Shown here: piece by piece, positions 1 through 64,000 of the stretch
Layout: each line of letters opens with the position of its first letter
Position numbering within the stretch: the first letter of the stretch is position 1
Source: Escherichia phage UPWr_E1
Sequence record: PP418985.1
DNA: 64,000 bases
Direction: 5' to 3' (one strand)
The notes under the pieces: generated by a model
What the model saw: the letters and a program-made list of their open reading frames with translations, nothing else
What the model was told of the DNA's origin: nothing
The model's database searches: none
Translations under genes and position numbers: made by a program

Positions 1-798
1 CTTTCAGAAGAATCACGCGAATCAATGATGGAACGTATGGATAATTACATCGAAACATATGGCATTGAGGGGATTAATGGTTACATGATCACTGAGATGA
101 TCAGCGATCAGATTAACTTTGATGATTATGTGAAGATTATCCGCTTCCTTGAGCGCGAGACACAAGATTATGGATTTGTCAAGAAAATCATTAATGTGAT
201 GTATGAAGTACACTCCGAAGATTTTGGAGATAATGTATTCAAATATTACAAACATAACAACATAACCCCCGCAGAATATAATGCAATCTGTGATTATGTG
301 TCTGAACAATACGAATGGGTAAATGGTGCTCTCTTAGGCGAGGAAGACATGACCGACGAGATATCAGAGATTGTCGATTTGATGGATTGTGTCATGGATA
401 AAACCGAAAAGTTAAACGGTACTCTTTATCGTGGTCAACATCTTGACATTCAAACAATAGAGCGTATTATTGAAGATAAGGAATTTACCTTTAAAAACTT
501 TGTGTCGACCAGCATGACACCGATCATTTTTGGAGGATGGCTTTCAAACAGCACTAGCCTTTATTGTGAGAATCGATATGAATCGATGACCGGAAAGATG
601 CAACATTCTTGTAATGTATCATGGGTAATTGACGTAAAAGATCATAAAGGTTTTGTTGTTGGGTCGATTGCATGGAATCCTTGCGAATGTGAAGTAATTT
701 TACCGCGCGGGACTTGCATAAAGGTAAACGACGTAGTAGAATCCTTCGGCGATGAGAATCGTAGACAATTTACAATTTTCGGTGAGGTGACTAAATGA
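1..798 (+). CDS. alt: ADP-ribosyltransferase, Alt-like; ORF is open to the window start so the 5' end is missing
   Basis: Frame 1 is open from base 1. R-S-E triad of ADP-ribosyltransferases read in order: LYRGQ (Arg), FVSTSM (Ser-Thr-Ser), ECEVIL (Glu-x-Glu). Sits next to gene 54 as alt does in T4. Confidence 0.5.
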   Translation, partial: LSEESRESMMERMDNYIETYGIEGINGYMITEMISDQINFDDYVKIIRFLERETQDYGFVKKIINVMYEVHSEDFGDNVFKYYKHNNITPAEYNAICDYVSEQYEWVNGALLGEEDMTDEISEIVDLMDCVMDKTEKLNGTLYRGQHLDIQTIERIIEDKEFTFKNFVSTSMTPIIFGGWLSNSTSLYCENRYESMTGKMQHSCNVSWVIDVKDHKGFVVGSIAWNPCECEVILPRGTCIKVNDVVESFGDENRRQFTIFGEVTK

Positions 799-1280
799 AA
801 ATGATTAAACTGATTGGTCTTGCGGCTGCATTCATGCTTACTGGTTGTGCTAACATGGAAGCTATGATGAATGCTAAATCAGATCCGGTTTTCTTGCTTC
901 GTGAATGTAAAGCAGCATATGCAAGCGATGATCAGATCGAATCGTGCTTTATTTCTAAAATGGAACGTCGAGACGTGGATCGCGTTAAAGTTGGTTTAGC
1001 ACCACAGACGCAGATGTTCAAGGATGCAATCAAAGAAGCGCGGGAAAAGAAAGCACGAGAAGAAAAGAAGCGTCAAGAAGAATTGCGCAAGCAGAAAGAA
1101 GAGTCTATACAACTTGAGAAGATGAAAGCACGCGATCGTTGTATTATCATGTCTGACATGCAGATAGAGCAAGAAGCAAGAAAGGCAGCATTAAACGGTG
1201 ATTATGACCGTTATGAAGAACTTAACAGCGCAGAATTTCAAGCTAAGGCACTAAAATATTGCAATGATTTAGCAAAATAA
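795..1280 (+). CDS. Putative lipoprotein with Lys/Glu-rich coiled-coil region (161 aa)
   Basis: N-terminal signal peptide with lipobox LTGC (MKMIKLIGLAAAFMLTGC); ATGA overlap with the upstream ART gene; charged KE-rich middle. Confidence 0.55.
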   Translation: MKMIKLIGLAAAFMLTGCANMEAMMNAKSDPVFLLRECKAAYASDDQIESCFISKMERRDVDRVKVGLAPQTQMFKDAIKEAREKKAREEKKRQEELRKQKEESIQLEKMKARDRCIIMSDMQIEQEARKAALNGDYDRYEELNSAEFQAKALKYCNDLAK

Positions 1281-1306
1281 AAAGGCGGGGATAATCCCCG
1301 CCTTTC
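1281..1306. terminator. Hairpin between convergent genes, likely bidirectional rho-independent terminator
   Basis: aaaggcgggg-ataa-tccccgccttt perfect stem flanked by A/T runs, between the plus-strand lipoprotein gene and minus-strand gene 54. Confidence 0.6.
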
Positions 1307-1311
1307 GCTTA

Positions 1312-2244
1312 TCAGAACCAGTTAGTGACAGTATTCACCACACGCCCACCAACGCCATTTAGACGCGATAAAGCATTACCAGCAGCAGATAACCCACTAT
1401 CAAGTAAATTGTTCCCGAAAGTGTTTGTTATTGCGTTTATGGCCTTATCCTCAATCCATTCCCGCGCGGCTTGCTCGCCTACTGCACCAGTTTGCATAGA
1501 ACGATATGCAAAAGTAACATCGAATGTTGTGATTTCGTTGTTATTTTCATAGGTTAATTCCGGTGCACTCACACCAACAGGAACACAACCACTAAACATC
1601 ATGATCGTGTGAGGAACACCCATCCTATTATGCAAATTGACCTGAATATCTGCTTCAACGTCAACAGGAAGCGCACGAAGCCCTGTAACGGGGTCTTCTA
1701 CTGAGTTAACCCAATCCTGCATTGCTCTATAGTTTGATGCGCTAGAGTCCATTCTAAAGCTCAATACAAGAGGATCAAAATCACGTCCGGTAATTCGAAT
1801 GTTTGGCGCATTGTGGTTACGGTCCATTTCATAACTCAATCTGTTTTCTGGAACCTTAACTGCATACACCAGAAGACCGCTTGTCTTATATGCCATATTG
1901 AACCAATCAAGAGCATATGTACCAACATCAAATTGCCCCAGAAGAGATTGAACTACGCGGGATGACATTGCACCCAAAAGATATTTTTTGACACCGGATG
2001 AATCAACCGCACGCCTAACGCCCTGTACAGCAAGATTAGTCAATGCGTCAGTATAATCACCACGAGTAATCCCGAAATAGTCATTTAATGCATTTGGTAT
2101 AATATCATATACCGCACCACCCATACTTTCTAGGATCGCTTGTGTCTTATTACTTGGTGTGGTGGCAAATGCCACGCTGAATAAGTTAGATCGCTGAAAG
2201 TCAAGGTTAGCGGCTTGTTCGTTAAAATCATTTAAATCAAACAT
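1312..2244 (-). CDS. 54: Baseplate tail tube initiator gp54
   Basis: 310 aa (T4 gp54 about 320 aa); last gene of the 51-27-28-29-48-54 order; T4-like context. Confidence 0.75.
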   Translation of the reverse strand: MFDLNDFNEQAANLDFQRSNLFSVAFATTPSNKTQAILESMGGAVYDIIPNALNDYFGITRGDYTDALTNLAVQGVRRAVDSSGVKKYLLGAMSSRVVQSLLGQFDVGTYALDWFNMAYKTSGLLVYAVKVPENRLSYEMDRNHNAPNIRITGRDFDPLVLSFRMDSSASNYRAMQDWVNSVEDPVTGLRALPVDVEADIQVNLHNRMGVPHTIMMFSGCVPVGVSAPELTYENNNEITTFDVTFAYRSMQTGAVGEQAAREWIEDKAINAITNTFGNNLLDSGLSAAGNALSRLNGVGGRVVNTVTNWF

Positions 2245-3302
2245 TATGCCGCACTCCCAAATATAGTACCACGGGAAAGTGTCAAGATCTCCCTAAATGA
2301 TACTTCCAGAACAAAGGTACTAGGCAAGTTAGGAGAAATAGCAAGGCCATTAAACTTACCATCAGGCGACTTGTCCAGACGTACACTTGAGATCTGAGCG
2401 GGACCAAATGCATCGCTACGCCCTTCAAATGATGTACGCTTACCGAAGTTAGAGATCATCCATATTGTCGGGTTAGATACAGTAATCACGTTGGATAGGA
2501 AATCAGTGATCCCCTCAAAAAGAGTATCATTTTTCTTTGCTTCGGCTGGCGTCGATTTGCTCAACAGCGTATTTTTATACCATGCATCAACTTCCGCTTT
2601 TAATTCTTTTGCGGTGCTGGAAATACCGCTAGAACCATAAGACAATTCTAAAAACGTTTCGTATATGATCAGAATATTGCGAAGGTCTTCAATACTACGT
2701 GGGGTTAGATGCCATACATAGTTTTTAGTTCGTGCGTCAGCACCAGCATACATGCTTCGAGCAGTATTATAAATCTGTTCACCGTGATCGGCAAGGTATC
2801 CACCAGTAATACTTTCTATACCACCAAAAACGGCAGTAGATGCCATATTTGATAGAGCGCCACCTAAAGTACCGCCACCACGAGAAATAACAGATTCGCC
2901 AACATCATTAAACTTATGGCTTGCGGCGTCAACGTCAGATTGACTACGAGGAAGAAGAATATTAGCAATTGCCTCGCGGTCAAATGCAGTATTTCTTCCG
3001 CCCAGATTTAAATCAAAACCAGCAATATTAACGCTACCACCAAAACCACTAGCAACATTTTTCTTTTTTCTGAAATCACGCAATGATCCAGTTGTGCGAG
3101 ATGTATAATCATATGCAGTGAATAACAGACCATTATTATATAAGTCGTTGATATAATAACCGCTAGCATCATTACCGCTAGCACGTTCAGCGGGGAATTG
3201 AGCGGTTAATGTTTTCCCTTTATTTTTTGAGGTAAAACCAGCGGAGGTTTTAACCCCCGCTTTAAAGCTATCAACGGCATCATTGATAACACTAATTTTC
3301 AT
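2244..3302 (-). CDS. 48: Baseplate tail tube cap gp48
   Basis: 352 aa (T4 gp48 about 364 aa); synteny between 29 and 54; start/stop overlap with neighbours. Confidence 0.75.
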   Translation of the reverse strand: MKISVINDAVDSFKAGVKTSAGFTSKNKGKTLTAQFPAERASGNDASGYYINDLYNNGLLFTAYDYTSRTTGSLRDFRKKKNVASGFGGSVNIAGFDLNLGGRNTAFDREAIANILLPRSQSDVDAASHKFNDVGESVISRGGGTLGGALSNMASTAVFGGIESITGGYLADHGEQIYNTARSMYAGADARTKNYVWHLTPRSIEDLRNILIIYETFLELSYGSSGISSTAKELKAEVDAWYKNTLLSKSTPAEAKKNDTLFEGITDFLSNVITVSNPTIWMISNFGKRTSFEGRSDAFGPAQISSVRLDKSPDGKFNGLAISPNLPSTFVLEVSFREILTLSRGTIFGSAA

Positions 3303-5035
3303 TAAAAGATCCCCATATTAATTGTACCGGGTGCATCAATTCGAGTTGTAGGCGCGCCCTGTTTAATAGTTCTATTGTTTGTTACAATTTGTGTATTATT
3401 TACATTTGCCGTCTGGTTTGTCGTTTGTTGCTGGATTGCAGCTTGTTTCTGCATTTGTTCAGTACGGTCCGCTTGTCTTGCTGTTTCCGTTTCAGTTGCA
3501 GGAACAGGTTTAGTTTGAATCACACCCTTAGTTTTATCAGCATACATCTCATCAAATTTTTCAATAAGACGCTCTAACTGAGAACGATCACTTTCAACTA
3601 ATGTAGGATCTTGAACTTGCTCACGGTAAACATCAATATCCTTTTTCAACTCTCCCATTTTTTCTTTGTCATAATCACCGCTCAAGTTCTCCATAACTTC
3701 ATTAATATTATTGATCGCACCCTCGCTTTTAATTCTAAGTTTACGACTAGCAGATCGTTGTTCAGCAGAAACAGACTCATATTCCCCGCGCTTTAATTCT
3801 TCTTGTCGCTTCTCTGCGTCAACATCCTTTTGATCTCGCCAACCCAGACTAACAAGTCCTTCATTAACTTTATCTTTAATGGAGTCACCGATAGCCTCAC
3901 CAATATCACGGGCTTTTCCGGTCCAACCAGTACGCTCTCCGTATTTGTCCTCTTCATGCTCGGATTCAACTTTATCCATCAATTCAAGTTCTCTTTCGGT
4001 TGGCGTATATCCCTGTGAAACAGCAGACTTCAAAGCACCATATTCTAACTGATCAGCATAATCACCCATACCAGGGATCATGCGAAGAATTTTAGCAATA
4101 CCGGTAGTGATAATTCGATCAAGTTGGATAAAGGTTTTATAGAATGCATCACCAATACCCATAACAAGAGATTTAATTAATTCTCCATATTCACCCTTAG
4201 ACCAATAATCTCGAACTTGACGAATAGTTGTTAAAATATCGCTAATAGGACCAGCCCATTCTCCGGCCTTATCCATAAATTCATCGAATTTTGTTTCGAA
4301 TAAATCACTCCAATATCTGAAATGAATCATCAGGGTATCAATGGCAAAAACAACACCCATCAAAATAGCACCCCATTTTGCGGCTTCTGCCATAGCGGTC
4401 AAGGTGATCTTAAATAACATCCCTAAGACCTTATTAGAGATACCTATGGTTTCTTTAAATCCTCCACGAACAACTTTAAGAAGATTTTCCATAGAATCCG
4501 CATTGCGCTTATCTGCGGCGTTCTTTTTCTTCCGTTCCTCAACATCTGGTTTTTTCTTTGGAAGACCTTGATAGTTGTCATTATTAGGCTGTTCCGGTAC
4601 AGTAGGCAAAACTGGCTGAGGTGATGGCATTGTTTGCGGTTGTTCCGGTTTTTTCAGTGCTTCTTCAATCGCACCAATACCGCTAGCCATTTTACTGACA
4701 ACACCAAATCTACGTTCCATCATAACACCAAAACCACGTAATTTCTCATTCATCTGAGAAGAGAAATTATTGAGTTTTTGCAATTCTTCATAAGTTTTTT
4801 GGGTATTGCCAGCGGTAGATTGTGTATTTTCTGCCGTCAATTCATTGGCTGCGGTGTTATCCTCTACCGCACCAACAACTTCATTAGATTTTTGTTCTAC
4901 TGTCTCCGCCACCAATTCGGTAGCGGCTTGCAAATTATCAATAGAATCAAGTTTATCTAATTTGTTAAGTTTATCAATCGGATTTTCTTCCGCTTCCTTG
5001 CGCATCCCGCGAAATGATGTTAATGCGTCATTCAT
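3302..5035 (-). CDS. 29: Baseplate hub / tail length determinator gp29
   Basis: 577 aa (T4 gp29 about 590 aa); synteny; coupled to 28 and 48. Confidence 0.75.
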   Translation of the reverse strand: MNDALTSFRGMRKEAEENPIDKLNKLDKLDSIDNLQAATELVAETVEQKSNEVVGAVEDNTAANELTAENTQSTAGNTQKTYEELQKLNNFSSQMNEKLRGFGVMMERRFGVVSKMASGIGAIEEALKKPEQPQTMPSPQPVLPTVPEQPNNDNYQGLPKKKPDVEERKKKNAADKRNADSMENLLKVVRGGFKETIGISNKVLGMLFKITLTAMAEAAKWGAILMGVVFAIDTLMIHFRYWSDLFETKFDEFMDKAGEWAGPISDILTTIRQVRDYWSKGEYGELIKSLVMGIGDAFYKTFIQLDRIITTGIAKILRMIPGMGDYADQLEYGALKSAVSQGYTPTERELELMDKVESEHEEDKYGERTGWTGKARDIGEAIGDSIKDKVNEGLVSLGWRDQKDVDAEKRQEELKRGEYESVSAEQRSASRKLRIKSEGAINNINEVMENLSGDYDKEKMGELKKDIDVYREQVQDPTLVESDRSQLERLIEKFDEMYADKTKGVIQTKPVPATETETARQADRTEQMQKQAAIQQQTTNQTANVNNTQIVTNNRTIKQGAPTTRIDAPGTINMGIF

Positions 5036-5550
5036 GATAGGCGATCCAATATGTTAATTCCACCATAGATAGTGCCTTCCGGCGTATCCAGCGCAATAGT
5101 TTTTCTTAATCCGGTAGCCCAATCCATAATAAAAGCTGGAAAATCATGGAAGTCTACGCTAGGATCGTGATAATGATGACTCAAGAAATCAGCGTCATCG
5201 ATAATGGGGTCAGAAGTGTACATTGGATTTTTAAATTTAAAGACTTTACCATTTAAAGTAAATTCCGTCTCTGTACAAATATACACATCACACAACTTAA
5301 GACCATCCTTTTCTTCCAGACATTTACCATTAAACGCACAAAGGTTAAGCATAACCAATTCAGACTCGGCAGCGTTTAACCCAGGACAGATTGAATCAAG
5401 AAGAATCTTTAATGTTTCATCACAGCTACGAACATCTTTTAATAATCGATGTTGCTTAATCCCCATTTTTGGGATCTTGATATGTTTCCCGTTTATCTCT
5501 AATTTTTTTACAGGAACAACAAATTTTAACATAGGTTTAGTTTCTGTCAT
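5032..5550 (-). CDS. 28: Baseplate hub distal subunit gp28
   Basis: 172 aa (T4 gp28 about 177 aa); synteny 27-28-29. Confidence 0.7.
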   Translation of the reverse strand: MTETKPMLKFVVPVKKLEINGKHIKIPKMGIKQHRLLKDVRSCDETLKILLDSICPGLNAAESELVMLNLCAFNGKCLEEKDGLKLCDVYICTETEFTLNGKVFKFKNPMYTSDPIIDDADFLSHHYHDPSVDFHDFPAFIMDWATGLRKTIALDTPEGTIYGGINILDRLS

Positions 5551-6659
5551 TATATCTTACCTTCAAATTTGACTTCCTGCAATTCTTCGCTGTTACCGAT
5601 CATATACAGGTGAGTTAATGATTGCTCTCGGCTAATTTCATGCACAACTTCGTCAACAATAAAATCATTGCGTGCTTGTTGCTTCTCATCAAAGAATCGA
5701 ATAACCATACCGGGGCGCAACGAAAAATTACCGTGACACACGGCGGTAGCATACGAATCATATTGTTCTATTGTGGCAAGTTTAGAACCTTCCAAAAACG
5801 CATTCTTATAAGTTAAATCGCCGTAAGCGCCACCATGAGCAAAGTGTGCAATATTATCCCCATTACCAACAACAATTTTATTATACTGCTTAGTAACAAA
5901 ATCAATAGCTGTGTATGTCACATTGCTAAATGAATTTTTAACTTTAGCATTGCTCTTAGTCTGCCACTCGAAATTAAAAACCATCAGATTAGGCGACATA
6001 TCAATAAATTGCCCCATGAGTCTAGGCTCACAGATTATAGCTGGTATTGGCTCATTTTTTAATATTGTATCGTGTCCAGCGATCGTTATACCATCAAAAT
6101 CTTCCCAGCAATACACGAAAGACTCGGTTTCTACGCTTTGCCCGTATGCCCTCACAAAATCCATATAGTCATTTATGGTACTAACCCACGGACAACGAGG
6201 AATAACAACGTTATCACCCTTTATACTAGGTTTCCATAAAGGAACTTCCTTATAGATGGCATCAATCATGCTAGTTACGTTATTAACAGCGTTATTTGTT
6301 AATGAGCGAGAAAATTTAAGGTTTAGTGTTTCGTGATAGCTCTTTAACTGGAATGTTAAAATGTTGTCGGATTTTTGGTCAATTGTTACATTACTATGAG
6401 AGATCCCATAGATTCGGTTAAACACTTCATCTGTATTAGCAGTGGATAGCGAAATCTGAATGATCTCTCTCCCGTTTAATTTTGTATGCATCGCCTTATT
6501 ATCATAGAATTGCAACAATCCTTCGTTCACCCCACGAATCGAATCACGCAGAGTCATTGTAACAAAGGTAGCACCCAATTCTATAAAGCGATGATTTAGA
6601 AATGCCTCATAATCCTGATAAAGTTTTATTGAGACATTAGGAAACCCCGTTCTTTGCAT
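5550..6659 (-). CDS. 27: Baseplate hub subunit gp27
   Basis: 369 aa (T4 gp27 about 391 aa); synteny 51-27-28. Confidence 0.75.
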   Translation of the reverse strand: MQRTGFPNVSIKLYQDYEAFLNHRFIELGATFVTMTLRDSIRGVNEGLLQFYDNKAMHTKLNGREIIQISLSTANTDEVFNRIYGISHSNVTIDQKSDNILTFQLKSYHETLNLKFSRSLTNNAVNNVTSMIDAIYKEVPLWKPSIKGDNVVIPRCPWVSTINDYMDFVRAYGQSVETESFVYCWEDFDGITIAGHDTILKNEPIPAIICEPRLMGQFIDMSPNLMVFNFEWQTKSNAKVKNSFSNVTYTAIDFVTKQYNKIVVGNGDNIAHFAHGGAYGDLTYKNAFLEGSKLATIEQYDSYATAVCHGNFSLRPGMVIRFFDEKQQARNDFIVDEVVHEISREQSLTHLYMIGNSEELQEVKFEGKI

Positions 6660-7407
6660 TGTTTGCCTCTTTTACGTCTTTCTCGACCAGTGTCAGTGCA
6701 ATGTTTCTCTCGACGGGTAACATATCCATAAGATCACTGATAGAATAATTTGATTTTGCCAATAGATGGTTTATTCGATAAAAGATGAATAACTCATCTG
6801 GATTCAACAACAATTTGAATAATGGAAGAAGACCTATGTATTTCAGGTCATGACTTTCACAACAAGATATCTTTTGTTCGATCTTGATCGTGTGCATCTG
6901 CTTAACAACTTCTTCAAATTCAGCAAATGAGATTGAATCGATAACCTGTTCTCTAACTTCTTCCGGTAATTCAGTCCATAGATAATCATTAATACCATCA
7001 GATACACGCTCTATCGCATCCAGAAACGTTTTTGCATAGTCGGTTGATGGTTTAACATACCGGAAAGTTATTTTAAGCCCTGCGGCCTCCAGAACGATTG
7101 GTTTTAGTGCTTCGACCTGTAAGTTGAGCAACATTTTTCTTTCTTTGTTGCAAGTCGGGCAAGTAAAGCAAAGCGGTATCTTAGTTTTACCAATTGAGCT
7201 AGTAAAAACGTTCAGGAAAATGTATTCACGAAATGCAGGGTCTACATCTGGATATATTTCTTCTAGTAGCTCATCCAGAATCGTTTGTTCTTCTTCTGGA
7301 TTCATCTTAATTTCAGTTGACACCAGAAGGAAATCTCTATAATCTTTTACCGTGAATGGTTTAAATCTCTGCACACCTTCCGGCAGTTTTATTCGGATAA
7401 TATTCAT
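6637..7407 (-). CDS. 51: Baseplate hub assembly catalyst gp51
   Basis: 256 aa (T4 gp51 about 249 aa); first gene of the hub operon, divergent from 26/25; late promoter upstream. Confidence 0.7.
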   Translation of the reverse strand: MNIIRIKLPEGVQRFKPFTVKDYRDFLLVSTEIKMNPEEEQTILDELLEEIYPDVDPAFREYIFLNVFTSSIGKTKIPLCFTCPTCNKERKMLLNLQVEALKPIVLEAAGLKITFRYVKPSTDYAKTFLDAIERVSDGINDYLWTELPEEVREQVIDSISFAEFEEVVKQMHTIKIEQKISCCESHDLKYIGLLPLFKLLLNPDELFIFYRINHLLAKSNYSISDLMDMLPVERNIALTLVEKDVKEANNAKNGVS

Positions 7408-7427
7408 GGTATAATCCCCCTTTCGGG

Positions 7428-7435
7428 TATTTATA
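7428..7435 (-). promoter_or_regulatory. T4-type late promoter (TATAAATA) for gene 51
   Basis: Plus-strand tatttata = TATAAATA on minus strand, about 21 nt upstream of the gene 51 ATG. Confidence 0.55.
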
Positions 7436-7477
7436 AAATACTAAATAATTCTATGTGTTTATAAAGGGTGTTTTATT

Positions 7478-8107
7478 ATGCAATACTTTTTCAAGATCCA
7501 ATTAGGCGAAAAGTTAATACACGCCCGTGCTTTCACCTTCGGCGAATTTCAAAAACTGGTAGCAGCAAAAGAGACTGGCAAGCTGTCAGATGTTGTTATC
7601 GAGATCATATACGAATGTACGGGGATCAATGCATTAGAGCTAGAGAAATGCGAAGCAGAATATATTTTTCTTCTCTTATGGTGTCACAGCCTCAATAAGA
7701 TGAAAATTGATGCTACTTGGGTATGTGGAGTATGCAATAAAGAGAAAGTATATTCTCTTGATGTTTCACGCACACAGATACCAGAAGTAGAACCGTATAT
7801 TCTGGACTTAGGCCAAATAAAAATCAAATTTCGTCAACCTAAGTTTACAGAAGATGTTGATATTATGCAGATGGTAATTGCATGTATCGAATATATCGTG
7901 ATCGGCGATCAACAATTCAATATAGACGACCTGAACGTACAGGACTTTGACCGCGTGCTGGATATGCTTACCACGGATAAAGTGGAAGAAGTGATCGACG
8001 AGCTAACAAGAAATCAAATCACGCTGGCAGTACCGATCAAGTGCGAATGCGGGGAATCTGGTGTATATTCATTATCAGGTCTATCCAGTTTCCTTAAAAT
8101 TCTTTGA
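7478..8107 (+). CDS. 26: Baseplate hub subunit gp26
   Basis: 209 aa (T4 gp26 208 aa); immediately upstream of and overlapping gene 25. Confidence 0.75.
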   Translation: MQYFFKIQLGEKLIHARAFTFGEFQKLVAAKETGKLSDVVIEIIYECTGINALELEKCEAEYIFLLLWCHSLNKMKIDATWVCGVCNKEKVYSLDVSRTQIPEVEPYILDLGQIKIKFRQPKFTEDVDIMQMVIACIEYIVIGDQQFNIDDLNVQDFDRVLDMLTTDKVEEVIDELTRNQITLAVPIKCECGESGVYSLSGLSSFLKIL

Positions 8108-8502
8108 GGTATAACATGGCAACTATTAATCAGATGTATACTGATTTGGATCTCAATATATCCAGATCGTGGAATAACGACGTTAAAAAGAACATAGGGA
8201 TTAAAGCGGTTAAGGATTCTATTCTACTGATCGTTACTACTCGCAAGGGATCTCGTCCATTTGATCCACTGTTTGGATGTGATCTCAATAAATCACTGTT
8301 TGAGAACATGAACCCACTGACAGTGGATACCTTATCAAAAAACATCAATGAGGCGATCCGAAACTATGAACCACGGGTCCGAAACCTGACAGTAGAAGTA
8401 ACCCCGCAGTACGACGATAATTCAATCATAGTATCAATCTACTTTTCGGTAATAGATAACCCAGATGATCTTGAACAACTACGCATAAGACTTGCAAAGT
8501 GA
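8104..8502 (+). CDS. 25: Baseplate wedge protein gp25 (GPW/gp25 lysozyme-like family)
   Basis: 132 aa, same as T4 gp25; strong match to remembered T4 gp25 (TRKGSRPFDP-FGCDL, LFENM-PLT, RNYEPR, FSVIDNPDD-EQ). Confidence 0.9.
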   Translation: MRYNMATINQMYTDLDLNISRSWNNDVKKNIGIKAVKDSILLIVTTRKGSRPFDPLFGCDLNKSLFENMNPLTVDTLSKNINEAIRNYEPRVRNLTVEVTPQYDDNSIIVSIYFSVIDNPDDLEQLRIRLAK

Positions 8503-8549
8503 TTTTGTGTGTGATATGATATAGGTCTTAGTGTGAATAAGGGGATATT

Positions 8550-8957
8550 ATGGACCTAAACGATTTGAAAGAACAATTAGAAGCTGACATGAAGATCGAT
8601 GCGACTAAATTGCAATGGGAGGCGCTGAATAATCCGGTAGTATACTCAAAGTGGTTAAGGATTTACAGCGAGGCGAAGCGAGAGACGATTGCTCTTGAGG
8701 CTAAAAAGAAAAAGGCTATGAAAAATCGTCTTGACTTTTACACTAACCGTAGTGATGACTGGTGTCGCGCTGAATATGAGAAATCAGAATTGAAAGTTGT
8801 TATGGCAGCAGACGACGAGATATTACCACTTGATACGAAAATTGCATATTACCAGATGGTAATGGATTTCGCTGGTCGCGCACTTGATATCGTTAAATCT
8901 CGTGGATTTGCGATCAAGAATGCTATAGAATTGCGTATGCTGGAATCTGGTCGCTAA
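8550..8957 (+). CDS. uvsY: Recombination mediator UvsY
   Basis: 135 aa; clear similarity to T4 UvsY along its length (DLKEQLE, TKLQWEA, YSKWL, KSRGFAIKN). Confidence 0.9.
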   Translation: MDLNDLKEQLEADMKIDATKLQWEALNNPVVYSKWLRIYSEAKRETIALEAKKKKAMKNRLDFYTNRSDDWCRAEYEKSELKVVMAADDEILPLDTKIAYYQMVMDFAGRALDIVKSRGFAIKNAIELRMLESGR

Positions 8958-8977
8958 ATACATGCAGGAGGAATTTT

Positions 8978-9154
8978 ATGAAAATCTGTATTTGTTGTAA
9001 ACAACCTGTCGAGGATGCGTTAGCCGTCCAGACAGAAAACGGCGTTGTTCACACTGGCTACTGCTTACAGCTAGTAACAGAACGTTCGATTAGTGAAAAT
9101 GCGAACGGCGAAGAACAAGAACAACTCGTAGAGCAAACAATGCTGTTAATGTAA
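8978..9154 (+). CDS. Small Cys-rich protein (58 aa), uvsY.-2-like position
   Basis: ATG with GGAG Shine-Dalgarno; MKICICCKQP...GYCLQ Cys cluster; not in the ORF track because under 60 aa; position matches T4 uvsY.-2. Confidence 0.5.
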   Translation: MKICICCKQPVEDALAVQTENGVVHTGYCLQLVTERSISENANGEEQEQLVEQTMLLM

Positions 9155-9186
9155 TTTGTTGATAACCGATTTTAATTGGTTTATTT

Positions 9187-9212
9187 TGCCCCATCATTGA
9201 TGGGGCTTTTTT
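9187..9212. terminator. Rho-independent terminator between uvsY.-2 (+) and uvsW.1 (-)
   Basis: gccccatcattgatggggc hairpin followed by tttttt. Confidence 0.6.
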
Positions 9213-9217
9213 ATATC

Positions 9218-9454
9218 TTAAAAATCCTCTTCTGGCTCTTCTTCTGGCTCGTTGTCCGCTTCCAATTGCTTACGGCGTCCAGCGATGGCGTCACGGATCG
9301 AAATATCATCAGCAGGTTTCAATTCTGTTTCTTTCTTGCGCTTCTCATAATATGCCTCAAGTTCATTTAATCCCTCGATAGTATTACAAGAATAAATCTT
9401 ACTCATGAAACCATCAATAGCGGCCTCAACCAAAAAACGTTTAAAGCTAATCAT
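9218..9454 (-). CDS. uvsW.1: UvsW.1-like small protein
   Basis: 78 aa immediately downstream of uvsW (T4 UvsW.1 about 76 aa); acidic C-terminus. Confidence 0.6.
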   Translation of the reverse strand: MISFKRFLVEAAIDGFMSKIYSCNTIEGLNELEAYYEKRKKETELKPADDISIRDAIAGRRKQLEADNEPEEEPEEDF

Positions 9455-9498
9455 TTTTTAATCTCCGTAGAATAAAGGGGCATTAAAGCCCCTATTTA

Positions 9499-11001
9499 TT
9501 AAATCTCGATTGTTTTCGTGGCATATTCGAATCGATCGGTGTTGTAAATTTTTATTCTTTCAAGCGCGTGTTTAAGAGCATAATTAAGGTGGCTAAACTG
9601 TTTCTTAGCATTCTTGCTCTTTGTCTTAACCGCCAAATGATCGATAAGATCCCAAACGGTAGCAATATCCTTAGAACCATGTTTACGCAATGCACGACCG
9701 ATACTCTGACGAACGATAGTTGATTCCTTCACTGGATGACCGAAAATAACATGATGCAAGTTCTTGATGGAAACACCAGTAGAGAACACACCATAAGACG
9801 CAACACAAATGATCCCTGTTTCCCCTTCCGCTAATTTCTTAAATTCATCACGTTCTTCTGTCTTAACTCCACCGTCAATATAATAAACCTTGTCGTGTAC
9901 CTTCTGCAACGCATCATACATAAGTTTTCCGTGCTTAGTATTGCGGAACATCAGGAATACGTTTTCGCCCTTCTTAGCGAGTTTTAGCGCCAAATTGCAA
10001 GCAAACTTATTTCGTCGTGGGTTAGACGTAATATACTTGATCTCTTCCGCATATTCTCTCCCCTTAACCGCGCTACATTCCTCATCGGTATAACGAAGGA
10101 AAAGACAGTTAATTTTCAGTTTTGTCACTTGGCCTTCTTCCATCAGGCGGTCAATACTCACGATCTTAGAAATATCACCGAAAAGCCCGACATACTGCAT
10201 CATGTTAGCTTTCCCGTCACGAGGGGAACCAGTCATGCCGATCTTAAATTGGCAATGATCCATATCAGTAACGATGTTTAGCAGGTTTTTAGCAGTGGCC
10301 TTGTGACATTCATCAACAATCACCATCCCGAATTGTTTAAACCATTCACGAGGTTGTTTACATGCTGATTGCCACGTACTAACAACGATCAGGCGATCTC
10401 CTACATTCTTAGTAGTACCACTCATGATAGTATGAATTGCCTCATAAGGAAACTGGCGATAATCAACAAAATCATCACGCATTTGCAGCACTAGCGACGT
10501 GGTAGGAACGATGATCAGCACTTTCCCTTCGTAGTTCTCTAAGTACCAGCGAGACAACATACAAGCAATCGCAGATTTACCAGCGGACGTAGGCAAAACT
10601 AACATACGGCGTTTATGATGAATACCTTCAAAGACAGCCTTTGATTGATACCAATGCGGGGTGATCCTGTTAGCACCGGAATATAATTCTAAGTCGTTAC
10701 ACCATTTTGTAATTTCTTCTTCTGTAACCTGTTCTTTCTCGAATAAGCGAGGGTCTACCCATACGCTATAGCCCATATTTTTAGCGAATATTCCCACGGT
10801 TTTAGTTAGGCCGATTGGCAACTTTCCATTGTAATCTAAAAGACGAATACGCCCATCCCATCCGCCGTATTTTACTCGTTTTTGAAACCGTGCACCTTCA
10901 ACTTCAAAGCTAAAATAATCCCTCATTTCTAATAAAATTGAATCGCTACATTCAATTTGAACATGGGAGTAGTTCAGAAAGTGAATTTTAATATCTTGCA
11001 T
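9499..11001 (-). CDS. uvsW: UvsW RNA-DNA and DNA-DNA helicase (SF2)
   Basis: Strong match to T4 UvsW (M-DIKIHF start, PTSAGKS Walker A, DECH box, VWDLIDH). ATG at 11001 chosen over the track's GTG at 11016 by alignment to T4. Confidence 0.9.
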   Translation of the reverse strand: MQDIKIHFLNYSHVQIECSDSILLEMRDYFSFEVEGARFQKRVKYGGWDGRIRLLDYNGKLPIGLTKTVGIFAKNMGYSVWVDPRLFEKEQVTEEEITKWCNDLELYSGANRITPHWYQSKAVFEGIHHKRRMLVLPTSAGKSAIACMLSRWYLENYEGKVLIIVPTTSLVLQMRDDFVDYRQFPYEAIHTIMSGTTKNVGDRLIVVSTWQSACKQPREWFKQFGMVIVDECHKATAKNLLNIVTDMDHCQFKIGMTGSPRDGKANMMQYVGLFGDISKIVSIDRLMEEGQVTKLKINCLFLRYTDEECSAVKGREYAEEIKYITSNPRRNKFACNLALKLAKKGENVFLMFRNTKHGKLMYDALQKVHDKVYYIDGGVKTEERDEFKKLAEGETGIICVASYGVFSTGVSIKNLHHVIFGHPVKESTIVRQSIGRALRKHGSKDIATVWDLIDHLAVKTKSKNAKKQFSHLNYALKHALERIKIYNTDRFEYATKTIEI

Positions 11002-11037
11002 AGCGAATAGCCTCACTCAATAAATACAGTATACAAA

Positions 11038-11045
11038 TATTTATA
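11038..11045 (-). promoter_or_regulatory. T4-type late promoter (TATAAATA) for uvsW
   Basis: tatttata on plus strand, 37 nt upstream of the uvsW ATG. Confidence 0.55.
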
Positions 11046-11071
11046 CAAACACCCCCAATCAGGAGAATAAC

Positions 11072-11797
11072 ATGTTTGATAAAGAATATTTCGAAGAACT
11101 CCGCGCTATTGCGGCGTCCGACGACAAAGAAGCACAGAAAACAGCTAAAACAGAATTAGCTGACTACGCAAAACAATTTGATATCAAGGTCAAAAAGACG
11201 TTATCACTAGAGAACATGATCGAGTTCGTAGAAACCGAATTAACTAAACTGGCTTCCGAAATGGAAGAAGAAACTCCGGCAGAAGGAACCAGTATTAACG
11301 ATCTTATTCTGGCAGCAGATACCGCAGATGATAAAGTGGTATTCGACGAAGTTGATCCGTCTCTGGTTGAAGCAATGAAAGAACCCGAGATCGTCATTGA
11401 AGAAACAAAAGAAGAATCTCCAGCAGTTGAACCAGTGGTCGAAGAAGTTAAGTCAGTTGTTGAAGAAGCGCCGGAAGTTAAAGTGGAATCTCCGGTAGCC
11501 AACATTTTCTCCGACGAAGCAGAGCATCGTTCCCCAGCACATGACACTGATTCATTTTGTGATCTTACTGGTTTCCGTCCGACCATTTGCTTGATCGGTG
11601 GCGGTCGTGGTTACTACTCCTGCCCGTGGTGGATTTTCGACTGGATTGTTAATACTCCAGATTGGAAGAAGTACCCAGAGCGTTTCCCGCACGCGTATGT
11701 ACACGACACCCTCAAGTCACTGATCTATTATATCAAACGCGATGGGTCTGTCAAGGTGCGAGAGACTAAACACAGCCAATTCCACACTCTTAAATAA
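11072..11797 (+). CDS. inh: Putative Inh (prohead protease inhibitor)-like acidic protein
   Basis: 241 aa (T4 Inh 226 aa) between uvsW and hoc as in T4; acidic E/V/P-rich middle; sequence identity to T4 Inh not verified. Confidence 0.4.
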   Translation: MFDKEYFEELRAIAASDDKEAQKTAKTELADYAKQFDIKVKKTLSLENMIEFVETELTKLASEMEEETPAEGTSINDLILAADTADDKVVFDEVDPSLVEAMKEPEIVIEETKEESPAVEPVVEEVKSVVEEAPEVKVESPVANIFSDEAEHRSPAHDTDSFCDLTGFRPTICLIGGGRGYYSCPWWIFDWIVNTPDWKKYPERFPHAYVHDTLKSLIYYIKRDGSVKVRETKHSQFHTLK

Positions 11798-11875
11798 TAA
11801 GAGTGTAAAAGTTGTGAAATATTTGTTATGTTTTTAATTGTAGTTCCGTTATGCAATTAAAAAAGAGGATATTAC

Positions 11876-14419
11876 ATGTCTAACAAAATCAATGTATTAC
11901 ATCAAACAGAAGGTCCGGTTTATGGTTCCGTTGGTCGTCCACTTCTGTTAAAGATTGTTGTCAGTACAGCAGATTTTAAAGATTTTATAGCAGAATGGAA
12001 GCTGAACGGTGTAAATGTGCCAGCAGAACAAATTTCCGACGCGGATCAGTCTCTGTATATTGAGGAAATGCGAGAAAATCAATTTGGTACATATACATGT
12101 CACATTAAACTGAAAGACGAACCACAGGTCGGTGTAGATATTAAGCCTATTCTTGTACAGCGTAGATTTTTTATTGCACCGCAAGATCAGTCTCCGACGT
12201 ATATTAAAAAACGAATCGGCGAAGAATTAACCCTATTCGCAACACCAGCAATTGAACTAGGTCAACACCCAGAGTTTCAATGGTATCGAAATCATATTCC
12301 GGTAGAACCAGAAAAAATCGAGGACAACCGAACCGTTCATATTGCCCGTGTTGGTCTTATTGATTTTGGCAATTATACGTGTCGTGTTACTGTCCGTGGT
12401 GAACCAGCATCACAATATTGGATTAATCCAATTATTGTAGAAAAGAATGATACCCCTCCTGTAGTGCATCTTAGCGAAGAATATCCTAGCTCTATTACAG
12501 TAGCAGAGGATTCAGCGGTACATCTCAATGTACTTGTTACATCAGATGATAAAGTATCGCCTATTGAGTATACGTGGATTCATAACGGTAGGATTGTTAT
12601 CGAAGAAAACGGAAACTCTTTGGCAATTCCGCATATTCGAAAAGATCAGGAAGGTATCTGGCGTCTTGAGGTAAAACAAGGTGACACTACGGTGTATTCT
12701 AAAGATTGTCATATTGAGGTTGATAGTCAACCATTCTTTAGGATCACACGTCAACCGCAAACTCTTAACGTGTCTGGCGGTGCTTTGGGTTTATTCAGCG
12801 TTGATTATAGAACAAACTATTCACCTGTAAAGATCCAGTGGTATCGTAAAAAGAATACAGAACAGGAGTTTACACCAATTGTAGGTGAGACTAATAAAGA
12901 TCTTCATATTACACCAGCTACTACTGAATTAAACCGAGCACGCTACAAAGCTCGTATCACGTATGGCACAGACCAATACAGAGATTCAGAAGAAGCTGAA
13001 TTGCTAGTAGGTGAAGCATTAACTATTAGAATCACCAAACAACCACAAGCTCTACAAAACGTCCGAGTTTCTTCCTCACAGACGATCACTTGTGAAGCTG
13101 AAACAAACTATGAACATTATCGCTTAGATTATCAGTGGTATAAAGATAACGAATTAATGCCAGGCAAAACATCTAATGTATTGCACTTCTCATCAATCAA
13201 AAAGACAGATGAGGGGCAATATAAGTGTATTGCATCAATGGGTATTTCTGGTCATCGAATTACCGCAGAATCATCACCAGCACAGGTGACAGTAGACAAT
13301 TCAAAGGCATCACTGACTATCACTAAACAGCCAACTGGTGCAACAATTCGCACTGGTGGGTCGTGGTCTATTTCGGTCGAAGCAACATCAAACGATGCAC
13401 TACCGATTCGCTATCGCTGGTTTAAAGACGGCGAAGATCTATTCCCACAAGGCGTTGAACAAAAAAACGTTTACGGTGAAGACCATGCTCAACCTGATTC
13501 GACTGGTGTATATACTTGTCGCGTTTCGGTTGGTTTTGGTGATCACCGAGCGTCTCAAATGTCACATCCAGCAAGGGTGCTAATTAGCGATAATGTGGAA
13601 ATTGTGCCGAATGACTTACAGGTCACCGCACATCCTCATGATAATGACGTTAAGTATAATCAGCGTGTTATCTTAACAGCAAGATCTCAAAATAGCATCG
13701 GGTTAAAACCACATATTCAATGGAAAAAGGATGGTGTTGCTATTCCGGGTGCAAATTCAGAGACTTTAGTCATTGAGCACGCGAAACCATTGGATGCAGG
13801 GGTTTACACCGCAGATATTACCGCAGCAGAAAAAACGGTAACAACCAATCCGGCTACAGTTACTGTAGCAGAGCACAGCAATATTAATATCTTAAAACAT
13901 CCAGTGGATGTGGTTGCAAAAGAAGGACAAACCACCGACATTGTATTGGAAGCTCATGCGGAACATTCTGACGGTGAAACCGAAGTTAGTTATCAGTGGC
14001 ATAAAATTAAAGATGGCGTAGACACTGAAATAAGAGATGCAACAAATAAAACTTTAGTTATCCCTCATGCACAGATCAGCAAGCAAGCTCATCAAGCGAC
14101 CTATTACGCCGAGATAAAAGAAGAGAATGGACACGTTAAACATAGCGAAAAAGTTCGAGTGGTGTTTACTACCGCGAAATTAAAACGCTATGTTCACCCG
14201 ATCCCGTGGCGACGTACATCCTTCCAGTATCAAGGCTATTGGGTTATGGATGAGATTGATCGCTGTAATCGTGAAGGGCTTAACTGGCTTGAGGACTTTA
14301 CGCACACCAAATATCCAGAAGAGATCGAAACTATTGCTGCATCATTGCATCATTATTCAAATACTCATGTATTAGAATCTCGTAATGGTTATCTGGTTGA
14401 TGGTACTCAACTATTTTAA
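11876..14419 (+). CDS. hoc: Hoc-like outer capsid protein with expanded Ig-like array (847 aa)
   Basis: C-terminal YVHPIPWRRTSF...WVMDEI...ESRNGY matches the T4 Hoc capsid-binding domain (YVHPLPHR...GWWVMDEI...ESRNGY); upstream repeated Ig-like modules of about 90-100 aa with YTC-x-V motifs. Confidence 0.85.
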   Translation: MSNKINVLHQTEGPVYGSVGRPLLLKIVVSTADFKDFIAEWKLNGVNVPAEQISDADQSLYIEEMRENQFGTYTCHIKLKDEPQVGVDIKPILVQRRFFIAPQDQSPTYIKKRIGEELTLFATPAIELGQHPEFQWYRNHIPVEPEKIEDNRTVHIARVGLIDFGNYTCRVTVRGEPASQYWINPIIVEKNDTPPVVHLSEEYPSSITVAEDSAVHLNVLVTSDDKVSPIEYTWIHNGRIVIEENGNSLAIPHIRKDQEGIWRLEVKQGDTTVYSKDCHIEVDSQPFFRITRQPQTLNVSGGALGLFSVDYRTNYSPVKIQWYRKKNTEQEFTPIVGETNKDLHITPATTELNRARYKARITYGTDQYRDSEEAELLVGEALTIRITKQPQALQNVRVSSSQTITCEAETNYEHYRLDYQWYKDNELMPGKTSNVLHFSSIKKTDEGQYKCIASMGISGHRITAESSPAQVTVDNSKASLTITKQPTGATIRTGGSWSISVEATSNDALPIRYRWFKDGEDLFPQGVEQKNVYGEDHAQPDSTGVYTCRVSVGFGDHRASQMSHPARVLISDNVEIVPNDLQVTAHPHDNDVKYNQRVILTARSQNSIGLKPHIQWKKDGVAIPGANSETLVIEHAKPLDAGVYTADITAAEKTVTTNPATVTVAEHSNINILKHPVDVVAKEGQTTDIVLEAHAEHSDGETEVSYQWHKIKDGVDTEIRDATNKTLVIPHAQISKQAHQATYYAEIKEENGHVKHSEKVRVVFTTAKLKRYVHPIPWRRTSFQYQGYWVMDEIDRCNREGLNWLEDFTHTKYPEEIETIAASLHHYSNTHVLESRNGYLVDGTQLF

Positions 14420-14463
14420 TATTATTGGTCGCCCTTCGGGGCGACCTTAACGGAGTTATTTTT

Positions 14464-15696
14464 ATGGCATTTACAGTAGCACTAAAATCAAATAAAAAAT
14501 GTTTCCTTGCTGGCGATACATTTAAATTAACGGCTACATTAGCTGGGGTGGAAGATGGTCCGGTCCCATCAAATGTTACCTATGCATGGACTAAAAATGA
14601 TCAGCCAATTGAAAATGAATCAAATGTATTAACGGTCTCTAACGCAACAGCCGAGAGCGCCGGAAAATATAAAGTATCCGTTACTGACACAGACACACAA
14701 GAAGTGGTAGAATCTGCGGTTGTGTCAATGGCAGAAGCAGAATTAGTAGTTAAAATTAATCATCCATCTAGCTACGTCGCATTCGATGAGGCGGTAGAAT
14801 TAACAACTACGGTTTCATATTCAACCGGATTTGCACCGTCTAGCAATTACCAGTTGCATTATAAATGGGAACAAGATCAAACAAATTTAAACCATAGCGA
14901 AAGCACATTATCGATCAGCAACTTCGTCGATGACAACAATGGCGTTTATAAGGTTACTGTATGGGGCGAGTCAGAAACATCAGCGGACAGCGCCAGTGTT
15001 AAACTTGCAGCAATCTCTATATCTGTAGTTGAAGATGTACCACTGGCAAAAACCGTCGCAATGGGTAAACCGATCACACTACCTTATCGCACGATGGGTG
15101 TTTCTATCGGTGACACGTCAGGTCTTCCGGCATTATCAACTAAACAGTCATGGTATTTGCAGCGAGAAGGACAACCGCGCCCGACACTGATCGGGAGTGA
15201 GGTTGGGGAGGCATTGGAAGGGTTTTCTATCATGCCTAACGGCTATTTGCACAAAGAAGCTGCAACAATGGACGACACCGCTAACTTTTGGTGTATCGTA
15301 GAGTTGCTTCAAGAAATTGACGGGCAGCCAGTACCAATCGAAGAAAAAGGTAGCTCTCATTGCGCACTGGAAGTTGTAGAATCACTTCATAAGATGTTCC
15401 GGTATGTGCACCCGATCCCGTGGCGCAAAACTTCGTTTATCTATATTGGATGGTGGGTATTCGACGAGATCGTTAAATTCAATGAGGCAGGGTTAGAATG
15501 GAGAAACCGTGAAGTTTACGAGGATAGCAAATATGCAAGCGACATCGAGACGATCGCGGCAGCGGAAGAAAAATATAGTGATTGCACTTGCATGGAATCT
15601 CGCAATGGTTTCATGTATCAGTCCAAAGAGTTCCATAAACTGGACCGAGAGACATTAGAGCGTGTCCTGCGCATTCGTGAAACGCCTCCTGCTTAA
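14464..15696 (+). CDS. Second Hoc-like paralog (about 410 aa)
   Basis: C-terminus FRYVHPIPWRKTSF...GWWVFDEI...ESRNGF is homologous to the Hoc capsid-binding domain; Ig-like N-terminal modules. ATG 14464 preferred because the track start at 14425 lies inside a hairpin. Confidence 0.8.
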   Translation: MAFTVALKSNKKCFLAGDTFKLTATLAGVEDGPVPSNVTYAWTKNDQPIENESNVLTVSNATAESAGKYKVSVTDTDTQEVVESAVVSMAEAELVVKINHPSSYVAFDEAVELTTTVSYSTGFAPSSNYQLHYKWEQDQTNLNHSESTLSISNFVDDNNGVYKVTVWGESETSADSASVKLAAISISVVEDVPLAKTVAMGKPITLPYRTMGVSIGDTSGLPALSTKQSWYLQREGQPRPTLIGSEVGEALEGFSIMPNGYLHKEAATMDDTANFWCIVELLQEIDGQPVPIEEKGSSHCALEVVESLHKMFRYVHPIPWRKTSFIYIGWWVFDEIVKFNEAGLEWRNREVYEDSKYASDIETIAAAEEKYSDCTCMESRNGFMYQSKEFHKLDRETLERVLRIRETPPA

Positions 15697-15707
15697 TGAA
15701 ATCTATC

Positions 15708-15736
15708 AGCCATCCTTCGGGGTGGCTTTTTTGTTT
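15708..15736 (+). terminator. Rho-independent terminator after the hoc paralogs
   Basis: agccatcc-ttcg-gggtggct hairpin followed by a T-run. Confidence 0.65.
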
Positions 15737-15743
15737 TTAGTGC

Positions 15744-15771
15744 TTGACAGTGTGATTTAGTGGCTTATAAT
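15744..15771 (+). promoter_or_regulatory. Sigma70-like promoter
   Basis: TTGACA, 16-nt spacer, TATAAT. Confidence 0.6.
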
Positions 15772-15891
15772 GACACACATCAACAGGGCGTTACCCTATG
15801 AGGAAAATATTATGAATATGGGGTTGAAAATGGCTTTAATAACTGTTACTGTCCTATTCGTTGTTGTGTTTATGAATGTATGAGGTGAAGT

Positions 15892-16089
15892 ATGAATGAG
15901 ATTGTACGATTGATCAAAGAAACACCAATCGAGATGTATTTTCTGGCTTTGGTTGCAACAATGGTCTATCAGCTAGTCGCATGTCATGTATGGAAATCAG
16001 AAAATGCGTTTATCCGGTTTTTTGGTACTGTCATGATCCAGTTTCCGGTACTGATCACTATCCTGTTAATCGTCAATGAGGCGAAGTAA
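15892..16089 (+). CDS. Small hydrophobic protein (65 aa)
   Basis: ORF with hydrophobic segments; overlaps the next ORF at its stop/start. Confidence 0.45.
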   Translation: MNEIVRLIKETPIEMYFLALVATMVYQLVACHVWKSENAFIRFFGTVMIQFPVLITILLIVNEAK

Positions 16090-16364
16090 TGGACAAGAAA
16101 ACAGCGTTAATGGTTTACATGCTACGCGAAGACCACGGTCTTAATTTTGTTGATATTGCTAAAAAGATTGGCGGGTTCAGCGGACAAGATGCGGCTAAGG
16201 CATGGTTGATGGTAAAAGATGCACGAGAGGCTTACGCCAACCGTGAAAAGGTTGTTTATCGTAAACACCACATCAACAAAAAATTTAAAAATAAAGTTCA
16301 AAAACGTGTTGACAAGCCAAATAACACTGTTATAATGGACGCATTCAAACGGGCAATGTCCTGA
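16089..16364 (+). CDS. Hypothetical basic protein (91 aa), possible DNA-binding
   Basis: Translationally coupled ORF; basic C-terminus (KKFKNKVQKR); function not established. Confidence 0.45.
   Translation: MDKKTALMVYMLREDHGLNFVDIAKKIGGFSGQDAAKAWLMVKDAREAYANREKVVYRKHHINKKFKNKVQKRVDKPNNTVIMDAFKRAMS
16309..16336 (+). promoter_or_regulatory. Sigma70-like promoter inside the 3' end of the 91-aa ORF
   Basis: TTGACA, 16-nt spacer, TATAAT; upstream of the ORF at 16411. Confidence 0.55.
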
Positions 16365-16410
16365 TTTGTAATTAATATTCTGAATAACTAATCAATAGAG
16401 GTGACTAATT

Positions 16411-16848
16411 ATGAAATTCCGCAAAAACCACGTAGCAATGAAAAAAGCAATGTTTGAAGCATTCAAAGCAGTTGATCAGGGCGGTGTTACTCTGATTGAG
16501 CAAATTAATGTTGATGTTTGGCAGTCTCCGGCGATCACTTGCTCACGTCTGGCGACGGCTGGTCTTCTGAATGTTCACAGCTCTACAGCATACGACGAAG
16601 CATTGCAAGTTATTAAGGCTTTCGCTGGCGACGTTACCAGCAAGTGGGTCTATGAGAATAAAGGTGAAATTGCGGTTGCTCACGTAGGCAACAATATCCA
16701 GATGGAAATCAAGATTAAGGAAGGGTCTAAACGCAATCAGATGCTTGTTCGCTTCCAGCCATACAAAACTAACGTAGTGCCGGATGATCTGGTCATCTCT
16801 AAGAGTAATGTTACCATTCGCCGAAATCAGATCGTTATCAACAAATAA
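16411..16848 (+). CDS. Hypothetical protein (145 aa)
   Basis: ORF with GAGG Shine-Dalgarno; terminator immediately downstream. Confidence 0.55.
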   Translation: MKFRKNHVAMKKAMFEAFKAVDQGGVTLIEQINVDVWQSPAITCSRLATAGLLNVHSSTAYDEALQVIKAFAGDVTSKWVYENKGEIAVAHVGNNIQMEIKIKEGSKRNQMLVRFQPYKTNVVPDDLVISKSNVTIRRNQIVINK

Positions 16849-16857
16849 TTAACATTA

Positions 16858-16882
16858 GCCGTCCTTCGGGGCGGCTTTTTTG
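16858..16882 (+). terminator. Rho-independent terminator
   Basis: agccgtcc-ttcg-gggcggct hairpin followed by ttttttg. Confidence 0.65.
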
Positions 16883-16935
16883 TATATATCATTAACATAA
16901 TTTTAGTTTACATATGCACATTATTAATACAGTTT

Positions 16936-17007
16936 GATTAAATTATGATCAAAACGAAGAAAGATCTTTAGAACATAGAAAATGTATCTTTGATTAATTA
17001 TTAATCA
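16936..17007. repeat. Intergenic 72-bp repeat, copy A
   Basis: gattaaattatgatcaaaacgaagaaagatctttagaa...attaatca; first 25 nt identical to copy B; contains palindrome aaagatcttt. Confidence 0.7.
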
Positions 17008-17084
17008 CCACATATTGTAACGCAAATGTTATACTCCGTAGGAGTTCGCGAAGCGATATCCTTTTGTGTAGTTTTTACATATAT

Positions 17085-17156
17085 GATTAAATTATGATCA
17101 AAACGAAGACTTATCTTATAGAATAATAAAAATTTGTTTCGAACATTTATTAATCA
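17085..17156. repeat. Intergenic 72-bp repeat, copy B
   Basis: gattaaattatgatcaaaacgaagacttatcttatagaataataaaaatttgtttcg...attaatca; 149 bp downstream of copy A. Confidence 0.7.
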
Positions 17157-17265
17157 ATTACTAGAAGTGTTTTATTGCTCGCTGTGCTCGCTTCCGCTAC
17201 GCGGATACTTGTATTTGTTATTAACTTGTAGTATGATATTGCTTTCTATGGAGGAAAATATTATG

Positions 17266-17850
17266 TTTGACCAGTTACAAGATCTATTTGGAGTAAAACC
17301 ACTTCGTAGATGTGCTTTAATCGGCTCTAGAAAAGCGCCTAGCGACATTTTGATAATGGCTAGTACCATTGGGAGGGTATTGTCAGAAAATCGCGTTGTA
17401 GCGCATTCTGGAGGGGCTTACGGTATGGACAATGCTTTCATGAAGTATTACGATCCAGATTATAGAAAAATTTTCATTCCAAATTGGAAGTTTTATGACC
17501 ACAAGCATAACGGTCATGATGTGATTGCATGGCAAACCTTAGAACAAAAGAATCTGGCGATGGATGAATTAGAACACGTTTATGATAATCCTCGTTCTAT
17601 ACCGTTATACATGCAAAATTTATTTTCTAGAAATGTTGCTCAAGTCTTAGGTGAGACACTTGATGATCCTGTAGATTGTGTGTTATTCTGGGCGAAAGAA
17701 GTTAATGGAATCGTTTCGGGAGGAACTCGAATTGCTGTTTATGTTGCCCGTAGACATGGGATACCATGTTTTAACTTATATCATCAAGAAAATAGATCCG
17801 CCGTCGAAAAAATCTTGGGCGGATCTGATTTGTCTTGGTTAGATATTTAG
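17266..17850 (+). CDS. DprA/SLOG-like Rossmann-fold protein (about 195 aa)
   Basis: ATG at 17266 with GGAGG Shine-Dalgarno (the track's longer ORF from 17134 runs through the repeat). Motifs IGSRKAP and HSGGAYGMD resemble the DprA/Smf and LOG-like Rossmann core; assignment is by motif only. Confidence 0.4.
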   Translation, partial: FDQLQDLFGVKPLRRCALIGSRKAPSDILIMASTIGRVLSENRVVAHSGGAYGMDNAFMKYYDPDYRKIFIPNWKFYDHKHNGHDVIAWQTLEQKNLAMDELEHVYDNPRSIPLYMQNLFSRNVAQVLGETLDDPVDCVLFWAKEVNGIVSGGTRIAVYVARRHGIPCFNLYHQENRSAVEKILGGSDLSWLDI

Positions 17851-19092
17851 TTAAGCGTTGTCAATCTCAAGTGGTGGCAGTTCGATTCCTAAAATGTAGG
17901 ACATTTCAGAGCGTCCAGCCATTTTACCCCAATCGTCACCCTTGATGATCTGGTGTTCTTCCTGATCAACTTTTGATGTATATGGGTTGACAGAGAGTGA
18001 ATAACGATTCATAATAGCTACATGATGCTGGAAGCTATTAGGATCAATTACGCTCTTATACGCGCCAGCGCCATCGGCTTCTGTGTATGGGGAGTAGAAC
18101 AGCGAACCTACGCTCTCCATATCACCGATCATGTGCTTACAGCCAACTAGCATATAATCGAACGGCGTTACCGTGTCTGCGTACACTTCCAGACCGCAAC
18201 GTAGACGTCCTTCGCTTAGAGCGTTGTCGGTTTCTTCCATCCATCCGGTAGACTGCAACAGACCAACTACGCGAGAAGATGCTAAAACGTATGTGCCAGC
18301 AAAGGAGGAAGTACGCAACATTTGATTGCTCATTTCGCAAGCATAGCGGTAAAGTTCACGAGCTTGTTTTGGTGCATCCTGAACGCCAACGAGAGAAAGT
18401 ACACCATCAGTGGTGATTCCTTTAATTTTATAGCGAGTTGATACAGTGATCAACTTCTGCATAATATCTTTGTTGATCTCTTCGGAAGCGACAGTAGCCA
18501 GAAGGTCGATCACAGAATTTTCAGAATTGATTTGGCTTGCCTCAAGATCCTGCATTAATTCAGTGGTGAACGAGGTTTTCAGTTTACGAGAACCTACATT
18601 AACTTGCCACTTGTCAAACTGCATAGAGGTAGACGCAATTTCGGTGTTTTTATCTTCAAAGTATTCTACCGATGCACAATCGCTATAGAAACGAATTTTG
18701 TTTGTCATTACGCCTTTAAAGATCGCAGCTTCTGGAGTTGCGGAATCTTCGCTAACTCGACCAGCAACAACAGCTTGATAAACTACGTCGCCAGATTTAA
18801 ACAGATCACCGATCTTGTATTCTTTTTCCTGTGAAAATTCTTCGATCTCTGTACGATCACCAGCCGCGCCACCGTAGGTTGCAGCAGTTCGGAAAGTCAT
18901 CTGACCATCACGATTAAGATAACGTAGGCCGTACAATGCAGATACTGGTTGATCCGTTGGCTGGATTGCTACCAGATCAGAGAAAATCAGGTTGTTTACC
19001 GCGCGAGTTAATGATAATAGTTGCGGTCGCGCTGTCTGGTTAGCTACTGAGGAAGTAGATTCCCGCAACAGTTCAGTAAAAATATGAGTCAT
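17851..19092 (-). CDS. 24: Capsid vertex protein gp24
   Basis: Matches remembered T4 gp24 N-terminus (ELLRESTxx..RP.L..LTRA...LI.SD.VA.Q.T.QPV.A.YG..YLN); about 413 aa from ATG 19092 (T4 gp24 427 aa); late promoter upstream. Confidence 0.85.
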   Translation of the reverse strand: MTHIFTELLRESTSSVANQTARPQLLSLTRAVNNLIFSDLVAIQPTDQPVSALYGLRYLNRDGQMTFRTAATYGGAAGDRTEIEEFSQEKEYKIGDLFKSGDVVYQAVVAGRVSEDSATPEAAIFKGVMTNKIRFYSDCASVEYFEDKNTEIASTSMQFDKWQVNVGSRKLKTSFTTELMQDLEASQINSENSVIDLLATVASEEINKDIMQKLITVSTRYKIKGITTDGVLSLVGVQDAPKQARELYRYACEMSNQMLRTSSFAGTYVLASSRVVGLLQSTGWMEETDNALSEGRLRCGLEVYADTVTPFDYMLVGCKHMIGDMESVGSLFYSPYTEADGAGAYKSVIDPNSFQHHVAIMNRYSLSVNPYTSKVDQEEHQIIKGDDWGKMAGRSEMSYILGIELPPLEIDNA

Positions 19093-19129
19093 GTTTATGA
19101 ATCCTGTATTTGCCTTAATGGATATATCA

Positions 19130-19137
19130 TATTTATA
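19130..19137 (-). promoter_or_regulatory. T4-type late promoter (TATAAATA) for gene 24
   Basis: tatttata on plus strand, 38 nt upstream of the gene 24 ATG. Confidence 0.55.
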
Positions 19138-19145
19138 CAAAAAGA

Positions 19146-19169
19146 AAAGGGAATCCCGAAGGATTCCCA
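19146..19169 (-). terminator. Rho-independent terminator ending the inserted cassette
   Basis: Minus-strand gggaatcc-ttcg-ggattccc hairpin followed by a U-run. Confidence 0.6.
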
Positions 19170-19176
19170 AATAAAA

Positions 19177-19329
19177 TTACTTCTTCCTAGAAACATTATC
19201 AACGCTACGGTTAACTTTGTTTACAAGATTAATTGCATGATCAGAACGAATAATTGCATAAGCTAATGCTAACATCAATTCGTCGTATTCCTTACGAGTC
19301 ATAACATAGCTGTTTTCTTTCTTACTCAT
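19177..19329 (-). CDS. Small protein (50 aa), last gene of the 23/24 insert
   Basis: ATG preceded by GGAGG; MSKKENSYVMTRKEYDELMLALAYAIIRSDHAINLVNKVNRSVDNVSRKK; under 60 aa so absent from the ORF track. Confidence 0.5.
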   Translation of the reverse strand: MSKKENSYVMTRKEYDELMLALAYAIIRSDHAINLVNKVNRSVDNVSRKK

Positions 19330-19339
19330 GCATTCCTCC

Positions 19340-20272
19340 TTATGGAGAATTTGGGGTTAATTCAGGGAACAGCGTGCCAAAACCAAAATTACCGCTAGCG
19401 TCACGCTGGAATGTCATAACAAGGTCGACATAAACCGGATCTGTAAATCTATCAAATCTATCCGACCCAATATCAACCATGAACGCTAATTTAATCTCAT
19501 TAGAATTTGAGATCGCAGCGTCAGCACATGCACCAAAAATTACCTGAGTATCTTTTGCCGTATATGCATTGACCTGTATGTTGGTTGGTTTCATTACATC
19601 GTTAGACAAACCAGATAGTTCTACTCGTCCATTAAATGACGCCAGACTTTGACCACCGCCTAGATAATGAATATGACCACCTTGTGAAGATTGTGTCCAG
19701 TCCATTAGCATAACCTTAAATCTAGCCTCAAAACGCCCTTCCACGTAATATCGACCAGTTTCAAAGTTTTGTCTAATTGGTGTCCATGTGATGTGTGGTT
19801 TTCCGCTTACAGGATCGACAAGAGTCACACCTACGGCTGGCTTAATACTGACACTATCAAATGAACGTGATAGCCAATTCCATGTTTGATTGTCTAGGTT
19901 TGGCAATTGTGGAATATTCAATCCATCTAATCGGCTGTGTGCTCGTGCTGCTTCCGATTCTGCGGTAGTCGCTTTAGTCAGTGCATCAGTTGCTTTGCTC
20001 ATGGATTGCCCTGCCGTTCGATCGGCAACATCAGCAGTTGATTTTGCAATCTCTGCCGTTCGATGTGCTGAACTTGCTGTTTCTGTTATTACGTCATCGC
20101 ACGCAATAACAAAATCAATTACAGGATCGATCAATTGAGTGTTGATTGAGTTGGAAATTCGTTCAACATCACTTTCCATTAGAGCATTAGATTCATTTCC
20201 TGTGAAATGAGTAATTTCACCTTGAACAAAATCATTTTGCAACTTGCTGATCTTTGCTTTAATATCGGTCAT
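19340..20272 (-). CDS. Hypothetical late protein (310 aa), putative fibre-associated
   Basis: Ala/Thr/Ser-rich helical N-terminal half (KATDALTKATTAESEAARAHSRL), beta-rich C-terminal half; inside the late-promoter-driven cassette between 23 and 24. Confidence 0.6.
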   Translation of the reverse strand: MTDIKAKISKLQNDFVQGEITHFTGNESNALMESDVERISNSINTQLIDPVIDFVIACDDVITETASSAHRTAEIAKSTADVADRTAGQSMSKATDALTKATTAESEAARAHSRLDGLNIPQLPNLDNQTWNWLSRSFDSVSIKPAVGVTLVDPVSGKPHITWTPIRQNFETGRYYVEGRFEARFKVMLMDWTQSSQGGHIHYLGGGQSLASFNGRVELSGLSNDVMKPTNIQVNAYTAKDTQVIFGACADAAISNSNEIKLAFMVDIGSDRFDRFTDPVYVDLVMTFQRDASGNFGFGTLFPELTPNSP

Positions 20273-20287
20273 GAATCACCCCGCTAA

Positions 20288-22006
20288 TTATTGTGCTTGC
20301 TCTGGAAGTGCTTGTATATTTTCTATAGTAGCACCCCATTTAACGGCATTTAAACGAGCTTTGTGCATATCGTCTTCTCCGACTATTGCCGCAAAACCCT
20401 TTTTAGCGTGGAAATTCGCCCATGTGTTATATGCTAGTGCACCTACGCGTTTTGCTGTGTCGTGTTCAACTTCATCAACCATCAGCATTGTGCGGAAAGG
20501 TGCAAATGCTACATCTGGGTTATCGTCTTGTGTCCATGAACCACCATTAAACGACACCTGCCACCTGAACATCTCACCAGACGGAATTTGATTAATTCTC
20601 AACTTTAGAGATCTTGTTTTCTGGTTTTTCTGAGTTACGTCTAGTGGAACCTGATATCTAGCCGCTTGTCGTTCTCTACCATCATTCATCCTATGCCATG
20701 CGGTAACAACAAGCATAACCGGAATTGTGTTTGATGTTTTAATAAAACTAACATCAACTAAAAGTTCCATATCATAGCTACCAGATTTAGGCGCAACCCA
20801 CCAATGGTCGGCATCAGCTTGTCGATCTGGCTCTTTAATCTGTGGTGTGCATCCATAGTTATCATGAATGACATACTTCCACGGAATGTAAAAAGCACCA
20901 CCGCCAGTTCCTGGATTTGTAACTTCGAGTAGATTTTGTGCAGTGGTAAACACGCTTGACACGCGAGGGAAAGCATAAATGGTAGCACCACCAGTGTGAT
21001 CGCTGATCTGTAACCATTCGGTCCATCGATCAGTTCTCTTTGTATAGGAACGGTGATACATTACGCCATCAATGCTTGTTGCGATCTGCAATACATGATC
21101 TTTACATGCATGAACATCTACAGAACCATGTGTTTGTGTTCCATTTGGACGGTTTGCCGACCCCTCAAAGTAACAGAAACGGCCTTGTTTAGTCAAGGTG
21201 TTTAGGTCTAGCGTTTCTGGCGAAATTTCCGGTAGACGTTTACCCAGACTGGTTAACATCGCCTCCTGATCACCATTTAAACCACCGCCACCACTTCCTT
21301 CCCCGCTTTGAGAGTTCCACTCACGCCATGCACCATTGTGTCGGATGCGAGAGTAAACACCACCATCAATAGAACGGACCACTTGAAGAATGCTACCATC
21401 GACGACATATACATCTGCGGACCCCTTATTCGCCATCATTGGAGGTTTGCCATAGGTTGCATCACCTACCGGATAGCGTCCGGGTGATGTGGTTACATCC
21501 AGATTGTTAATTGGATTCGTCGTAGTCCATTTTACCTCAATTGCAGATAGACGCTGCGCAACGTTCGCTAATACTTCTGGTACTGGAAATACAAGAGATT
21601 CCTGTGTTCCGTCTGAGTACGTGACTTCTAGAGTCCAGTTGCGATCGTCCTCGGACAAATTCGCTTCGATTCTAGCAATGCCACGACCATTTTCGCCCTT
21701 CTCACCAGGAATACCCTGTTCACCCTGAATAACCCAGGTCATATCGACCCATTTTGATTTATCGTAGGGAGATTGTGCTGTTTTACCAGTCCATAATTGG
21801 AGTTTTTCGCCACAAACAATAATTGTTTTTAGTCTTTCCAATTCTGGAAAATGTTCGGTAAAATATTCATCCCTAGCTTCTTCATTTTCGAAACGGTGAG
21901 TATTTTTAATTCCGCTAGGTACGTTAGTTCCGATCTGAATACCACCACCAGAACAACCACCACTCACGGAACCAGCATTAATGATAGCTTGTGGATTTAG
22001 CTTCAT
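20288..22006 (-). CDS. Fibre-like late protein (about 572 aa) with Gly-rich and knob-like repeat modules
   Basis: ATG 22006 with GGGGG Shine-Dalgarno right after the upstream stop. Features: GSVSGGCSGGG, collagen-like GIPGEKGENG, GEGSGGGG linker, two repeated modules (VDGSILQVVRSIDGGVYSRIRHNGAWREW and KDHVLQIATSIDGVMYHRSYTKRTDRWTEW). Confidence 0.6.
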   Translation of the reverse strand: MKLNPQAIINAGSVSGGCSGGGIQIGTNVPSGIKNTHRFENEEARDEYFTEHFPELERLKTIIVCGEKLQLWTGKTAQSPYDKSKWVDMTWVIQGEQGIPGEKGENGRGIARIEANLSEDDRNWTLEVTYSDGTQESLVFPVPEVLANVAQRLSAIEVKWTTTNPINNLDVTTSPGRYPVGDATYGKPPMMANKGSADVYVVDGSILQVVRSIDGGVYSRIRHNGAWREWNSQSGEGSGGGGLNGDQEAMLTSLGKRLPEISPETLDLNTLTKQGRFCYFEGSANRPNGTQTHGSVDVHACKDHVLQIATSIDGVMYHRSYTKRTDRWTEWLQISDHTGGATIYAFPRVSSVFTTAQNLLEVTNPGTGGGAFYIPWKYVIHDNYGCTPQIKEPDRQADADHWWVAPKSGSYDMELLVDVSFIKTSNTIPVMLVVTAWHRMNDGRERQAARYQVPLDVTQKNQKTRSLKLRINQIPSGEMFRWQVSFNGGSWTQDDNPDVAFAPFRTMLMVDEVEHDTAKRVGALAYNTWANFHAKKGFAAIVGEDDMHKARLNAVKWGATIENIQALPEQAQ

Positions 22007-22013
22007 ATAATAA

Positions 22014-22322
22014 TTACCCCCGTTTAGCAAGATACACGGTTACAGTAGAATCATTGGAAACAGATTTTACTTTTGCCCTAATAAATGACCATAATGTTTC
22101 AAACGCTCCACCATCAGTTGCATATTCATTACCATCAGCTTTCAATTCTGAAATAGTGAACCAACCTTTGCCATCTAAGGAACCTTCTAACGAGGCTTCC
22201 GCAATGACTTTTTGCCCTTCCCGTGCACCCTCTACGGTCATCTGTACTGTCATGTGCGTACTATGAACGCAGTTTACCGACGCGGAAACGGCTGGAGTTT
22301 TGGTCTTTATAAGTGTGTGCAT
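22014..22322 (-). CDS. Hypothetical small late protein (102 aa)
   Basis: First gene of the insert; GGGGAG Shine-Dalgarno; late promoter 39 nt upstream. Confidence 0.55.
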   Translation of the reverse strand: MHTLIKTKTPAVSASVNCVHSTHMTVQMTVEGAREGQKVIAEASLEGSLDGKGWFTISELKADGNEYATDGGAFETLWSFIRAKVKSVSNDSTVTVYLAKRG

Positions 22323-22360
22323 CTAATTTTCGCTCCCCTTAGAATATAGGCTTGCAACCT

Positions 22361-22368
22361 TATTTATA
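22361..22368 (-). promoter_or_regulatory. T4-type late promoter (TATAAATA) driving the insert between 23 and 24
   Basis: tatttata on plus strand, 39 nt upstream of the 102-aa ORF ATG. Confidence 0.55.
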
Positions 22369-22385
22369 ACGGGATATAATACGCA

Positions 22386-22416
22386 AAAAGGGAAGACCCT
22401 TTCGAGTCTTCCCTTT
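22386..22416 (-). terminator. Rho-independent terminator downstream of gene 23
   Basis: Minus-strand gggaagac-tcgaaagg-gtcttccc hairpin followed by uuuuu. Confidence 0.65.
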
Positions 22417-22483
22417 GGAATTAACACTTTACACTGTCATAAGGTTTATGATAAGTCGGGCATTGCACCCGACCGGAGTTTAA

Positions 22484-24082
22484 TTAGCAACCTTTAACCC
22501 ATACACGGCGGAAGTATGCGTTTTTACCTACGCTGTCTTTGCTCAACATACCGGAGGTGATGCGAGCGGACGGTGCCTGGGTTTTGCTGTCTGCAAACGG
22601 GTTAATACCGATGCCGTAGCGAGTCTTGAAGCCCAGAACCGGGTGGAAAGACTGCGGATCGGTTGCACGCAGCGGAGTCAGAGCAACATACGGCGCATAG
22701 TAGATACCAGCATCCATTTCGTTGTCGCCTTTGTAGCCTACGGTGAAGTAGTCCTGACGAGCATACTGGTCGATGAATACTTTGTACTTACCAGCCAGAA
22801 CACCAGCGAAAACAGCTTTAGTGGTGTCGGTATTCAGACCTTTTGCAGCACCCTGCATAGCAACACTGATACCCTGATCAGCAGAAGCCAGAATGTTTAC
22901 AACGTTACGGGAAGCGATAACAAAGTTACCAGCACCGCGACCAGTCTGACGAGCGATTTCAGCAGCTTCTTTGTCGATCTGGTAGATCAGAGATTTGAAG
23001 GATTCACCAGCCCAACGAGCACCGCGAGTATCGATCGGGTCTTGCAGGTCAAATACACCAGCTTTAGAACCAACGGTCTGAGTCATACCAGTCTTACCAA
23101 CCTGTGCGGTAAAGTTGATAACGTCAACGATTTCACGGTTGATTTCCAGCAGAACTTCGTTAGCCAGGATAGCATTCAGTTCAGCGTCAGCATCCATACC
23201 GTGTACAGCACGCAGATCCTGCGCAACTTCGATAGAATAACGAGCTTTCAGTTGGCGAGATTTCGCTTCAACAACCTGTTTGTCAATACGCATCGACATT
23301 TCAGCCCACGGGTTATTGCTGGAACCGTTAAAGCCTTCCTGAATTTCGGCAATGGAAGTAGCCATACCGAAAGCGATTTCAGCCAGTTTACCTTCTTCCA
23401 TCAGCTTCATGACCACTTCATCTTCGGATTCATCACCTGATTTCTGCGGAGTTACTGCGCTAGAAGTTACGTTTTGCAGATATGCAATACCAGTGTCTGC
23501 AAACGTGTGATGTACAATGTCTCCCGGTTGGATCTGGGTAGATAATGCCAGTTTAGCGAATGCAGTACCAGTAGGAGAACCAGTCGTTGCATTTTTTGCT
23601 GCCAGAGAGCTATGGAACACATCTGGCGCATACATCGGGTGGAATGCTTCACGAACATTTTTAGGATTACCACCAGCCAGCGGGTCTGGACCGTATACAG
23701 AACGGATTGCAAAGATCTGGCTAGTCGGGGTGCTCATAGGCTGAACGCCACAAATATCAAATGCAATCAGGTTAGGAATAGCACGGCGAACCATACCGAT
23801 AACAGCCGGACCTACGTTAGTGATTGCACCGCTAGTCTGACCTGCCGCAATCTGGGATGCGTCGTAACCGTGGTCGCCAGCAACTTCGGCTTCGGCGATA
23901 AAACCACCGAATGCTTCAACAACTTTTTCATCCTTATAGATCGGATCTACAGCAAAATCCGCTTCCTGAGATTCCAGAATTTTAGCAACCAGTTTCTGCT
24001 TAGACGCAGTTGCGATTTCCGGCAGTTTTTCGTTCTCCAGCAGCGGGGACCATTTTTCCATCAGTTCTTTGGTAGTTTTCAT
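22484..24082 (-). CDS. 23: Major capsid protein gp23
   Basis: 532 aa; extensive identity to remembered T4 gp23 (LPEIA, GQTSGA, GPAV-GMVRRAIPNLIAFDICGVQPM, KSRQLKA-YSIE-AQDLRAVHGMDADAEL, YIDQYA-QDYFTVGYKG-NEMDAGIYYAPYVALTPLR). Confidence 0.97.
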   Translation of the reverse strand: MKTTKELMEKWSPLLENEKLPEIATASKQKLVAKILESQEADFAVDPIYKDEKVVEAFGGFIAEAEVAGDHGYDASQIAAGQTSGAITNVGPAVIGMVRRAIPNLIAFDICGVQPMSTPTSQIFAIRSVYGPDPLAGGNPKNVREAFHPMYAPDVFHSSLAAKNATTGSPTGTAFAKLALSTQIQPGDIVHHTFADTGIAYLQNVTSSAVTPQKSGDESEDEVVMKLMEEGKLAEIAFGMATSIAEIQEGFNGSSNNPWAEMSMRIDKQVVEAKSRQLKARYSIEVAQDLRAVHGMDADAELNAILANEVLLEINREIVDVINFTAQVGKTGMTQTVGSKAGVFDLQDPIDTRGARWAGESFKSLIYQIDKEAAEIARQTGRGAGNFVIASRNVVNILASADQGISVAMQGAAKGLNTDTTKAVFAGVLAGKYKVFIDQYARQDYFTVGYKGDNEMDAGIYYAPYVALTPLRATDPQSFHPVLGFKTRYGIGINPFADSKTQAPSARITSGMLSKDSVGKNAYFRRVWVKGC

Positions 24083-24115
24083 GTTCTTTAAACCTTGTTT
24101 GTTGTTAACCTAAAG

Positions 24116-24123
24116 TATTTATA
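24116..24123 (-). promoter_or_regulatory. T4-type late promoter (TATAAATA) for gene 23
   Basis: tatttata on plus strand, 34 nt upstream of the gene 23 ATG. Confidence 0.55.
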
Positions 24124-24141
24124 AAGTAGATTTGAATTACA

Positions 24142-24936
24142 TTAGATGAAATTCAGGTAGCGGGATACGCCGGAATCTACAGTTGCCTTTTTCTCTGATT
24201 CTTCGACAGCTTCTGCAATAACATTCAGCTTGTCGGCATCAGTATTTAGTGATTCTTCAATCTTCGCTGGTTTGTCTTCTTTCTTAGCAACCATTTCGAC
24301 AATTGCAGTTAATTTCTTATCGAAAGTTTCGCTATATTCCAGACCTTCAATCAGCGCGGTTACTTTTTCTTTCTGAGTATCGGAAAGATCACGAGTGCTT
24401 TCATTGATCGCTTGTTCGCGCTTCATACCACGAATTTCGCTTTCAAGTTGCAGTTTGGCATCAAAGAGTTCAGAGGTTTTTTCTTTTTCTTCTTTGAGTG
24501 CTTCGTCAAGTTCAGCAACAACGTCTACAGATTCTTCCGGTACTACAACATTGTGAGTAACGAAAACATCTTTCAGAGAACCAATCAGGGATTCGCACAG
24601 ATCCGCTTTAATATTACGGGTAACGGCTTCTTTATTTTCTGCCAGCCATTTAGCGCCTAAGTGATTCAGGAATTTATCCGCATCTTCGTACAGTTTGGTT
24701 TCAATCTCGGTGCGTGCTTCTTCGACCTTTGATTCTACCAGTTCATCGGCTTTAGCGGCGATTTTTTCAATGTGGCTTTCTGCCAGAGCAACAGCATTAG
24801 CTTTCACCGCTTGAGCGTAGATAGTACCAAAATTTTCTTTTACTTCCGGCGACAGTTCGACGGATTCAAACAGGTCATCGAGAGCAACGTCTACGGTGAT
24901 CTGTTTTGCTTCTTCGAGCAGCATTTCTTTAAGCAT
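24142..24936 (-). CDS. 22: Prohead core scaffold protein gp22
   Basis: 264 aa acidic helical protein (T4 gp22 269 aa) directly upstream of gene 23. Confidence 0.8.
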   Translation of the reverse strand: MLKEMLLEEAKQITVDVALDDLFESVELSPEVKENFGTIYAQAVKANAVALAESHIEKIAAKADELVESKVEEARTEIETKLYEDADKFLNHLGAKWLAENKEAVTRNIKADLCESLIGSLKDVFVTHNVVVPEESVDVVAELDEALKEEKEKTSELFDAKLQLESEIRGMKREQAINESTRDLSDTQKEKVTALIEGLEYSETFDKKLTAIVEMVAKKEDKPAKIEESLNTDADKLNVIAEAVEESEKKATVDSGVSRYLNFI

Positions 24937-24967
24937 GGTTATAACCTTCTTGTTGATAACGACGTTA

Positions 24968-25663
24968 TTATTTATAGCGTTTAGATAACGCTTCTGCGAG
25001 CGCCATAAACGCGCTATTATTCGATTCTACGATGTTTTGTTGTGAGGCTGTAGGGTTAGTCACTTTTTCGGTTTTATCGCTTTCTGGTGCGTCTGACGCG
25101 CTAGAATCGCTATCCGTTGACTCAACCACCGGAGTTACCCACGCATCTGGTGCGCTCGGACCCCATACAACATCAACACCAACCGTCAACACAAAACCTT
25201 CCTGTACAATATTGTATCCGCGACCTGAGTCTTTTAAACGACCCAACCCACGGGATGAAACGCCAGGAATCCAGCCAGCGCGAATCAGTGCAGCAAGTTT
25301 ATCACCTGCGCCTTTATCCCCTTCAATAACACGGGCTTTACCCATCACGTTATTACCTTCCCACCACAATTTTTCAATTATGATGCAAGCGTTAGATGGA
25401 TCTGGCATTGCTCTTGCTGGGTGATTAAGTTCGCCTAGAGCTTGATGTGTCTCAACTTGTTCATGTATGTATTTAGTAACCGCATTTTCTAGAACGCTGC
25501 GAGGATACCAGCGTTTATTACGGTTTACTGTTTCGGCTTGCAGGAAAATCCCTTGAATATAGAGATTTCCTGTAGCCTTATCATCAAATGATTCAAGCAA
25601 TGACGAACTACCGCGAGCACAAGGAACGCCCCATTGTTCGATCAGTAATTCGTTCTTTTCCAT
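24968..25663 (-). CDS. 21: Prohead core protease gp21
   Basis: 231 aa (T4 gp21 212 aa); synteny 68-21-22. Confidence 0.8.
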   Translation of the reverse strand: MEKNELLIEQWGVPCARGSSSLLESFDDKATGNLYIQGIFLQAETVNRNKRWYPRSVLENAVTKYIHEQVETHQALGELNHPARAMPDPSNACIIIEKLWWEGNNVMGKARVIEGDKGAGDKLAALIRAGWIPGVSSRGLGRLKDSGRGYNIVQEGFVLTVGVDVVWGPSAPDAWVTPVVESTDSDSSASDAPESDKTEKVTNPTASQQNIVESNNSAFMALAEALSKRYK

Positions 25664-25674
25664 GTTGTTTCCTG

Positions 25675-26082
25675 TTATAATCCTAACGCCTTACGTTTAC
25701 GCATTGCTTTTTTGCGCTTACGTTCCGCATGACGTTCGATAGATGGATTTGCACGTTTGGTTTTTGCAGCACGACGGGCAATTTGACGGCGTTTAGCTTT
25801 GCTTAGGCCAGTAGTCATGTAAGCATTACGCTCACGGGTTTTGCGATCTTTCTTACGTGCAACTTCCCCGCGTGCGTTTACATGTTTAACCATTGCTTCG
25901 TTTACAGTAATTCCGTCGATAATAGACAGCATTGCTACCGCCAATTCCGGCTCATCCTCGGAGATACCTTCAACGATTTTCAATAGTTCTTCTGACTCAA
26001 ACATAGCCAACATGTCCAATTTTTCCTGTGCTTCCGGCAGAAAAGTTTCCAAGTCAGCTTTAGGAGTAAAATCTTTAATCAT
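25675..26082 (-). CDS. 68: Prohead core protein gp68
   Basis: 135 aa (T4 gp68 141 aa), basic C-terminus; synteny. Confidence 0.7.
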   Translation of the reverse strand: MIKDFTPKADLETFLPEAQEKLDMLAMFESEELLKIVEGISEDEPELAVAMLSIIDGITVNEAMVKHVNARGEVARKKDRKTRERNAYMTTGLSKAKRRQIARRAAKTKRANPSIERHAERKRKKAMRKRKALGL

Positions 26083-26094
26083 GTTGGCTTCCTA

Positions 26095-26319
26095 TTATTC
26101 GTCGTCTTCTTTGTCTTTTTTATCGTCTTTGCGATCTTCGTCTTCGTCGTCCTCATCATCGCGGTCTTTTTCTTCTTCACCTTCGATCATGACACTGGAT
26201 GCGATTTCGACACGCTGGGATTCGATGATCTGGGCTTTTTTAGCCTCCATGATCTTATCAAATTCTTTTTCGATCAGCGTTAGATCGCGAGTTTTAATTG
26301 CTTCGATAAATTGTTTCAT
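26095..26319 (-). CDS. 67: Prohead core protein gp67
   Basis: 74 aa (T4 gp67 80 aa), highly acidic C-terminus (DDEDDEDED); synteny. Confidence 0.7.
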   Translation of the reverse strand: MKQFIEAIKTRDLTLIEKEFDKIMEAKKAQIIESQRVEIASSVMIEGEEEKDRDDEDDEDEDRKDDKKDKEDDE

Positions 26320-27885
26320 TTAAAAATCCTCTATTTCATCGGGAGTTTGTTTAAAGCGCGGATCGTTCGCTTCTTCTTCGATCTGTTTCTTCTCGGTGTC
26401 CATCTGGTCATCGGTATATTTCAGAATGTCACGCATCACTGTCTGGTTAGAGAAATACTTACCAATGTAAGGGGCGATACGTTCGATTAGACCGATTCGA
26501 CGTTCTAAAATTTCCGCGTCTTTAACTTCTGTATAATAAGAGTCCCGATGGAAAACCACCTTGATATTATTTATTTCACGATCCCAATCGTCTTCCGTAA
26601 TTACATTTTTGAGAATCAGATTATATTTAAGCGGATCGCGCAATACTTCCGAAAACTGTGATTGCAGAGTTCTAATGAATTTCGAAAATTCCAACTCATC
26701 GCGAGTAATTTCTGAACCGTCACCGCCAATAACCATATTAGCATCGGAGAGATTGCTACGTGACAATGGCACACGCAACGCTTCATACAATTTACGGTTA
26801 AAGTAGCGAATATCATCGATATCACTCATACCAGATGCACCAGGTAAAGTAGTAACATCGGTGATTGCTTTACCATCTCGACGCTGTAACCAGTAGTCCT
26901 CTGTCATTGATAGGTTTGCTTGCTGGTTTTTAAGTTTACCAGTCGATGCATCATAAACAACGCGGTTTTTAAAAGACTGTGCCACTGAGTTCATGTGCTG
27001 TGCAGCCTTGCGGTTGTTCATGTTTCCGGTATCAATAAAGAATACTCGACGTTCCGGTGCACGCGTGATACGATAAACGACCATTGCGTCTTCAAGCAAT
27101 TTAAGCTGGTTTGCTGGCTTAACCGCCCGATGCAAATAACCAATGATATATTTATCATCGCAATCCATCAAGCCGCTGTGAGCGTATGTAATAGCACTAC
27201 GCGGGATTTTAACGCGACTATTGGGAGAGAATACTTGACCACCCGCGCAATAAGAACTATTGCCTACGGTGTAAATGAAATATTCTTTCGTTGCTTTATA
27301 AATTTTACCTTCCGGTGTGTCTTCTGTAATGATCTCGCGAACATATTCAAGATTTCGTGGATCAAGCTGGCGTAATTCTACGATACCATCTTTTGGATTT
27401 TTACCGATGATTTTATGGAAGAAAATACGCGAATCGACATACCAGCGACGGAACATATCCTGACCGCGCTTATCAAACTGGATAGTGTTTAAAAGATCTT
27501 TAAATTCTTCATGAATGCGCTCTTTCACAGATTCACTAAAACCAGTCGCCTCAAGATTTAATGAAACAACGTCATGACCTTCTTCAAATACAATCGCATC
27601 GTTAACGATATTCTGTACAGCGTTTTCGACTTCATGGTTATTCATCAAACCGCGATATGTGTTAACCAATTGCTTAGTTGTACTGATTTTCTGGTCGGTG
27701 CTGTAAAATTGCTGGGTAAGAGAGTTCCACGCGCTAGCCGGAGAGTTATCATTAATTTCTACTTCCGTAGCACCATCATTGTTTTTAGGTGCGGCGATAG
27801 ACTCTGCTTTATCTTTAATTTGTTCTTCGTATTTGTCGTTGTCAAAATCAGCCCAACGCGCAAGCATTTTTAATCTACTAAACAT
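26320..27885 (-). CDS. 20: Portal vertex protein gp20
   Basis: 521 aa (T4 gp20 524 aa); between gene 19 and the core genes. Confidence 0.85.
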   Translation of the reverse strand: MFSRLKMLARWADFDNDKYEEQIKDKAESIAAPKNNDGATEVEINDNSPASAWNSLTQQFYSTDQKISTTKQLVNTYRGLMNNHEVENAVQNIVNDAIVFEEGHDVVSLNLEATGFSESVKERIHEEFKDLLNTIQFDKRGQDMFRRWYVDSRIFFHKIIGKNPKDGIVELRQLDPRNLEYVREIITEDTPEGKIYKATKEYFIYTVGNSSYCAGGQVFSPNSRVKIPRSAITYAHSGLMDCDDKYIIGYLHRAVKPANQLKLLEDAMVVYRITRAPERRVFFIDTGNMNNRKAAQHMNSVAQSFKNRVVYDASTGKLKNQQANLSMTEDYWLQRRDGKAITDVTTLPGASGMSDIDDIRYFNRKLYEALRVPLSRSNLSDANMVIGGDGSEITRDELEFSKFIRTLQSQFSEVLRDPLKYNLILKNVITEDDWDREINNIKVVFHRDSYYTEVKDAEILERRIGLIERIAPYIGKYFSNQTVMRDILKYTDDQMDTEKKQIEEEANDPRFKQTPDEIEDF

Positions 27886-27943
27886 TATTCACCTCGAATT
27901 GGGAGAAATTAAGCGGGGAACTTCTCCCCGCATGATAATATAT

Positions 27944-28438
27944 TTATTCTACCCAATCGATAGCAAAAGTAACTTCAAACGTTTCAACTTCGTTGTTTTG
28001 TTCCCAATCGAGGGTTACTTCACCAACGTTGGTCGGGAAAATACCGTACAATGTTTTTTCGCTAGTTGATTCGGTGTTACGGTTAAGTTGACGAACAATA
28101 GCTTGTTTCTTATATTGTGCAGGAGTTGCACCAGTGATCGCCGATCCAGTACCATGTGTTTGATCGCTCCACGCAACGATAGCATCACGGATCTTGTGTG
28201 CGTCATCGTTGAATACAGTGATGGTCCAGTCGTCATATACACGGTCGCCAGCGATGTTAATTTTACGGTTTTGATAACCTACAGAGATTTTTTCTACGGT
28301 TGCAGCCGGGACAGTTGCCGCTTTACACATCAGCTTAAAGTTTTGCCCCAGATAAGGGATCTCAACTTCAAACAGGTTAGGACGAGCAAAATCGCCAGAC
28401 TCGAAACCGCGTGTAATATCATTCAAATCGAGTGCCAT
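27944..28438 (-). CDS. 19: Tail tube protein gp19
   Basis: 164 aa (T4 gp19 163 aa); downstream of gene 18. Confidence 0.85.
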   Translation of the reverse strand: MALDLNDITRGFESGDFARPNLFEVEIPYLGQNFKLMCKAATVPAATVEKISVGYQNRKINIAGDRVYDDWTITVFNDDAHKIRDAIVAWSDQTHGTGSAITGATPAQYKKQAIVRQLNRNTESTSEKTLYGIFPTNVGEVTLDWEQNNEVETFEVTFAIDWVE

Positions 28439-28680
28439 AATTGATATTCCTTAATAGAGCGGGGATTTTATCCCCGCTTGATTTAACTTTTAATCTATGC
28501 TAATTTACTGATTATGCCTGGTTAGCTGGACCGATAATTTCGTCAAAATCAGCACCAGTTGCAACAGCAGTGAAATTGAGCATGATATAGTTGATCGATT
28601 TTGCTGGTTTGATGAACATACTAGCAACAAATTCGTTACGATCAATTACATCCGGCGTGTTGTTCGTGGTGTCGCATTGT
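28408..28680. repeat. Tandem duplication copy 1 (273 bp): true gene 19 start, intergenic hairpin, pseudo 3' end of gene 18
   Basis: Identical to 28681..28953 at every position compared by eye. Confidence 0.85.
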
Positions 28681-28953
28681 CGCGTGTAATATCATTCAAA
28701 TCGAGTGCCATAATTGATATTCCTTAATAGAGCGGGGATTTTATCCCCGCTTGATTTAACTTTTAATCTATGCTAATTTACTGATTATGCCTGGTTAGCT
28801 GGACCGATAATTTCGTCAAAATCAGCACCAGTTGCAACAGCAGTGAAATTGAGCATGATATAGTTGATCGATTTTGCTGGTTTGATGAACATACTAGCAA
28901 CAAATTCGTTACGATCAATTACATCCGGCGTGTTGTTCGTGGTGTCGCATTGT
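28681..28953. repeat. Tandem duplication copy 2 (273 bp): pseudo gene 19 start (first 10 codons), intergenic hairpin, true 3' end of gene 18
   Basis: Perfect direct repeat of 28408..28680; the copied gene 19 start reads MALDLNDITR then runs out of frame into the gene 18 fragment. Confidence 0.85.
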
Positions 28954-30791
28954 ACTCGGAAGTCATAAATGCCACCCAGAGAGCGAATCGTGCTGAGATA
29001 TTGCGAAACCTCCATACGGAAGGAAGCGCGAGTAAAGTTATCGTTGTTTTCAAACAGTTTGTATTTGCTTGAATCGCCGATATTCTTTTTCAGCATGTTA
29101 AACAGACGACGAACGTTAATGCGGTCAAACGGGCTAGGAACAGTAGTAGCGGTTTTATCACCCATCAGGATAAACCCTTCACCACCAGCACCAATTACCG
29201 GGTTAATTGCAGCCTGATACAGACGATCACGGTGTGCCTTGCGAGGCTCAATAGCCAGTTTAACTACGTTCATGATCTGACCACGGTTATAACCTGCCGG
29301 ACTCATCCACGGTTGAGATACCGCATCAGTGCGAGCACACAAACCAGCAATATCAGCAGCCAACGGAACCCAGCGGTTTACATCGTTGTATTTGTCATAC
29401 TGATATTTGTAGTTACCATCAATAACCGCGTAAGTGGTATTAATGTTCATGTTGTTGTCTGAATAATTGCTCTTTCCTTCTCGCCATGCGATCAGGTTAT
29501 CAATTGCGGTAGTGACCGGAATATTAACAACAGTGCTACGCGGCGGAGAAACCATCACTAAGCAATCCTGACGCTCATCACCGATGGAAACAGCATGTTT
29601 CTGTACGGTGGAGAATGCATCACCTTCACCCGCACACGCACCAGCAATCAGCAGGTTTACATGAATAGACTCACGTTCAGCAAACAGATCCCAGCCTTTC
29701 ATCATTGCGCCAATAAACGGATCAGCACCAACACCAACACCCGCAGTTGCGGATTCGTTAGCAGAAACACCACCAACCAAAGAGATGATACCACTGAAAC
29801 CATCTACCCAGCCCTGAGCGGTTGCATAGATGTACTGACTAGCACCACGAGCAAAGAAGTCGTCCATATAGATAGAATTGCCGTAAACGTCTTTATCCCC
29901 TTTCAGAGTAGACAGTACATAGGATTCTACCACAACACCATCTCGACGAACAATAAACGCATATTGATTATCATTCTGCGGTGCATATGGAATCAGGTTG
30001 CGTGCTGCGGCACGAGTTCCACCGAACGGATACAGTGTCAATTCAGGTGCTGCCGCTCCGCTAAACGCGCTACGTGCCAGAATCTCAACTTCCAGAGAGT
30101 TACCAATCTCACCAGCATAGATTGCACTTACCGCTGGCATATCATACTTTTTGAGCTTAGTCAAAAATTCTTGATTGGTGATATTGGCGCGGGAAGTCTC
30201 CAGATCCGTTAAGAGAAGACCGGAATCGGTAACAATTTTAGAAATGGTGATCGCCGCATTTGAGTTACCAGTGCCGGAAGTGATTTCTACGGTAAACCCA
30301 TCCAGATTAGGATACACGCCAACGGATTTAGCCAGAGCAATGATTTTCCCGGTTGGGATGAAAATACCTTTAATTTTACCTTCTGTATCTACTTTGGTTA
30401 CTTTACCAGCGGTTTCAACTTCCTGACGATTGTATTTTACTTTAATTGAATCGCCTACTTTGTAGTTAGAACCTTCGTTGGTAATATTAAATTCTACGTT
30501 ACCCGCGAGAGTGGTGGAGTTTTTCGCTTTTTCTGTATTCAGTACACGAACAACACGCAGGTCGTTACCATACTGGAGGAAGTTAGCCCCGCTCATGAAA
30601 TAGTCTGCGGTGTTATTATCCGGCTGACCAAATTTATTAACTAATTCAACTTCATTAGTTACTTGAATAATCTGGAAAGCTGGACCCCATTGAAATTTAC
30701 CTACCAGCGCCGCGCGACCAGTCGCAGATTGTACAATGGTAGTGGAGAGAGTAGTTTCTTTCGTTTCGAAACCCGGTGATAATAGAGTCAT
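28785..30791 (-). CDS. 18: Tail sheath protein gp18
   Basis: 668 aa (T4 gp18 659 aa); synteny 17-18-19. Confidence 0.9.
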   Translation of the reverse strand: MTLLSPGFETKETTLSTTIVQSATGRAALVGKFQWGPAFQIIQVTNEVELVNKFGQPDNNTADYFMSGANFLQYGNDLRVVRVLNTEKAKNSTTLAGNVEFNITNEGSNYKVGDSIKVKYNRQEVETAGKVTKVDTEGKIKGIFIPTGKIIALAKSVGVYPNLDGFTVEITSGTGNSNAAITISKIVTDSGLLLTDLETSRANITNQEFLTKLKKYDMPAVSAIYAGEIGNSLEVEILARSAFSGAAAPELTLYPFGGTRAAARNLIPYAPQNDNQYAFIVRRDGVVVESYVLSTLKGDKDVYGNSIYMDDFFARGASQYIYATAQGWVDGFSGIISLVGGVSANESATAGVGVGADPFIGAMMKGWDLFAERESIHVNLLIAGACAGEGDAFSTVQKHAVSIGDERQDCLVMVSPPRSTVVNIPVTTAIDNLIAWREGKSNYSDNNMNINTTYAVIDGNYKYQYDKYNDVNRWVPLAADIAGLCARTDAVSQPWMSPAGYNRGQIMNVVKLAIEPRKAHRDRLYQAAINPVIGAGGEGFILMGDKTATTVPSPFDRINVRRLFNMLKKNIGDSSKYKLFENNDNFTRASFRMEVSQYLSTIRSLGGIYDFRVQCDTTNNTPDVIDRNEFVASMFIKPAKSINYIMLNFTAVATGADFDEIIGPANQA

Positions 30792-30822
30792 TAGAATTTC
30801 CTCATCTTTTTATGCATTATCG

Positions 30823-33149
<2,327 letters not shown>

Positions 33150-33162
33150 AATAAATTACCTC

Positions 33163-34026
33163 TTAAAATTCTCTTACAATACGTGGACCCGGTGGAGTCG
33201 GCGCAACTGGTACAGGAATATCACTAGAATATGATTCTTTGATTGTTCCGTCCCATTCTTCTTGTTCAACGTCACGTTTAACGACTTCATGATCCACAGA
33301 TTCAAAATTGCCACTAGGATTTAATTCACGAGAATTAGCATGAAAATCAAGATAAATCGTCCTAATCTCTCCTTTAACGTCGGTAGCGGGAGGATAGATA
33401 AACCCGATGAACTCAAACATAATGGTCCACTCAAGACGGCGACGAGAAAACTTATCTTCGCCTACCTGTTCATCTGGGGTAATAGAACTAATTGTGACCT
33501 GAATATCTCGATCAATCCATACATCATTACCGTGTAGTTCTTTAATCTTACAGTTAAAATGAGGCTGGAAGTAAGGAAGAATCTGTTCAATTATCTGAAA
33601 CATATCATCTTCGTTACGCGTATAAATCCCCAACTCGAAAGTAAACTTATATGGTACAGGGTTATATTGTGTCACACTCCTGATTCCATCAGCCGTATAT
33701 TTTGGTACTGTCTTATTTGCGATATTGGTTTTAAAGTTCTGGGCGTATGTCATATCAATCAAAGAAAGACACATACGCGGTAAAATAGTTTCTACCTTTG
33801 CTACGTCTTCCTCACTTGAGATATTGTTATATTTGTCCAGACTCATCATGAATTTTTCTTTCTTTGCGTAGGTGATAGGAACTTTAATAAAACGCTCACC
33901 GTCACTACGCACCCTTTTAATTTGTACACCGGAAAATAAATTACCCAGCAATACAATATACCGTCTAATTGACGAATTATAGTGCCAACCGAACATTTGA
34001 CCCCCTTGTTTATGAGTATTTATCAA
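33163..34026 (-). CDS. 15: Tail sheath stabilizer / tail completion protein gp15
   Basis: 287 aa (T4 gp15 272 aa); synteny 13-14-15-16. Confidence 0.75.
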
Positions 34027-34763
34027 AAATCGGCGAAAGGTGAACCCTTGCCATTAATAGGATCAAATGGGTCAATAAAATCTTGTCCTTCGCTTCTGAA
34101 TTGCTTATCTTCTTTGTACTGGTCTAAGTTGATATCTGTTAACCCGTCCAGATTAGTGATCGGTGCAAGATCCAGATCTGCGAACTCATCAACATTAATT
34201 CCCTCATTACGCTGTAATTCTGGTCGCAATTCCTCGCCGCTATACACGAATTTCTCTGCAATAATTTTACGCATGGCATTTTTGCCAGCCTGAAAAAACG
34301 GCTGATATGGCTCGACGTAATTGATTTCAAAGAGATCATTACTCATTGGAATATAAATCAAGTCACCTGATTTTGGCTCTTGATCATCTACTTGATGCTT
34401 GAATAGGTTGGGGTTAACCGTAAAAGTTAGTTCATCATTGGCTTGATAACCGAAACTAGAGAAGAAATTACCAGCACCTTCATAACCATCAAACGAGTTA
34501 ATATAAGCCGCAAATTTCCATGCTTTAGTGAATTTGCTTTGAACATCTTCACCAAAGATCATATCTGGCTTGACAAATTCGCGAGGGATGTAATATAATT
34601 CTACACCTCGCATCTGAATAGCTTCTGCGACCATAACGTCGGCTAACGTCTGAGTATTTGTATATTTGTGAAAGTTCACATAAGGATTAAGAATCTCTGT
34701 TTGTCGTGTATTCTCATAATCCTTTTGCGATTCAAGGCGAGCAAAAAGAGTGTTGTTAAACAT
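34023..34763 (-). CDS. 14: Neck protein gp14
   Basis: 246 aa (T4 gp14 256 aa); synteny. Confidence 0.75.
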
Positions 34764-34799
34764 ATGTTACTCCAAATGGGGGAATACTCCCCCAATAAA

Positions 34800-35732
34800 T
34801 CAAATCATGAGGATGCCGAACGGAGGATCTAATAATTCTAGTTCTTGTCGTAATTTCTCAATGTCGGCGCGTGCTTCTTCAATTATTCGGATACCATCAA
34901 CCGTTACGCCGCCAGGCAATTGTAGACCTTGATGTTTAGCCATTATCGACCCCCAAACCTCCTTAGTGAAGGCTGTAGCCATATCTTTTACCCAACGGTT
35001 ATTATATGCACCTTGCTTGTTTTCTCTAATTGGTCCCATTCCTGCCGAAATCCCGCTCAATCCTGCGGTTGGGTTATCATAAACAGCACTAATTCCGCCA
35101 GCGGTAGAGCATCCTCCAGCATGAGCATAGCCAGCGACCGCTCCCATCATATCAGGAACGTCTACATAGCTTTTAACATACAATTCAACTACAATGAGAT
35201 CGCCTTCTCGAAAATTACCAGTGATCTTAAGTTGTCCGTTTGCGCTGTTATACCAGTAATCGGGAAGAGGATTAAGCATGTTTTGCATAGTTGCGCGATA
35301 GCTCATCAACTGAGCAAAGTAGCCTAAGTCACCGCCCATTGCATTTGGACCGTAGAACTTACTACAGCCGGAACCTAAACCACCATTTACACCAGCCAGA
35401 CCTAACAGAAAGTCAGTAAACCACGGATAAACGGCAGTACCATCCATTGTAGCCGCGCTACCTACGTTTGTTCGAATTATTTTAGTTACTGCGAATACTC
35501 CAGAGTCGCTTAAATCAAATACCCCGTGTTGCGCTTGATCTGCACTAACACGAAATACTTTATAACCTTTATTCACACCATCGAAATGATATTCCCCATA
35601 GAGTTCTAGTGCTCTCTGAATACAATCGTAAATCTGGTCTTCTGTGACTTCTACGTTAATTACCGGTGCGCCTAAGCGACGCAGAATAGCGTCTTTTAAT
35701 TCTCTTGGGTTATTGGTTACATATCCTGACAT
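34800..35732 (-). CDS. 13: Neck protein gp13
   Basis: 310 aa (T4 gp13 309 aa); synteny. Confidence 0.75.
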
Positions 35733-35778
35733 AATATCACCTATAAACGGAAAAGGGGCTTAACGCCCCTTTAATTTC

Positions 35779-37548
35779 TTATACCGGAGAAATTCCAAAG
35801 AGGAACTCTTTAATTTGTAGCGGTTGCGCTAATGCTTCTACAGATACACCCTTAATACGAATATCGATCCGGTCGCCCTTTTCAATATTTAGGAAAGCAC
35901 TGGTAGAATAACTGATTAATTCATCAGTTCCATAATGACCATTTCGTACCTCATGTACAATCTGACCATTTTTAGCAATACCAACTACTAAAGTAGCGTT
36001 ATGTGCCGCATGTACCGAACAACGGAAAACACAACGGAATAAGCCTTTGTCGTTAACCGTGACAAGAGATTCGCTCTTAACCATTCCACGCACAGGAACT
36101 TCTGCGGTCATATCGTTTAACGGGATTCCTTTGTATTGATCTTGCCCGTCGAGAGTAACATCAATCTGAGCGGTGTTTTTAAATGCACCAGCCGCCCATG
36201 CGACCTGAACCCATTCCCCGTGCTTACGTAGATAATGGAAACCATCATCAGGAACGTCTGTTACCTTGCTTGCATTTGATGTGCTCAATGCCTTAACAGT
36301 TTTCACGATCCCATCTTGTTCAAGCTGCGTGCTTCCTTCTGGATTGCCGTACATGTCGCTTGACAGCTTAATAACCCCAGCGGTTAGACCGGAATCGCGA
36401 TCGCCGATCATTTGCTCGATATCCTGCACGCTTGCTTCTAAACGCCCCTGCGTGTTTTCTACGATTTTCAGGCGACCAGCGATTGTGTGACGCTCGCTAT
36501 CCGTACCCACTGTATTTGTTATACGTGCAACTTCACCGCGTAGGCCATCTGCGCCGCTAACACCGACAATAGATTTGAGGTCCACAAATTCCCGTTCTTG
36601 ATTAGTCAATCGATAATCAATACTTCCAGCGGCTTGAGGATTGCCAATCTTATTTTCCAAAAGAGTTAACCGAGGACGAATACCAGCATCAACTCCATTG
36701 ACTTCATCATTAAGCTGAGTATAATCAGACTGCAATTTAGTTACTTTAGTACCGATATCAGGAATTGATTCAAACAGAATTGCTTTCTTTACTTCCTGAA
36801 CTTCGTTTGATATACTAGCAATATTTCGAGTGTTTGTGCGAAGACGAAGATAAACATTGTCTTGTGTTGCTAGTGATGTGTCGCCTAGCTCACTGCGCAT
36901 TTTGTTAACTTGTTTTGTTAGCTCTCCAACGTCAGAATCTTGCCAGTCGTTTTCCAATTGGCGGATTCTCTGACCGTGGTTGCTTAATGCTTCCGTATTC
37001 TGAATTACTCGATATTTGATCCCTGAACCGGAACTACCCGGTTCAGGAGAACCGTTGATATTGAAGTTAGGGAAAGCGCCTAATTCTTGTTTGATGAAAG
37101 AAATATCATCATAGATTGTTCGTGTGCTCGGATCTGCTGCCGGACGAACACCAATTTTCTTTCCGGTTTCTGCCAGTTCATCTACTGTGGTTTGTAATGT
37201 CCTTGAAGTTTCTCCTAAATTTTCTTCTACAGACTCAACCTTTGCAATAGTCTGATTGACAATATCAATAATACTACCATCAGCAACCGCGCCTAAAGTA
37301 GTTTTAATATCATTAACTGCTGTAACAACTTCGTTAACTTTTGTTACCGTTGTCTTAGAATTTTCATCCAGACGAACAATATTTTCTTGAATAGCATGAG
37401 GGGCGCGGTTAAGCGTCCCCTCATGTCCGGTTTCTGTAGTTGCTGCGCTTAGACATTCACCATTTTTAATCCAGCTAATAGAATGTTGTCCCTCTCCAGG
37501 GACACCATCGACGTTAGGGATCTTTCGAATGTTTAATTGTTCGATCAT
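35779..37548 (-). CDS. wac: Fibritin (whisker) with foldon plus an extra C-terminal domain of about 140 aa
   Basis: Coiled-coil body; foldon-like DDGFHYLRKHGEWVQV (T4: DGQAYVRKDGEWVLL); 589 aa versus 487 in T4. Confidence 0.8.
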   Translation of the reverse strand: MIEQLNIRKIPNVDGVPGEGQHSISWIKNGECLSAATTETGHEGTLNRAPHAIQENIVRLDENSKTTVTKVNEVVTAVNDIKTTLGAVADGSIIDIVNQTIAKVESVEENLGETSRTLQTTVDELAETGKKIGVRPAADPSTRTIYDDISFIKQELGAFPNFNINGSPEPGSSGSGIKYRVIQNTEALSNHGQRIRQLENDWQDSDVGELTKQVNKMRSELGDTSLATQDNVYLRLRTNTRNIASISNEVQEVKKAILFESIPDIGTKVTKLQSDYTQLNDEVNGVDAGIRPRLTLLENKIGNPQAAGSIDYRLTNQEREFVDLKSIVGVSGADGLRGEVARITNTVGTDSERHTIAGRLKIVENTQGRLEASVQDIEQMIGDRDSGLTAGVIKLSSDMYGNPEGSTQLEQDGIVKTVKALSTSNASKVTDVPDDGFHYLRKHGEWVQVAWAAGAFKNTAQIDVTLDGQDQYKGIPLNDMTAEVPVRGMVKSESLVTVNDKGLFRCVFRCSVHAAHNATLVVGIAKNGQIVHEVRNGHYGTDELISYSTSAFLNIEKGDRIDIRIKGVSVEALAQPLQIKEFLFGISPV

Positions 37549-38951
37549 TATTGTACCCTTATAACGTAGTTTAATGCAAGGCTTTTAACGCGAGTTTCGC
37601 CAGACGTTCTAACCTGTCTTGCGCTGTCAAAGTCTACTATAGCACCCCAATCATCGCCCTTACCGTTTTTATAGTTGGTGTTCCATTGACCACCAATGAG
37701 ACTAAATGCGCCATTAGCCCATCCACGATAGCGGTTAGCTACAGGGAATTGACCATTTATCCTTTGCATGGTATCATCTTGATACGTACCAAATCCGCGA
37801 CCTGGATCTAAGCCTCGACCCCAATCACATCCACGAGCAACAAGACCGCGCATATCTGGAACAGCGAAATGATCTCCACCATCACCGCCGTATGTAAATC
37901 CAATGCGAGAAAACAATACTGGATATTGGTGTTTATTCAACCATTGCCCGTTACAGATTTTGAATGCACCGTGATCATTGCTATTGAATGCAGTTAGAAT
38001 AATTGCACCAATTGGCATACACCATGCATCCATTTCGTTTTTAGTGGTAAACTGGTTTCCGTCGCCATGTCCATGACGATATACATCACCCGTAACTACA
38101 CCACCGCTTAGAGACAACACACGAGCATTTGCAGATAGCGCCGAGTTAGGCTCACCAGAACCGGGATTGTCTGTTAGTTTAACAACGCCAAATTGTCCAG
38201 TTGTTGCTTTAGTGTTTGCAAATTTTTGTGCTGATACTACTACAGTGTTATCATTACCATCAATCATTTGCTGGGATGATGCAATTTTTACAGTACCCGC
38301 CTGATTCTCATTTGCTCGTGCATTAGCAAATGCATAAGGGCTAACAGCAAATCCTTCTCGAATAGTCCCGGCAAGCGTTTGTTGGCTTGTCGCGAGTCGT
38401 ACTAAACCCTCGCGGGATTCTGACGCTGTGTTTTGCTCTGGAATCAATCCAGGAACAATCTGAGCAATAGCAGCGTGCATCTTTTTAGGCGTAACTGCCA
38501 TAGTGTCATCGCTACCGATTTTTGCCGCATCCATAGAACAGATTTTAATTGTACCCTGTACGGTTTCAGTTGCTTTCTTCTTCGCGAAGACATGAGTTAA
38601 TGTATCTGGACCAATTGCGATGTTTGGCGTATCTCCCATAGCTTCATCATTGTTAGCATAACGAGTGATACCCTTAACAAATTTTGTTGCGTCCGGTCTT
38701 GACAGTTTAACAGCTAATGTTTTTGGGGTAACAATTTTAGTTCCATCCAATCCGTCATCTACTTCTTTTTGCGTAGCAATTTCAGCAATACCCGCTGTTT
38801 CTTCGGTTGCCGTTGGAAGACCTGCAATAGCAAACCCCTGAATAGCGGCTAATGCCGCTTGTACGTTTTTTATATTGCTAGGCCAATTTCCGGTAGGGTC
38901 AAACTTAACATACTGTGCATCGTCTTTTACGTGATTAATAGTGTTATTCAT
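37548..38951 (-). CDS. 12: Short tail fibre gp12
   Basis: 467 aa; N-terminus similar to T4 gp12; C-terminal tail-collar motif (KICNGQWLNKHQYPVLFSRIGFTYGGDGG..FAVPDMRG). Confidence 0.85.
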   Translation of the reverse strand: MNNTINHVKDDAQYVKFDPTGNWPSNIKNVQAALAAIQGFAIAGLPTATEETAGIAEIATQKEVDDGLDGTKIVTPKTLAVKLSRPDATKFVKGITRYANNDEAMGDTPNIAIGPDTLTHVFAKKKATETVQGTIKICSMDAAKIGSDDTMAVTPKKMHAAIAQIVPGLIPEQNTASESREGLVRLATSQQTLAGTIREGFAVSPYAFANARANENQAGTVKIASSQQMIDGNDNTVVVSAQKFANTKATTGQFGVVKLTDNPGSGEPNSALSANARVLSLSGGVVTGDVYRHGHGDGNQFTTKNEMDAWCMPIGAIILTAFNSNDHGAFKICNGQWLNKHQYPVLFSRIGFTYGGDGGDHFAVPDMRGLVARGCDWGRGLDPGRGFGTYQDDTMQRINGQFPVANRYRGWANGAFSLIGGQWNTNYKNGKGDDWGAIVDFDSARQVRTSGETRVKSLALNYVIRVQ

Positions 38952-38961
38952 AATTTACACC

Positions 38962-39606
38962 TTACGCAATACGCTTGAAATAAAATAGTGTTGAACCAAA
39001 TTTTTCTTCCGTTCCCATTCTGGACCATGCACCATAACCATAACGAGCAGGGGAATTTATTTCCCCACGAACGCTAATACCATATTTTTCTACGACCGTT
39101 GCTTCGTGTGCGTTTGAATCAATATACTGAATCTCTATTTTATCATTACCAGTACCTTTCCGTTCAACTTTAGAAAATAAGATACTTTTGTCTTTCAATT
39201 CAGTAAATTTTGCTGCAACTGTCTCGCACAATGCAACATTCGACGTTCCAACATTAACAACAAATGGATAACCCAAAACTTCAATTACAACTTTTTTCGC
39301 GGCTGGATCGTGTTTATTTGTTACCGTTCCAGTGAAGGACAGAGTTTCTATTTGTCCTGCCGCTTCCGGCGGTGTTGAATTTGTAGTTACCAATACATCA
39401 CCAACATTAAGCATAGAAATGCTATACAAGTCATCAATTGCCGATTGTACGTTGTTAATAAAAGAACCTTTGCGAGATTGGTCTACGTTTAATCCACCGA
39501 TTGGGCGAATGTCGCCAATAATGGGGTCTTTCGACCCCGGATCGTATGAAATGAATGCTGCGTCGCTAGAAAATACACTTGCCTTAGAACGTGTTTTAGA
39601 AATCAT
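38962..39606 (-). CDS. 11: Baseplate wedge / short tail fibre attachment protein gp11
   Basis: 214 aa (T4 gp11 219 aa); synteny 10-11-12. Confidence 0.75.
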   Translation of the reverse strand: MISKTRSKASVFSSDAAFISYDPGSKDPIIGDIRPIGGLNVDQSRKGSFINNVQSAIDDLYSISMLNVGDVLVTTNSTPPEAAGQIETLSFTGTVTNKHDPAAKKVVIEVLGYPFVVNVGTSNVALCETVAAKFTELKDKSILFSKVERKGTGNDKIEIQYIDSNAHEATVVEKYGISVRGEINSPARYGYGAWSRMGTEEKFGSTLFYFKRIA

Positions 39607-39609
39607 ATA

Positions 39610-41412
39610 TTAACCTACCCTTAACCAACGATGAACGGTGCGATATGGAGGAAGAATACCCATCATTGATGGGTCGGCATTCCCAGCATTAACTTTTACG
39701 ATATCTTCACGGTATTTTGTGAATGCTGGACCCGCTGCGTCTGGGTCAACTTGACAACCACCGATGATGATTGATCCGCTATCATCCTTCACCAAAACAC
39801 GATCAGTTGATTGTAATTCAGGAATCATATCTTTCTTGATTTGATATGCAACTTCACCACCATTACCGCCAGCAGTATGTGTTGGTTGCCCGTGAATATC
39901 AAGATCGTTATTGTTTAATGCAAAATTCTGATCGCTTGCGTCAGAAGACCAACCAGCTAAAAACTCACCTTCTGCATACCGAACCCAGATGCCAAACCCC
40001 ATATAGGTCGCTGGATTAGCTGGGTTATGTGCGTTTTCATATATCGTGCCGATCGGATGGAAAATATCAAACAGTGAATATATATCCATAATTCGACCTG
40101 AATACTCTTCTGCCGGACGAGTGTTTTTCTGGCTAGGATTCTGGAAGTCTGTATATTCAATCTGTTTTGTTAAATTAACTTCGTCTTCGTTATTGAGATA
40201 AATCTTGTCTGCTTTTTCTTTAATTCCGCCGACACCATCCCATTCTAATAGAGTTCCGATATCGTTATTAAACCAACGAATTGTTATAGTATCTCTATTG
40301 TCCAACGCTTTAGCTAATTTAATCCCTGTTACAATGCTATTCTCATCAAATACCAGTGAATAATCTTCTCCAGACTGTACCCACTGACCGCCAGCAAGTG
40401 CGCAACTCTCTTCGGTTTCTCCGTCAGCACCTTCACAGACAAACGAAGGAAGATCAGCATCACCAGCTTTAATCATTTGAGTACCATTTATTAATAACTC
40501 AAATGAATTTGGGTTAATTATATCACGTTTACTAACGCCCAAATCAGCGTTGGTAAATTCTTTTTTCTTCGATAAATCACCTACCCACACTTCACCAGGA
40601 ATAGTTTCGAGTGCTGTCATTCCGGTATCATACACTCTAATTGTGTGTGTGATATAACTAGATCGGAATGATGCAATTCCGTCCATATATGTAATAATTT
40701 GAACGGTGTCCCCAGCCGAACAAGGAAAACGAAGTTTTATGCTTTTGCCATCAAGTTCAACAAGTGATCCATCCTCACCAATTGAACCGTAGTTAGAGTC
40801 ATTACTAAAAGACTTGCCATAATATAAAAGGTTTCCTCGATAATATACTTCGACATTTCGAGTGTTATATGTGTTGGAACCAAATACATTAGGGAAATCT
40901 GTTTGCCCTTCTGTGGCAATATAAACTTCCTTAGCTACTGTGCTTAGATCAGACGTAGTAATAGTGTCAACACGCTTGTTTTCGATATATTCCCAGCGTC
41001 CAGGCGCACAATAAACCAATTCAACATCCATGAAATCTTTATACAATTCTCGGTCGATTGGTGATCCTTTAATTGTATCGCCTTGTGCTGGCTTAAGTGT
41101 TACGTTATGAGACGCCCACGAGCGCCAAACATCACGAAGTTTAATTGTCTTGTTATAATCACCAACTCCACCTTTAGGAAGCTCTACCGACACCGAGTTG
41201 TTTGTTGTATTGATAGCCCACGCATCACCAAAATTAGGCTTTAATAATGGCGCTGTATGCGTTTTCCATGCACCGGACGCGTGGGGGGTATCACCATCCC
41301 CCAGCTTAGTATAAAGTTCAGAAAAGTTGGCGTTGATCTTTTGACCGCCCTTTCTTAGATAATCACCCGTACCGTCATCTACAACGTTACCGATATTAAT
41401 TAATTGTTTCAT
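39610..41412 (-). CDS. 10: Baseplate wedge protein gp10
   Basis: 600 aa (T4 gp10 602 aa); synteny. Confidence 0.8.
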   Translation of the reverse strand: MKQLINIGNVVDDGTGDYLRKGGQKINANFSELYTKLGDGDTPHASGAWKTHTAPLLKPNFGDAWAINTTNNSVSVELPKGGVGDYNKTIKLRDVWRSWASHNVTLKPAQGDTIKGSPIDRELYKDFMDVELVYCAPGRWEYIENKRVDTITTSDLSTVAKEVYIATEGQTDFPNVFGSNTYNTRNVEVYYRGNLLYYGKSFSNDSNYGSIGEDGSLVELDGKSIKLRFPCSAGDTVQIITYMDGIASFRSSYITHTIRVYDTGMTALETIPGEVWVGDLSKKKEFTNADLGVSKRDIINPNSFELLINGTQMIKAGDADLPSFVCEGADGETEESCALAGGQWVQSGEDYSLVFDENSIVTGIKLAKALDNRDTITIRWFNNDIGTLLEWDGVGGIKEKADKIYLNNEDEVNLTKQIEYTDFQNPSQKNTRPAEEYSGRIMDIYSLFDIFHPIGTIYENAHNPANPATYMGFGIWVRYAEGEFLAGWSSDASDQNFALNNNDLDIHGQPTHTAGGNGGEVAYQIKKDMIPELQSTDRVLVKDDSGSIIIGGCQVDPDAAGPAFTKYREDIVKVNAGNADPSMMGILPPYRTVHRWLRVG

Positions 41413-42263
41413 GTAGCAACCCCGATTTTAATAGTGTCTGTGGCTTTAACTGCTAAACGAATATTTTCGCCAGTAGCCTTATACTCTGCATATACTTTAT
41501 CGCCGGAACCAATGAAATAACGAACCGTGTATAATTCGTCTTCTGTTTTCTGTAAAACCGCATATTCTGTCGCGTAAACTTTTCCGGCTCTGGCATCAAT
41601 CATCAATAGAGTTTCGCTTGAGCGCATTTTTGACCCCGCCGTATTGCTAGCGGTTGTTAATAGTTTAATTGATACATATTCTGTTTTTGCTGCAATAGCA
41701 ACGTTGGTTGCAACTCCAGTTACATTAACTGTCCTATCTAATGGTGTGGTTGTGTCGGTAAACATACTTTCTATACCCAGCCGCCAGGTAACTCTATTAC
41801 CTTCAACGGCAGTGCACCAGACGGTGACTTTTGAGAAAGGTTGTGTTATTGCTGCGTCACCGGAATACCCGCTAATAGAATCTCCTGCTTGAGTTCTAAT
41901 GTTTAGTGGTGTTGTTGCCGAAAAGCTACCGTTACTATTTATGAACACAACACCCTCACCAACTTTAGCTTTAGGAAGGATTGCTATTAATGCGCCTTGA
42001 GTTGTGTCAATATCATGCAGACTACCAATCTCTACCGCCGTTCCTACATAATTTTGTCGTGGGTGTTTCTGATAGTATCCAGTGGCATGAATAACCATTC
42101 GACCAGCACCATGATCAATCTCTTTTAGACGTTGGTCCGCAAATGCGTCATAGATCGAATCAAAGTTATCATTAATTTTAACGCCACCGTCATATAAGAT
42201 ATCACCAGTCGATGGATTGCCGACTGTACCTGTGTCTATTCTTTTCTTTGGAACTTGTGCCAT
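41409..42263 (-). CDS. 9: Baseplate wedge / long tail fibre socket protein gp9
   Basis: 284 aa (T4 gp9 288 aa); synteny; late promoter upstream. Confidence 0.75.
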   Translation of the reverse strand: MAQVPKKRIDTGTVGNPSTGDILYDGGVKINDNFDSIYDAFADQRLKEIDHGAGRMVIHATGYYQKHPRQNYVGTAVEIGSLHDIDTTQGALIAILPKAKVGEGVVFINSNGSFSATTPLNIRTQAGDSISGYSGDAAITQPFSKVTVWCTAVEGNRVTWRLGIESMFTDTTTPLDRTVNVTGVATNVAIAAKTEYVSIKLLTTASNTAGSKMRSSETLLMIDARAGKVYATEYAVLQKTEDELYTVRYFIGSGDKVYAEYKATGENIRLAVKATDTIKIGVAT

Positions 42264-42290
42264 TGTTTAATTCCTCATGTTATGATGTAT

Positions 42291-42298
42291 TATTTATA
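42291..42298 (-). promoter_or_regulatory. T4-type late promoter (TATAAATA) for gene 9
   Basis: tatttata on plus strand, 28 nt upstream of the gene 9 ATG. Confidence 0.55.
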
Positions 42299-42307
42299 AA
42301 ATACATA

Positions 42308-42333
42308 CAAAAAAGCCGCCCACGAGGACGGCT
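42308..42333 (-). terminator. Rho-independent terminator closing the methyltransferase cassette
   Basis: Minus-strand GCCGUCC-UCGUG-GGGCGGC hairpin followed by UUUUUU, just after the methyltransferase stop codon. Confidence 0.6.
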
Positions 42334-42338
42334 TATAA

Positions 42339-43178
42339 TTAAATGTCAAACAAGTCTGAGAGCGTCCCAGACGCTGTTTCATGTTCCGGTAAGGTAATCT
42401 CCTTACTTTCTTCTATTTGTTCGTTAGGACGCGATTTAGGAGCTTCTGTGGCTTCTTTCTCGTAATACCGAACCTCAACCACTTCTGTTAAAACGTTGGT
42501 GCTGTGCCATTCATCGCGATAGATTGATGTATCGATACCACATCCGGCATAAGTCACTAAACCAGTTTGTTTGCTCCATTTTAGATATTTATTAGACTTC
42601 ACGGTCCCGTCATAATAAGGTCTGCCGGAATAGGCAAAACCAGCGGAACCCGAAGGAACAATAAAATAGCCAACATCGGCAAACTTCTGGCCTAATGTCA
42701 TAACCTTAAATTCAAACTCACCACCAGTATATTCAAATACATCCTTTGTGTCGGTAGTATTGATTTTCCCGAAAGGTGGATTGCTAATTACAACATCGAA
42801 TTTTTCGTTTGACTCAAATTCGAATACATCGCTTGTGATCCATTCTGCTTCCGGTAATAGTCGTTTACCGATCCGCGCAAATTCTGGATTGAGTTCGACG
42901 CATACGATCTTTTCTGGCTTACAACGATGTAACATACAAAAAGATAAACGACCGATCCCAGCACAAAGATCCAATACTTTTCCGGTACAGTGTGCATCAA
43001 TGGTAAAATCCCAGGCAAGACCTTCTGGTGTAAAGAATGCACCTGAACCGCCTAGACCATCGCCCTGATAGTTGTTATAGCAAAATTCTTTTTCTTCATA
43101 TGTCAATGGACGATCTGAATTAATCAACTCCATTGCTCGGTCGTGTAATTTTTGTTCTTGTTTAGAAAGTCGTGCCAT
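42339..43178 (-). CDS. SAM-dependent methyltransferase, probable N6-adenine (or N4-cytosine) DNA methyltransferase
   Basis: Motif I VLDLCAGIGRLSF and motif IV NPPFGK (the (D/N)PP(F/Y) amino-methyltransferase signature); 279 aa; no counterpart between genes 8 and 9 in T4. Confidence 0.7.
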   Translation of the reverse strand: MARLSKQEQKLHDRAMELINSDRPLTYEEKEFCYNNYQGDGLGGSGAFFTPEGLAWDFTIDAHCTGKVLDLCAGIGRLSFCMLHRCKPEKIVCVELNPEFARIGKRLLPEAEWITSDVFEFESNEKFDVVISNPPFGKINTTDTKDVFEYTGGEFEFKVMTLGQKFADVGYFIVPSGSAGFAYSGRPYYDGTVKSNKYLKWSKQTGLVTYAGCGIDTSIYRDEWHSTNVLTEVVEVRYYEKEATEAPKSRPNEQIEESKEITLPEHETASGTLSDLFDI

Positions 43179-43507
43179 TATTTAACCTTTGCAGTGACGG
43201 TAACGCTATGCCCCAAATAAACATGAGACATAAAGAACACAAAGTTTTTAAATTGCGGATTCTTTCGAATAAACCGTTTCAATTTTCGAATACAAGTAAT
43301 GTTATGGTCATAATTAGAGTAATTAAATTTGATACCCTGTTCCATCATCGCATTAACTTCATCTTGAGAATGCCACTTCTTATCATGGTCACAAAACCAA
43401 TAGTTATCATGCCATTTTTCTTGAAGATGCAAGCCCCAAAACACTTTATGCATTGGATGTTTTGGTTTACCCATTGTGTAATGCAGTTTAATATTTACGC
43501 GTGCCAT
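43178..43507 (-). CDS. Hypothetical His/Trp-rich protein (109 aa)
   Basis: Translationally coupled (overlapping start/stop) within the methyltransferase cassette. Confidence 0.5.
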   Translation of the reverse strand: MARVNIKLHYTMGKPKHPMHKVFWGLHLQEKWHDNYWFCDHDKKWHSQDEVNAMMEQGIKFNYSNYDHNITCIRKLKRFIRKNPQFKNFVFFMSHVYLGHSVTVTAKVK

Positions 43508-43752
43508 TTTCTATCACTCCACATACCGAAAGTTGGATTATACACAAAATGTATAGCTTCATCAATAGTCTTGAATCGTTTGGTTACGTTAGCGCAATTA
43601 ATACCCTCCCATAGTTCATCGGTGTAATCGGATAGTGATGAATGAGTATGATCGATGATCTCTCCGATCTTTTCACCGTTCGCGATCACATCCCAACCGC
43701 AAGGGGATACCTGAATTGCTTCACAATTATCTGTAAATTTACGACGTGCCAT
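43495..43752 (-). CDS. Hypothetical protein (85 aa), first gene of the methyltransferase cassette
   Basis: ATG with GGAGG Shine-Dalgarno, directly downstream of a consensus sigma70 promoter. Confidence 0.5.
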   Translation of the reverse strand: MARRKFTDNCEAIQVSPCGWDVIANGEKIGEIIDHTHSSLSDYTDELWEGINCANVTKRFKTIDEAIHFVYNPTFGMWSDRKWHA

Positions 43753-43781
43753 AATTTATCCTCCGTTGTTTAGATGTGAGC

Positions 43782-43809
43782 ATTATACCTTACCTGACAA
43801 GATTGTCAA
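43782..43809 (-). promoter_or_regulatory. Consensus sigma70-type promoter driving the methyltransferase cassette
   Basis: Minus-strand TTGACA, 16-nt spacer, TATAAT; about 30 nt upstream of the 85-aa ORF. Confidence 0.7.
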
Positions 43810-43821
43810 CACCCAAAATGT

Positions 43822-43848
43822 AAAAAGCCAACTCTCTCGAATTGGCTT
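43822..43848 (-). terminator. Rho-independent terminator downstream of gene 8
   Basis: Minus-strand AAGCCAA-loop-TTGGCTT hairpin followed by a U-run. Confidence 0.6.
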
Positions 43849-43862
43849 TTAAAATCATACAC

Positions 43863-44858
43863 TTAGAACTCAAACAATACAGAAACAAGTTCTGTTTGAT
43901 CTAATGACCGAACGATAGGTTGTCGGTTTTCCATATAGATCATTTCGCCTGAGTGCGGCTCTAAGTCTTGCGGACGGTACTTATCTTTAACCGCTTTAAC
44001 GTCTGGATCGCTAGGGCGTGCTTTCTTTTCCAATGGGTTAAGGATAATGCTTAACTGACGGAAACCAGTATTACCCACTAACGCGGAAGTTGGGAATTGC
44101 GCAGAGTCCATATAAGCCTGAAAACGCAAAGTTACTACTTTCAGCCGATAAAGCAGATTATAGTCATTATACCAGGTGATCACATTGTCATAGCCCCAAC
44201 GCGCCGGATCTTGTCTCAATTCATCCGGGAATGGAACAACAATATGTTCATTGGTGCAACGGTTGATCGCCGCATCAGGCGGAATTGTGTACAGGTATTC
44301 CCAACGATATCCATCACCCATATCAATAGAATCGCCCTTTCCTACAGGTGGCGCAATTGATTCATGGGTAGGTGTCCACTTTCCTCCCAACTTCAAACAC
44401 TCTACTTTAGCGTCAATGCTTGAAATAGAGCAGTAACCGCGATCAGGAACATCTGTTACACGGTAAACCATCCAGCCGCTACCAACATCTGTACGGTTAT
44501 ATGGTGCTGAGTTTACGACAACAATGTCATTGATAAAGAACGTGCGCGGGTTATCCTGTCCGGTATCACCCCAATCTTTACGAGGGATAACCGCATCAAG
44601 AAGTGATTTGTTAATCTTAACCGCCCCCATCATATGGGTCCACATGTCAACAACACCAGCCGTTGAATCGGTCGGATAAGGTGGGGCAAAGCCCACCTCT
44701 TTTTCGTTTTCTGACCACGGCTCCGAACGTCCAAACGTTCCATAAATTGTAATTTGATTTGCTCCATCGCCTACAGAATTATAGAAGTTCAGAAGTTTTT
44801 CTGTTCTGAATTTGCTAGTAATGATTGAGCGATAGATCACACTATTTTCATTAGCCAT
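43863..44858 (-). CDS. 8: Baseplate wedge protein gp8
   Basis: 331 aa (T4 gp8 334 aa); synteny 7-8. Confidence 0.75.
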   Translation of the reverse strand: MANENSVIYRSIITSKFRTEKLLNFYNSVGDGANQITIYGTFGRSEPWSENEKEVGFAPPYPTDSTAGVVDMWTHMMGAVKINKSLLDAVIPRKDWGDTGQDNPRTFFINDIVVVNSAPYNRTDVGSGWMVYRVTDVPDRGYCSISSIDAKVECLKLGGKWTPTHESIAPPVGKGDSIDMGDGYRWEYLYTIPPDAAINRCTNEHIVVPFPDELRQDPARWGYDNVITWYNDYNLLYRLKVVTLRFQAYMDSAQFPTSALVGNTGFRQLSIILNPLEKKARPSDPDVKAVKDKYRPQDLEPHSGEMIYMENRQPIVRSLDQTELVSVLFEF

Positions 44859-47800
44859 TAATTTTCCTCTGTGTCGGATTCTTCGGATCTCGTGGATTTC
44901 CTATATTATCCTTCAACCGTTTATCCACGAGTTCACGGAACATAGAGAACGTTACCGCTGATTGGTCAAACAATGGACTCATATCAAACCGACGTTCGCT
45001 TGCTTTCAGACCGTGGAATAGTTCGCTATTTTCCTGATCGTAATCAGGCGGTACAGGGAACTCTTCGCCAATTGTCGGTGACGTTAAGTATAATGGTTTC
45101 CCTGTTAGCGGGTCAATCTTAATATTTCCATCAACATCAAGGTCAGCAACACGATCAGGATACACTCTAGGTAATCCGCTGTCAAACTTATAGTTTTTAA
45201 GAGTTCTGATTATAGTTTCTACGTGTCTCATACTTAACCCGCTATTAATAAACATTGTAAGAAGAGTAACACCTATGAAACCAAAACCCACAGGATGAAC
45301 AAATCTCATAACGTCATTTGCATATCTGGAAGTAGGTAAAGCACTCTTAATCTTCATGGTGTATTGGCTGCGTGAGCGGTTGATATAGTCGATTGAACTA
45401 CTTAACAACTCTTTACCACGTACACCAACAAGGATCATCCCCTCGAATGCAGTTTTCTCTGACTTGATCAATTGACCTTCTTCGAACCTTCCGATCAGGT
45501 TATGAATGGTTATTCGCCAGCGTAGGCGACCTCCTTCATATTCCCTTTCAAGATACGTCACGTTAGCCCGTCCGGTTGGAGTATAGATCGTGCGTCCTAC
45601 GATATCCTCATCAATATTCGTTGAACTAACAACAATATCATACTCTAGTCCGGCTTGTGATTCAACCTCAATTTCTACATCTTCGTTATAAAGCAACTTA
45701 AACAGGAACTTATAAGAAGCCTCCACACCCTTAGTGGAATAAAAATCTGATTTACGGGATTCAAAGAATCTTACTACCGCATCTCGCTTGTTTTTGTCTG
45801 CATAGATATTTCGTTTGTTCATCTCTGACCAAAGATACTCATATGCATCTTGTTCTCGTGGATATTTGTTTTTAATCAGATTTTTTAGTTTGTTATAGTA
45901 TGTTCCTGAACCATCACTTAAGAATTGCAGATAATATTCAGAAAATTTTCTGAAATTTTCATTCTCCAGCAAGAAACTGTCTGGTGTCATCTTATTCAAT
46001 AAAGGCCGTAAATCTGGATCTTGTTCTCTGTCATAGTGAACTGGAACCCAGGGCACTTCACGAACCTGATTCTGTAATTCTGCAACAAGTGCTACATTTG
46101 TAGGTTTCCAATATACACCGACCTGATCGCGAACACGATAATTAAATTGATAAAATCCTATGATCTCCCCTGTGTTTTTATGGAACATCACACCAGATGC
46201 ATATTGTTTGAATCCTTCAAATTTAACGTTGTTCAGATAACAGGTTACGGTCCCTTTATCATATACTTCACGGTTAATTCTGTTTTTATCAAGAATGCCG
46301 GAAGTATCAACTTCCTGAGTATAGACAACTTCTGGATAAACAACCAACGGGCGATTATCATTTGTGATCCATACACGAACACCGTTTCGACGCATCCATG
46401 TATAATCAGCCTCATTATAATACGCTTGCGGTCCTAATTCCCAAATACGCAAATCATCATAACTTGCTCTGAAAGTAGTTTGATGTATTTTCTTATCAGT
46501 TAGATAAGTTGGCTCCTGAGAATATTTTACTGCCTCGCTTAATTCATATTTCGCGGCAGTTTCTGGATCAGGTAAAATGCTTTCGAAATGATGATTATAA
46601 TGGCTTATGAATGCCTCATCACCATTGGTTGACATATTACTGAACCCATGCTGAATATATTCCCTTTCTTGCGGAGTGTTGCCAAATACTCGCTGAAAAG
46701 ATAATCCATCGCTCCCAATCAAGTATACCCCCGCATCGTCTGACGGGACAACGTTTCCAGGTTTAGTCGGATCTTGATAACGCTGTTTAACTTCACCTGT
46801 AACAAATACCAGTAATTTTCCGTCAACAACATCCATTTTCTGAATAACAGCTTTGTCATTTCCTGTTACCCGGATAATATCAGGGTCAAATATCTTTTCC
46901 CCAAATGTAGGCGAACCCTGAACGGTATCAACCGGAGTATTCTTAAGGCGAATCCGGCGAATAACATCCTTAGCACCAACCCACAAATAGTCATCACTAC
47001 ACGCCATAGCTTCGGCGTATTTTGTAGTGTCTCCTGTCAGTCTAGCAAGTACACCAAATACTTCAACATCAAACCCTAAATCGTTTTCGTCACCAACTTT
47101 TGCGAATGTGATAGTATCATCACTAAAGCGAACATCGTCGGCACTCCATCGGGTATCGCTGGCTTGTCGTCCGTAAAAGATACGGTCATATCCTAAAACG
47201 TAAGTAGTAATCTTAGACTGATAAACGCATGTACGGGAAACCGGATTGCCTACACGGTCGTTAAACGCTTTATATGCTTTCCATGATTGGCCTTTATCGT
47301 TCGACACCTTCACAATTGGCTGGAATCGCTCAAAAAGATATAGCACACCGTTCATTTCCGCTAACATGGTGCGGTTTATGTCAGTACAGACTTTTTCTAT
47401 ATGATCTTGGATCTCGTGAAAGTTTTCATCAACAATAATTTTGTTAGAAATATTTGTGATGTTTGCATATTCAGGACTGAAAACAAAATCTTCCTGCATC
47501 AATGATGCTTGAATTAAATCAGTATTGAATTTAATATAATCACGATTATCATATGTAAACTTTTGCTTAACAAATTCATTCGCCAGATTAAATTCTCGCA
47601 TCGTTGAAAAGTTGTAAGCATTGGTCTTGAATGTCTGAAACTCTTCGGTTTCAATCCATTTACTTTGTTCAAATCCTTCTGCGGCTACTGCTACACGAAA
47701 CTTGTAATAATATTCTGGAAAAAGGTTTTTATCTTCAAACCAGTTTTGATCGGCAGTATATCCCAGGTTTACCCAGCTTAACTCATCGACGGGGATGATC

Positions 47801-47937
47801 TCCCCGTCTCGCGTTCTGGTTTCGGCTAACTCCACAAAATAAAAGAAGTTTTCGCCTACGTCATCCCATGTGATATACGCCTGATTAGCAGACAATTTTT
47901 CTATTGTCAAGCTAGTTACACTAGGCGCTTTAATCAT
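44851..47937 (-). CDS. 7: Baseplate wedge protein gp7
   Basis: 1028 aa (T4 gp7 1032 aa); synteny 6-7-8. Confidence 0.85.
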   Translation of the reverse strand: MIKAPSVTSLTIEKLSANQAYITWDDVGENFFYFVELAETRTRDGEIIPVDELSWVNLGYTADQNWFEDKNLFPEYYYKFRVAVAAEGFEQSKWIETEEFQTFKTNAYNFSTMREFNLANEFVKQKFTYDNRDYIKFNTDLIQASLMQEDFVFSPEYANITNISNKIIVDENFHEIQDHIEKVCTDINRTMLAEMNGVLYLFERFQPIVKVSNDKGQSWKAYKAFNDRVGNPVSRTCVYQSKITTYVLGYDRIFYGRQASDTRWSADDVRFSDDTITFAKVGDENDLGFDVEVFGVLARLTGDTTKYAEAMACSDDYLWVGAKDVIRRIRLKNTPVDTVQGSPTFGEKIFDPDIIRVTGNDKAVIQKMDVVDGKLLVFVTGEVKQRYQDPTKPGNVVPSDDAGVYLIGSDGLSFQRVFGNTPQEREYIQHGFSNMSTNGDEAFISHYNHHFESILPDPETAAKYELSEAVKYSQEPTYLTDKKIHQTTFRASYDDLRIWELGPQAYYNEADYTWMRRNGVRVWITNDNRPLVVYPEVVYTQEVDTSGILDKNRINREVYDKGTVTCYLNNVKFEGFKQYASGVMFHKNTGEIIGFYQFNYRVRDQVGVYWKPTNVALVAELQNQVREVPWVPVHYDREQDPDLRPLLNKMTPDSFLLENENFRKFSEYYLQFLSDGSGTYYNKLKNLIKNKYPREQDAYEYLWSEMNKRNIYADKNKRDAVVRFFESRKSDFYSTKGVEASYKFLFKLLYNEDVEIEVESQAGLEYDIVVSSTNIDEDIVGRTIYTPTGRANVTYLEREYEGGRLRWRITIHNLIGRFEEGQLIKSEKTAFEGMILVGVRGKELLSSSIDYINRSRSQYTMKIKSALPTSRYANDVMRFVHPVGFGFIGVTLLTMFINSGLSMRHVETIIRTLKNYKFDSGLPRVYPDRVADLDVDGNIKIDPLTGKPLYLTSPTIGEEFPVPPDYDQENSELFHGLKASERRFDMSPLFDQSAVTFSMFRELVDKRLKDNIGNPRDPKNPTQRKING

Positions 47938-49838
47938 TGAGCAATTGCCTCCAGACTAATAGTTGTATACTGAGGACGGAGATCGTTTTCAAACACGATC
48001 AAAGAACCGTCTTTAGTAAAGATGTTATCAGCAATCGGTTTAGCTGTCAACTCAATATATGAACCAGTAAAGCGATCGCTATTGATATTCAGTTTACCCA
48101 GATCCCATGAAATAAGGTCTTCATAATGCTGAACCTCTCCAACCTCAAAGTATAGGTCCGCACCGTCGATAATCTCTTTATCAAAATCAGTGCCGGAATA
48201 GTGCGGTAAAGCGATTGTAGAACCAACAGGGAAAGGTCCAACCAGCAATTTAGCTAAACCGGATTCTTTGTTCATTTCTGTACTTACATAATGGATCGGA
48301 TATTGCTTGTCGTCCTTTTCGAAGTTGAATGAACTAGACTTAATTCCGCTCTTATACTGGTTTAAAAACTTGATTCCAGCCATAGGTGCTTTATAGAAGT
48401 TGTCGATCTCTCGCACCATCTCGATTTCTGCACTAGAACCTATCACAGACACGTCAGCTTTGTCAATACGAGCAAGCATTTTAGACTTACTAAATGTCTG
48501 GTTAAAAATTTCCACTTCGTCGGTATAATATGCATCAATCTGATCAATAACCGCACCGCGCAACCACTGCTCTGATTCTGACAAGTCGTTGATTGAATAG
48601 GAAACTTTAATATTCTGTTTAATATACAGATAGTTAGGGTCAATTATGCTCGGCGTGATAGGGGCAAGATTATATTTTGCCAGATAATCCCGCATATCTT
48701 CTTTTTGAACAGTTGTCAAACGCAAGCCAGATTTAGGCTTAACAGCAACAAAAGCATAACCCGGTTTTTCTCGGTCGGTGAAACATTGTACAGCCTGAAC
48801 AATACTACCAAAACGGCTAGACACAAAAGCCTCATAGTCGGAAGCAGTTACACAACGACGCTGAGATTCACGCATTACCGGAGCAAGTTCACGAATACGT
48901 TCGATTGATTCAGGATCACCACCACCATCTGCACCGACATAATCACGATCATTTGTCGGATTCTCAATAATTTTAACAATAGAAATTGATGCCAATGTAT
49001 CCGCATATGTAAAATTAACTGAACCGTTTGCTTCCGCGCCCTTAGTGCTGATATATTCAATAACAATATTAGCACCAGTTGACGGCTTAAGTCCACCAAT
49101 ATAATTTGCTTCCAGTGCACCGCCAGCAGCAGATAAAGTTGATTCACCTTCACCAAAGAAGATTTCTGTATGTCCGTCTACGGTTTCACGCATATAGAAA
49201 ATATTACTAGCGCCAGTTGCATTAACAATACTTTCTCGCGTCCAGTCTTTCCATTCAGCACCGTCTACCCACAACTTAACCTGAGCGCGGTCAATATCAG
49301 GGTCACGGATCAGAATTTGTTTCTTCGGATCAAATAACATTTCTGTACGAACAATACGACCTTGTGCGACTTTAAGCATAGGCGTATATAAACCATTTGA
49401 ACCTAAAACGCTCACAACGTCTTCTGTAGTCACAAACGGATAAGACGTCTGGCGATCCACACTTGCAATAAATTTAGTTCCTCGTGGGATTCGAATACTT
49501 GCCGGATTTCGCGGATGTGATACATGCAACATAATTGTAGTTGATGCACTAGTTTTACTTGCTGGCAAATATCCTAAATCTTGCGCGGCTTGAACCACTG
49601 AACTACGTTTAATTGCAGTTCTGATAAAAGATTCATATAGAGCGGCGTTAGCGAATTGCTGAATATACAGAGTGTTATATGCGAGCAAGTCCATCAATAC
49701 GTTAATACCAGCACCATTAAAATCAAAATCTTTAAATTCTTCCTGGTTTCTCATCCAGTCTGTTAATGCGCTTTTAATTTCATCGAATGTAGCAGCATTA
49801 AAAATATCAGGAATTTGTGTAATCTTTTGCTTTGTCAT
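47934..49838 (-). CDS. 6: Baseplate wedge protein gp6
   Basis: 634 aa (T4 gp6 660 aa); synteny. Confidence 0.8.
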
Positions 49839-50128
49839 TTTATGAATACCTTCGGTGATGCCATAGCGACGGTATCGCCACAGCTAATACGATCTGCCAT
49901 TTGAATTGCTTTCTTTCCGGTAACAAATACTTTCGGGGTACTGGCGACCGTAGTTCCCCCGTGTGTATCATAAGGCTTTGTTGTTTTTGTGTGTGGTGTA
50001 ATTGGGTCTCCTTCGACTAATACAGGGATACCCTCAACAAATACCTTAGATTGAGTTGCATTAATTACCGTAGGTGGGTAGTTTCCGTGCCCTGTAGTTT
50101 TAGCTTTATCGTAGGATAATCCAGCCAT
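49835..50128 (-). CDS. 5.4: PAAR-repeat spike-tip protein gp5.4
   Basis: 97 aa, same length as T4 gp5.4; small Gly/Pro/Val-rich PAAR-like beta protein; downstream of gene 5. Confidence 0.75.
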
Positions 50129-50694
50129 TAAACACCCCTATGTACATAATCTCTTAGTTGCTGCGCCCACACATCCCAATTTCCAAAAACGGTTTGAGTA
50201 TAAACTTTCTCTATTGTGTGCTCGGTTACTACCGGAGGCGGATTAGTTTCACCAGCACCCTCTCGGCTATTGGAACCACCACTATTTCCTTCACCGGAAC
50301 CACCAGAAGACTCTGAAACAGATTGGATATAGGTTAGGGTTACTTTATAAGTATAAACCTCCTGTAGACGTGTAGGAGCGTTAAAATAATATAGATCTGC
50401 GGTAGTTGGATCTGGTAAATCATCAAAACTTCCGGCAGATTTTTTAATTCGATCTTTCGTTATATATTTAAGAGAATCCGCGCCAAGCGAAAAACTATCC
50501 CGATACTCACCAGATATTTTAGTTTCTTCAACGGTAACGCCCTTATTAGGGCGATACTCGCTGATCTTAAACTCTTTAATCGTGTATGTGGTATTTGCAT
50601 CCGGTGGCGTTGCTTTATAAGAGAACACCACCTCAAAGATTTCTCGCTCGCTGATATCCTCCAATTTTGAACTCATCGGAAGAATTTCAACCAT
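50128..50694 (-). CDS. 5.1: gp5.1-like protein
   Basis: 188 aa between genes 5 and 5.4; position only. Confidence 0.5.
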
Positions 50695-50702
50695 TAGTTA
50701 CC

Positions 50703-52502
50703 TCACCCAAGATCAATACGGCTACCATCAATTTTAACTGTACCAGATGCAATATCTTTAACGCTTGCACCACAATTACGGGACCAGTCACCATTAACCT
50801 GATCGGATTTAGTGCCGTTGACGGTCATATTAAAATTACCCTCAACGGTTAAATCATAGTTACCTTTAATTGTCTCGGTAGTGTTACCCTCGATCATTAA
50901 TTCAGCATTACCCTTGACATTAGCCGTCAAATTAGCGTCAAGCTGTGCGATAACATCACCGACAACATGCATATTAGCTGTACCTTCAACGGTCTGATTA
51001 ACATTACCACGAATAAATTCAGTGACGTTACCATCAACGGTTTGCATCACATTACCCATATAATAAACTTGCGCGTCACCTTCAACAACAACTTGCAAAT
51101 TACCCTTAACGTTTACTTTCCGGCCTTGTTTAACGATCAGATAATCATCGCCTTCAATCTTTTCTACCCTCGTTCCGTCCGGTCTGGTTTCTTCAAATGT
51201 ACCAGAAGGATGTTTGCGATGATATCGCTCATGAGAAGGAGTATCATCAATCTCGATAATATGACCGCTCTCCGACTCGTACACATGGTTATAAGGATAC
51301 CTTGCAGAATACGAACTCTTAGGCTCTTTAAACATGATTCGTGTGTCTTGTGGGGTAAACGGTGCTTCTGGGTCTTCTTCTGCTCTCTGCGTCTTATAGG
51401 CAGCAATACGGGCATTTCTCAAACGTGCTCGCGGATCATCAGAAATTGATTCCTCTTTCTTTGGAGCAATTACGCCATATGATTCTAAGTTACCAGTAAG
51501 AATAATTTTAGAAACACGGCTTGACCGTCCTGGAGTTTGGTTAGCCCATACCGATTGACGTAATCCATCATAGGCTTGTTTCCATTCTTCCGCCAGCATT
51601 GCAGCAAGACTATTCTTAAATTTACCCAATCCACCAACACCCATTTGAAACGCCATATTTTCTAATGCCATACGACGAGAAGCATTACACTTATTATAGA
51701 CAGGTGCAATTCGTGGATGTTTGCGCATATCACGACGAGTCTTTTCTATATCGTCAGCAAATACTTTACTAACTTCTTCGGCGGTAAGTCTTCCGTTTGT
51801 AACTTCACGCCCTACCAGCTTAGAAAGTTCATTATTGATAATACCAAGATCACTGGTTTTCTTATAAATGATCAAATGCCCGATGCCTATTGTCGGATAT
51901 CCTTCTGAATCAAGATACCATTTCTCGCGATATCCCTCATCGCCCCGCAGCATTTTTTCTATTGTATATTCTGGGTTATCATCAACCGGAATTTGGTCTA
52001 ATGGCTCGTCGTCTGGATTTACTGCAACTCCAGTGTTTTCATCTCGAATATAGACACTATCAGGTTTTGTTGTTTGTCCGGTTTCTGGGTTAATACCGCC
52101 ACGAGCAAGAATATTAACATCATTACCAATATAACGAGGATATGCACCAGAAGGGTCGCAAAACCCTTCTGTAGTGAGTGGTTTCTCTGTATATTGTCCG
52201 GCAATAGTGCCAAGAATAACGCAGTTTAAATAACGTTCATCTAAAGCCAAACCAAACACCATTGAACCTTCAACAATACCAGTAGGGCTTTGACCTATAC
52301 CGGAGATCGCCGCGCTTGTAATATCTTGCACTGGCGTAATCCATAATAGATCTTCGGTTGGAAGACCTTGAATGTCACCGTGTGCGGATAGCGAAGGATG
52401 TATACCATGAATCCTAACCTGAACTCGGCCTAACATTAATGGGTCTTCCCTGTTTTCTACAATTCCGGTAAACCATTTAACGGAGTTATTAAACATTAGC
52501 AT
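50703..52502 (-). CDS. 5: Baseplate hub + tail lysozyme (cell-puncturing device) gp5
   Basis: 599 aa (T4 gp5 575 aa); T4-lysozyme-like segment (YLDSEGYPTIGIGHLI), C-terminal VxGxxxxx repeats typical of the gp5 beta-helix. Confidence 0.9.
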   Translation of the reverse strand: MLMFNNSVKWFTGIVENREDPLMLGRVQVRIHGIHPSLSAHGDIQGLPTEDLLWITPVQDITSAAISGIGQSPTGIVEGSMVFGLALDERYLNCVILGTIAGQYTEKPLTTEGFCDPSGAYPRYIGNDVNILARGGINPETGQTTKPDSVYIRDENTGVAVNPDDEPLDQIPVDDNPEYTIEKMLRGDEGYREKWYLDSEGYPTIGIGHLIIYKKTSDLGIINNELSKLVGREVTNGRLTAEEVSKVFADDIEKTRRDMRKHPRIAPVYNKCNASRRMALENMAFQMGVGGLGKFKNSLAAMLAEEWKQAYDGLRQSVWANQTPGRSSRVSKIILTGNLESYGVIAPKKEESISDDPRARLRNARIAAYKTQRAEEDPEAPFTPQDTRIMFKEPKSSYSARYPYNHVYESESGHIIEIDDTPSHERYHRKHPSGTFEETRPDGTRVEKIEGDDYLIVKQGRKVNVKGNLQVVVEGDAQVYYMGNVMQTVDGNVTEFIRGNVNQTVEGTANMHVVGDVIAQLDANLTANVKGNAELMIEGNTTETIKGNYDLTVEGNFNMTVNGTKSDQVNGDWSRNCGASVKDIASGTVKIDGSRIDLG

Positions 52503-52513
52503 AATTAATCACC

Positions 52514-53068
52514 TTACACATCAGCCTTTTCCATTTCTCGAATGAATGCGTTAATAAATTGTTTAATTTGTGTAGGATCTATGATCTTGATCTTGCGTCG
52601 TTCCTCATTGCGGAGAATCGCATCTTCCAGTGTGTCTACTGCCGATAATGCACCATGAAACTGCAAATGACGATGATGAATATCTCCTTTATCATACCAA
52701 TTGCTTGATCCTTTCGGATATTCTGTAAGATTCCAATACTTGTTTCCGTCAATATCAACGTGGTATAATACTTGATTTCCTCCTACATTTGCATATCGCT
52801 GTTCGGCTGACTCATATGCTGTCTCTTGATCGGTGATCCAGTCATGGAACGGATCGTATACGTCATTAAGCATCAGCAAGATCCAGTAAAGTTGTTGGTT
52901 TCCGTATACTTCATATGCAACTTGTTCCGGTCGTGGACTACCTTGAATGTAATATGTTTGTATGTTATAATCAGAAATTATTGCGTTGAAATATGCGCGG
53001 TAATTGCGCACAATGTCAGTAATCATCTTGCCGTTGTATTCAATGGCAGGGAAGAAAGAAAAGAGCAT
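52514..53068 (-). CDS. 53: Baseplate wedge protein gp53
   Basis: 184 aa (T4 gp53 196 aa); upstream of gene 5; late promoter upstream. Confidence 0.7.
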   Translation of the reverse strand: MLFSFFPAIEYNGKMITDIVRNYRAYFNAIISDYNIQTYYIQGSPRPEQVAYEVYGNQQLYWILLMLNDVYDPFHDWITDQETAYESAEQRYANVGGNQVLYHVDIDGNKYWNLTEYPKGSSNWYDKGDIHHRHLQFHGALSAVDTLEDAILRNEERRKIKIIDPTQIKQFINAFIREMEKADV

Positions 53069-53100
53069 TTTAGCACCCTCAATTGATAAATAGTATTATG

Positions 53101-53108
53101 TATTTATA
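53101..53108 (-). promoter_or_regulatory. T4-type late promoter (TATAAATA) for gene 53
   Basis: tatttata on plus strand, 33 nt upstream of the gene 53 ATG. Confidence 0.55.
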
Positions 53109-53123
53109 ATAAAGGGTGCTAAA

Positions 53124-53597
53124 ATGGGAGGATCTAACACTTATAAGGGCAAGTATGTTCCTGAGAATAAGGAAAAGTATAAAGGGGATATACGTAAAAT
53201 CACATACCGTTCAAGCTGGGAAAGATGGATCATGCAGTGGCTAGACCGCAATCCTAGAGTTGCAAAATGGGGATCTGAGACCGTAGTAATTCCTTATGAG
53301 TCATCAACAGACGGAAAAAGACACAGATACTTTATGGACTTTTACGTTAAGTTTGATGATGGCAAGGAGCATTTATGGGAAGTTAAACCAGCTAAAGAGA
53401 CAAGGCCACCTGAAAAGCCAAAAAGAATGACCGCGAAGACAAAGCAACGGTATATGCATGAAGTATGGACGTACACAAAAAATACTGAAAAATGGTTAGC
53501 TGCCGTGAAATTATGCCAAAAGCATAACATGGAGTTTAAGATCATCACCGAACATGCATTAAAGAAAGTATTTGGCTTTAAAGGGCTTAACAAATAG
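53124..53597 (+). CDS. 4: Head completion protein gp4
   Basis: 157 aa (T4 gp4 150 aa); position next to gene 53 as in T4 (57-1-3-2-4-53). Confidence 0.55.
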   Translation: MGGSNTYKGKYVPENKEKYKGDIRKITYRSSWERWIMQWLDRNPRVAKWGSETVVIPYESSTDGKRHRYFMDFYVKFDDGKEHLWEVKPAKETRPPEKPKRMTAKTKQRYMHEVWTYTKNTEKWLAAVKLCQKHNMEFKIITEHALKKVFGFKGLNK

Positions 53598-53608
53598 AGG
53601 ATAATATT

Positions 53609-54430
53609 ATGAGCGTATTTGAAATAATCACAGAAGACGAAAAGCCGTCTCCCCAAAAACGAAAGTCTAAACAGTGGGTCGAATTGGGTGTAGAATTTGC
53701 GAAAGCAAAAGCCAAAGGCATGACAGCTAAAGCATTTGCAGATTCTAAGGGAATAGCCTATGCGACTTTCACTAAAAGTATGTCTCGTTATGCCAGCGAA
53801 ATTAAAACAGCTATAGAAGTTGAAAAACTAAAAGGGAAAGGTGCAAAGGGTCTCAATAAGCAGCAACGCGCAATGATGATGATTAATGATTTTCGTGCGT
53901 CTATGCGTGCTGTATCAAAGAGTCGTCCTAAAGAAAAATCACAGGAGTGGTTTACTAAAACAATAAAAGCGGGAATAAAGGGACACCAGATTGTAAAACC
54001 GCAAGTAGGGCGAATCTATACCTTTATGTATGATGCGAAGTATAAAGACACTTTGCCATATTGGGATGTTTTCCCGCTGATCATTTGTCTGGGTGATTCT
54101 AAGACAAAGGCGGGTAATACTGTAATGCTAGGTCTTAACTTACACTATGTAACGCCTAAAGCCCGTCAGCAGTTTCTGGAAGCACTTTTAAAGCAATATG
54201 CATCTACTCCTACCTTGAGCAATAAAACACGCTTAAAAATCAAATGGAGCGATGTAAAAGGTATGCGTGGAAGTGATCACATGATCAAAGCATATCTACC
54301 AGGACACATTAAAACAAAACTTGTTGAGATTAGCCCGAAAGACTGGAGCAATATTATCTATATGCCTACATATCAGTTTATGTCAAAAGGCAAGAAATAC
54401 GACGCAAGGAAAGTTTGGAAGGATGCATAA
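53609..54430 (+). CDS. 2: DNA end protector protein gp2
   Basis: 273 aa (T4 gp2 274 aa); position between genes 4 and 3. Confidence 0.55.
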   Translation: MSVFEIITEDEKPSPQKRKSKQWVELGVEFAKAKAKGMTAKAFADSKGIAYATFTKSMSRYASEIKTAIEVEKLKGKGAKGLNKQQRAMMMINDFRASMRAVSKSRPKEKSQEWFTKTIKAGIKGHQIVKPQVGRIYTFMYDAKYKDTLPYWDVFPLIICLGDSKTKAGNTVMLGLNLHYVTPKARQQFLEALLKQYASTPTLSNKTRLKIKWSDVKGMRGSDHMIKAYLPGHIKTKLVEISPKDWSNIIYMPTYQFMSKGKKYDARKVWKDA

Positions 54431-54434
54431 GATT

Positions 54435-54458
54435 AAGCCCGTCAATGACGGGCTTTTT
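54435..54458 (+). terminator. Rho-independent terminator after gene 2
   Basis: aagcccgtc-aatg-acgggctt hairpin followed by ttttt. Confidence 0.65.
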
Positions 54459-54460
54459 TA

Positions 54461-54715
54461 TTATAGATCGATAGCATGAGCATAACCATGTAAGAAGTCT
54501 TTTAATTCTTCCTTATTGGTAACACGCTGTAAAATCTCTAATGCCTTGTCGCGATCACGTAATGCACCTGAAAGGGATTTTATTTGGTCATCCCTTTCTG
54601 CAATCTGCTTAAGCAGATCTGTATTGCATTTAGACAAATAGAGAACTTCACCCCGCAATGTTGCCAATTCGTTGTCCAAACGATCATAGAGTTTTAACAA
54701 AATGTCTTCTGTCAT
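54461..54715 (-). CDS. Hypothetical coiled-coil protein (84 aa)
   Basis: ORF antisense to the gene 2/3 cluster; heptad-like pattern; no T4 counterpart recalled at this position. Confidence 0.4.
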   Translation of the reverse strand: MTEDILLKLYDRLDNELATLRGEVLYLSKCNTDLLKQIAERDDQIKSLSGALRDRDKALEILQRVTNKEELKDFLHGYAHAIDL

Positions 54716-54784
54716 AAGAAGTCCTCGTATAGTACCCGTTTTATTTATTACTGTATAAAAATATAGTTATTGGTTAAAACATAA

Positions 54785-54827
54785 CCAAAACGAAGAAAGA
54801 TCTTTAGAATAATAAAAATTTGTTTCG
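54785..54827. repeat. Third copy of the intergenic repeat (core 43 bp)
   Basis: ccaaaacgaagaaagatctttagaataataaaaatttgtttcg, near-identical to the core of copies A and B at 16936..17156. Confidence 0.7.
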
Positions 54828-54904
54828 GTTAAAAAGTAGTCAGTGCCTACGGCACGTCGCAAAGCGACAATTGTTAATAAATATTTTCATTTGAGGAATC
54901 AGTA

Positions 54905-55495
54905 ATGTCTAATCTCTTTAACTATGCTAACCCTAGCAACTGGCAGATCAATATTCCAGATGGACAACTAACAAAAGGCTTTACTTTAAATGCTCAAGGT
55001 GTTACACTTCCTGCTATAACCATTCCACCGACTAAGCAAGTTGCTGGTCAATATGGTTTGGCGGTCGCTGATTATCCGTCTAGTCATGTAGAGTTTGACC
55101 CGTTGGTAGTCCGGTTTATTGTCGATGAGCATTTGGAAAGCTATCTAAACCTTTACACATGGATGCTTTCTATAGTAGACTACAATAACGGTAACTCCAC
55201 TGCGTGGAAGGATTCAATGCCGGAAGCCGTTCAAGTTCACATGATGGACAATGAACGCCGTAACATTGTATGCACCTTTAACTTTTATGGTTGTTGGTGT
55301 TCACAATTGGGGGAACTTGAGTTAACATACACCGATGATATGCATGAATCTCTGGTATGTACTGCAATTCTTCCATTTAAAACAATGAGCATTGAACGTG
55401 ATGGTCAACTGATCGTTCCTCGCCCTGCAATTCAGGCGGCGGATCGTCAGCGAGTGGAAGGTATTAAAGCTATGCACCCTGCTTTTAGAAAGTAA
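54905..55495 (+). CDS. 3: Tail completion / sheath stabilizer protein gp3
   Basis: 196 aa (T4 gp3 176 aa); position between genes 2 and 1. Confidence 0.55.
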   Translation: MSNLFNYANPSNWQINIPDGQLTKGFTLNAQGVTLPAITIPPTKQVAGQYGLAVADYPSSHVEFDPLVVRFIVDEHLESYLNLYTWMLSIVDYNNGNSTAWKDSMPEAVQVHMMDNERRNIVCTFNFYGCWCSQLGELELTYTDDMHESLVCTAILPFKTMSIERDGQLIVPRPAIQAADRQRVEGIKAMHPAFRK

Positions 55496-55510
55496 TAAGA
55501 GGCTTATATA

Positions 55511-56167
55511 ATGAAATTGATTGCACTTTGTGGTAAAAAGCGAGTAGGAAAAGACACTGCCGCGTTAATCATTGATGGACATAGTTATCAACTGGCAGCA
55601 CCGATCAAAGAAATCTTATGCGAATGTCAACCGGAATTAGGACTGACTTATCTTGACTTTGACGGGTTGGGGCGTGACAGAGAAGCCGATCTAGGTATTG
55701 ATACATATACCGCGCATAAGTGGTTTATTCAGTGTCTGCTTATGCTAGATTCTAAGTATGGCGGTAGTTCCTTTACTTGTGATCGTCTGGCTGAGATTTA
55801 CAAGGTCGTTAATGAGATCGGCGAAAAACATAATAACGTCTGGTCTATTCGTCTCATGTTAACCACTCTCGGTACTGATATAATGGTTAACTTGATCAAT
55901 CCGCTTTATTGGTGTAATCTCTTCGTGAATGAGTTTATGAAGCGCAAAAATGAAGAAGGGTATTTTGTAGTGGTTGATGTGCGTCAGCCTATTGAAATTG
56001 CTCTCATGCGTTCTATGGGTGCTAAGGTGTTGCATATTCAGCGTGATACTGGTATTGTATCGACTCACTCAACCGAAAAAGGAATTGTGCCTATTGACGG
56101 TGAAACCATTATCATAAATAATGGTACATTAGAAGAATTTGAAAGCGCGGTTCTAGCGAACATTTAA
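55511..56167 (+). CDS. 1: Deoxynucleoside monophosphate kinase gp1
   Basis: Matches T4 gp1 (MKLI-L-G-KR-GKDT P-loop, QLA-PIK, SIR-LM--LGTD); 218 aa. Confidence 0.85.
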   Translation: MKLIALCGKKRVGKDTAALIIDGHSYQLAAPIKEILCECQPELGLTYLDFDGLGRDREADLGIDTYTAHKWFIQCLLMLDSKYGGSSFTCDRLAEIYKVVNEIGEKHNNVWSIRLMLTTLGTDIMVNLINPLYWCNLFVNEFMKRKNEEGYFVVVDVRQPIEIALMRSMGAKVLHIQRDTGIVSTHSTEKGIVPIDGETIIINNGTLEEFESAVLANI

Positions 56168-56199
56168 TAAAAAGTTATCAACAAGTAGGAGATGTGAAT

Positions 56200-56451
56200 A
56201 TGTCCAATCAGCATGAGCAAATGATTAATGTCCTGAAAGTACGTCTGTTTGACACTCAAGAAAAGGCCGCATTCTTAGAAGGCCAACTGAAAGATCGTGA
56301 GCGTGTATTGATGGAACTGGTACGCATTCTTGGTATTCAGCCAGATGAAAATGGCACTGTTTCCCTTGATGCTATCGTCGAAGAAGTAAAAGCACTTCTC
56401 CCTAAAGACGAAGACGCAGAAGAGGAAGTAGAACTGATCACGGAGGCTTGA
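56200..56451 (+). CDS. 57A: Tail fibre assembly chaperone gp57A-like
   Basis: 83 aa coiled-coil protein (T4 gp57A 79 aa) downstream of gene 1; AGGAG Shine-Dalgarno. Confidence 0.55.
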   Translation: MSNQHEQMINVLKVRLFDTQEKAAFLEGQLKDRERVLMELVRILGIQPDENGTVSLDAIVEEVKALLPKDEDAEEEVELITEA

Positions 56452-56918
56452 TTATGACCCCGTTTCGAGAATCCGTTAAAGGTACATATGCGGCGGTTAA
56501 ATTCACTGAGGATACACTAGACCGCATTGAAAAATTGCAGGAGTTCTACGACCTGCCTAATGCCGTTCCTCGTGATAAACTGCATAGTACTATCTTATAT
56601 TCTCGTGTTTATGTTCCGTTTATCCCAGAAGAAGGGGAGAAGTTCTTAGGCTCTCTATGCCATCTGAAAGTGTTTGAAACTCAATCCGGTACTAATGCGC
56701 TTGTGCTGGCATTTGAAAGCGACTACATGCAATTCAGACACGATATCGGCACTGCTTTAGGTGCGACGTGGGATTATCCTGAATATGTACCGCATATCAC
56801 GCTTTCTTATGATGTTGGTGCGCGTAAATTTGGCACTGACCTAGAGTTCGATTTAGAGATTGTCCGATCTCATGAGTATGTCGAAGATCTAGATCTGGAG
56901 TGGACGACCAAACTGTAA
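56448..56918 (+). CDS. 57B: 57B-like 2H phosphoesterase (LigT-like) protein
   Basis: 156 aa (T4 57B 152 aa); two H-x-T/S-x motifs (HSTILY and HITLSY) typical of the 2H phosphoesterase fold. Confidence 0.6.
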   Translation: MIMTPFRESVKGTYAAVKFTEDTLDRIEKLQEFYDLPNAVPRDKLHSTILYSRVYVPFIPEEGEKFLGSLCHLKVFETQSGTNALVLAFESDYMQFRHDIGTALGATWDYPEYVPHITLSYDVGARKFGTDLEFDLEIVRSHEYVEDLDLEWTTKL

Positions 56919-56925
56919 TTCTATA

Positions 56926-56956
56926 CCCCGAAAATTTTTCGGGGTTTTTTGTTTTT
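56926..56956 (+). terminator. Rho-independent terminator after 57B
   Basis: ccccgaaaatttttcgggg hairpin followed by a T-run. Confidence 0.7.
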
Positions 56957-56961
56957 ATGTG

Positions 56962-56990
56962 TTGACAACCATAAACGACTATAGCATAAT
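56962..56990 (+). promoter_or_regulatory. Early sigma70-like promoter P1 with conserved leader
   Basis: TTGACA, 17 nt, CATAAT, then leader catcgaaacgaaacacac...GGAGAATCAAAATG. Confidence 0.65.
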
Positions 56991-57027
56991 GCACATATCG
57001 AAACGAAACACACTTAGGAGAATCAAA

Positions 57028-57405
57028 ATGATGATGATGTTTAAAGATAAATTCGAATGTCACTACACCCGTAACTTTGACTTAGTATCCCGCTACTACA
57101 TTCATAAAGAAACTGGAACGCAAGTAGTTCTTGAATCTCACAGCGAAGTAGGATTCGATTCAACAAAAGTAGCAATTAGTGCTCGCTTCTGGGATAACGG
57201 CAAATTTGCTTATATCGCTTGGAACGACGACGAAAATGTAATTACAGTAGCTTTCGGTGATGACTACTACACTAAAAAGACTTTCGATAGTAAGCCATCA
57301 AATGAATACCTGAAAGCGTATGTGCAGCACATGTTCCAACGTGTTCTGACCGGAATGGAAATCAATGTCATGAAAGACATTGTAGACGAAGTAAAATATT
57401 CTTAA
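57028..57405 (+). CDS. Hypothetical early protein (125 aa)
   Basis: ATG run (MMMMFKDKF) preceded by AGGAG; the track ORF starts earlier at 56959 inside the promoter. Confidence 0.55.
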   Translation: MMMMFKDKFECHYTRNFDLVSRYYIHKETGTQVVLESHSEVGFDSTKVAISARFWDNGKFAYIAWNDDENVITVAFGDDYYTKKTFDSKPSNEYLKAYVQHMFQRVLTGMEINVMKDIVDEVKYS

Positions 57406-57411
57406 AAATAG

Positions 57412-57440
57412 TTGACAACATGAAACGGGGGTAGTAAGAT
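57412..57440 (+). promoter_or_regulatory. Early sigma70-like promoter P2
   Basis: TTGACA, 17 nt, TAAGAT; leader ...aacgaaaGGAGAATCAAAATG. Confidence 0.55.
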
Positions 57441-57471
57441 ACCCCCACAAACAAACGAAAGGAGAATCAAA

Positions 57472-57630
57472 ATGAAATTTATCGGTAAAACTTTTATGTT
57501 CGTAGCTGGTACTCTGTTTACTGCAACTCTGTTAGCTGGTGGCTTAGATATCTTTACTGCCTTTGAAACTTTCGGGTATACTGTAGCATCGGGTGCTCTC
57601 TTCGGATTGGGTTTAGCGATTAGCAAATAA
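57472..57630 (+). CDS. Small membrane peptide (52 aa)
   Basis: GGAGAAT Shine-Dalgarno; hydrophobic Gly/Ala/Thr/Leu-rich sequence. Confidence 0.5.
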   Translation: MKFIGKTFMFVAGTLFTATLLAGGLDIFTAFETFGYTVASGALFGLGLAISK

Positions 57631-57639
57631 GGTGATAAT

Positions 57640-57843
57640 ATGGAATTGGATATGGTTAAAGCAAAATTTATGGGTAAGGATAAGAGCGGTAAAACATTTG
57701 TTATTAATAGAACATTGTTTCGCTCTGACCTTAAGTGGGTAACACAACAATTTGCGGAAGTCAACGAGGCAGTTGTGACATGCTTTGTTGATGATAAAAA
57801 AGTTTTTGAAATTGATCGTCGTGGGGTGTCTAATGATCACTAA
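57640..57843 (+). CDS. Hypothetical small protein (67 aa)
   Basis: ORF in the early operon; soluble. Confidence 0.45.
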   Translation: MELDMVKAKFMGKDKSGKTFVINRTLFRSDLKWVTQQFAEVNEAVVTCFVDDKKVFEIDRRGVSNDH

Positions 57844-58030
57844 ACTGTTTAGCAATACTTTGTTTATGATTGCATTTGTTTTCTTTCTGTGTCTGATGAT
57901 CGGTGTTGTTACAGTAGGTAGCTATTCCGGTGTTACCTTAGATGATTTTTGCAAACTTGTTTTGATCTCGTTTATACCTAGTATTCTGCTCGCTTTATGT
58001 GGTGCTTTTAAATGGCTTTGTACGCTATGA
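57833..58030 (+). CDS. Small membrane protein (65 aa)
   Basis: ATG at 57833 overlapping the upstream stop; two hydrophobic segments. Confidence 0.45.
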   Translation: MITKLFSNTLFMIAFVFFLCLMIGVVTVGSYSGVTLDDFCKLVLISFIPSILLALCGAFKWLCTL

Positions 58031-58133
58031 ACGAAATAGAACGAATGATGTTGATAGGTGGACCTGAGTTCACTAAATTTGATGCAATTCTTATTGCGTT
58101 TGGTTTTCTTATGATCTTTTGTATGGTGGCGCT

Positions 58134-58358
58134 ATGAGTAGTATAAAATATTTCGCTTTCTTGTGCTTTATGATGTTCTTTACATTCTTAGCATGTGTTT
58201 TCTTTACCTGGCTTGCTCATGTTGATAATGCAACCGGACCGTTTTACTTCTTCTGTGTATTGTCTGTGTTGACTGGTGCTTTTGTTACGTGGATGATTCG
58301 AGATTGTTACGGAATGTATAAGTTTGAAAAGACTCGACCGAAATGGGGCAAACGATGA
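58134..58358 (+). CDS. Small membrane protein (74 aa)
   Basis: ATG 58134; two predicted transmembrane segments. Confidence 0.45.
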   Translation: MSSIKYFAFLCFMMFFTFLACVFFTWLAHVDNATGPFYFFCVLSVLTGAFVTWMIRDCYGMYKFEKTRPKWGKR

Positions 58359-58537
58359 AATTATTTGCGTGGCTAATTATTTTAAATGTAATTGTTAAGA
58401 CCTTTCTCGCTGGTCTGATGATGGCGCATAGCACCGAACCAGAAGAAGCATTAACGTATTTTGTTGCTTATGTGTTGGGATTCTTGCTTACTGCGTGGAT
58501 GTGTGATGAATATCGAAGAATTGAGGTAAAACCATGA
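58355..58537 (+). CDS. Small membrane protein (60 aa)
   Basis: ATGA-coupled to the upstream ORF; hydrophobic. Confidence 0.45.
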   Translation: MKLFAWLIILNVIVKTFLAGLMMAHSTEPEEALTYFVAYVLGFLLTAWMCDEYRRIEVKP

Positions 58538-58752
58538 AAATGACTTTTTATATCTTAGCAAGTATCATGCTTGTGATCTCTTCTGCACTATTTGCATTTC
58601 TTACCGTCTGGGGGATCTGTACTGATGCGAAGCCGTGGGATATCGTAGAAAATGCGGTTATGTTCCTGATTAGTATCATGTGTCTTTTTGATGCCTTTGA
58701 CTCTATAAAAGAAGAAGATCAAAAACGTCGCGAGAGAAAGCGATATAAATAA
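58534..58752 (+). CDS. Small membrane protein (72 aa)
   Basis: ATGA-coupled; hydrophobic N-terminal half, basic tail. Confidence 0.45.
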   Translation: MKMTFYILASIMLVISSALFAFLTVWGICTDAKPWDIVENAVMFLISIMCLFDAFDSIKEEDQKRRERKRYK

Positions 58753-58902
58753 TAGTGAACTAAAGACAGCGCGGTTAGAATGATTTGGACGTCACCTAGC
58801 CGCATTTATTACAGCGTATGGGATTGATCCGGTATGCTAAAGCATTCACTTGCTAGGCCGCTAGCAGGTTGGAGACAAGGAAGATTCGCTACCTTCCCTA
58901 TA

Positions 58903-58928
58903 AGCCACTCTTCGGAGTGGCTTTTTTA
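58903..58928 (+). terminator. Rho-independent terminator
   Basis: agccactc-ttcg-gagtggct hairpin followed by ttttt. Confidence 0.65.
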
Positions 58929-58954
58929 TTGCCTAAAATTTTTTAAAAAAGTTG

Positions 58955-58983
58955 TTGACTCCAGGTCCAGCCTATAGCATAAT
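58955..58983 (+). promoter_or_regulatory. Early sigma70-like promoter P3 with conserved leader
   Basis: TTGACT, 17 nt, CATAAT; leader catcgaaacgaaacacac...GGAGAATCAAAttATG. Confidence 0.6.
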
Positions 58984-59029
58984 ACACACATCGAAACGAA
59001 ACACACTTTCTTAAACGGAGAATCAAATT

Positions 59030-59215
59030 ATGGCACGTCGCATCACTAAAGCACTGAAAGCAGTAAGCAAAGAAAACGTAGTAGCTATTCTGGTAATCTG
59101 GGGTTATAACGAAGAATCCGCTAAACAGAAAGTTGAAGCAGGGTTTGAGATGGCAGTAAAAGCAATGCCGAATGATGACTCTGTAGGGCTGGCAAATTAT
59201 ATCGCATATTTCTGA
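59030..59215 (+). CDS. Hypothetical small protein (61 aa)
   Basis: ORF behind P3 and its leader. Confidence 0.5.
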   Translation: MARRITKALKAVSKENVVAILVIWGYNEESAKQKVEAGFEMAVKAMPNDDSVGLANYIAYF

Positions 59216-59224
59216 TAAAAAGTG

Positions 59225-59254
59225 TTGACAGGGGAGGATAAACTCCCCTACAAT
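59225..59254 (+). promoter_or_regulatory. Early sigma70-like promoter P4
   Basis: TTGACA, 18 nt, TACAAT; leader ...caacgaaacGGGAGAATCAAAATG. Confidence 0.55.
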
Positions 59255-59283
59255 ACAACCATCAACGAAACGGGAGAATCAAA

Positions 59284-59505
59284 ATGATTAACTTTAAAGA
59301 CGCAGCAAAAGAAATTATCGACTTTGAGCGCGAACTGTTTGAAATGGAACCTAATATGAGTAAACTGGAACTGGCTAACCAGATCTGGTGCTCTAAAATG
59401 AATCCAGCAGACCGCTTAGAAGTTGTGAACATCGTAGGTGAAGTGAAAGGTAGTGCATTAATGAAACTCCGCGCTTGTCACGCTTACATTGCTGATCAAC
59501 TGTGA
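59284..59505 (+). CDS. Hypothetical small protein (73 aa)
   Basis: ORF behind P4. Confidence 0.5.
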   Translation: MINFKDAAKEIIDFERELFEMEPNMSKLELANQIWCSKMNPADRLEVVNIVGEVKGSALMKLRACHAYIADQL

Positions 59506-59515
59506 GGGATATATC

Positions 59516-59710
59516 ATGGGAGATAAACCATTAGTACAACTAAGAGTACGCTATAACCAGATTTTAGCATTACTTAAAGCTGAGGGTGTAGATCCATCGG
59601 ACCGCGAGGCTGTAAAAGCGTGTCTATCTGATACGGTACAACCAAAGCATAATTTTGCTTGTTATATGTACTTTTACAGTAGGTTGAATAGACCGTTTGA
59701 GTTTGAATAA
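59516..59710 (+). CDS. Hypothetical small protein (64 aa)
   Basis: ATG at 59516 with GAGGGA Shine-Dalgarno. Confidence 0.45.
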   Translation: MGDKPLVQLRVRYNQILALLKAEGVDPSDREAVKACLSDTVQPKHNFACYMYFYSRLNRPFEFE

Positions 59711-59732
59711 CGTTAAGTGTTGAGGTGATACT

Positions 59733-59933
59733 ATGGATATTAAAGAGCAACTTGTATTAGTTCGAGAATCGGCTAAAGACCACGGCATGAGCGAAGAATT
59801 TGTTGAATGGTTTATTGATAACAAATTCAATCCAAGCCCAAATTCGACTTTTAACTATTTGGCTATGTCCATTATGTGGGAAGGTTGGAAAGGCGCGGTA
59901 GAAACTGCCTTAAAAATTATGAAAAAAGACTAA
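59733..59933 (+). CDS. Hypothetical small protein (66 aa)
   Basis: ORF with GAGGTGA Shine-Dalgarno. Confidence 0.45.
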   Translation: MDIKEQLVLVRESAKDHGMSEEFVEWFIDNKFNPSPNSTFNYLAMSIMWEGWKGAVETALKIMKKD

Positions 59934-59940
59934 AAAGTTG

Positions 59941-59969
59941 TTGACACGCGAGAGGGTGTATAGCATAAT
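59941..59969 (+). promoter_or_regulatory. Early sigma70-like promoter P5 with conserved leader
   Basis: TTGACA, 17 nt, CATAAT; leader catcgaaacgaaacacac..AGGAGtATCAAAAATG. Confidence 0.6.
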
Positions 59970-60007
59970 ACACCCATCGAAACGAAACACACTAAGGAGT
60001 ATCAAAA

Positions 60008-60334
60008 ATGAAACCAGTATCTGTTAAAGTTATCTTCTCTGAATCTTCTGTATTCGCTAACGCAAACGAAGTATTCCACTTCGAAGACTTCGAGCGTAAA
60101 GCACAGGACGCGGCAGCAAAAGCCTATGAAAGCGAATATGACAAAACTCAAATCGAGGTTACTTTCGAAAACGGCACTACTTACGCTTGCCGCCTTGACC
60201 TGGGTGATCGTCTGTCTGGCTTCCGTCACCATGTAGAGAAGACAATCGCTTTCTCTAAAACCGAAAAAGGAAAACACTACTTTTCTGTATTCGGTACTGA
60301 AAATCTGGATTTCTTGAAAACTGTTTCTTTCTAA
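60008..60334 (+). CDS. Hypothetical protein (108 aa)
   Basis: ORF behind P5. Confidence 0.5.
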   Translation: MKPVSVKVIFSESSVFANANEVFHFEDFERKAQDAAAKAYESEYDKTQIEVTFENGTTYACRLDLGDRLSGFRHHVEKTIAFSKTEKGKHYFSVFGTENLDFLKTVSF

Positions 60335-60342
60335 GGTACAAT

Positions 60343-60525
60343 ATGAAAAAGATTAATTGGTTAGCGAACATAGGCGCGGTATGCGCCTTTAACATCCTCG
60401 GATGGATAATGTTACATTTTGATGAGCGAGTTTCAAAATGTGACGGTGCATTAATTCTCGGATCGGCTAGCATATTCATTATGCTGTATGCAATTGCTGT
60501 TGACTTAAGCCGCGAGGATTGTTAA
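60343..60525 (+). CDS. Small membrane protein (60 aa)
   Basis: Hydrophobic ORF. Confidence 0.4.
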   Translation: MKKINWLANIGAVCAFNILGWIMLHFDERVSKCDGALILGSASIFIMLYAIAVDLSREDC

Positions 60526-60526
60526 T

Positions 60527-60724
60527 ATGACGATCAAGAATATGTTTTTCAACTTCGTAGGTGCTTCCATTCTTTCAATGCTATATCTTGTGATTGTATG
60601 GATGGGCGACTATGAATTAACTAACGATGAAAATCTGACAGTGTTTACTGTCTTGACGATGATCATTTACACTGTCTTTCTTGTCTTGGATTTTATTGTG
60701 TTTCTTTACAAAACGGTGACTTGA
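60527..60724 (+). CDS. Small membrane protein (65 aa)
   Basis: Hydrophobic ORF; two predicted transmembrane segments. Confidence 0.4.
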   Translation: MTIKNMFFNFVGASILSMLYLVIVWMGDYELTNDENLTVFTVLTMIIYTVFLVLDFIVFLYKTVT

Positions 60725-60921
60725 TGACGATTAGGAAAAATGATATTGGTTTTGTTGCGGGTATCGCTAGCGTCTTTACTGTTGTTATTTTGCTAATGCT
60801 TTTACCCGGTGTATTCTCTGACCAGATTGAATTGTATATAGCTTTTATCTGTTGCATTTATACTTGGTTTGCAATGTTTGTGATTAGTCTAATTATGCAA
60901 TTCGTAGTTAACAAATTTTAA
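60721..60921 (+). CDS. Small membrane protein (66 aa)
   Basis: Hydrophobic ORF; ATGA coupling to the upstream ORF. Confidence 0.4.
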   Translation: MMTIRKNDIGFVAGIASVFTVVILLMLLPGVFSDQIELYIAFICCIYTWFAMFVISLIMQFVVNKF

Positions 60922-60942
60922 ATTTAATGTGAGGATTATATT

Positions 60943-61263
60943 ATGAGCAAACTGTTTGAAACTCCGCGTGAAATTCTGATTGACAAGCTGAAAGAACGTG
61001 GTTTTAAAATTAAAGATGCAACAAAATACAGCCGAATTGATGAAATTAAGTTGCATTCTCTTGATGAACTGGTAGAATATGTTGCGGCAGTTGCTGATCC
61101 GCAGTTTGATGTGATTGTAGGTGACGTTGAATATCTCGATAATGTATATTCATTCTTCACTTATGGTAAAATTGTGTCTGTGAAAATTTCATTCTGTGAA
61201 AATGTGGAGGTGCTTGCTAGTGAACCAGAAGAACCAACTGACAACGGTCCTACGGCAGCGTAA
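60943..61263 (+). CDS. Hypothetical protein (106 aa)
   Basis: ORF with GAGGA Shine-Dalgarno. Confidence 0.5.
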   Translation: MSKLFETPREILIDKLKERGFKIKDATKYSRIDEIKLHSLDELVEYVAAVADPQFDVIVGDVEYLDNVYSFFTYGKIVSVKISFCENVEVLASEPEEPTDNGPTAA

Positions 61264-61534
61264 CAAGGAAGACCGCCTGATTTATTCGCTGGCGGTTATC
61301 CTTGAAAAAGAATTGCCGGATCTTGAGGTAGTTTTTACTGACCGACCAGTCGGCCAACGTTACGGAGGATATGACAGCCTAGTTTATCCTTCATATAGCC
61401 TTGAAATGTGGTTAGAAGATTTTAAAAATCTGGCTGATACATCTAAACCGCTTTATTTGTGGGATGTTGAGTATAATTGCGATCCTAACTGGCCTGGTAT
61501 TAATGTTTATGCGTCTATGACTTTAAAGGTGTGA
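61202..61534 (+). CDS. Hypothetical protein; start ambiguous (ATG 61202 or GTG near 61220)
   Basis: ORF overlapping the 3' end of the previous gene in another frame. Confidence 0.35.
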   Translation: MWRCLLVNQKNQLTTVLRQRNKEDRLIYSLAVILEKELPDLEVVFTDRPVGQRYGGYDSLVYPSYSLEMWLEDFKNLADTSKPLYLWDVEYNCDPNWPGINVYASMTLKV

Positions 61535-61536
61535 TA

Positions 61537-61695
61537 ATGGTTGAACAAATGTTAACTTCAATGGTAATGGCTTTCTGTATGGTTGTTGTTATGATTGCAA
61601 TGATCCCTAAAGAGAGAATGAATCTGCTTGTCGCTGTCTGTATGGGCGTTGTTTGTGGATGGTTTGGGATCGCGCTAGAACAAGCTCTGCGTTGA
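61537..61695 (+). CDS. Small membrane peptide (52 aa)
   Basis: ATG with upstream GGTG; hydrophobic; under 60 aa so absent from the ORF track. Confidence 0.4.
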   Translation: MVEQMLTSMVMAFCMVVVMIAMIPKERMNLLVAVCMGVVCGWFGIALEQALR

Positions 61696-61756
61696 TTAAC
61701 AATGCGGGTAGTACATTCCACTACCCGCACTAATTTATCTCACTGGAGGATTTTCT

Positions 61757-61945
61757 ATGGCGTTTTATCTATGGTTGCTTATAGTATGCTTTGTAATGGG
61801 TTTATGCTTCTATACTGGCGTATTCTGTTTTGTCGCCTGGATAGACGGCGGATTCTCTAATATCATTTTGCTTGCCGGATCAATTGCCTCGTTTCTGTTG
61901 ATATGGCTTTTTTCTTATTTGTTTGGTGAATGGGGTTTATTATGA
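61757..61945 (+). CDS. Small membrane protein (62 aa)
   Basis: Two hydrophobic segments. Confidence 0.45.
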   Translation: MAFYLWLLIVCFVMGLCFYTGVFCFVAWIDGGFSNIILLAGSIASFLLIWLFSYLFGEWGLL

Positions 61946-62121
61946 ACAAATATATGTTTTGGGCGACCCTTGCCTATGTTGTGATTGCGGTAGTCTGGGG
62001 ATTCTGTGTTATTGTCGCTTCTCTGATCTGGTGGGAATCACTTGGCGCGGGTTGTCTTATTAGCGGCGCATCATGTCTTATCACTGGCGTGATTGTTGGT
62101 TTTCTTATTTGGGAGGATTGA
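61942..62121 (+). CDS. Small membrane protein (about 60 aa)
   Basis: ATG 61942; ATGA coupling; hydrophobic. Confidence 0.45.
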   Translation: MNKYMFWATLAYVVIAVVWGFCVIVASLIWWESLGAGCLISGASCLITGVIVGFLIWED

Positions 62122-62123
62122 CA

Positions 62124-62339
62124 ATGGTTTTCTTCGGTCTTATTATAATGGTGCTTAATGTCATTTGTGGCGTTGCTATGTTAGCTATGGCCTTTACTGT
62201 TCCTATGTCTGTTGACAGCGCCGCATCCGTAGGTGTGTTGGGAATTGTAAACCTGTTTACTGCCCTAGCATGTTGGATCACCGGACGCGATGAGGTAATG
62301 TATTACTTTTATAAACGTAAACAGAGAAAAGGAAAATAA
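62124..62339 (+). CDS. Small membrane protein (about 71 aa)
   Basis: ATG 62124 with GGGAGGA Shine-Dalgarno; hydrophobic, basic C-terminus. Confidence 0.45.
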   Translation: MVFFGLIIMVLNVICGVAMLAMAFTVPMSVDSAASVGVLGIVNLFTALACWITGRDEVMYYFYKRKQRKGK

Positions 62340-62340
62340 T

Positions 62341-62532
62341 ATGAGATTTGCATTTGGTTTTACCGTGATGTTGATTATTGCTCTGAGTATGTGTACCGGA
62401 ATGCTTGTATTTGGTCTTGCAAACGGGTTTAGCATTTATAATAATCAGTGGGTTGATTGGGGAATGGTTGTCGTTAATGCGATCCTGATTGGTGCTAATA
62501 CAAGAACTCTATGCAGGATCGCCGGAATCTAA
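62341..62532 (+). CDS. Small membrane protein (63 aa)
   Basis: Hydrophobic ORF directly upstream of the peptidase gene. Confidence 0.45.
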   Translation: MRFAFGFTVMLIIALSMCTGMLVFGLANGFSIYNNQWVDWGMVVVNAILIGANTRTLCRIAGI

Positions 62533-62560
62533 ATATTATCACTCACAAAGGGGGTGAATA

Positions 62561-62950
62561 ATGTTTAAATTATCTCAAAGAAGCAAAGATCGGCTTGTTG
62601 GTGTGCATCCTGATCTGGTAAAAGTCGTTCATCGTGCATTAGAACTGACTCCGGTCGATTTTGGTATTACAGAAGGTGTACGTAGTCTCGCAACGCAAAA
62701 GAAATATGTTGCGGAAGGTAAATCTAAGACTATGAAATCTCGTCATCTTCACGGTTTCGCGGTTGATGTTGTAGCGTATCCGAAAGATAAAGATACATGG
62801 AACATGAAATATTACCGCATGATCGCTGATGCATTTAAACAAGCTGGTCGAGAATTGGGTGTTCCTGTTGAGTGGGGCGGGGATTGGACTAGTTTTAAAG
62901 ATGGTCCTCATCTACAATTGCCACACAGCAAATACCCAGATCCAAAATAA
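62561..62950 (+). CDS. Peptidase M15-family (VanY / L-alanyl-D-glutamate peptidase-like) cell-wall hydrolase, putative endolysin
   Basis: Zn-ligand-type motifs SRHLHGFAVDV and GGDW...DGPHLQ typical of M15 peptidoglycan peptidases; 129 aa; GGGGG Shine-Dalgarno. Confidence 0.7.
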   Translation: MFKLSQRSKDRLVGVHPDLVKVVHRALELTPVDFGITEGVRSLATQKKYVAEGKSKTMKSRHLHGFAVDVVAYPKDKDTWNMKYYRMIADAFKQAGRELGVPVEWGGDWTSFKDGPHLQLPHSKYPDPK

Positions 62951-63006
62951 AATATTAACCATCAACGGGGAGACAATCTAAGGATCTCTCCCCGTTCACT
63001 GGAGAC

Positions 63007-63498
63007 TTGACAATGAATATTGATGTAAAATTAGAAAGTAAAGATTTGATTTATGCTGCATGTGTTTCTGCCGTAGATGGCATCATAGAACGCCGTAAGC
63101 GACGCAATTTTGCTGATGACCTAGATTCCATCGTCTCAATCAATTTAGGGCGTCAAACAGGGCATACAGACGCTACAATCAAGTTATATGACCATTATAC
63201 GCGAAAAGGATACAGTGTCTTTATCGTTTCGACAACGCGGGAACATGTCAAAACGATCCGAGATCGCGGTCGCGGTGAAAATGTAAATATTTCAAATGTA
63301 GATTGTACGTCGATCCGAACTTTCCTGAATCCTATTACATGGCGAGGTCGTCGGCTTGACAAAACAATCTTTATCCTAGATACTACCATGCGCGGATTTA
63401 CTGACAGCGTATTGCAGTTTTTAGAATTAAATCGACTTAGTGTTGGAAGGGGTAGTGTAGAAGACCAACCTATTTTCATTGGCTTAGGCATCAACTAA
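63007..63498 (+). CDS. Hypothetical protein (163 aa)
   Basis: ORF after a hairpin; basic, Arg-rich. Confidence 0.45.
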   Translation: MTMNIDVKLESKDLIYAACVSAVDGIIERRKRRNFADDLDSIVSINLGRQTGHTDATIKLYDHYTRKGYSVFIVSTTREHVKTIRDRGRGENVNISNVDCTSIRTFLNPITWRGRRLDKTIFILDTTMRGFTDSVLQFLELNRLSVGRGSVEDQPIFIGLGIN

Positions 63499-63633
63499 TG
63501 AAAAATAAAGATAGCGTAGCTCGTCGATTCCGTGCTACAATCAATAAGAATCGTAAAGTCCAACCTGATAAACTCTATGGGGTTTTGGTTGGAAAAGTTA
63601 ATGACGAACGTCCTGATCTATAAGAGGTGAATT

Positions 63634-64000
63634 ATGGAATTTAAAGCAATTCAAATCATGAAAGGTGAGCATAAAGGTACTATTATTGGTGGACATTTCG
63701 CGCCTATGATTCTGGTATCAGAACCGAAAGCACTGATCGGCGCTAAAGTAATTGTTAGTAAAACTTTCGCAGAAGACCATGTGATCACCGCAGAAGACGT
63801 AGATTCGCTGGCACTGCACACAACTAGCTTCCGTCCGGTGATTGTAGATAATGGTGCTCCTGTTGTCGAAGGTGGTCAGCACCTAAATGTTAACGTATTG
63901 TTACGAGAAATGTTACTTGACGCGGTTGAACATCCTGAGAAGTACCCGCAGCTTACAATTCGCGTTTCTGGTTACGCAGTGCGCTTCAATAGTCTGACTC
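63634..64000 (+). CDS. grcA: Autonomous glycyl-radical cofactor GrcA/YfiD-like protein (3' end beyond window)
   Basis: [12 protein letters not shown]...[23 protein letters not shown] is near-identical to the remembered C-terminus of E. coli GrcA, including the RVSGY glycyl-radical motif. Confidence 0.85.

Follow-up and report, generated by a model that had tools for sequence, protein, structure and literature searches.

What does a T4-like coliphage gain from a small exported protein whose gene lies directly behind an ADP-ribosyltransferase gene? The question is raised by positions 795-1280 of the window (the whole 64-kb stretch of DNA that was analysed), which lies in a Krischvirus genome of the RB49/JSE-like type. 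An earlier note on this DNA had read the product as a phage lipoprotein with a charged coiled-coil and had offered two roles for it, an outer-membrane spanin component or a superinfection-exclusion factor that masks receptors. The locus comprises the following features.

25..798, + strand: small Alt-like ADP-ribosyltransferase (ART) gene (ADPrib_exo_Tox), the first 27 nt of which are outside the window
783..789, + strand: Shine-Dalgarno sequence GAGGTGA, read from the sequence, just 5' of the ATG at 795
795..1280, + strand: lipoprotein coding sequence, 161 aa plus stop, ATG start; PHROG 16112 (unannotated)
795..848, + strand: predicted type II signal peptide; lipobox L-T-G-C at nt 837-848, Cys18 codon at 846-848
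1280..1306, no strand assigned: GGCGGGGAT-AAT-CCCCGCC, a GC-rich hairpin separating the lipoprotein gene from the convergent gp54 gene
1312..2244, - strand: gp54 baseplate/tail-tube initiator gene, convergent with the lipoprotein gene; the late virion module starts here

Lipoprotein gene, export signal and operon

The lipoprotein ORF is a real gene: its dN/dS is 0.105 (dS 0.91, against an 83%-identical allele), its ribosome-binding site is strong and its locus is conserved. All 58 Krischvirus records that were found carried the gene, and in these as well as in metagenomic relatives it occupied one and the same locus. We identified 41 homologs, all of which were phage-borne. Searched exhaustively with an HMM, 1.84 billion representatives yielded 9 clusters, all belonging to the protein's own family, and no remote homology. 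Within PHROGs the protein matched only its own unannotated family, phrog_16112. Pfam, NCBIfam and PADLOC yielded only sub-threshold matches, those to lipoprotein families covering the signal peptide alone; a sequence-profile search of PDB gave nothing below an E-value of 0.1, a fold search of PDB gave no match, and a literature search found no characterization of the gene. When IMG/VR was scanned with the ART alignment for further loci, only two were recovered, both near-identical. Frameshift-truncated alleles (P0035-37) were detected in otherwise complete genomes, suggesting a dispensable gene, in keeping with an accessory role.

The protein begins with MKMIKLIGLAAAFMLTGC and matches every term of the PROSITE lipoprotein rule PS51257 (Lys or Arg in the first 7 residues; an uncharged core; [LIVMFWSTAG]2-[LIVMFYSTAGCQ]-[AGS]-C; Cys at 15-35). 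K2 and K5 fall within the first 7 residues and supply the charge term, and six uncharged residues are followed by M-L-T-G-C (GLAAAF-ML-T-G-C), which places the Cys at position 18. A filter for a lipobox and a hydrophobic core, applied to every ORF of 40 aa or more in the six frames of the 64-kb window, was passed by this ORF only, from the alternative starts 795 and 801. The same rule matched 45 of the 48 retrieved family proteins, the three exceptions being one mis-called start, one protein with INGC and one unrelated retrieved protein. The signal sequences of distant family members differ. The residue after the lipidated Cys (+2) is Ala in the window protein and Ala, Ser or Thr across the family, never Asp. 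In E. coli, Lol sorting to the outer membrane goes with the absence of Asp at +2, and the predicted signal of the window protein conforms to this rule for a Lol-sorted outer-membrane lipoprotein. Beyond the signal peptide, Kyte-Doolittle means over 19 residues detected no hydrophobic segment in the mature part (maximum 0.15 vs 1.56 in the signal), and the last 19 residues averaged -0.39. A unimolecular spanin (T1 gp11 type), which the earlier note had already set aside, is ruled out because there is no C-terminal transmembrane domain (TMD). The authors of phage W115, using LipoP, annotated the gene as 'putative lipoprotein'. Overall, the assignment of the 795-1280 product as a signal-peptidase-II substrate by its signal, i.e., a predicted lipoprotein, is strongly supported, in agreement with the earlier reading of LTGC after a signal peptide.

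The ART stop codon overlaps the lipoprotein start codon (ATGA), so that the gene indeed lies downstream of an ADP-ribosyltransferase gene, as had been noted. The ART was recognized by Pfam ADPrib_exo_Tox (E 5.8e-16) and phrog_15144 (E 1e-183), and its R-STS-ExE residues were invariant in the alignment. Its first 9 codons are cut off by the start of the window; the full protein has 274 aa in relatives. A GAGGT-type Shine-Dalgarno sequence with unchanged spacing was present in most divergent lipoprotein loci. Just 5' of the window, as seen in relatives with 97% identity or less, a PeSL promoter preceded the ART gene in 9/9 loci examined (JSE, Whisky, PHB13 and six metagenomic relatives). It consists of TTGACA/T, 17 nt and TATACT/TAGAAT, and the two boxes enclose a GC stem-loop whose stem shows compensatory changes. 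The element upstream of the two genes fits the PeSL definition, i.e., sigma-70 -35 and -10 boxes, an associated GC stem-loop, a Shine-Dalgarno sequence and an ATG. PeSLs are strong early promoters/terminators in phi1 and RB49, for which in vivo expression data are available (Arbiol 2010, PMC2839356). The closest exact copy of the late-promoter motif (TATAAATA) within the 14.4-kb JSE locus was more than 6 kb away and on the opposite strand. From the promoter consensus in relatives we infer that the ART-lipoprotein operon is expressed early. On the other side of the gene, a terminator scan assigned the hairpin at 1280..1306, which has 12 pairs, to the - strand, where it is accompanied by a T-run; the T-run read on the + strand (TTTCGCTT) is weaker.

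Predicted architecture of the mature protein

AlphaFold2 predicted the mature lipoprotein (143 residues) to be all-alpha, with the same helix pattern in two divergent alleles, A, which is that of the window (pLDDT 86.5), and B (pLDDT 84.9). The following elements were delineated.

1008..1193, + strand: long continuous helix, residues 72-133 (62 residues, ~9 nm if straight; AlphaFold2 pLDDT 89-96)
1032..1103, + strand: ER/K-type charged segment KEAREKKAREEKKRQEELRKQKEE, residues 80-103, from composition and charge-pair count
906..947, + strand: Cys38 (906-908) and Cys51 (945-947), both invariant in 14/14 aligned divergent members
1140..1262, + strand: Cys116 (1140-1142) and Cys156 (1260-1262), invariant columns with an invariant Gly135 turn between them

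The allele B model has a 63-residue helix at the same position. The 24-mer in the centre of the helix is 88% E/K/R/D/Q and contains 1 strongly hydrophobic residue; its best heptad a/d occupancy is 0.17, and it offers 19 opposite-charge pairs at i/i+3 or i/i+4. Of the charged coiled-coil proposed in the earlier note, the helical and charged parts hold, but such an a/d occupancy and so many salt pairs do not describe a coiled coil, and the centre of the helix looks like an ER/K single alpha-helix instead. By computed composition and i/i+4 charges, the segment resembles the single alpha-helix domains of myosin VI/X and caldesmon; helices of this type are known mainly from eukaryotic cytoplasmic proteins. 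Most of the indels in the family map to the central charged part of the long helix, and length variants range from -15 to +11 residues.

All four Cys were invariant across 14 aligned divergent members that share 23-45% identity, supporting periplasmic folding of the protein. Disulfide pairing, helix packing and rod depth were derived from the secondary-structure boundaries of the monomer model. On this basis, a Cys38-Cys51 disulfide may staple an N-terminal helix hairpin (H31-41/H45-65), and a Cys116-Cys156 disulfide may staple a C-terminal helical head. In the oxidising periplasm the 143 residues would thus fold as an all-helical rod, with the stapled hairpin near the anchor, the ~9 nm helix with its ER/K centre next, and the stapled head at the far end, at about the depth of the peptidoglycan layer.

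Mature Lpp has 58 residues and spans ~8 nm. Like Lpp/OprI, the window protein is predicted to be an outer-membrane lipoprotein made essentially of one long helix of similar length, and family members usually end in Lys; it differs in having no alanine-zipper core and in its four cysteines and helical hairpin caps. It might accordingly be viewed as an Lpp-like strut, a tether or spacer between outer membrane and peptidoglycan, perhaps cross-linked through the C-terminal Lys by host L,D-transpeptidases, that stabilizes or re-spaces the envelope until lysis. The predicted outer-membrane anchor and a helical rod of 62-63 residues in both alleles, close to the length of Lpp, are consistent with this view, as is a weak full-length match of allele B to the Lpp/OprI model NF040598 (E 0.017, 15.7 bits, positions 1-89 of 90). 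However, the cutoff of NF040598 is 43 bits, far above this score, and the model did not match the window allele. In addition, the central helix has neither an alanine zipper nor a heptad core, length variants occur over the range given above, and the C-terminal residue, although Lys in most members, is Asn in P0032, P0040 and P0048, three independent members. A strut would also give no obvious reason for the replacement of the whole domain between alleles (see below), and we consider this explanation quite improbable.

Exchange of alleles at the lipobox junction

Comparison with other Krischviruses revealed that the mature part of the protein is far more divergent than its surroundings, with a sharp boundary at one site.

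849..855, + strand: site of recurrent recombination; allele-B phages match at 100% through the Cys-Ala codons, beyond which identity falls to random level

Among the 58 records, 50 carried allele A, 6 carried B' (PHB13, E26, G37-3, 011D4, PTE-Eco09 and AV108) and 2 carried B (Whisky and JK32). The mature region of A is ~28% identical (aligned) to that of B/B', and B and B' are 46-48% identical over the full length. The junction after Cys-Ala was seen against both Whisky and PHB13, and the flanks of the swapped mature domain were 98-100% identical between phages. The same break was found in the Hadza-gut phage L017, in which the signal part is 96.5% identical at the nucleotide level and the mature part 80.9%. 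These alignments indicate that near-identical phages exchange the exported domain as a cassette. Recombination would occur at the conserved signal-peptide/lipobox sequence, and the exposed mature domain may be under diversifying or balancing exchange. The swapping could also stem from neutral mosaicism. Such mosaicism is very frequent among these genomes, 37 divergent regions having been counted between PHB13 and JSE/window.

The neighbouring ART gene provides a useful comparison. The lipoprotein gene followed it directly in every locus, down to 23% identity, behind one promoter, its start codon usually overlapping or abutting the ART stop, and both genes evolve much faster than the nearby gp54 and gp48. 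These features would fit a lipoprotein that serves as functional partner of the ART, e.g., as an immunity protein, chaperone or targeting factor. However, the ART remained 98% identical across lipoprotein alleles while the mature lipoprotein domain was replaced by a 28%-identical one, which argues against a specific physical pair. The two products are also expected in different compartments, since the lipoprotein is exported and the ART, in which no signal peptide was found, is cytoplasmic. Moreover, the loci all come from a single phage lineage in which gene order is conserved, and the constant pairing is therefore not independent evidence. A partnership of this kind appears very remote.

We further examined whether other phage genes co-vary with the lipoprotein allele. 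Across the 58 records, no co-variation was found with the gp37 tip or with gp38, which lies ~68 kb from the lipoprotein gene in JSE; gp38 groups I and II each include A and B/B' phages. A receptor mask matched to the receptor-binding protein (RBP), taken as a simple model, was rejected after this comparison. A linkage scan in 300-bp tiles was then made with the complete genomes of PHB13 and PTE-Eco09 (B') vs ELT4 and JSE/window (A); at least 88% identity was required between the B' phages, so that a partner differing between PHB13 and PTE-Eco09 would escape it. The two B' phages had 26 regions in common that set them apart from JSE/window, and 4 were left after comparison with ELT4. All four candidates were rejected, as they also occur in A-type phages, and only the cassette itself was allele-specific. 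A large wac-gp9 block was likewise discarded as allele-linked, being peculiar to the JSE lineage. In these four genomes (B' and A only), the spanin, holin and rI regions showed no co-variation with the allele.

The autonomy of the cassette from all phage genes tested points to a partner that is either not a phage protein or is conserved. One possibility, independent of exclusion between phages, is an effector directed at the host envelope, which would bind a variable periplasmic or outer-membrane protein of the host and neutralise an envelope-based defence, block a stress response or prevent the loss of progeny on debris, its alleles being matched to host variants. Early expression, as inferred from the promoter, and the broad and varied host ranges of Krischviruses on O-antigen-bearing E. 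coli (Efimov 2022) are in line with this proposal. On the other hand, no similarity to anti-defence or defence-related families was detected in PADLOC or Pfam, and phages of both A and B type plate on K-12 (Efimov 2022). We regard such an effector as unlikely, if worth weighing.

Candidate roles in the infected-cell envelope

The predicted outer-membrane lipoprotein signal and the periplasmic cysteines are shared with o-spanins (lambda Rz1, T4 PseT.2) and with T1 gp11. Rz1 is short and Pro-rich and PseT.2 is beta-alpha-beta, whereas the window lipoprotein is modelled as all-alpha with 143 aa, and its genomic context appears to be early rather than lysis-related. A canonical pseT.3/pseT.2 pair is present ~16 kb from the lipoprotein gene in JSE. 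JSE pseT.3 has an N-terminal TMD once its start is corrected, and JSE pseT.2 has, besides the lipobox LSSC, two Cys spaced by 11 residues like those of T4 PseT.2. Kongari et al. (2018, PMC6139136) assign RB49, JSE and Phi1 to the i-spanin and o-spanin families of T4. No inner-membrane spanin partner adjoins the lipoprotein gene, the neighbours being the ART gene and gp54, and the PHROG scan, which gave phrog_16112 only, assigned the protein to no known o-spanin family. With the complete pair elsewhere, no partner adjacent, an early-type promoter and an all-alpha rod, the outer-membrane spanin role suggested in the earlier note is not upheld.

A looser connection to lysis was also considered, in which the protein would modulate the spanin, holin/antiholin or lysis inhibition from the outer membrane, or would itself be an additional component of the o-spanin kind. 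Its long helix, carried by an outer-membrane lipoprotein, does recall the periplasmic domains of spanins. In addition, Krischviruses carry rI, rIIA/B and t, and lysis inhibition, which needs the sensing of superinfection, therefore probably operates in them. Yet the canonical PseT.3/PseT.2 pair is complete, no partner lies alongside, the promoter is of the early sigma-70 type, the four-genome linkage scan revealed no allele-linked locus, including in the spanin, holin and rI regions, and truncated alleles persist in otherwise complete genomes. An accessory role in lysis is thus highly doubtful.

The other suggestion of the earlier note was receptor masking in the manner of T5 Llp. Llp and Cor (T1, phi80 and N15 Cor) are early, dispensable proteins of the inner leaflet of the outer membrane, which face the periplasm and are stabilized by disulfides. 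The window lipoprotein would share with them a phage origin, early expression, a type II signal peptide, an outer-membrane anchor that faces the periplasm, stabilization by cysteines and dispensability, timing and disulfides being predicted here. However, T5 Llp has 61 mature residues, its gene adjoins that of the RBP pb5 and it jams the TonB-dependent transporter FhuA, whereas the window protein has 143 mature residues, is modelled as an elongated all-alpha rod and is 2-3 times larger than Llp/Cor. The targets would also differ, since Llp/Cor act on TonB-dependent transporters and Krischviruses use OmpA or O-antigen (Efimov 2022). The match to phrog_1119 (Cor) had an E-value of 0.006 and covered residues 1-45 only, mostly signal peptide; the NCBIfam Cor model NF047972 did not match the window protein and gave a distant member 13.4 bits vs a cutoff of 31, over residues 1-31. 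Masking of the T5 Llp form therefore finds no support, as there is no likeness in sequence or fold to Llp/Cor beyond the signal peptide, no adjoining RBP gene and no dependence of the alleles on gp38 or the gp37 tip.

Spackle (Sp, gp61.3) of T4 is no lipoprotein but a soluble protein processed by SPI. Like the window lipoprotein as predicted here, it is a small, helical protein that a T4-type phage makes early and exports to the periplasm, but it is encoded at another genomic locus and has no sequence relationship to it. A profile alignment (hhalign) of the two gave a probability of 5%, over 16 signal-peptide residues only. Homologs of T4 Sp and Imm were not found in JSE and the window with the pairwise sequence methods tblastn and phmmer. 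In T4, Spackle inhibits the tail lysozyme gp5 and thereby blocks phages that superinfect (PMC7677548).

Taken together, these observations lead us to favour, tentatively and at somewhat less than even chances, an early factor of envelope conflict or superinfection exclusion. Family, profile and fold searches detected no homology of the lipoprotein to an exclusion factor, and the proposal draws on predicted localization, probable timing, architecture, allele exchange, apparent dispensability and the vacancy left by Sp and Imm. In all likelihood the ART and lipoprotein genes are co-transcribed from the PeSL sigma-70-type cassette just upstream of the window, and the lipoprotein is translated from its own strong Shine-Dalgarno sequence. 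Once anchored, it could remodel the envelope of the infected cell, its most likely role being to exclude or disable later-arriving phages by binding either some component of the host envelope or a part of the incoming tail tip that is conserved. It may thereby cover the role that Imm and Spackle have in T4, for which Krischviruses have no detectable homologs. A more specific version appears decidedly unlikely as a whole: a new class of exclusion or envelope-conflict factors, in which an outer-membrane-anchored, doubly stapled rod of ~9 nm uses its ER/K segment as a rigid spacer, holds a rapidly diversifying helical head at peptidoglycan depth to intercept the tail tip of competing T-even phages (gp5 lysozyme, tail tube or tape measure) or a host partner needed by them, replaces Imm/Spackle and has its alleles exchanged at the lipobox.

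Krischviruses, among them RB49, JSE and phi1, are coliphages of the therapy type in wide use, and neither of the two T4 exclusion genes is recognisable in them. The lipoprotein gene, predicted to be exported, dispensable and expressed early, offers a concrete and cheaply testable candidate for exclusion in this group. Its alleles, of which at least three are deeply divergent and naturally swapped in near-isogenic backgrounds, amount to a ready-made allele-swap experiment. Should exclusion prove false, the gene would be one more orphan early gene of the hyperplastic region. If it is true, the protein would represent a structurally new type of phage lipoprotein beside the Llp/Cor paradigm, and this would matter for the design of phage cocktails, whose members could exclude each other.

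The gene, its locus and its family

Bases 1–2400 of the window matched 58 phage records at 90–99% identity, all of which were Krischvirus (RB49, JSE, Phi1 and their relatives, T4-type Straboviridae). In the JSE annotation, Alt (683 aa) is followed by a small ADP-ribosyltransferase (ART, 274 aa) and a 161-aa 'hypothetical protein', and then by the convergent genes gp54, gp48, gp29, gp28 and gp27. The first base of the window lies 27 nt into the small ART gene.

25–798 (+): small Alt-like ART gene
795–1280 (+): lipoprotein gene, 161 aa
5550–6659 (-): gp27, a single intact ORF of 369 aa
About 5905–5973 of the JSE locus L001, just upstream of window position 1: PeSL-type element (also in loci L002, L003, L007, L008, L011, L012, L013 and L017)

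In the JSE record, gp27 appears as two overlapping CDSs (L001 11550–11951 and 11926–12660, region 11550–12660), suggesting a frameshift or sequencing error in that record. Two gut-metagenome Krischvirus relatives (loci L017 and L018) had a GmrSD_N gene (PF03235) at positions 1–445, ~600 bp upstream of alt (Alt CDS start 1050).

The upstream ADP-ribosyltransferase gene proposed in the earlier note does encode an ADPrib_exo_Tox enzyme with invariant R-STS-ExE residues; a signal peptide was looked for in this product and was not found. This Alt paralog, also examined in loci L007, L008, L011 and L012, is a second ART besides Alt and ModB, and it keeps its catalytic residues despite fast divergence. 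Between distant lineages, ART (27–64% identity) and the lipoprotein (23–45%) have changed much more rapidly than gp54 and gp48 (72–91%).

Four observations indicate that the lipoprotein ORF is a real gene: a dN/dS of 0.105 (dS 0.91) between the window allele and an 83%-identical allele on a 170-kb human-gut phage contig, a Shine-Dalgarno sequence (GAGGTGA) just 5' of the ATG, with comparable sequences before most homologs, the overlap of the ART stop and the lipoprotein start (ATGA), and a GC-rich hairpin between the gene and convergent gp54. Computation strongly supports a genuine, selectively maintained and likely early gene.

In JSE, Whisky, PHB13 and six metagenomic relatives, the PeSL-type element (a sigma-70-type early promoter plus stem-loop cassette) was present just 5' of the small ART gene. 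Its TTGACA/T and TATACT boxes (TAGAAT in the most distant relative) are 17 nt apart, with a GGGG...CCCC stem-loop between them and then a T-run, and distant relatives preserve the stem pairing by compensatory substitutions (ACTAG/CTAG, TTCAG/CTGA, ATCAG/CTGT, AACAG/CTGT). Arbiol et al. 2010 (PMC2839356) described PeSLs as strong sigma-70 early promoters and terminators, and as modular-shuffling sites in RB49 and phi1; judged by sequence, the element 5' of ART is a PeSL by their definition, and it probably serves both as the terminator for Alt and as the promoter of the ART-lipoprotein unit. In the JSE locus, the closest exact copy of the late-promoter motif (TATAAATA) was more than 6 kb off on the opposite strand, and Alt is preceded by CATAAATA, which has one mismatch to the late consensus. 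From the PeSL and the distance of the late motif, we infer that ART and the lipoprotein gene are transcribed early as a bicistronic unit, with its promoter beyond the window and seen in relatives alone.

A word-indexed search yielded 41 family proteins, and an HMM of the mature domain only, run exhaustively against 1.84 billion cluster representatives, yielded 9 clusters. Every member with readable context was located directly 3' of a 264–282-aa ADPrib_exo_Tox gene, convergent with gp54/gp48/gp29, in a T4-type phage, and this shared position held down to 23% identity. No family match beyond the lipoprotein signal peptide was found in Pfam, NCBIfam, PADLOC or annotated PHROG, neither a sequence nor a fold match in PDB, and nothing besides the family itself in BFVD. 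A literature search found no paper characterizing the gene; the pipeline of one genome paper had labeled it 'putative lipoprotein'. An orphan family confined to one phage lineage is strongly supported by computation. Three truncated, frameshifted members (P0035, P0036 and P0037; 96–107 aa, all ending in RRVYTT) occur in otherwise full-length phage contigs, one of 164,992 bp, with the frameshift in or just 5' of the A-rich region coding for the charged helix; these proteins have either lost their function naturally or reflect sequencing error at a homopolymer.

Predicted architecture and the spanin question

The lipoprotein N-terminus, MKMIKLIGLAAAFMLTGC, agreed with every term of the PROSITE PS51257 rule, confirming the signal peptide and LTGC lipobox noticed earlier, and among all ORFs of at least 40 aa in the six frames of the 64-kb window, 795–1280 (+) was the sole one to pass a lipobox and hydrophobic-core filter. 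The same rule fitted the whole family apart from two proteins, one whose start is mis-called and another whose box is an atypical INGC. The +2 residue was A, S or T, and never Asp. In E. coli, absence of Asp at +2 results in Lol-dependent delivery to the outer membrane, which is therefore predicted for this family. The few residues invariant in 14 divergent members were the lipobox Gly-Cys, C38, C51, C116, C156, D60, G67 and G135. Because the protein is exported, its four further invariant Cys point to a pair of disulfides in the periplasm.

AlphaFold2 predicted an all-alpha fold for the window allele (pLDDT 86.5) with helices at 31–41, 45–65, 72–133 (62 residues), 137–143 and 146–160, and a matching pattern for the 28–31% identical Whisky allele (pLDDT 84.9, long helix of 63 residues). 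Judging by the helix boundaries, a C38-C51 disulfide would staple the N-terminal hairpin, and a C116-C156 disulfide would hold together the C-terminal head by bridging the invariant turn at G135. The charged segment (residues 80–103) described in the earlier note is predicted to be helical as proposed, but coiled coil is not the most fitting term: this 24-mer has one strongly hydrophobic residue, an a/d occupancy of 0.17 and 19 i/i+3 or i/i+4 opposite-charge pairs, a pattern of ER/K single alpha-helices, and it may form the exposed middle of a rod. Computation strongly supports a canonical, family-wide signal-peptidase-II signal and predicts a rod-shaped protein, anchored in the outer membrane and stapled by disulfides. 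If straight, the 62-residue helix would measure ~9 nm, similar to Lpp, and such a rod anchored in the outer membrane could place the C-terminal head near the peptidoglycan layer. A role as an Lpp-like strut is improbable; membership in the Lpp family, as in the spanin, Llp/Cor and Spackle families, was ruled out, again with strong support from computation.

The suggestion of an outer-membrane spanin did not hold. Kongari et al. 2018 (PMC6139136) assigned RB49, JSE and Phi1 to the T4 i- and o-spanin families, and the JSE pair, pseT.3 and pseT.2, is located ~16 kb from the lipoprotein gene. PseT.3 has an N-terminal TMD once its start is corrected, and PseT.2 has an LSSC lipobox, the motif WLADIKRY, which resembles WLNDVKRY of the T4 protein, and a pair of Cys with the same 11-residue separation as T4 C87/C98. 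No membrane partner adjoins the lipoprotein gene, and no second hydrophobic segment was found after the signal peptide, in agreement with the earlier view that a unimolecular spanin was excluded by lack of a C-terminal TMD. With a quite different structure as well, the spanin assignment was rejected. In the JSE locus L004 (15928–16745), the RefSeq start of pseT.3 leaves out the TMD, which an upstream in-frame ATG restores (MSKLIYIVIISVLLGVGG...), and the annotation of pseT.2 includes a long N-terminal extension, within which a TMD-like stretch precedes LSSC.

Allelic exchange of the mature domain

Divergent forms of the mature domain were distributed as follows.

Table. Alleles among the 58 records
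Allele A: 50 records, including the window
Allele B': 6 records; PHB13, E26, G37-3 and 011D4 (at least 99% to each other), PTE-Eco09 and AV108 (91%)
Allele B: 2 records; Whisky and JK32

Full-length proteins were ~30–33% identical between A and B' and 46–48% between B and B'; aligned mature regions of A and either B or B' were ~28% identical. Whisky and window DNA were 100% identical through the ART gene and signal peptide to the Cys-Ala codons, after which identity dropped abruptly to random level. In PHB13, the break occurred a few codons earlier and 100% identity resumed at the terminator, indicating that the mature domain alone was replaced; ART was 98% identical in Whisky and PHB13, and PHB13 gp54 and gp48 99%. 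The gut-metagenome allele (L017) broke at this point too, its signal part being 96.5% identical and its mature part 80.9%. The breakpoint (window 849–855, the end of signal-peptide/lipobox coding) thus recurs in three independent comparisons. The 19-residue signal peptide was identical in the window, P0008, P0011, P0016, P0033 and the B-type proteins P0038–P0041, although the mature part of the latter was merely ~30% identical to that of the window; P0034 differed by one residue. The signal-peptide coding sequence seems to serve as a portable recombination anchor.

Distal gp37 (tail-fiber tip) was highly mosaic, and allele-B phages were scattered among allele-A phages. The gp38 adhesins formed two groups, each with both allele types.

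Table. gp38 groups and lipoprotein alleles
At least 93% to JSE: A, RB49, Phi1, Cognac and others; B or B', Whisky, PTE-Eco09, AV108
About 82% to JSE: A, Sf20, GEC-3S, JEP8, Makalu phages and others; B or B', PHB13, E26, 011D4, JK32

Consistent with this grouping, Efimov et al. 2022 reported very similar adhesins in Whisky49, RB49 and Cognac49, a divergent one in Brandy49, and use of O-antigen or OmpA by these phages. We scanned the complete genomes of the B' phages PHB13 and PTE-Eco09 and of the A phage ELT4 against JSE/window (A) in 300-bp tiles, that is, two B' genomes and two A backgrounds, with allele B outside the scan. The B' phages had only five regions in common from which the two A backgrounds both diverged. 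The cassette itself was among them (13% versus 95%), and the other four were present at 95–100% identity in A-type phages, such as RB49, JEP8, JSE, Cognac, ELT3 and phiS, which within the limits of the scan makes the mature domain an autonomous cassette. Exchange as such a cassette is, on sequence comparison, strongly supported by computation.

A difference in wac-gp12-gp11-gp10-gp9 was rejected as allele-linked, being a JSE-lineage trait. For this block (homologous to PHB13 152851–159000), the window and JSE have a minority version, ~77–80% identical to that common (98–99%) to RB49, Phi1, Cognac, Whisky, GEC-3S and most Krischviruses, which places the window phage in the JSE/G2248/KFS-EC sub-lineage for that block.

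Candidate roles at the envelope

Cassette autonomy weakens models that need a co-evolving phage partner, including a receptor mask matched to the receptor-binding protein. Two further readings are affected. A lysis accessory factor, weakened in its spanin-pair form, is quite improbable, and a partner of the adjacent ART, weakened as an immunity factor, is highly improbable. The autonomy points to a host target, or to one that is conserved or belongs to a foreign phage; an envelope effector directed at the host is rather unlikely.

In T4, lysis inhibition relies on the way superinfecting phage are dealt with at the envelope. Krischviruses retain rI, rIIA, rIIB and t, and thus probably still practise lysis inhibition. 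No homolog of T4 Spackle or Imm was detected by tblastn or phmmer in the JSE genome (L014, L016 and L004) and the window (best match E 0.05, inside gene 41), and the family profile aligned with Spackle within the signal peptide alone. T4 Spackle is a periplasmic protein, made early, that inhibits the tail lysozyme gp5 (PMC7677548). Given no detectable imm or sp, known genes do not account for Krischvirus superinfection exclusion. We tentatively favor the possibility that the lipoprotein works in envelope-level conflict, most likely excluding later-arriving phages. A phage lipoprotein is nothing out of the ordinary in itself, yet this one is a well-defined orphan, open to testing, whose architecture is unusual and whose alleles bear a clear mark of exchange.

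What the first reader, a model, noticed from the sequence alone, without database searches (positions are those of the whole stretch)
11876..15696. Two tandem hoc paralogs, one with an expanded array of about eight Ig-like domains
Both ORFs end with a domain matching the T4 Hoc capsid-binding domain (YVHP-P-R...GWWV-DEI...ESRNG). The first is 847 aa, more than twice T4 Hoc (376 aa), with about eight Ig-like modules; the second has about three. Two Hoc proteins sharing one capsid-binding domain would compete for the same capsid sites or form mixed decoration, a possible route to diversify surface adhesion.
Basis: partly seen in the sequence, partly recalled or inferred. Interest (0 to 1): 0.55.

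Follow-up and report, generated by a model that had tools for sequence, protein, structure and literature searches.

The report
Long and short Hoc capsid fibres
This RB49-like (Krischvirus) phage carries two adjacent genes for the Hoc head-decoration fibre, one with eight and one with three antibody-like domains; such pairs are already described in other T4-like phages, and the classic phage RB49 turns out to carry only the deletion scar of the long copy.

Summary
HocL (11876-14419, 847 aa) has eight Ig-like domains plus a C-terminal domain homologous to the T4 Hoc capsid-binding domain (Cbd). HocS (true start ATG 14464, ends 15696, 410 aa) is the ortholog of RB49 Hoc: three Ig domains plus a Cbd. 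Both keep the T4 residues that contact gp23, and the gp23 Hoc-binding loop is identical to that of a single-hoc relative. Both genes are under purifying selection (dN/dS 0.1-0.17). Their Ig parts are hypervariable islands (55-70% DNA identity) between flanks that are 94-99% identical.

The pair also occurs in 5 of 58 Krischvirus records (JK32, where both are annotated as Hoc; Brandy; SSG23; SFHK24; G2248) and in a distant metagenomic relative. The other 53 records hold a shorter match; all six checked, RB49 and Phi1 among them, carry a frameshifted deletion scar of hocL. So two genes is the ancestral state.

A long-plus-short Hoc pair is already published for Serratia phage Muldoon (Fokine et al. 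2023). This is therefore a new member of a known kind.

The likely mechanism is that the two monomers compete for the single site per gp23 hexamer, giving a coat of about 18 nm and 40 nm fibres. This is inferred, not shown; no virion data exist.

The parts
11072..11797 (+). inh (inhibitor of prohead protease). Upstream syntenic neighbour and probably the first gene of the same transcription unit.
   Evidence: phrog_1051 at E 6.6e-77. Same position as inh in T4, Phi1 and JK32.
11865..11868 (+). Ribosome-binding site GAGG of hocL
   Evidence: Read from the sequence. The 70 nt upstream of hocL are 94-96% identical in single-hoc phages.
11876..14170 (+). hocL, array of eight Ig-like domains (aa 1-765)
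   Evidence: Pfam Ig_3, Ig_2 and I-set. AF2 model with eight beta-sandwiches. Foldseek hits to Ig arrays. Domains are only 12-33% identical to each other, and there is no repeat at DNA level.
14171..14419 (+). hocL C-terminal capsid-binding domain (aa 766-847) plus stop codon
   Evidence: Match to T4 Hoc 292-366 in 5VF3_Z, E 9e-11. 86-92% identical among HocL orthologs and nearly invariant in 14 sequences. dN/dS 0.02-0.06.
14427..14446 (+). Intergenic GC-rich hairpin with a UUCG tetraloop (GGTCGCCC-TTCG-GGGCGACC). Candidate attenuator, terminator or mRNA-stabilising element between hocL and hocS.
   Evidence: Fold energy of the 60-nt stretch is -19.7 kcal/mol. An equivalent hairpin with a different stem sequence occurs in JK32, SSG23, Brandy, G2248 and the distant locus L014. 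It is destroyed in single-hoc Phi1 and KFS-EC. G2248's depositors annotated it as a putative terminator.
14452..14455 (+). Ribosome-binding site GGAG of hocS
   Evidence: Read from the sequence
14464..15378 (+). hocS, three Ig-like domains (aa 1-305)
   Evidence: Aligned end to end with the RB49 Hoc crystal structure 3SHS, E 5e-99. Pfam Ig_3 and Ig_2.
15379..15696 (+). hocS C-terminal capsid-binding domain (aa 306-410, with a 20-residue tail that HocL lacks) plus stop codon
   Evidence: Match to T4 Hoc 264-363, E 5e-13. 67-81% identical among HocS orthologs and 47-56% to HocL Cbds.
15708..15737 (+). Intrinsic terminator (8-bp stem, UUCG loop, T-run) that closes the hoc unit. It is followed by a 12/12 sigma-70 promoter match at 15744-15771.
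   Evidence: Promoter and terminator scan; sequence

Best explanation
hocL and hocS are two functional, anciently duplicated genes for the Hoc head-decoration fibre of a Krischvirus (RB49-like, Straboviridae) phage.

Both are probably made late from one transcript, inh-hocL-hairpin-hocS-terminator. After capsid expansion, a monomer of either protein docks its C-terminal alpha/beta domain into the groove at the centre of a gp23* hexamer. That groove holds one Hoc only, and a T4-size prolate head has 155 such sites. The two paralogs are therefore mutually exclusive at each capsomer.

The virion would then carry a mosaic of short fibres (three Ig domains, about 18 nm, as in T4 and RB49) and long fibres (eight Ig domains, roughly 40 nm). 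The ratio would be set by relative synthesis, possibly through the conserved intergenic hairpin, and by relative affinity. The variable Ig arrays would provide weak adhesion to glycans or cell surfaces and a negatively charged coat, with two different reaches and specificities.

Shown here: homology, domain architecture, synteny, purifying selection, conservation of contact residues and of the gp23 loop, and the evolutionary history.

Inferred: virion incorporation, competition, fibre lengths, ligands, and the role of the hairpin.
For: - Both C-termini are homologous to the T4 Hoc Cbd.
- T4 contact residues listed in PMC10385173 are Y293, H295, R300, Y304, W306, W309, W310, E355-G359 and Y360. 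They are identical or conservatively replaced in both paralogs.
- The gp23 segment equivalent to T4 G326-R344, the Hoc site, is identical in this phage and in single-hoc KFS-EC.
- RB49 Hoc binds T4 capsids although its Cbd is far diverged (about 35% identity for the RB49-type Phi1 Hoc; PMC10385173). A 50%-identical Cbd binding the same site is therefore plausible.
- HocL has eight confident Ig domains.
- Both genes have dN/dS of 0.10-0.18. The Cbds are the most constrained part, at 0.02-0.12.
- HocL length is fixed at 841-847 aa across 13 clusters that are 56-98% identical.
- The tandem pair is kept in a relative whose HocL is only 56% identical.
- The hairpin is conserved through compensatory stem changes and lost where hocL is lost.
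- The unit ends in a strong terminator.
- Long-plus-short Hoc pairs are reported for Muldoon, and a second pair for PG7.
Against: - There is no proteomic or structural evidence that HocL is in virions of any of these phages. Papers on Brandy49 and SSG23 do not mention Hoc.
- No consensus T4-type late promoter (TATAAATA) lies on the + strand upstream of inh, hocL or hocS, so timing and co-transcription are assumed.
- The beta-strands of the HocL Cbd were modelled with low confidence (pLDDT below 50 at 772-787 and 835-847).
- Each paralog's Cbd has its own fixed differences: W309 is Y in HocL, there is a 2-residue loop indel, and only HocS has the 20-residue tail. These could mean different sites or affinities rather than simple competition.
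- HocL is less acidic (pI 5.8) than typical Hocs (pI 4-5).
- hocL was lost in most of the genus, so it is dispensable at least for propagation on common hosts.
Confidence: 0.72

Rival explanations
1. Both proteins decorate the capsid but do not simply compete. Their separately conserved binding domains direct them to different subsets of the quasi-equivalent gp23 hexamers, for example vertex-proximal versus the rest or cap versus midsection, or give very different affinities. Long and short fibres would then be patterned rather than random.
For: HocL Cbds are 86-92% identical to each other and HocS Cbds 67-81%, but only 47-56% across paralogs. Paralog-specific fixed residues exist, and only HocS has the 20-aa tail. 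In T4, vertex-proximal hexamers already bind Hoc differently, in two preferred orientations (PMC10385173).
Against: All listed gp23-contact positions are kept in both paralogs. The gp23 loop shows no co-variation with the presence of hocL. No data exist on occupancy.
Confidence: 0.15
2. hocL is intact but functionally decaying or unexpressed cargo, a gene on its way to the loss seen in RB49-type phages. The virion would carry only HocS.
For: 53 of 58 Krischvirus records lack an intact hocL; all six examined carry a scar. Hoc is non-essential in T4 (PMC10385173). No late promoter consensus was found.
Against: dN/dS is 0.10-0.15 over 847 codons with saturated dS. The Cbd is nearly invariant and there are no stops or frameshifts in six phage genomes and 13 protein clusters. 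Length is conserved to within 6 residues at 56% identity. The gene has an intact RBS.
Confidence: 0.06
3. HocL is not a head protein. It would use a Hoc-like C-terminal module to attach an Ig fibre to another virion part such as the tail, neck or gp24 vertices.
For: Some PHROG hits of the Ig region are to families labelled tail protein (phrog_3995, phrog_853). PDB hits include a 'putative tail protein' (9c2d_S).
Against: Those hits cover only generic Ig domains. The C-terminal module matches only Hoc families (phrog_1149, 14282, 11091) and T4 Hoc itself, with gp23-contact residues kept. The gene sits at the canonical hoc locus.
Confidence: 0.04

Closest known systems
RB49 Hoc (PDB 3SHS; Krischvirus RB49 and Phi1 single hoc gene)
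   Same: HocS is its ortholog. It has the same length class (404-410 aa), three Ig domains plus a Cbd, and the same locus. It aligns from residue 1 at E 5e-99, and the Cbd is 89-92% identical.
   Different: The Ig domains are only 41-65% identical. RB49 and Phi1 lack a working long paralog and keep only its frameshifted scar, 186 nt (RB49) or 261 nt (Phi1).
T4 Hoc (376 aa; PDB 5VF3, 8T1X and others)
   Same: Same architecture of Ig string plus C-terminal alpha/beta capsid-binding domain. The YVHP..GWWV.DEI..ESRNG motifs and contact residues are kept, as is the inh-hoc-24.3 synteny.
   Different: The Cbds are only 35-40% identical. T4 has one hoc gene. HocL has eight rather than three Ig domains and is less acidic (pI 5.8 against 4.7).
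Serratia phage Muldoon Hoc pair (1174 aa with 10 Ig domains, plus 314 aa with 2 Ig domains) and the Enterobacter phage PG7 pair, described in Fokine et al. 2023, Viruses 15:1517 (PMC10385173)
   Same: [quoted passage not shown] This is the same concept as here.
   Different: Different genus and different domain numbers. I did not compare the sequences directly. For Muldoon and PG7, too, virion stoichiometry is not reported in that paper.
Orthologous pairs in Krischvirus phages JK32, Brandy (Brandy49), SSG23, SFHK24 and vB_EcoM_G2248
   Same: Same tandem genes (846 aa plus 408-409 aa), same intergenic hairpin and same flanks. JK32 annotates both as 'head outer capsid protein'.
   Different: HocL is only 64-69% identical and HocS 60-66% identical in protein, although flanks are 94-99% identical in DNA. 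In Brandy and G2248 both genes are labelled hypothetical; in SSG23 only the long one is (HocS is 'Hoc-like head decoration').
Dhakavirus VR5 second Hoc-like gene (272 aa) next to hoc (367 aa)
   Same: A second protein with a Hoc Cbd is encoded beside the canonical hoc.
   Different: The genes are convergent rather than tandem. The extra copy is shorter, not expanded.
T5 pb10 and other Ig-bearing hexamer-centre decoration proteins
   Same: A monomeric Ig-like fibre anchored at the hexamer centre. The Ig domain shows weak sequence similarity (5lxk_A, E 2e-5).
   Different: The capsid-binding domain is unrelated, and there is a single Ig domain.

Membership tests
Hoc (highly immunogenic outer capsid protein) family of T4-like phages | C-terminal, non-Ig capsid-binding domain of about 80-100 aa homologous to T4 Hoc residues 281-376 | tested here: met
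   HocS 285-386 against T4 Hoc 264-363, E 5e-13. HocL 771-845 against T4 Hoc 292-366, E 9e-11. PHROG Hoc families phrog_1149, 14282 and 11091 match both.
Hoc (highly immunogenic outer capsid protein) family of T4-like phages | Conserved gp23-contact residues (T4 Y293, H295, W309/W310, E355-S-R-N-G359; PMC10385173) | tested here: met
   Y, H, R300 and ESRNG are identical in both. W310 is kept in both. W309 is W in HocS and Y in HocL. Y304 is F and W306 is Y in both. Y360 is Y in HocL and F in HocS.
Hoc (highly immunogenic outer capsid protein) family of T4-like phages | N-terminal linear string of Ig-like domains | tested here: met
   HocL has eight domains (Pfam; AF2; Foldseek). HocS has three, by alignment to crystal structure 3SHS.
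Hoc (highly immunogenic outer capsid protein) family of T4-like phages | Genomic position downstream of inh and upstream of 24.3/gene 24, opposite in orientation to uvsW and to gene 24 | tested here: met
   The window has uvsW(-), inh(+), hocL(+), hocS(+), a 24.3-like gene and gp24(-). T4 and Phi1 have the same order.
Hoc (highly immunogenic outer capsid protein) family of T4-like phages | One monomer bound at the centre of each expanded gp23* hexamer; present in virions | not testable with these tools
   Only indirect support: the gp23 Hoc-binding loop is identical to that of a single-hoc relative and near-identical to T4's. No proteomics was found in papers on Brandy49 or SSG23.
Hoc (highly immunogenic outer capsid protein) family of T4-like phages | Acidic protein, pI about 4-5 (PMC10385173) | tested here: inconclusive
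   HocS has pI 4.75 (met). HocL has pI 5.82 and net charge -21 at pH 7, so it is acidic but above the quoted range.
Two-Hoc phages (long plus short Hoc in one genome, as in Muldoon) | Two separate intact genes, each with its own Hoc capsid-binding domain, one with a much expanded Ig array | tested here: met
   847 aa with 8 Ig domains and 410 aa with 3 Ig domains. Both are intact and under purifying selection. Muldoon has 1174 aa with 10 Ig domains and 314 aa with 2 Ig domains.

The most novel reading that the evidence does not exclude
The two Hocs are not interchangeable occupants of one site. Their separately conserved binding domains, together with the conserved intergenic hairpin, would set a defined ratio or pattern of 40-nm and 18-nm fibres on the head.

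The long fibre would then act as a long-range adhesin. It may work together with the co-inherited collagen-stalk/C1q-like-head fibre gene between g23 and g24. Together they could contribute to host-surface engagement, for example the unexplained ability of the two-hoc phage Brandy49 to infect O-antigen-shielded E. coli.

The RB49 lineage lost this whole surface module by deletion.
Probability: 0.12. Interest if true: 0.6.

Novelty: new member of a known kind. Interest (0 to 1): 0.36.

Why it matters
Hoc is the model phage "adherence to mucus" protein and the main display platform on T4 capsids. A natural phage that loads two Hocs of very different length onto one class of site would be a ready test system. 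It could show how occupancy, stoichiometry and fibre reach are controlled, and whether capsid fibres influence host range or mucosal retention. Cultured members of the group exist (Brandy49, JK32, G2248, SSG23).

The practical new point concerns RB49 and Phi1. RB49 is the reference phage whose Hoc was crystallised. Both are deletion derivatives that carry a frameshifted remnant of a long paralog, and the remnant ORFs form their own "hypothetical protein" families (phrog_19377 and probably phrog_32100). Conclusions drawn from RB49 about Krischvirus capsid decoration therefore describe a reduced state.

The concept itself is not new. Long-plus-short Hoc pairs are in the literature, and one ortholog pair is already annotated as Hoc.

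Tried and rejected
1. Late promoters. There is no exact TATAAATA on the + strand between 10900 and 15900. Only one-mismatch sites occur (AATAAATA at 11019, TACAAATA at 11032), so the promoter of the unit is unresolved. A weak sigma-70-like match at 14397-14425 (9/12) is not evidence.
2. Recent internal duplication of Ig modules is rejected. The domains are 12-33% identical. Tandem Repeats Finder gives only a 17-nt trifle, and direct repeats are at most 24 nt.
3. HocL as HocS plus an inserted block is rejected. No HocL Ig domain is close to a HocS Ig domain (at most 26% identity).
4. Pfam and NCBIfam give no model hit for either Cbd alone. The large protein database lists PF26428.1 on some orthologs, and I could not identify that family in the Pfam copy available.
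5. An exact-sequence look-up of HocL in public assemblies found nothing. The window phage itself is not in the phage collection above about 93% identity, so its source is unknown.
6. Co-variation of the gp23 binding loop with hocL presence: none found.
7. Literature on the two-hoc phages (Brandy49, SSG23) contains no mention of Hoc and no virion proteomics. The supplements of Fokine 2023 held as text do not list JK32 or G2248.
8. PDB sequence searches for the two extra g23-g24 ORFs found nothing.
Full report
**What is there**

The window is part of a Krischvirus-like (RB49/Phi1 group, Straboviridae) genome. Its structural region is at most about 93% identical to any record in the phage collection. 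On the + strand, downstream of uvsW (minus strand) and inh (11072-11797), lie two ORFs.
- The first, here called hocL, runs 11876-14419 (847 aa) and has a GAGG ribosome-binding site.
- The second is listed from TTG 14425. Its real start is ATG 14464 (MAFTV..., GGAG site upstream). That residue aligns with residue 1 of the crystallised RB49 Hoc (3SHS, E 5e-99). This hocS is therefore 410 aa and ends at 15696.

**Homology and architecture**

HocS aligns end to end with the three Ig-like domains of RB49 Hoc. Its C-terminus aligns with T4 Hoc 264-363 (E 5e-13). HocL residues 771-845 align with T4 Hoc 292-366 (E 9e-11). PHROG Hoc-like head-decoration families match both.

HocL gives strong Pfam Ig_3, Ig_2 and I-set hits. 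An AlphaFold2 model built on 14 orthologs (mean pLDDT 83) shows eight beta-sandwich domains, followed by a C-terminal domain with two helices. The strands of that last domain were poorly modelled. Foldseek finds contactin, Robo, DSCAM and titin Ig arrays.

The eight domains are only 12-33% identical to each other, and none is close to a HocS domain. No DNA-level repeats exist. The array is therefore old, not a recent expansion.

**The binding domains**

The two capsid-binding domains (Cbds) are about 50% identical to each other and 35-40% identical to T4's. Fokine et al. 2023 (PMC10385173) list the T4 residues that contact gp23*: Y293, H295, H299/R300, Y304, W306, W309, W310, Q354, the E355-G359 loop and Y360.
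- In both paralogs Y293, H295, R300, W310 and ESRNG are identical.
- Y304 is F and W306 is Y in both.
- W309 is W in HocS and Y in HocL.
- Y360 is Y in HocL and F in HocS.

The gp23 segment that forms the Hoc site (T4 G326-R344) is identical in this phage and in the single-hoc phage KFS-EC, and nearly identical to T4's. The same paper shows that a Hoc monomer contacts all six subunits of a hexamer, and that RB49 Hoc binds T4 capsids. I therefore infer that both paralogs use the one site per hexamer and exclude each other there.

Each paralog's Cbd is nevertheless separately conserved. HocL orthologs are 86-92% identical, HocS orthologs 67-81%, and cross-paralog pairs 47-56%. HocS carries a 20-residue C-terminal tail and a two-residue loop insertion that HocL lacks. 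Different affinity or hexamer preference therefore cannot be excluded.

**Selection and variability**

Against the orthologs in JK32, SSG23 and G2248, dN/dS is 0.10-0.15 for hocL and 0.15-0.18 for hocS. It is 0.02-0.12 in the Cbds. Synonymous divergence in the Ig parts is at or near saturation.

In 250-nt bins, DNA identity to those phages is 94-99% in the flanks. It falls to 55-70% across both Ig arrays and rises again to 83-90% (72-75% against G2248) at each Cbd. Both Ig arrays are thus hypervariable islands holding deeply diverged alleles, while the anchors are conserved.

Thirteen 90%-identity clusters of full-length HocL orthologs (841-847 aa, 56-98% identical) exist in public assemblies. 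Neither gene is a pseudogene.

**Distribution and history**

The tandem pair occurs in 5 of 58 Krischvirus records: JK32, Brandy, SSG23, SFHK24 and G2248. It also occurs in a 153-kb metagenomic contig whose HocL is only 56% identical. The duplication therefore predates the divergence of these lineages.

The other 53 records give only a short match; the six I examined contain a scar.
- Phi1 and MIZ4 keep hocL codons 1-35 joined, at a GACTTTA microhomology, to a frameshifted remnant of the last 42 or so codons. The scar is 261 nt and is annotated as ORF168.1.
- RB49, KFS-EC, phiS and PTE-Eco09 carry the same scar minus a further 75 nt, removed between two CAGAA repeats. This scar is 186 nt.

The nesting points to one ancestral deletion of about 2.3 kb followed by further erosion. 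PHROG family phrog_19377 (and probably phrog_32100) corresponds to these remnants. Two Hocs is therefore the ancestral state of the group, and RB49, the phage whose Hoc was crystallised, is a derived, reduced form.

**Expression signals**

Between the genes lies a GC-rich hairpin with a UUCG loop (14427-14446). All two-hoc phages, including the distant one, have a hairpin at this place with different, compensating stem sequences. Most are followed by a short U-run. The hairpin is destroyed in the single-hoc phages, and G2248's depositors annotated it as a putative terminator.

Only about 17 nt separate the hairpin from the hocS start codon. hocS must therefore be read through the hairpin from upstream, and the hairpin could set the hocL:hocS ratio. 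This is an inference.

A strong terminator follows hocS at 15708-15737, and a perfect sigma-70 promoter match follows that. I found no consensus late promoter on the + strand.

**Mechanism proposed**

Both proteins are made late, and each gp23* hexamer centre takes one or the other. The result would be a mixed coat of fibres about 18 nm and about 40 nm long. The lengths are scaled from the 180 Å quoted for four-domain T4 Hoc in PMC10385173.

The Ig arrays would give weak, variable adhesion and negative charge. HocS has pI 4.75. HocL has pI 5.82 and net charge -21. Published Hoc functions that could apply are mucin-glycan binding (PMC11853027), binding to bacterial surfaces, and pH-dependent dispersion (PMC10385173).

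**Comparison and novelty**

Fokine et al. 2023 already describe Serratia phage Muldoon with a 1174-aa, ten-Ig Hoc plus a 314-aa, two-Ig Hoc. They also describe a second Hoc-like pair in phage PG7. Dhakavirus VR5 carries a second Hoc-like gene next to hoc. JK32's GenBank record names both orthologs "head outer capsid protein".

The finding is therefore real but a new member of a known kind. I did not find the following points in the papers searched:
- the ancestral status of the pair in Krischvirus;
- the scars in RB49 and Phi1;
- the conserved hairpin;
- the separately conserved anchors.

**What failed**

No virion proteomics were found for any two-hoc phage. Neither Pfam nor NCBIfam has a model that hits the Cbd. 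The exact protein is not on record in public assemblies.

**In passing**

Exactly the same five phage records, and this window, carry a 2.7-kb insert between gene 24 and gene 23.
- The other ORF is 310 aa with an alanine-zipper coiled coil.

The other 53 records match only about 18% of this stretch; single-hoc KFS-EC has just two tiny ORFs there, and phrog_20809 corresponds to the remnant.

Brandy49, which has hocL and this insert, shows unexplained penetration of O-antigen shields. The authors attribute this to gp38 (PMC9569957). This is a lead only.

Noticed in passing
[not shown]
   Followed up: partly
Loci L002 (Phi1) 2380-2640, L016 (RB49) 601-786, L007 (KFS-EC) 2501-2686: The single-hoc reference phages carry a frameshifted remnant of hocL. 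Phi1 ORF168.1 is hocL codons 1-35 plus out-of-frame 3' debris. RB49 has the same scar with a nested 75-bp deletion between CAGAA repeats. These remnants have been annotated as hypothetical proteins and form PHROG family phrog_19377 and probably phrog_32100.
   Followed up: yes
window 22484-24082 (gp23, minus strand), residues 136-220: 18 of the 22 amino-acid differences between this gp23 and that of KFS-EC cluster in residues 136-220, while the Hoc-binding loop is identical. This is a second surface-variable patch on the capsid.
   Followed up: no
window 15744-15771 and 16309-16336 (+), 11754-11727 (-): There are three perfect 12/12 sigma-70 promoter matches. One lies directly after the hoc terminator and probably drives the downstream small ORFs (15892-16848), including the 24.3-like gene.
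   Followed up: no
Locus L012 (Dhakavirus VR5) 2114-4243: VR5 has a 433-aa gene annotated 'tail fiber protein' directly upstream of a 272-aa second Hoc-like gene. Both are convergent with the canonical hoc. This is another way of adding a Hoc-anchored protein.
   Followed up: no
Locus L011 (Slopekvirus Miro) 4433-5252: In Klebsiella phage Miro the Hoc Ig part (177 aa) and the capsid-binding domain (91 aa) are annotated as two separate adjacent ORFs. This is either a split or frameshifted hoc, or a two-piece arrangement. A second Cbd-like place exists elsewhere in that genome.
   Followed up: no

What the first reader, a model, noticed from the sequence alone, without database searches (positions are those of the whole stretch)
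16936..17156. Pair of 72-bp direct repeats in a 400-bp non-coding gap
Copies at 16936..17007 and 17085..17156 share an identical 25-nt start (gattaaattatgatcaaaacgaaga) and a conserved tail (attaatca), with a palindromic aaagatcttt core in copy A. They sit in an unusually long non-coding stretch between a terminator and the DprA-like gene. The 78-bp spacer contains a promoter-like ttgtaa...tatact. The arrangement suggests paired protein-binding sites flanking a promoter, or a recombination hotspot.
Basis: seen in the sequence. Interest (0 to 1): 0.45.

Follow-up and report, generated by a model that had tools for sequence, protein, structure and literature searches.

The report
Repeated intergenic cassette with Fis-like sites
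The two 73-bp repeats are real and belong to a conserved four-copy family of non-coding cassettes in RB49-like (Krischvirus) coliphages, shared with one E. coli prophage lineage; they look like promoter-less relatives of the phage's known 'PeSL' regulatory cassettes, and each is bracketed by two matches to the binding site of the host DNA-bending protein Fis, though binding and function are inferred, not shown.

Summary
Observation confirmed. Copies A (16935-17007) and B (17084-17156) share an exact 26-nt head and a 10-nt tail, with none expected by chance. The window is a Krischvirus (RB49/Phi1-like T4-type phage).

The pair is part of a family of four. Copy C lies upstream of gene 3 (54770-54842). 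Copy D lies between genes 35 and 36, outside the window. The Krischvirus records examined carry four copies. The only other carriers found are about 1% of complete E. coli genomes, in one chromosomal prophage lineage.

From A to the ORF164 start codon, the gap evolves about 3x slower than neighbouring third codon positions. There is no Rfam hit, no supported RNA fold and no consensus sigma-70 promoter.

Two features stand out:
- Each core is bracketed by two 15-bp dyads, 55-56 bp apart, that fit the Fis consensus. Exactly the Fis-critical positions are fixed.
- The invariant centre, A(T/C)CAAAACGAAGA, is the same motif that starts the leaders of the phage's PeSL early promoters.

GC mini-hairpins follow each core. 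Copy C is a mosaic of A-like and B-like segments.

Best reading: a PeSL-derived cis-acting DNA cassette that recruits a host protein, probably Fis, upstream of promoters and also serves as a recombination substrate. Mechanism is inferred. Moderate interest.

The parts
16857..16876 (+). Intrinsic terminator ending the ORF165 transcription unit (AGCCGTCCTTCGGGGCGGCT plus T-run). It forms the upstream boundary of the gap.
   Evidence: Terminator scan. Annotated as a terminator in GEC-3S and G2248. TransTerm prediction RB49 97821-97838 'ORF164c<--ORF165c' in the Nolan 2006 supplement.
16935..17007 (+). Copy A core (73 bp, AT-rich).
   Evidence: nhmmer with the family profile gives E = 2e-14. 95.9-100% identical in 58 Krischvirus records.
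16936..16950 (.). Dyad A1, GATTAAATTATGATC. Matches 12 of the 13 specified positions of the Fis consensus GNTYAAAWTTTRANC.
   Evidence: Consensus taken from PMC6907758, Table 2.
16948..16960 (+). Invariant block ATCAAAACGAAGA, identical in A and B (ACCAAAACGAAGA in C and D). It is the same motif as the +1 leader of PeSL early promoters.
   Evidence: Alignments. Motif census.
16992..17006 (.). Dyad A2, GATTAATTATTAATC (11/13 to the Fis consensus), lying within the perfect 8-1-8 palindrome TGATTAATTATTAATCA (16991-17007). Its centre is 56 bp from the centre of A1.
   Evidence: The same 15-mer recurs in the prophage at L031 8695-8709.
17027..17035 (+). Extended -10-like TGTTATACT. Invariant in 11 genomes. 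It has no usable -35 (ACCACA/ACTACA).
   Evidence: Read from sequence. No variable columns here. Not reported by the promoter scan.
17033..17056 (+). Two GC mini-hairpins with triloops: ACTCC-GTA-GGAGT (17033-17045) and TCGC-GAA-GCGA (17046-17056).
   Evidence: Read from sequence. Paralogous cassettes carry different but perfectly complementary stems. Invariant in 11 genomes.
17084..17156 (+). Copy B core (73 bp).
   Evidence: nhmmer E = 5e-12.
17085..17099 (.). Dyad B1, GATTAAATTATGATC (12/13 to the Fis consensus).
17141..17155 (.). Dyad B2, GAACATTTATTAATC. Meets the strict pattern GNNYAWWWWWTRNNC and scores 9/13 against the refined consensus. Its centre is 56 bp from the centre of B1.
17193..17205 (+). 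GC mini-hairpin TCCGC-TAC-GCGGA following copy B.
   Evidence: Flagged as terminator-like. Read from sequence.
17209..17237 (+). Weak sigma-70-like promoter candidate TTGTAT-17-TATGAT, just upstream of a PeSL-type leader end (TTTCTATGGAGG...ATG) for ORF164.
   Evidence: Read from sequence. Falls below the scan threshold. This is inference.
17263..17850 (+). ORF164, the DprA-like gene downstream of the cassettes.
   Evidence: Annotation in relatives. Pfam PF02481 at E = 8e-5, below the curated cut-off.
54770..54842 (+). Copy C core, lying between the divergent ORF130 (54461-54715, minus strand) and gene 3. It carries dyads at 54772-54786 (11/13) and 54827-54841 (10/13), 55 bp apart, and the block ACCAAAACGAAGA at 54784-54796.
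   Evidence: Local BLAST, sequence, nhmmer E = 2e-14, dyad scan.
54843..54868 (+). Two GC mini-hairpins after copy C: GTGCC-TAC-GGCAC and GTCGC-AAA-GCGAC.
   Evidence: Sequence. 93% identical to copy D over about 110 nt including these hairpins.
54876..54883 (+). AATAAATA, a late-promoter-like box 22 nt upstream of the gene 3 ATG (54905).
   Evidence: Sequence. RB49-type late promoters take A or T at -13 (PMC1524935). Copy D is followed by the canonical TATAAATA before gene 36.

Best explanation
**What it is.** A and B are two tandem members of a four-copy family of composite intergenic DNA cassettes. The family is specific to Krischvirus and to one E. coli prophage lineage that exchanges DNA with it.

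**Anatomy of each cassette.**
- A 72-73-bp AT-rich core.
- Two 15-bp dyads at the ends of the core, 55-56 bp centre to centre, that fit the consensus for the host nucleoid protein Fis.
- An invariant centre, A(T/C)CAAAACGAAGA...ATCTT(N)TAGAA. Its first 11-13 nt are the same motif that forms the +1 leader of the phage's PeSL early promoters.
- One or two GC mini-hairpins downstream.
- Then whatever promoter serves the next gene: weak sigma-70-like before ORF164, late TATAAATA-type before genes 3 and 36, and a consensus sigma-70 promoter in one variant contig.

**Proposed mechanism (inferred).** The cassette derives from a PeSL regulatory cassette that lost its consensus promoter. It acts as DNA, not RNA. 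A host-encoded protein, most likely Fis, binds both dyads and bends the core into a nucleoprotein module upstream of the adjacent promoter. That module modulates or insulates transcription of the downstream gene. The dispersed, co-oriented homologous copies also serve as substrates for gene conversion and modular exchange.

**Shown:** family membership, conservation and constraint, the consensus fit and its position-specific conservation, the shared PeSL motif, the mosaicism and the horizontal sharing.

**Inferred:** Fis binding, any effect on transcription, and any role in recombination.
For: **Family and distribution.**
- There are four copies per genome (A, B, C, D) with nhmmer E-values of 5e-12 to 3e-15, and no further diverged copies.
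- Every Krischvirus record listed shows 4 places.
- Scans of IMG/VR and of metagenomes recover only Krischvirus and the E. coli prophage.
- The prophage copy is found in 53-58 of 5,426 complete E. coli genomes, always chromosomal and unannotated. None is on a plasmid.

**Constraint.** Across 11 genomes, 16932-17262 has pi = 0.017, against 0.044-0.059 at third codon positions of ORF165 and ORF164 and 0.106 in the stretch just before A.

**Fis-type dyads.**
- All 8 Krischvirus dyads keep G1, Y4, A5, T11, R12 and C15.
- They score 9-12 of 13 against GNTYAAAWTTTRANC (consensus from PMC6907758).
- 4 of the 9 strict matches in the 64-kb window lie in A and B.
- 6 of the 14 sites scoring >=11/13, and 3 of the 4 scoring >=12/13, in all 164 kb of Phi1 lie in the 4 cores, which are about 0.18% of the genome. 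About 0.03 would be expected there.
- Among the five paralogous site types, exactly the six Fis-critical positions are fixed and the other nine all vary (sequences).
- 11 within-copy polymorphisms avoid those six positions; (72/120)^11 = 0.004.
- The Y4/R12 rule holds in 8 of 8 sites, whereas Watson-Crick pairing of those positions does not.

**A host factor is the parsimonious trans factor.** The prophage and Phi1 share only an LprI-like gene and a tail-fibre gene, and no DNA-binding protein.

**Relation to PeSL.**
- A(T/C)C.AAACGAA occurs 7 times in the window, all on the + strand: 3 in cores and 4 at the +1 of consensus early promoters.
- In Phi1 the broader pattern (which also takes ATCAACGAAAC) finds 19 sites: 4 in cores, 13 at promoter +1 positions and 2 elsewhere.
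- The prophage core also keeps the 3' part of the PeSL leader, TTTCTT..GGAGAA..ATCA.

**Not RNA.** There is no Rfam match. RNAalifold gives -5 kcal/mol with a covariation term of +0.5. A and D sit directly after intrinsic terminators. C and D sit upstream of the late promoter.

**Geometry hint.** In contig L019 a TTGACA-17-TAGATT promoter begins 29 nt after dyad 2 of copy C. That centres the dyad at -72, the classical Fis class I position; the -71 reference value is from my own knowledge.

**Recombination.**
- C matches A exactly over 24 nt and B exactly over 23 nt.
- L019 has a different gene joined at the cassette's 3' edge.
- A 385-nt stretch 95% identical is shared between the prophage and Phi1.
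Against: - Fis binding rests on a consensus match only. No binding data exist.
- The dyads are palindromic and AT-rich, so another dimeric protein could be the ligand.
- Dyads C1, D1 and C2 carry one or two G/C pairs in the central 5 bp. From my knowledge of Fis-DNA structural studies, that lowers Fis affinity.
- The prophage dyads are poorer (10/13 and 9/13), and their spacing varies by 3 bp between variants.
- The genome-wide count of Fis-like sites in Phi1 is at chance. The signal is in the clustering, and the copies are paralogous, so the number of independent observations is small.
- Distances from dyad 2 to the putative starts differ between copies: about -43 and -96 for the two weak sigma-70 candidates, and about -55 and -63 for the late promoters. 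No single activation geometry holds.
- From my own knowledge, T4-type late transcription does not use alpha-CTD-dependent activators.
- The invariant central block is not explained by Fis.
- Copy A has TAGAAC where the other copies have TAGAAT.
- All four copies are co-oriented with the downstream gene, and the 16949/16993 positions vary as T-A, T.G and C-G. Both would also fit an RNA-level role.
Confidence: 0.4

Rival explanations
1. RNA-level element. The core plus hairpins is transcribed on the + strand and acts as a cis-acting leader or UTR module (stability, translation or processing) or as a small RNA. It would have inherited the function of the PeSL leader motif AUCAAAACGAA.
For: - All four copies are co-oriented with the downstream gene.
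- The invariant block equals the first 11-13 nt of early mRNAs.
- The downstream hairpins keep perfect complementarity with entirely different stems in A, B, C/D and the prophage variants.
- Positions 16949 and 16993 vary as U-A, U.G and C-G across genomes.
- Single-sequence folds have z-scores of -1.3 to -1.9 on the + strand.
Against: - No Rfam hit at E <= 1.
- RNAalifold finds only two short local hairpins at -5 kcal/mol, with a covariation term of +0.5 and broken pairs.
- The head 'stem' pair (2,14) is broken in 3 of 4 natural variants.
- No credible promoter lies upstream of the cores.
- A and D follow strong intrinsic terminators.
- In C and D the late promoter lies downstream of the cassette, so late mRNAs exclude it.
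Confidence: 0.2
2. Decayed PeSL relics. The copies are leftovers of early-promoter cassettes, the 'half PeSLs' of Comeau et al. 2014, kept alike by gene conversion. They would have no function beyond offering homology for recombination.
For: - The shared +1 leader motif and the AATCA tail typical of the GGAGAATCAAAATG junction.
- Degraded PeSLs near indels are described in PMC4122927.
- Mosaic pattern among the copies.
- Junction at the cassette edge in L019.
Against: - The whole 330-nt region evolves about 3x slower than synonymous sites, while the adjacent 46 nt evolve fast.
- The same four loci are occupied in the Krischvirus records examined.
- The core is also retained in a prophage lineage in 53-58 E. 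coli genomes.
- The position-specific conservation pattern in the dyads is not what gene conversion alone predicts.
Confidence: 0.15
3. Replication-related element: an origin component, a DNA-unwinding element or a priming site. The AT-rich core melts and the GC mini-hairpins (including GCGAAGC) form in single-stranded DNA.
For: - In the prophage the core lies in a 1.25-kb non-coding region, about 450 bp from an array of GTGTAGGTTT iterons that looks like an origin.
- The cores are AT-rich.
- Fis sites occur in origins such as oriC (my own knowledge).
- d(GCGAAGC)-type hairpins, present in A, D and prophage variants, are unusually stable in DNA (my own knowledge).
- RB49-type phages lack MotA-dependent promoters, which T4 origins use.
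Against: - No iterons or other origin features lie next to A, B, C or D.
- The hairpin loops are GNA on the + strand in some copies and on the - strand in others, so there is no consistent single-strand polarity.
- Composition was not examined here for origin signatures.
- Nothing ties the prophage iterons functionally to the core.
Confidence: 0.1
4. Copies A and B are a matched pair of operator-like sites that flank and control a promoter in the spacer between them.
For: - An invariant extended -10-like TGTTATACT (17027-17035) lies between the copies.
- Its predicted start, near 17042, puts dyad A2 at about -43 and dyad B1 at about +50.
Against: - TTGTAA and TATACT are 9 nt apart, so they are not a promoter pair.
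- No promoter passes the scan, and none was predicted in RB49.
- Copies C and D are single and sit next to other kinds of promoter, so pairing is not a property of the element.
Confidence: 0.1

Closest known systems
PeSL (promoter-early stem-loop) cassettes of RB49/phi1 (Arbiol et al. 2010, PMC2839356; Comeau et al. 2014, PMC4122927)
   Same: - Same phages and intergenic location.
- About 100-bp composite repeats with an AT-rich part plus GC stem-loops, placed just upstream of genes.
- Shares the exact leader motif ATC(G/A)AAACGAA and the AATCA tail.
- Shows signs of recombination between copies and at cassette edges.
   Different: - No near-consensus TTGACA-N17-TATAAT.
- The stem-loops are 4-6-bp triloop hairpins rather than G-run/C-run stems.
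- The leader motif is preceded by a dyad instead of a -10 box.
- Two of the four copies sit before late promoters of core virion genes.
- There are only four copies, at fixed loci.
- I could not check whether the authors counted them among their 52 phi1 PeSLs, because the figures and supplement are not held.
Fis upstream activating sequences of stable-RNA promoters (rrnB P1, tyrT). Comparison from my own knowledge.
   Same: - Two or more helically spaced 15-bp Fis sites in AT-rich DNA upstream of a promoter.
- In contig L019 the proximal dyad is centred at -72, next to a consensus promoter.
   Different: - In the window no strong sigma-70 promoter follows.
- Distances to the candidate starts vary between copies.
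- Late T4-type promoters are not known to respond to Fis.
- Binding is untested.
Fis-dependent recombinational enhancers of the Hin/Gin/Cin DNA invertases. Comparison from my own knowledge.
   Same: - A 60-70-bp phage-borne element defined by two Fis sites at its ends.
- Associated with recombination.
   Different: - The spacing is 55-56 bp, not 48 bp.
- No invertase gene appears in the Phi1 annotation. Crossover (hix/gix-like) sites were not searched for.
- The centre of the element is sequence-conserved here, whereas in those enhancers it is not.
Bacterial BIME/RIP-type intergenic repeats: REP palindromes combined with an IHF site. Comparison from my own knowledge.
   Same: - Dispersed intergenic mosaics that pair GC-rich hairpin-forming palindromes with a binding site for a nucleoid-associated protein.
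- Located after terminators and between transcription units.
   Different: - No sequence relationship.
- Located in phage genomes rather than the chromosome.
- An AT-rich Fis-like core rather than an IHF site.
- Only four copies.

Membership tests
PeSL cassette (Arbiol 2010) | Near-perfect sigma-70 promoter TTGACA-N17-TATAAT inside the cassette | tested here: not met
   No + strand promoter-like site lies between 16849 and 17263. A scan requiring >=11/12 matches finds PeSL-type promoters at 15744, 16309, 56962 and elsewhere, but none in the gap or at copy C. Nolan 2006 predicted no RB49 early promoter in the gap.
PeSL cassette (Arbiol 2010) | Stable stem-loop (G-run, loop, C-run) within or beside the promoter | tested here: inconclusive
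   GC hairpins follow every core (17033-17056, 17193-17205, 54843-54868). They are 4-6-bp triloop hairpins, not G-run/C-run stems. Their terminator activity is untested.
PeSL cassette (Arbiol 2010) | AT-rich region upstream, and a Shine-Dalgarno sequence plus start codon of the next gene at the 3' end | tested here: inconclusive
   The AT-rich core is present in all copies. A Shine-Dalgarno sequence plus ATG directly follows only the B cassette (GGAGG...ATG at 17263). A is followed by B, and C and D by a late promoter.
PeSL cassette (Arbiol 2010) | Shared leader sequence at +1. This is my own observation on PeSL-type promoters, not a published criterion. | tested here: met
   A(T/C)C.AAACGAA is found only in the cores and at the +1 of consensus early promoters in the window: 7 of 7, all on the + strand. 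With the broader pattern, 17 of 19 sites in Phi1 are in those two contexts.
Fis binding site or Fis UAS | 15-bp motif GNTYAAAWTTTRANC with G at -7, C at +7, YA/TR at -4,-3/+3,+4 and an AT-rich centre | tested here: met
   8 of 8 Krischvirus dyads keep all six critical positions, and they score 9-12 of 13. Four strict matches lie in A and B. The centre is fully A/T in A1, A2, B1, B2 and D2, but has 1-2 G/C pairs in C1, C2 and D1.
Fis binding site or Fis UAS | Demonstrated binding of Fis, and Fis-dependent change in promoter activity | not testable with these tools
   Requires EMSA or footprinting, ChIP, and a fis mutant host.
Fis binding site or Fis UAS | Proximal site centred near -71 (class I) or -41 (class II) of a sigma-70 promoter | tested here: inconclusive
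   The proximal dyad is at -72 in the L019 variant. For the weak candidates in the window it is at about -43 (A2, relative to TGTTATACT) and about -96 (B2). Relative to the late promoter starts it is at about -55 and -63.
Hin/Gin/Cin recombinational enhancer | Two Fis sites 48 bp apart acting with a serine invertase and inverted crossover sites | tested here: not met
   The spacing is 55-56 bp. No invertase gene is annotated in the Phi1 genome. Crossover sites were not searched for. The 48-bp figure is from my own knowledge.
Structured non-coding RNA (Rfam family or conserved fold) | Match to a covariance model, or a consensus structure supported by covariation | tested here: not met
   No Rfam match at E <= 1 inside the gap proper; the weak hits overlap the ORF165 end and its terminator. 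RNAalifold gives -5 kcal/mol, a covariation term of +0.5, and 1 compensated against 3 broken sequences at the variable pair.
MITE-like mobile element | Terminal inverted repeats, target-site duplication and variable insertion sites | tested here: not met
   Inverted ends (TGATTAA...TTAATCA) and flanking direct repeats (TTTGATTAA in A, GGTTAAAA in C and D) exist. They are explained as the left halves of the two dyads. Homology continues outside them. The four loci are the same in the Krischvirus genomes examined.
Protein-coding micro-ORF | Conserved ORF with a ribosome-binding site | tested here: not met
   ATG-initiated 8- and 10-codon ORFs occur in A and B only, with no Shine-Dalgarno sequence, and are absent in C and D. 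The 23-aa ORF at 17026-17097 also lacks a Shine-Dalgarno sequence.

The most novel reading that the evidence does not exclude
The cores are enhancer-like modules that depend on a host nucleoid protein, Fis. Through them a strictly virulent T4-type phage, and a temperate E. coli phage that trades DNA with it, would couple expression or recombination of adjacent genes (ORF164, tail-completion gene 3, tail-fibre gene 36) to the growth state of the host. To my knowledge that would be the first Fis-dependent cis element described in a T4-type phage. It would also be a portable regulatory module moving between virulent and temperate phages.
Probability: 0.15. Interest if true: 0.7.

Novelty: new variant of a known kind. 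Interest (0 to 1): 0.45.

Why it matters
RB49-type phages lack the MotA middle-mode system. Their only described non-coding regulatory repeats are the PeSL promoter-terminator cassettes, which are proposed to drive modular gene shuffling.

This family is a distinct, strongly constrained variant. It has no consensus promoter, it sits next to late virion genes as well as an accessory gene, and its conservation pattern points to a host DNA-bending protein.

If Fis or another host factor binds, it would show how a virulent phage reads host physiology through cis elements. The finding that the same cassette sits in an E. coli prophage, alongside a shared tail-fibre gene and an LprI-like gene, documents regulatory DNA moving between virulent and temperate phages.

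If nothing binds, the family is still a clean natural test of the PeSL recombination model, because it is a mosaic set of copies at fixed loci.

Tried and rejected
**RNA and coding readings**
- Rfam at E <= 1 on 16000-18000 and on the prophage region gave nothing relevant.
- Single-sequence folds of the cores on both strands gave only weak z-scores. RNAalifold gave no supported structure.
- Micro-ORFs were rejected: MIKTKKDL and MIKTKTYLIE in A and B, the 23-aa ORF at 17026-17097, and a 22-aa reading in the prophage. The reasons were no Shine-Dalgarno sequence, no conservation across copies, or frameshifts between variants.

**Mobile-element reading**
- A MITE or target-site-duplication reading of the flanking direct repeats was rejected. 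See the membership test.

**Promoters inside the core**
- T(G/A/C)A(T/C)CA-17-TAGAAT has only 3 of 6 matches at -35, and copy A has TAGAAC. It was kept only as a remote possibility.
- No late (TATAAATA) or Mot-box promoter lies in the gap.

**Other host-factor motifs**
- FNR, IHF, CRP, ArcA, ArgR, PurR, Cra, Fur and the H-NS site were checked by eye against consensus sequences recalled from memory. None fitted across copies. This was not a systematic scan.

**Prophage leads**
- TATAAATA boxes in the prophage: six, all in its early region and none before structural genes, so probably just -10-like AT-rich DNA.
- Pfam and PHROGs on eight prophage proteins near the element gave only a Rha-like regulator and a small terminase subunit. 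No replication or DNA-binding clue emerged.

**Database scans**
- The looser IMG/VR pattern TTAAA-N7-CAAAACGAAG returned only chance hits.
- The GTDB representative genomes gave 0 hits.
- PLSDB plasmids gave no match.

**Literature**
- The search for Krischvirus transcriptomics found nothing directly relevant, and the search for Fis in T4-type phages likewise found nothing directly relevant.
- Desplats 2002 is not held.
- The PeSL paper's supplement is not held.
Full report
**Source and observation.**
The window is a Krischvirus, an RB49/Phi1/JSE-type T4-like coliphage. 1.5 kb around the finding matches 58 phage records at 95-99% identity. The window's + strand corresponds to the minus strand of Phi1, NC_009821.1.

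The repeat is real. Copy A is at 16935-17007 and copy B at 17084-17156. Each is 73 nt, and they are 73% identical without gaps. They share an exact 26-nt head that occurs nowhere else in the window at up to 3 mismatches, with 0 expected in shuffles, and a common tail TTATTAATCA.

They lie between the intrinsic terminator of ORF165 (16857-16876) and the DprA-like ORF164 (17263-17850). This is the longest intergenic gap I could find in the Phi1 annotation tables.

TATACT is, however, preceded by TGT, which makes an extended -10-like motif.

**A family of four, not a pair.**
Local BLAST and a profile search find a third copy, C, at 54770-54842. It lies between the divergent ORF130 and tail-completion gene 3. 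A fourth copy, D, lies outside the window at Phi1 149926-149999, between tail-fibre genes 35 and 36. No further diverged copies exist.

- C and D are 93% identical over about 110 nt.
- All four copies point the same way as the gene downstream.
- Every Krischvirus record listed shows four places. The gap itself is 93.6-97.1% identical in all 58 records.

**Composite cassettes.**
Each core is followed by small GC hairpins with 3-nt loops:

| Copy | Hairpins |
|---|---|
| A | ACTCC-GTA-GGAGT and TCGC-GAA-GCGA |
| B | TCCGC-TAC-GCGGA |
| C | GTGCC-TAC-GGCAC and GTCGC-AAA-GCGAC |
| D | GTGCC-TAC-GGCAC and TCGC-GAA-GCGA |

The stems differ completely between copies yet are always perfectly complementary, so the hairpin or palindrome itself is selected.

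After the hairpins comes whatever promoter serves the next gene:
- After D, a canonical late TATAAATA.
- After C, AATAAATA. RB49-type late promoters accept A at -13 (PMC1524935).
- After B, a weak TTGTAT-17-TATGAT.
- After A, the extended -10-like TGTTATACT, which overlaps hairpin 1.

**Distribution outside the genus.**
An exact-pattern scan of IMG/VR and of metagenome contigs returns only two lineages: Krischvirus, and 20-45-kb contigs that are a chromosomal E. coli prophage.

- The prophage is present in 53-58 of 5,426 complete E. coli genomes, always in unannotated DNA.
- It is absent from plasmids and from the GTDB representative genomes.
- Its copy is 77-81% identical to A over 73 nt.
- It has the same architecture: a core followed by GCAACC-GAA-GGTTGC and TCCC-GAA-GGGA.
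- It sits in a 1.25-kb non-coding region that also holds GTGTAGGTTT iterons, a strong sigma-70 promoter, and a second partial copy of A's 3' half including the 17-nt palindrome.

The prophage and Phi1 also share a 385-nt stretch that is 95% identical, in the LprI-like ORF262, and a gp37-related tail fibre. They share no DNA-binding protein.

**Constraint.**
In an 11-genome alignment, nucleotide diversity (pi) and the fraction of variable sites are:

| Region | pi | Variable sites |
|---|---|---|
| 16932-17262 (A through the ORF164 start) | 0.017 | 6.9% |
| Third codon positions, ORF164 / ORF165 | 0.044 / 0.059 | 14% / 20% |
| 46 nt just before A (16886-16931) | 0.106 | 41% |

So the cores, the spacer with its hairpins, and the stretch after B are all under purifying selection.

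**Not an RNA structure, not coding, not a canonical PeSL.**
- Rfam gives nothing.
- RNAalifold on ten family members finds only two short local hairpins, at -5 kcal/mol with a covariation term of +0.5.
- Micro-ORFs are not conserved and lack ribosome-binding sites.
- No consensus sigma-70 promoter lies in the gap or at C. Nolan et al. predicted no RB49 early promoter there. The defining feature of a PeSL, TTGACA-N17-TATAAT (PMC2839356, PMC4122927), is therefore not met.

**Link to PeSLs.**
The invariant centre of the core, A(T/C)CAAAACGAAGA, is the same motif that begins the transcribed leader of the phage's consensus early promoters: ...TATAAT-N6-ATC(G/A)AAACGAAAC...TTTCTT..GGAGAATCAAAATG.

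- In the window, A(T/C)C.AAACGAA occurs seven times, all on the + strand: three in cores and four exactly at the +1 of such promoters.
- In Phi1, the broader pattern finds 19 sites: four in cores, thirteen at promoter +1 positions and two elsewhere.
- The prophage core also retains the 3' part of the leader (TTTCTTTTGGAGAA...ATCA).
- The AATCA tail of all cores matches the usual spacer between the Shine-Dalgarno sequence and the ATG.

I conclude that the family is derived from, or shares a functional motif with, PeSL cassettes.

**Paired Fis-type dyads.**
The head and tail of every core are 15-bp dyads that fit the Fis consensus GNTYAAAWTTTRANC (PMC6907758, Table 2).

| Dyad | Sequence | Match |
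|---|---|---|
| A1, B1 | GATTAAATTATGATC | 12/13 |
| A2 | GATTAATTATTAATC | 11/13 |
| B2 | GAACATTTATTAATC | 9/13 (meets the strict pattern) |
| C1 | GGTTAAAACATAACC | 11/13 |
| C2 | GGTTAAAAAGTAGTC | 10/13 |
| D1 | GGTTAAAATGTAACC | 12/13 |
| D2 | GGTTAAAAATTAGTC | 11/13 |

Centre-to-centre spacing is 56 bp in A, B and Phi1's D, and 55 bp in C. Some D variants carry a 1-nt deletion that would also give 55 bp.

*Clustering.*
- Four of the nine strict matches (GNNYAWWWWWTRNNC) in the 64-kb window are in A and B.
- In the whole Phi1 genome, 6 of the 14 sites at >=11/13 and 3 of the 4 at >=12/13 lie in the four cores.
- The genome-wide count is at chance, so the signal is the clustering.

*Position-specific conservation.*
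- Across the five paralogous site types, exactly positions 1, 4 (Y), 5, 11, 12 (R) and 15 are fixed, and the other nine positions all vary.
- The 11 polymorphisms seen within orthologous copies all avoid those six positions; (72/120)^11 = 0.004.

*Hairpin alternative.*
- A hairpin reading of the same dyads fails. Pair (2,14) is broken in three of four variants, and the (4,12) positions obey Y/R rather than Watson-Crick pairing.
- The direct repeats flanking the 'insert' (TTTGATTAA in A, GGTTAAAA in C and D) are simply the left halves of the two dyads.

*Host factor.* Because the two phage lineages share no DNA-binding protein, a host factor is the economical candidate.

*Caveats.*
- This is a consensus fit, not binding.
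- Some dyads have G/C pairs in the centre.
- The prophage dyads are weaker.
- The copies are paralogous, so the number of independent observations is small.

**What it may do.**
I commit to a DNA-level model. The cassette is a PeSL-derived cis element in which a host protein, probably Fis, binds both ends of the core and bends it. This forms a module upstream of the next promoter that tunes or insulates transcription, while the GC palindromes separate it from the promoter.

One variant contig, L019, has a TTGACA-17-TAGATT promoter starting 29 nt after dyad 2 of C. That centres the dyad at -72, the classical Fis activation position as I know it. In the window itself the distances to candidate starts differ between copies. 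T4-type late promoters are not known to use such activators. The central invariant block is also unexplained. Confidence is therefore 0.4.

**Recombination.**
- Copy C is identical to A over 24 nt and to B over 23 nt.
- By segment, as I read the alignment: the head groups A with B and C with D. The left centre groups A, C and D. The right centre groups B, C and D. The tail groups A with B.
- This is a gene-conversion mosaic.
- L019 shows a different gene joined at the cassette's 3' edge.
I did not measure any recombination frequency.

**Verdict.**
- The element is a new variant of a known kind, a PeSL-related regulatory cassette, with a specific and testable lead: paired Fis-type sites.
- Interest is moderate.

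Noticed in passing
L031 7588-8837 (IMG/VR contig); same as L036 about 20577-21850 in E. coli DEC5A, NZ_CP038394.1: The E. coli prophage that shares the element has a 1.25-kb stretch with no annotated gene. It holds about ten GTGTAGGTTT iterons (8160-8290), repeated CCCTTTC motifs interleaved with GC triloop hairpins, and a consensus TTGACA-17-TATACT promoter. It looks like an uncharacterised replication or control region. The neighbouring proteins have no Pfam or PHROG hits.
   Followed up: partly
L031 12016-12400 against Phi1 158696-158312; L036 tail-fibre ORF against Phi1 gene 37 (151643-154585): The prophage and Krischvirus share a 95%-identical 385-nt piece of an LprI-family gene (Phi1 ORF262). 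They also share a gp37-related tail fibre, 61% amino-acid identity over the C-terminal 139 residues. This is evidence of recent DNA exchange between a virulent and a temperate coliphage.
   Followed up: partly
window 56997, 58990, 59261, 59976 (+ strand); Phi1 at 13 sites: PeSL-type early promoters share a stereotyped transcribed leader, ATC(G/A)AAACGAAAC...TTTCTT..GGAGAATCAAAATG, starting at +1. The published PeSL description, as far as I could read it, stresses the promoter and stem-loop rather than this leader.
   Followed up: partly
window 54430-54461, compared with Phi1 62925-63956: Phi1 carries an extra endonuclease gene (ORF130.1, probably a homing endonuclease) between gene 2 and ORF130. 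The window lacks it. The polymorphism lies about 300 bp from copy C.
   Followed up: no
L019 (IMGVR_UViG_3300045988_033703), minus strand around locus position 2805: A Krischvirus-like 150-kb contig has a different downstream sequence, with a TTGACA-17-TAGATT promoter, joined immediately after hairpin 2 of copy C (junction ...GCGACAATTG|ACATT). It appears to be an inserted gene between C and gene 3.
   Followed up: partly
window 11982-15389 and 19502-22313: Two stretches have no megablast match to Phi1. The first covers most of the Hoc-like ORF (14425-15696); only its 3' end aligns. The second lies between genes 24 and 23. These are variable regions of the genus.
   Followed up: no
L036 19839-24099: Six exact TATAAATA boxes, the T4 late-promoter consensus, all fall in the 4-kb early or control region of the prophage, and three sit 45-50 nt before gene starts. 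None lies in its 19-kb structural block. This is probably -10-like AT-rich DNA, but the clustering is unexplained.
   Followed up: partly
window 16886-16931: The 46 nt between the ORF165 terminator and copy A are the fastest-evolving part of the locus (pi 0.106, with a divergent block in phage G2248). This contrasts sharply with the constrained 330 nt that follow.
   Followed up: partly
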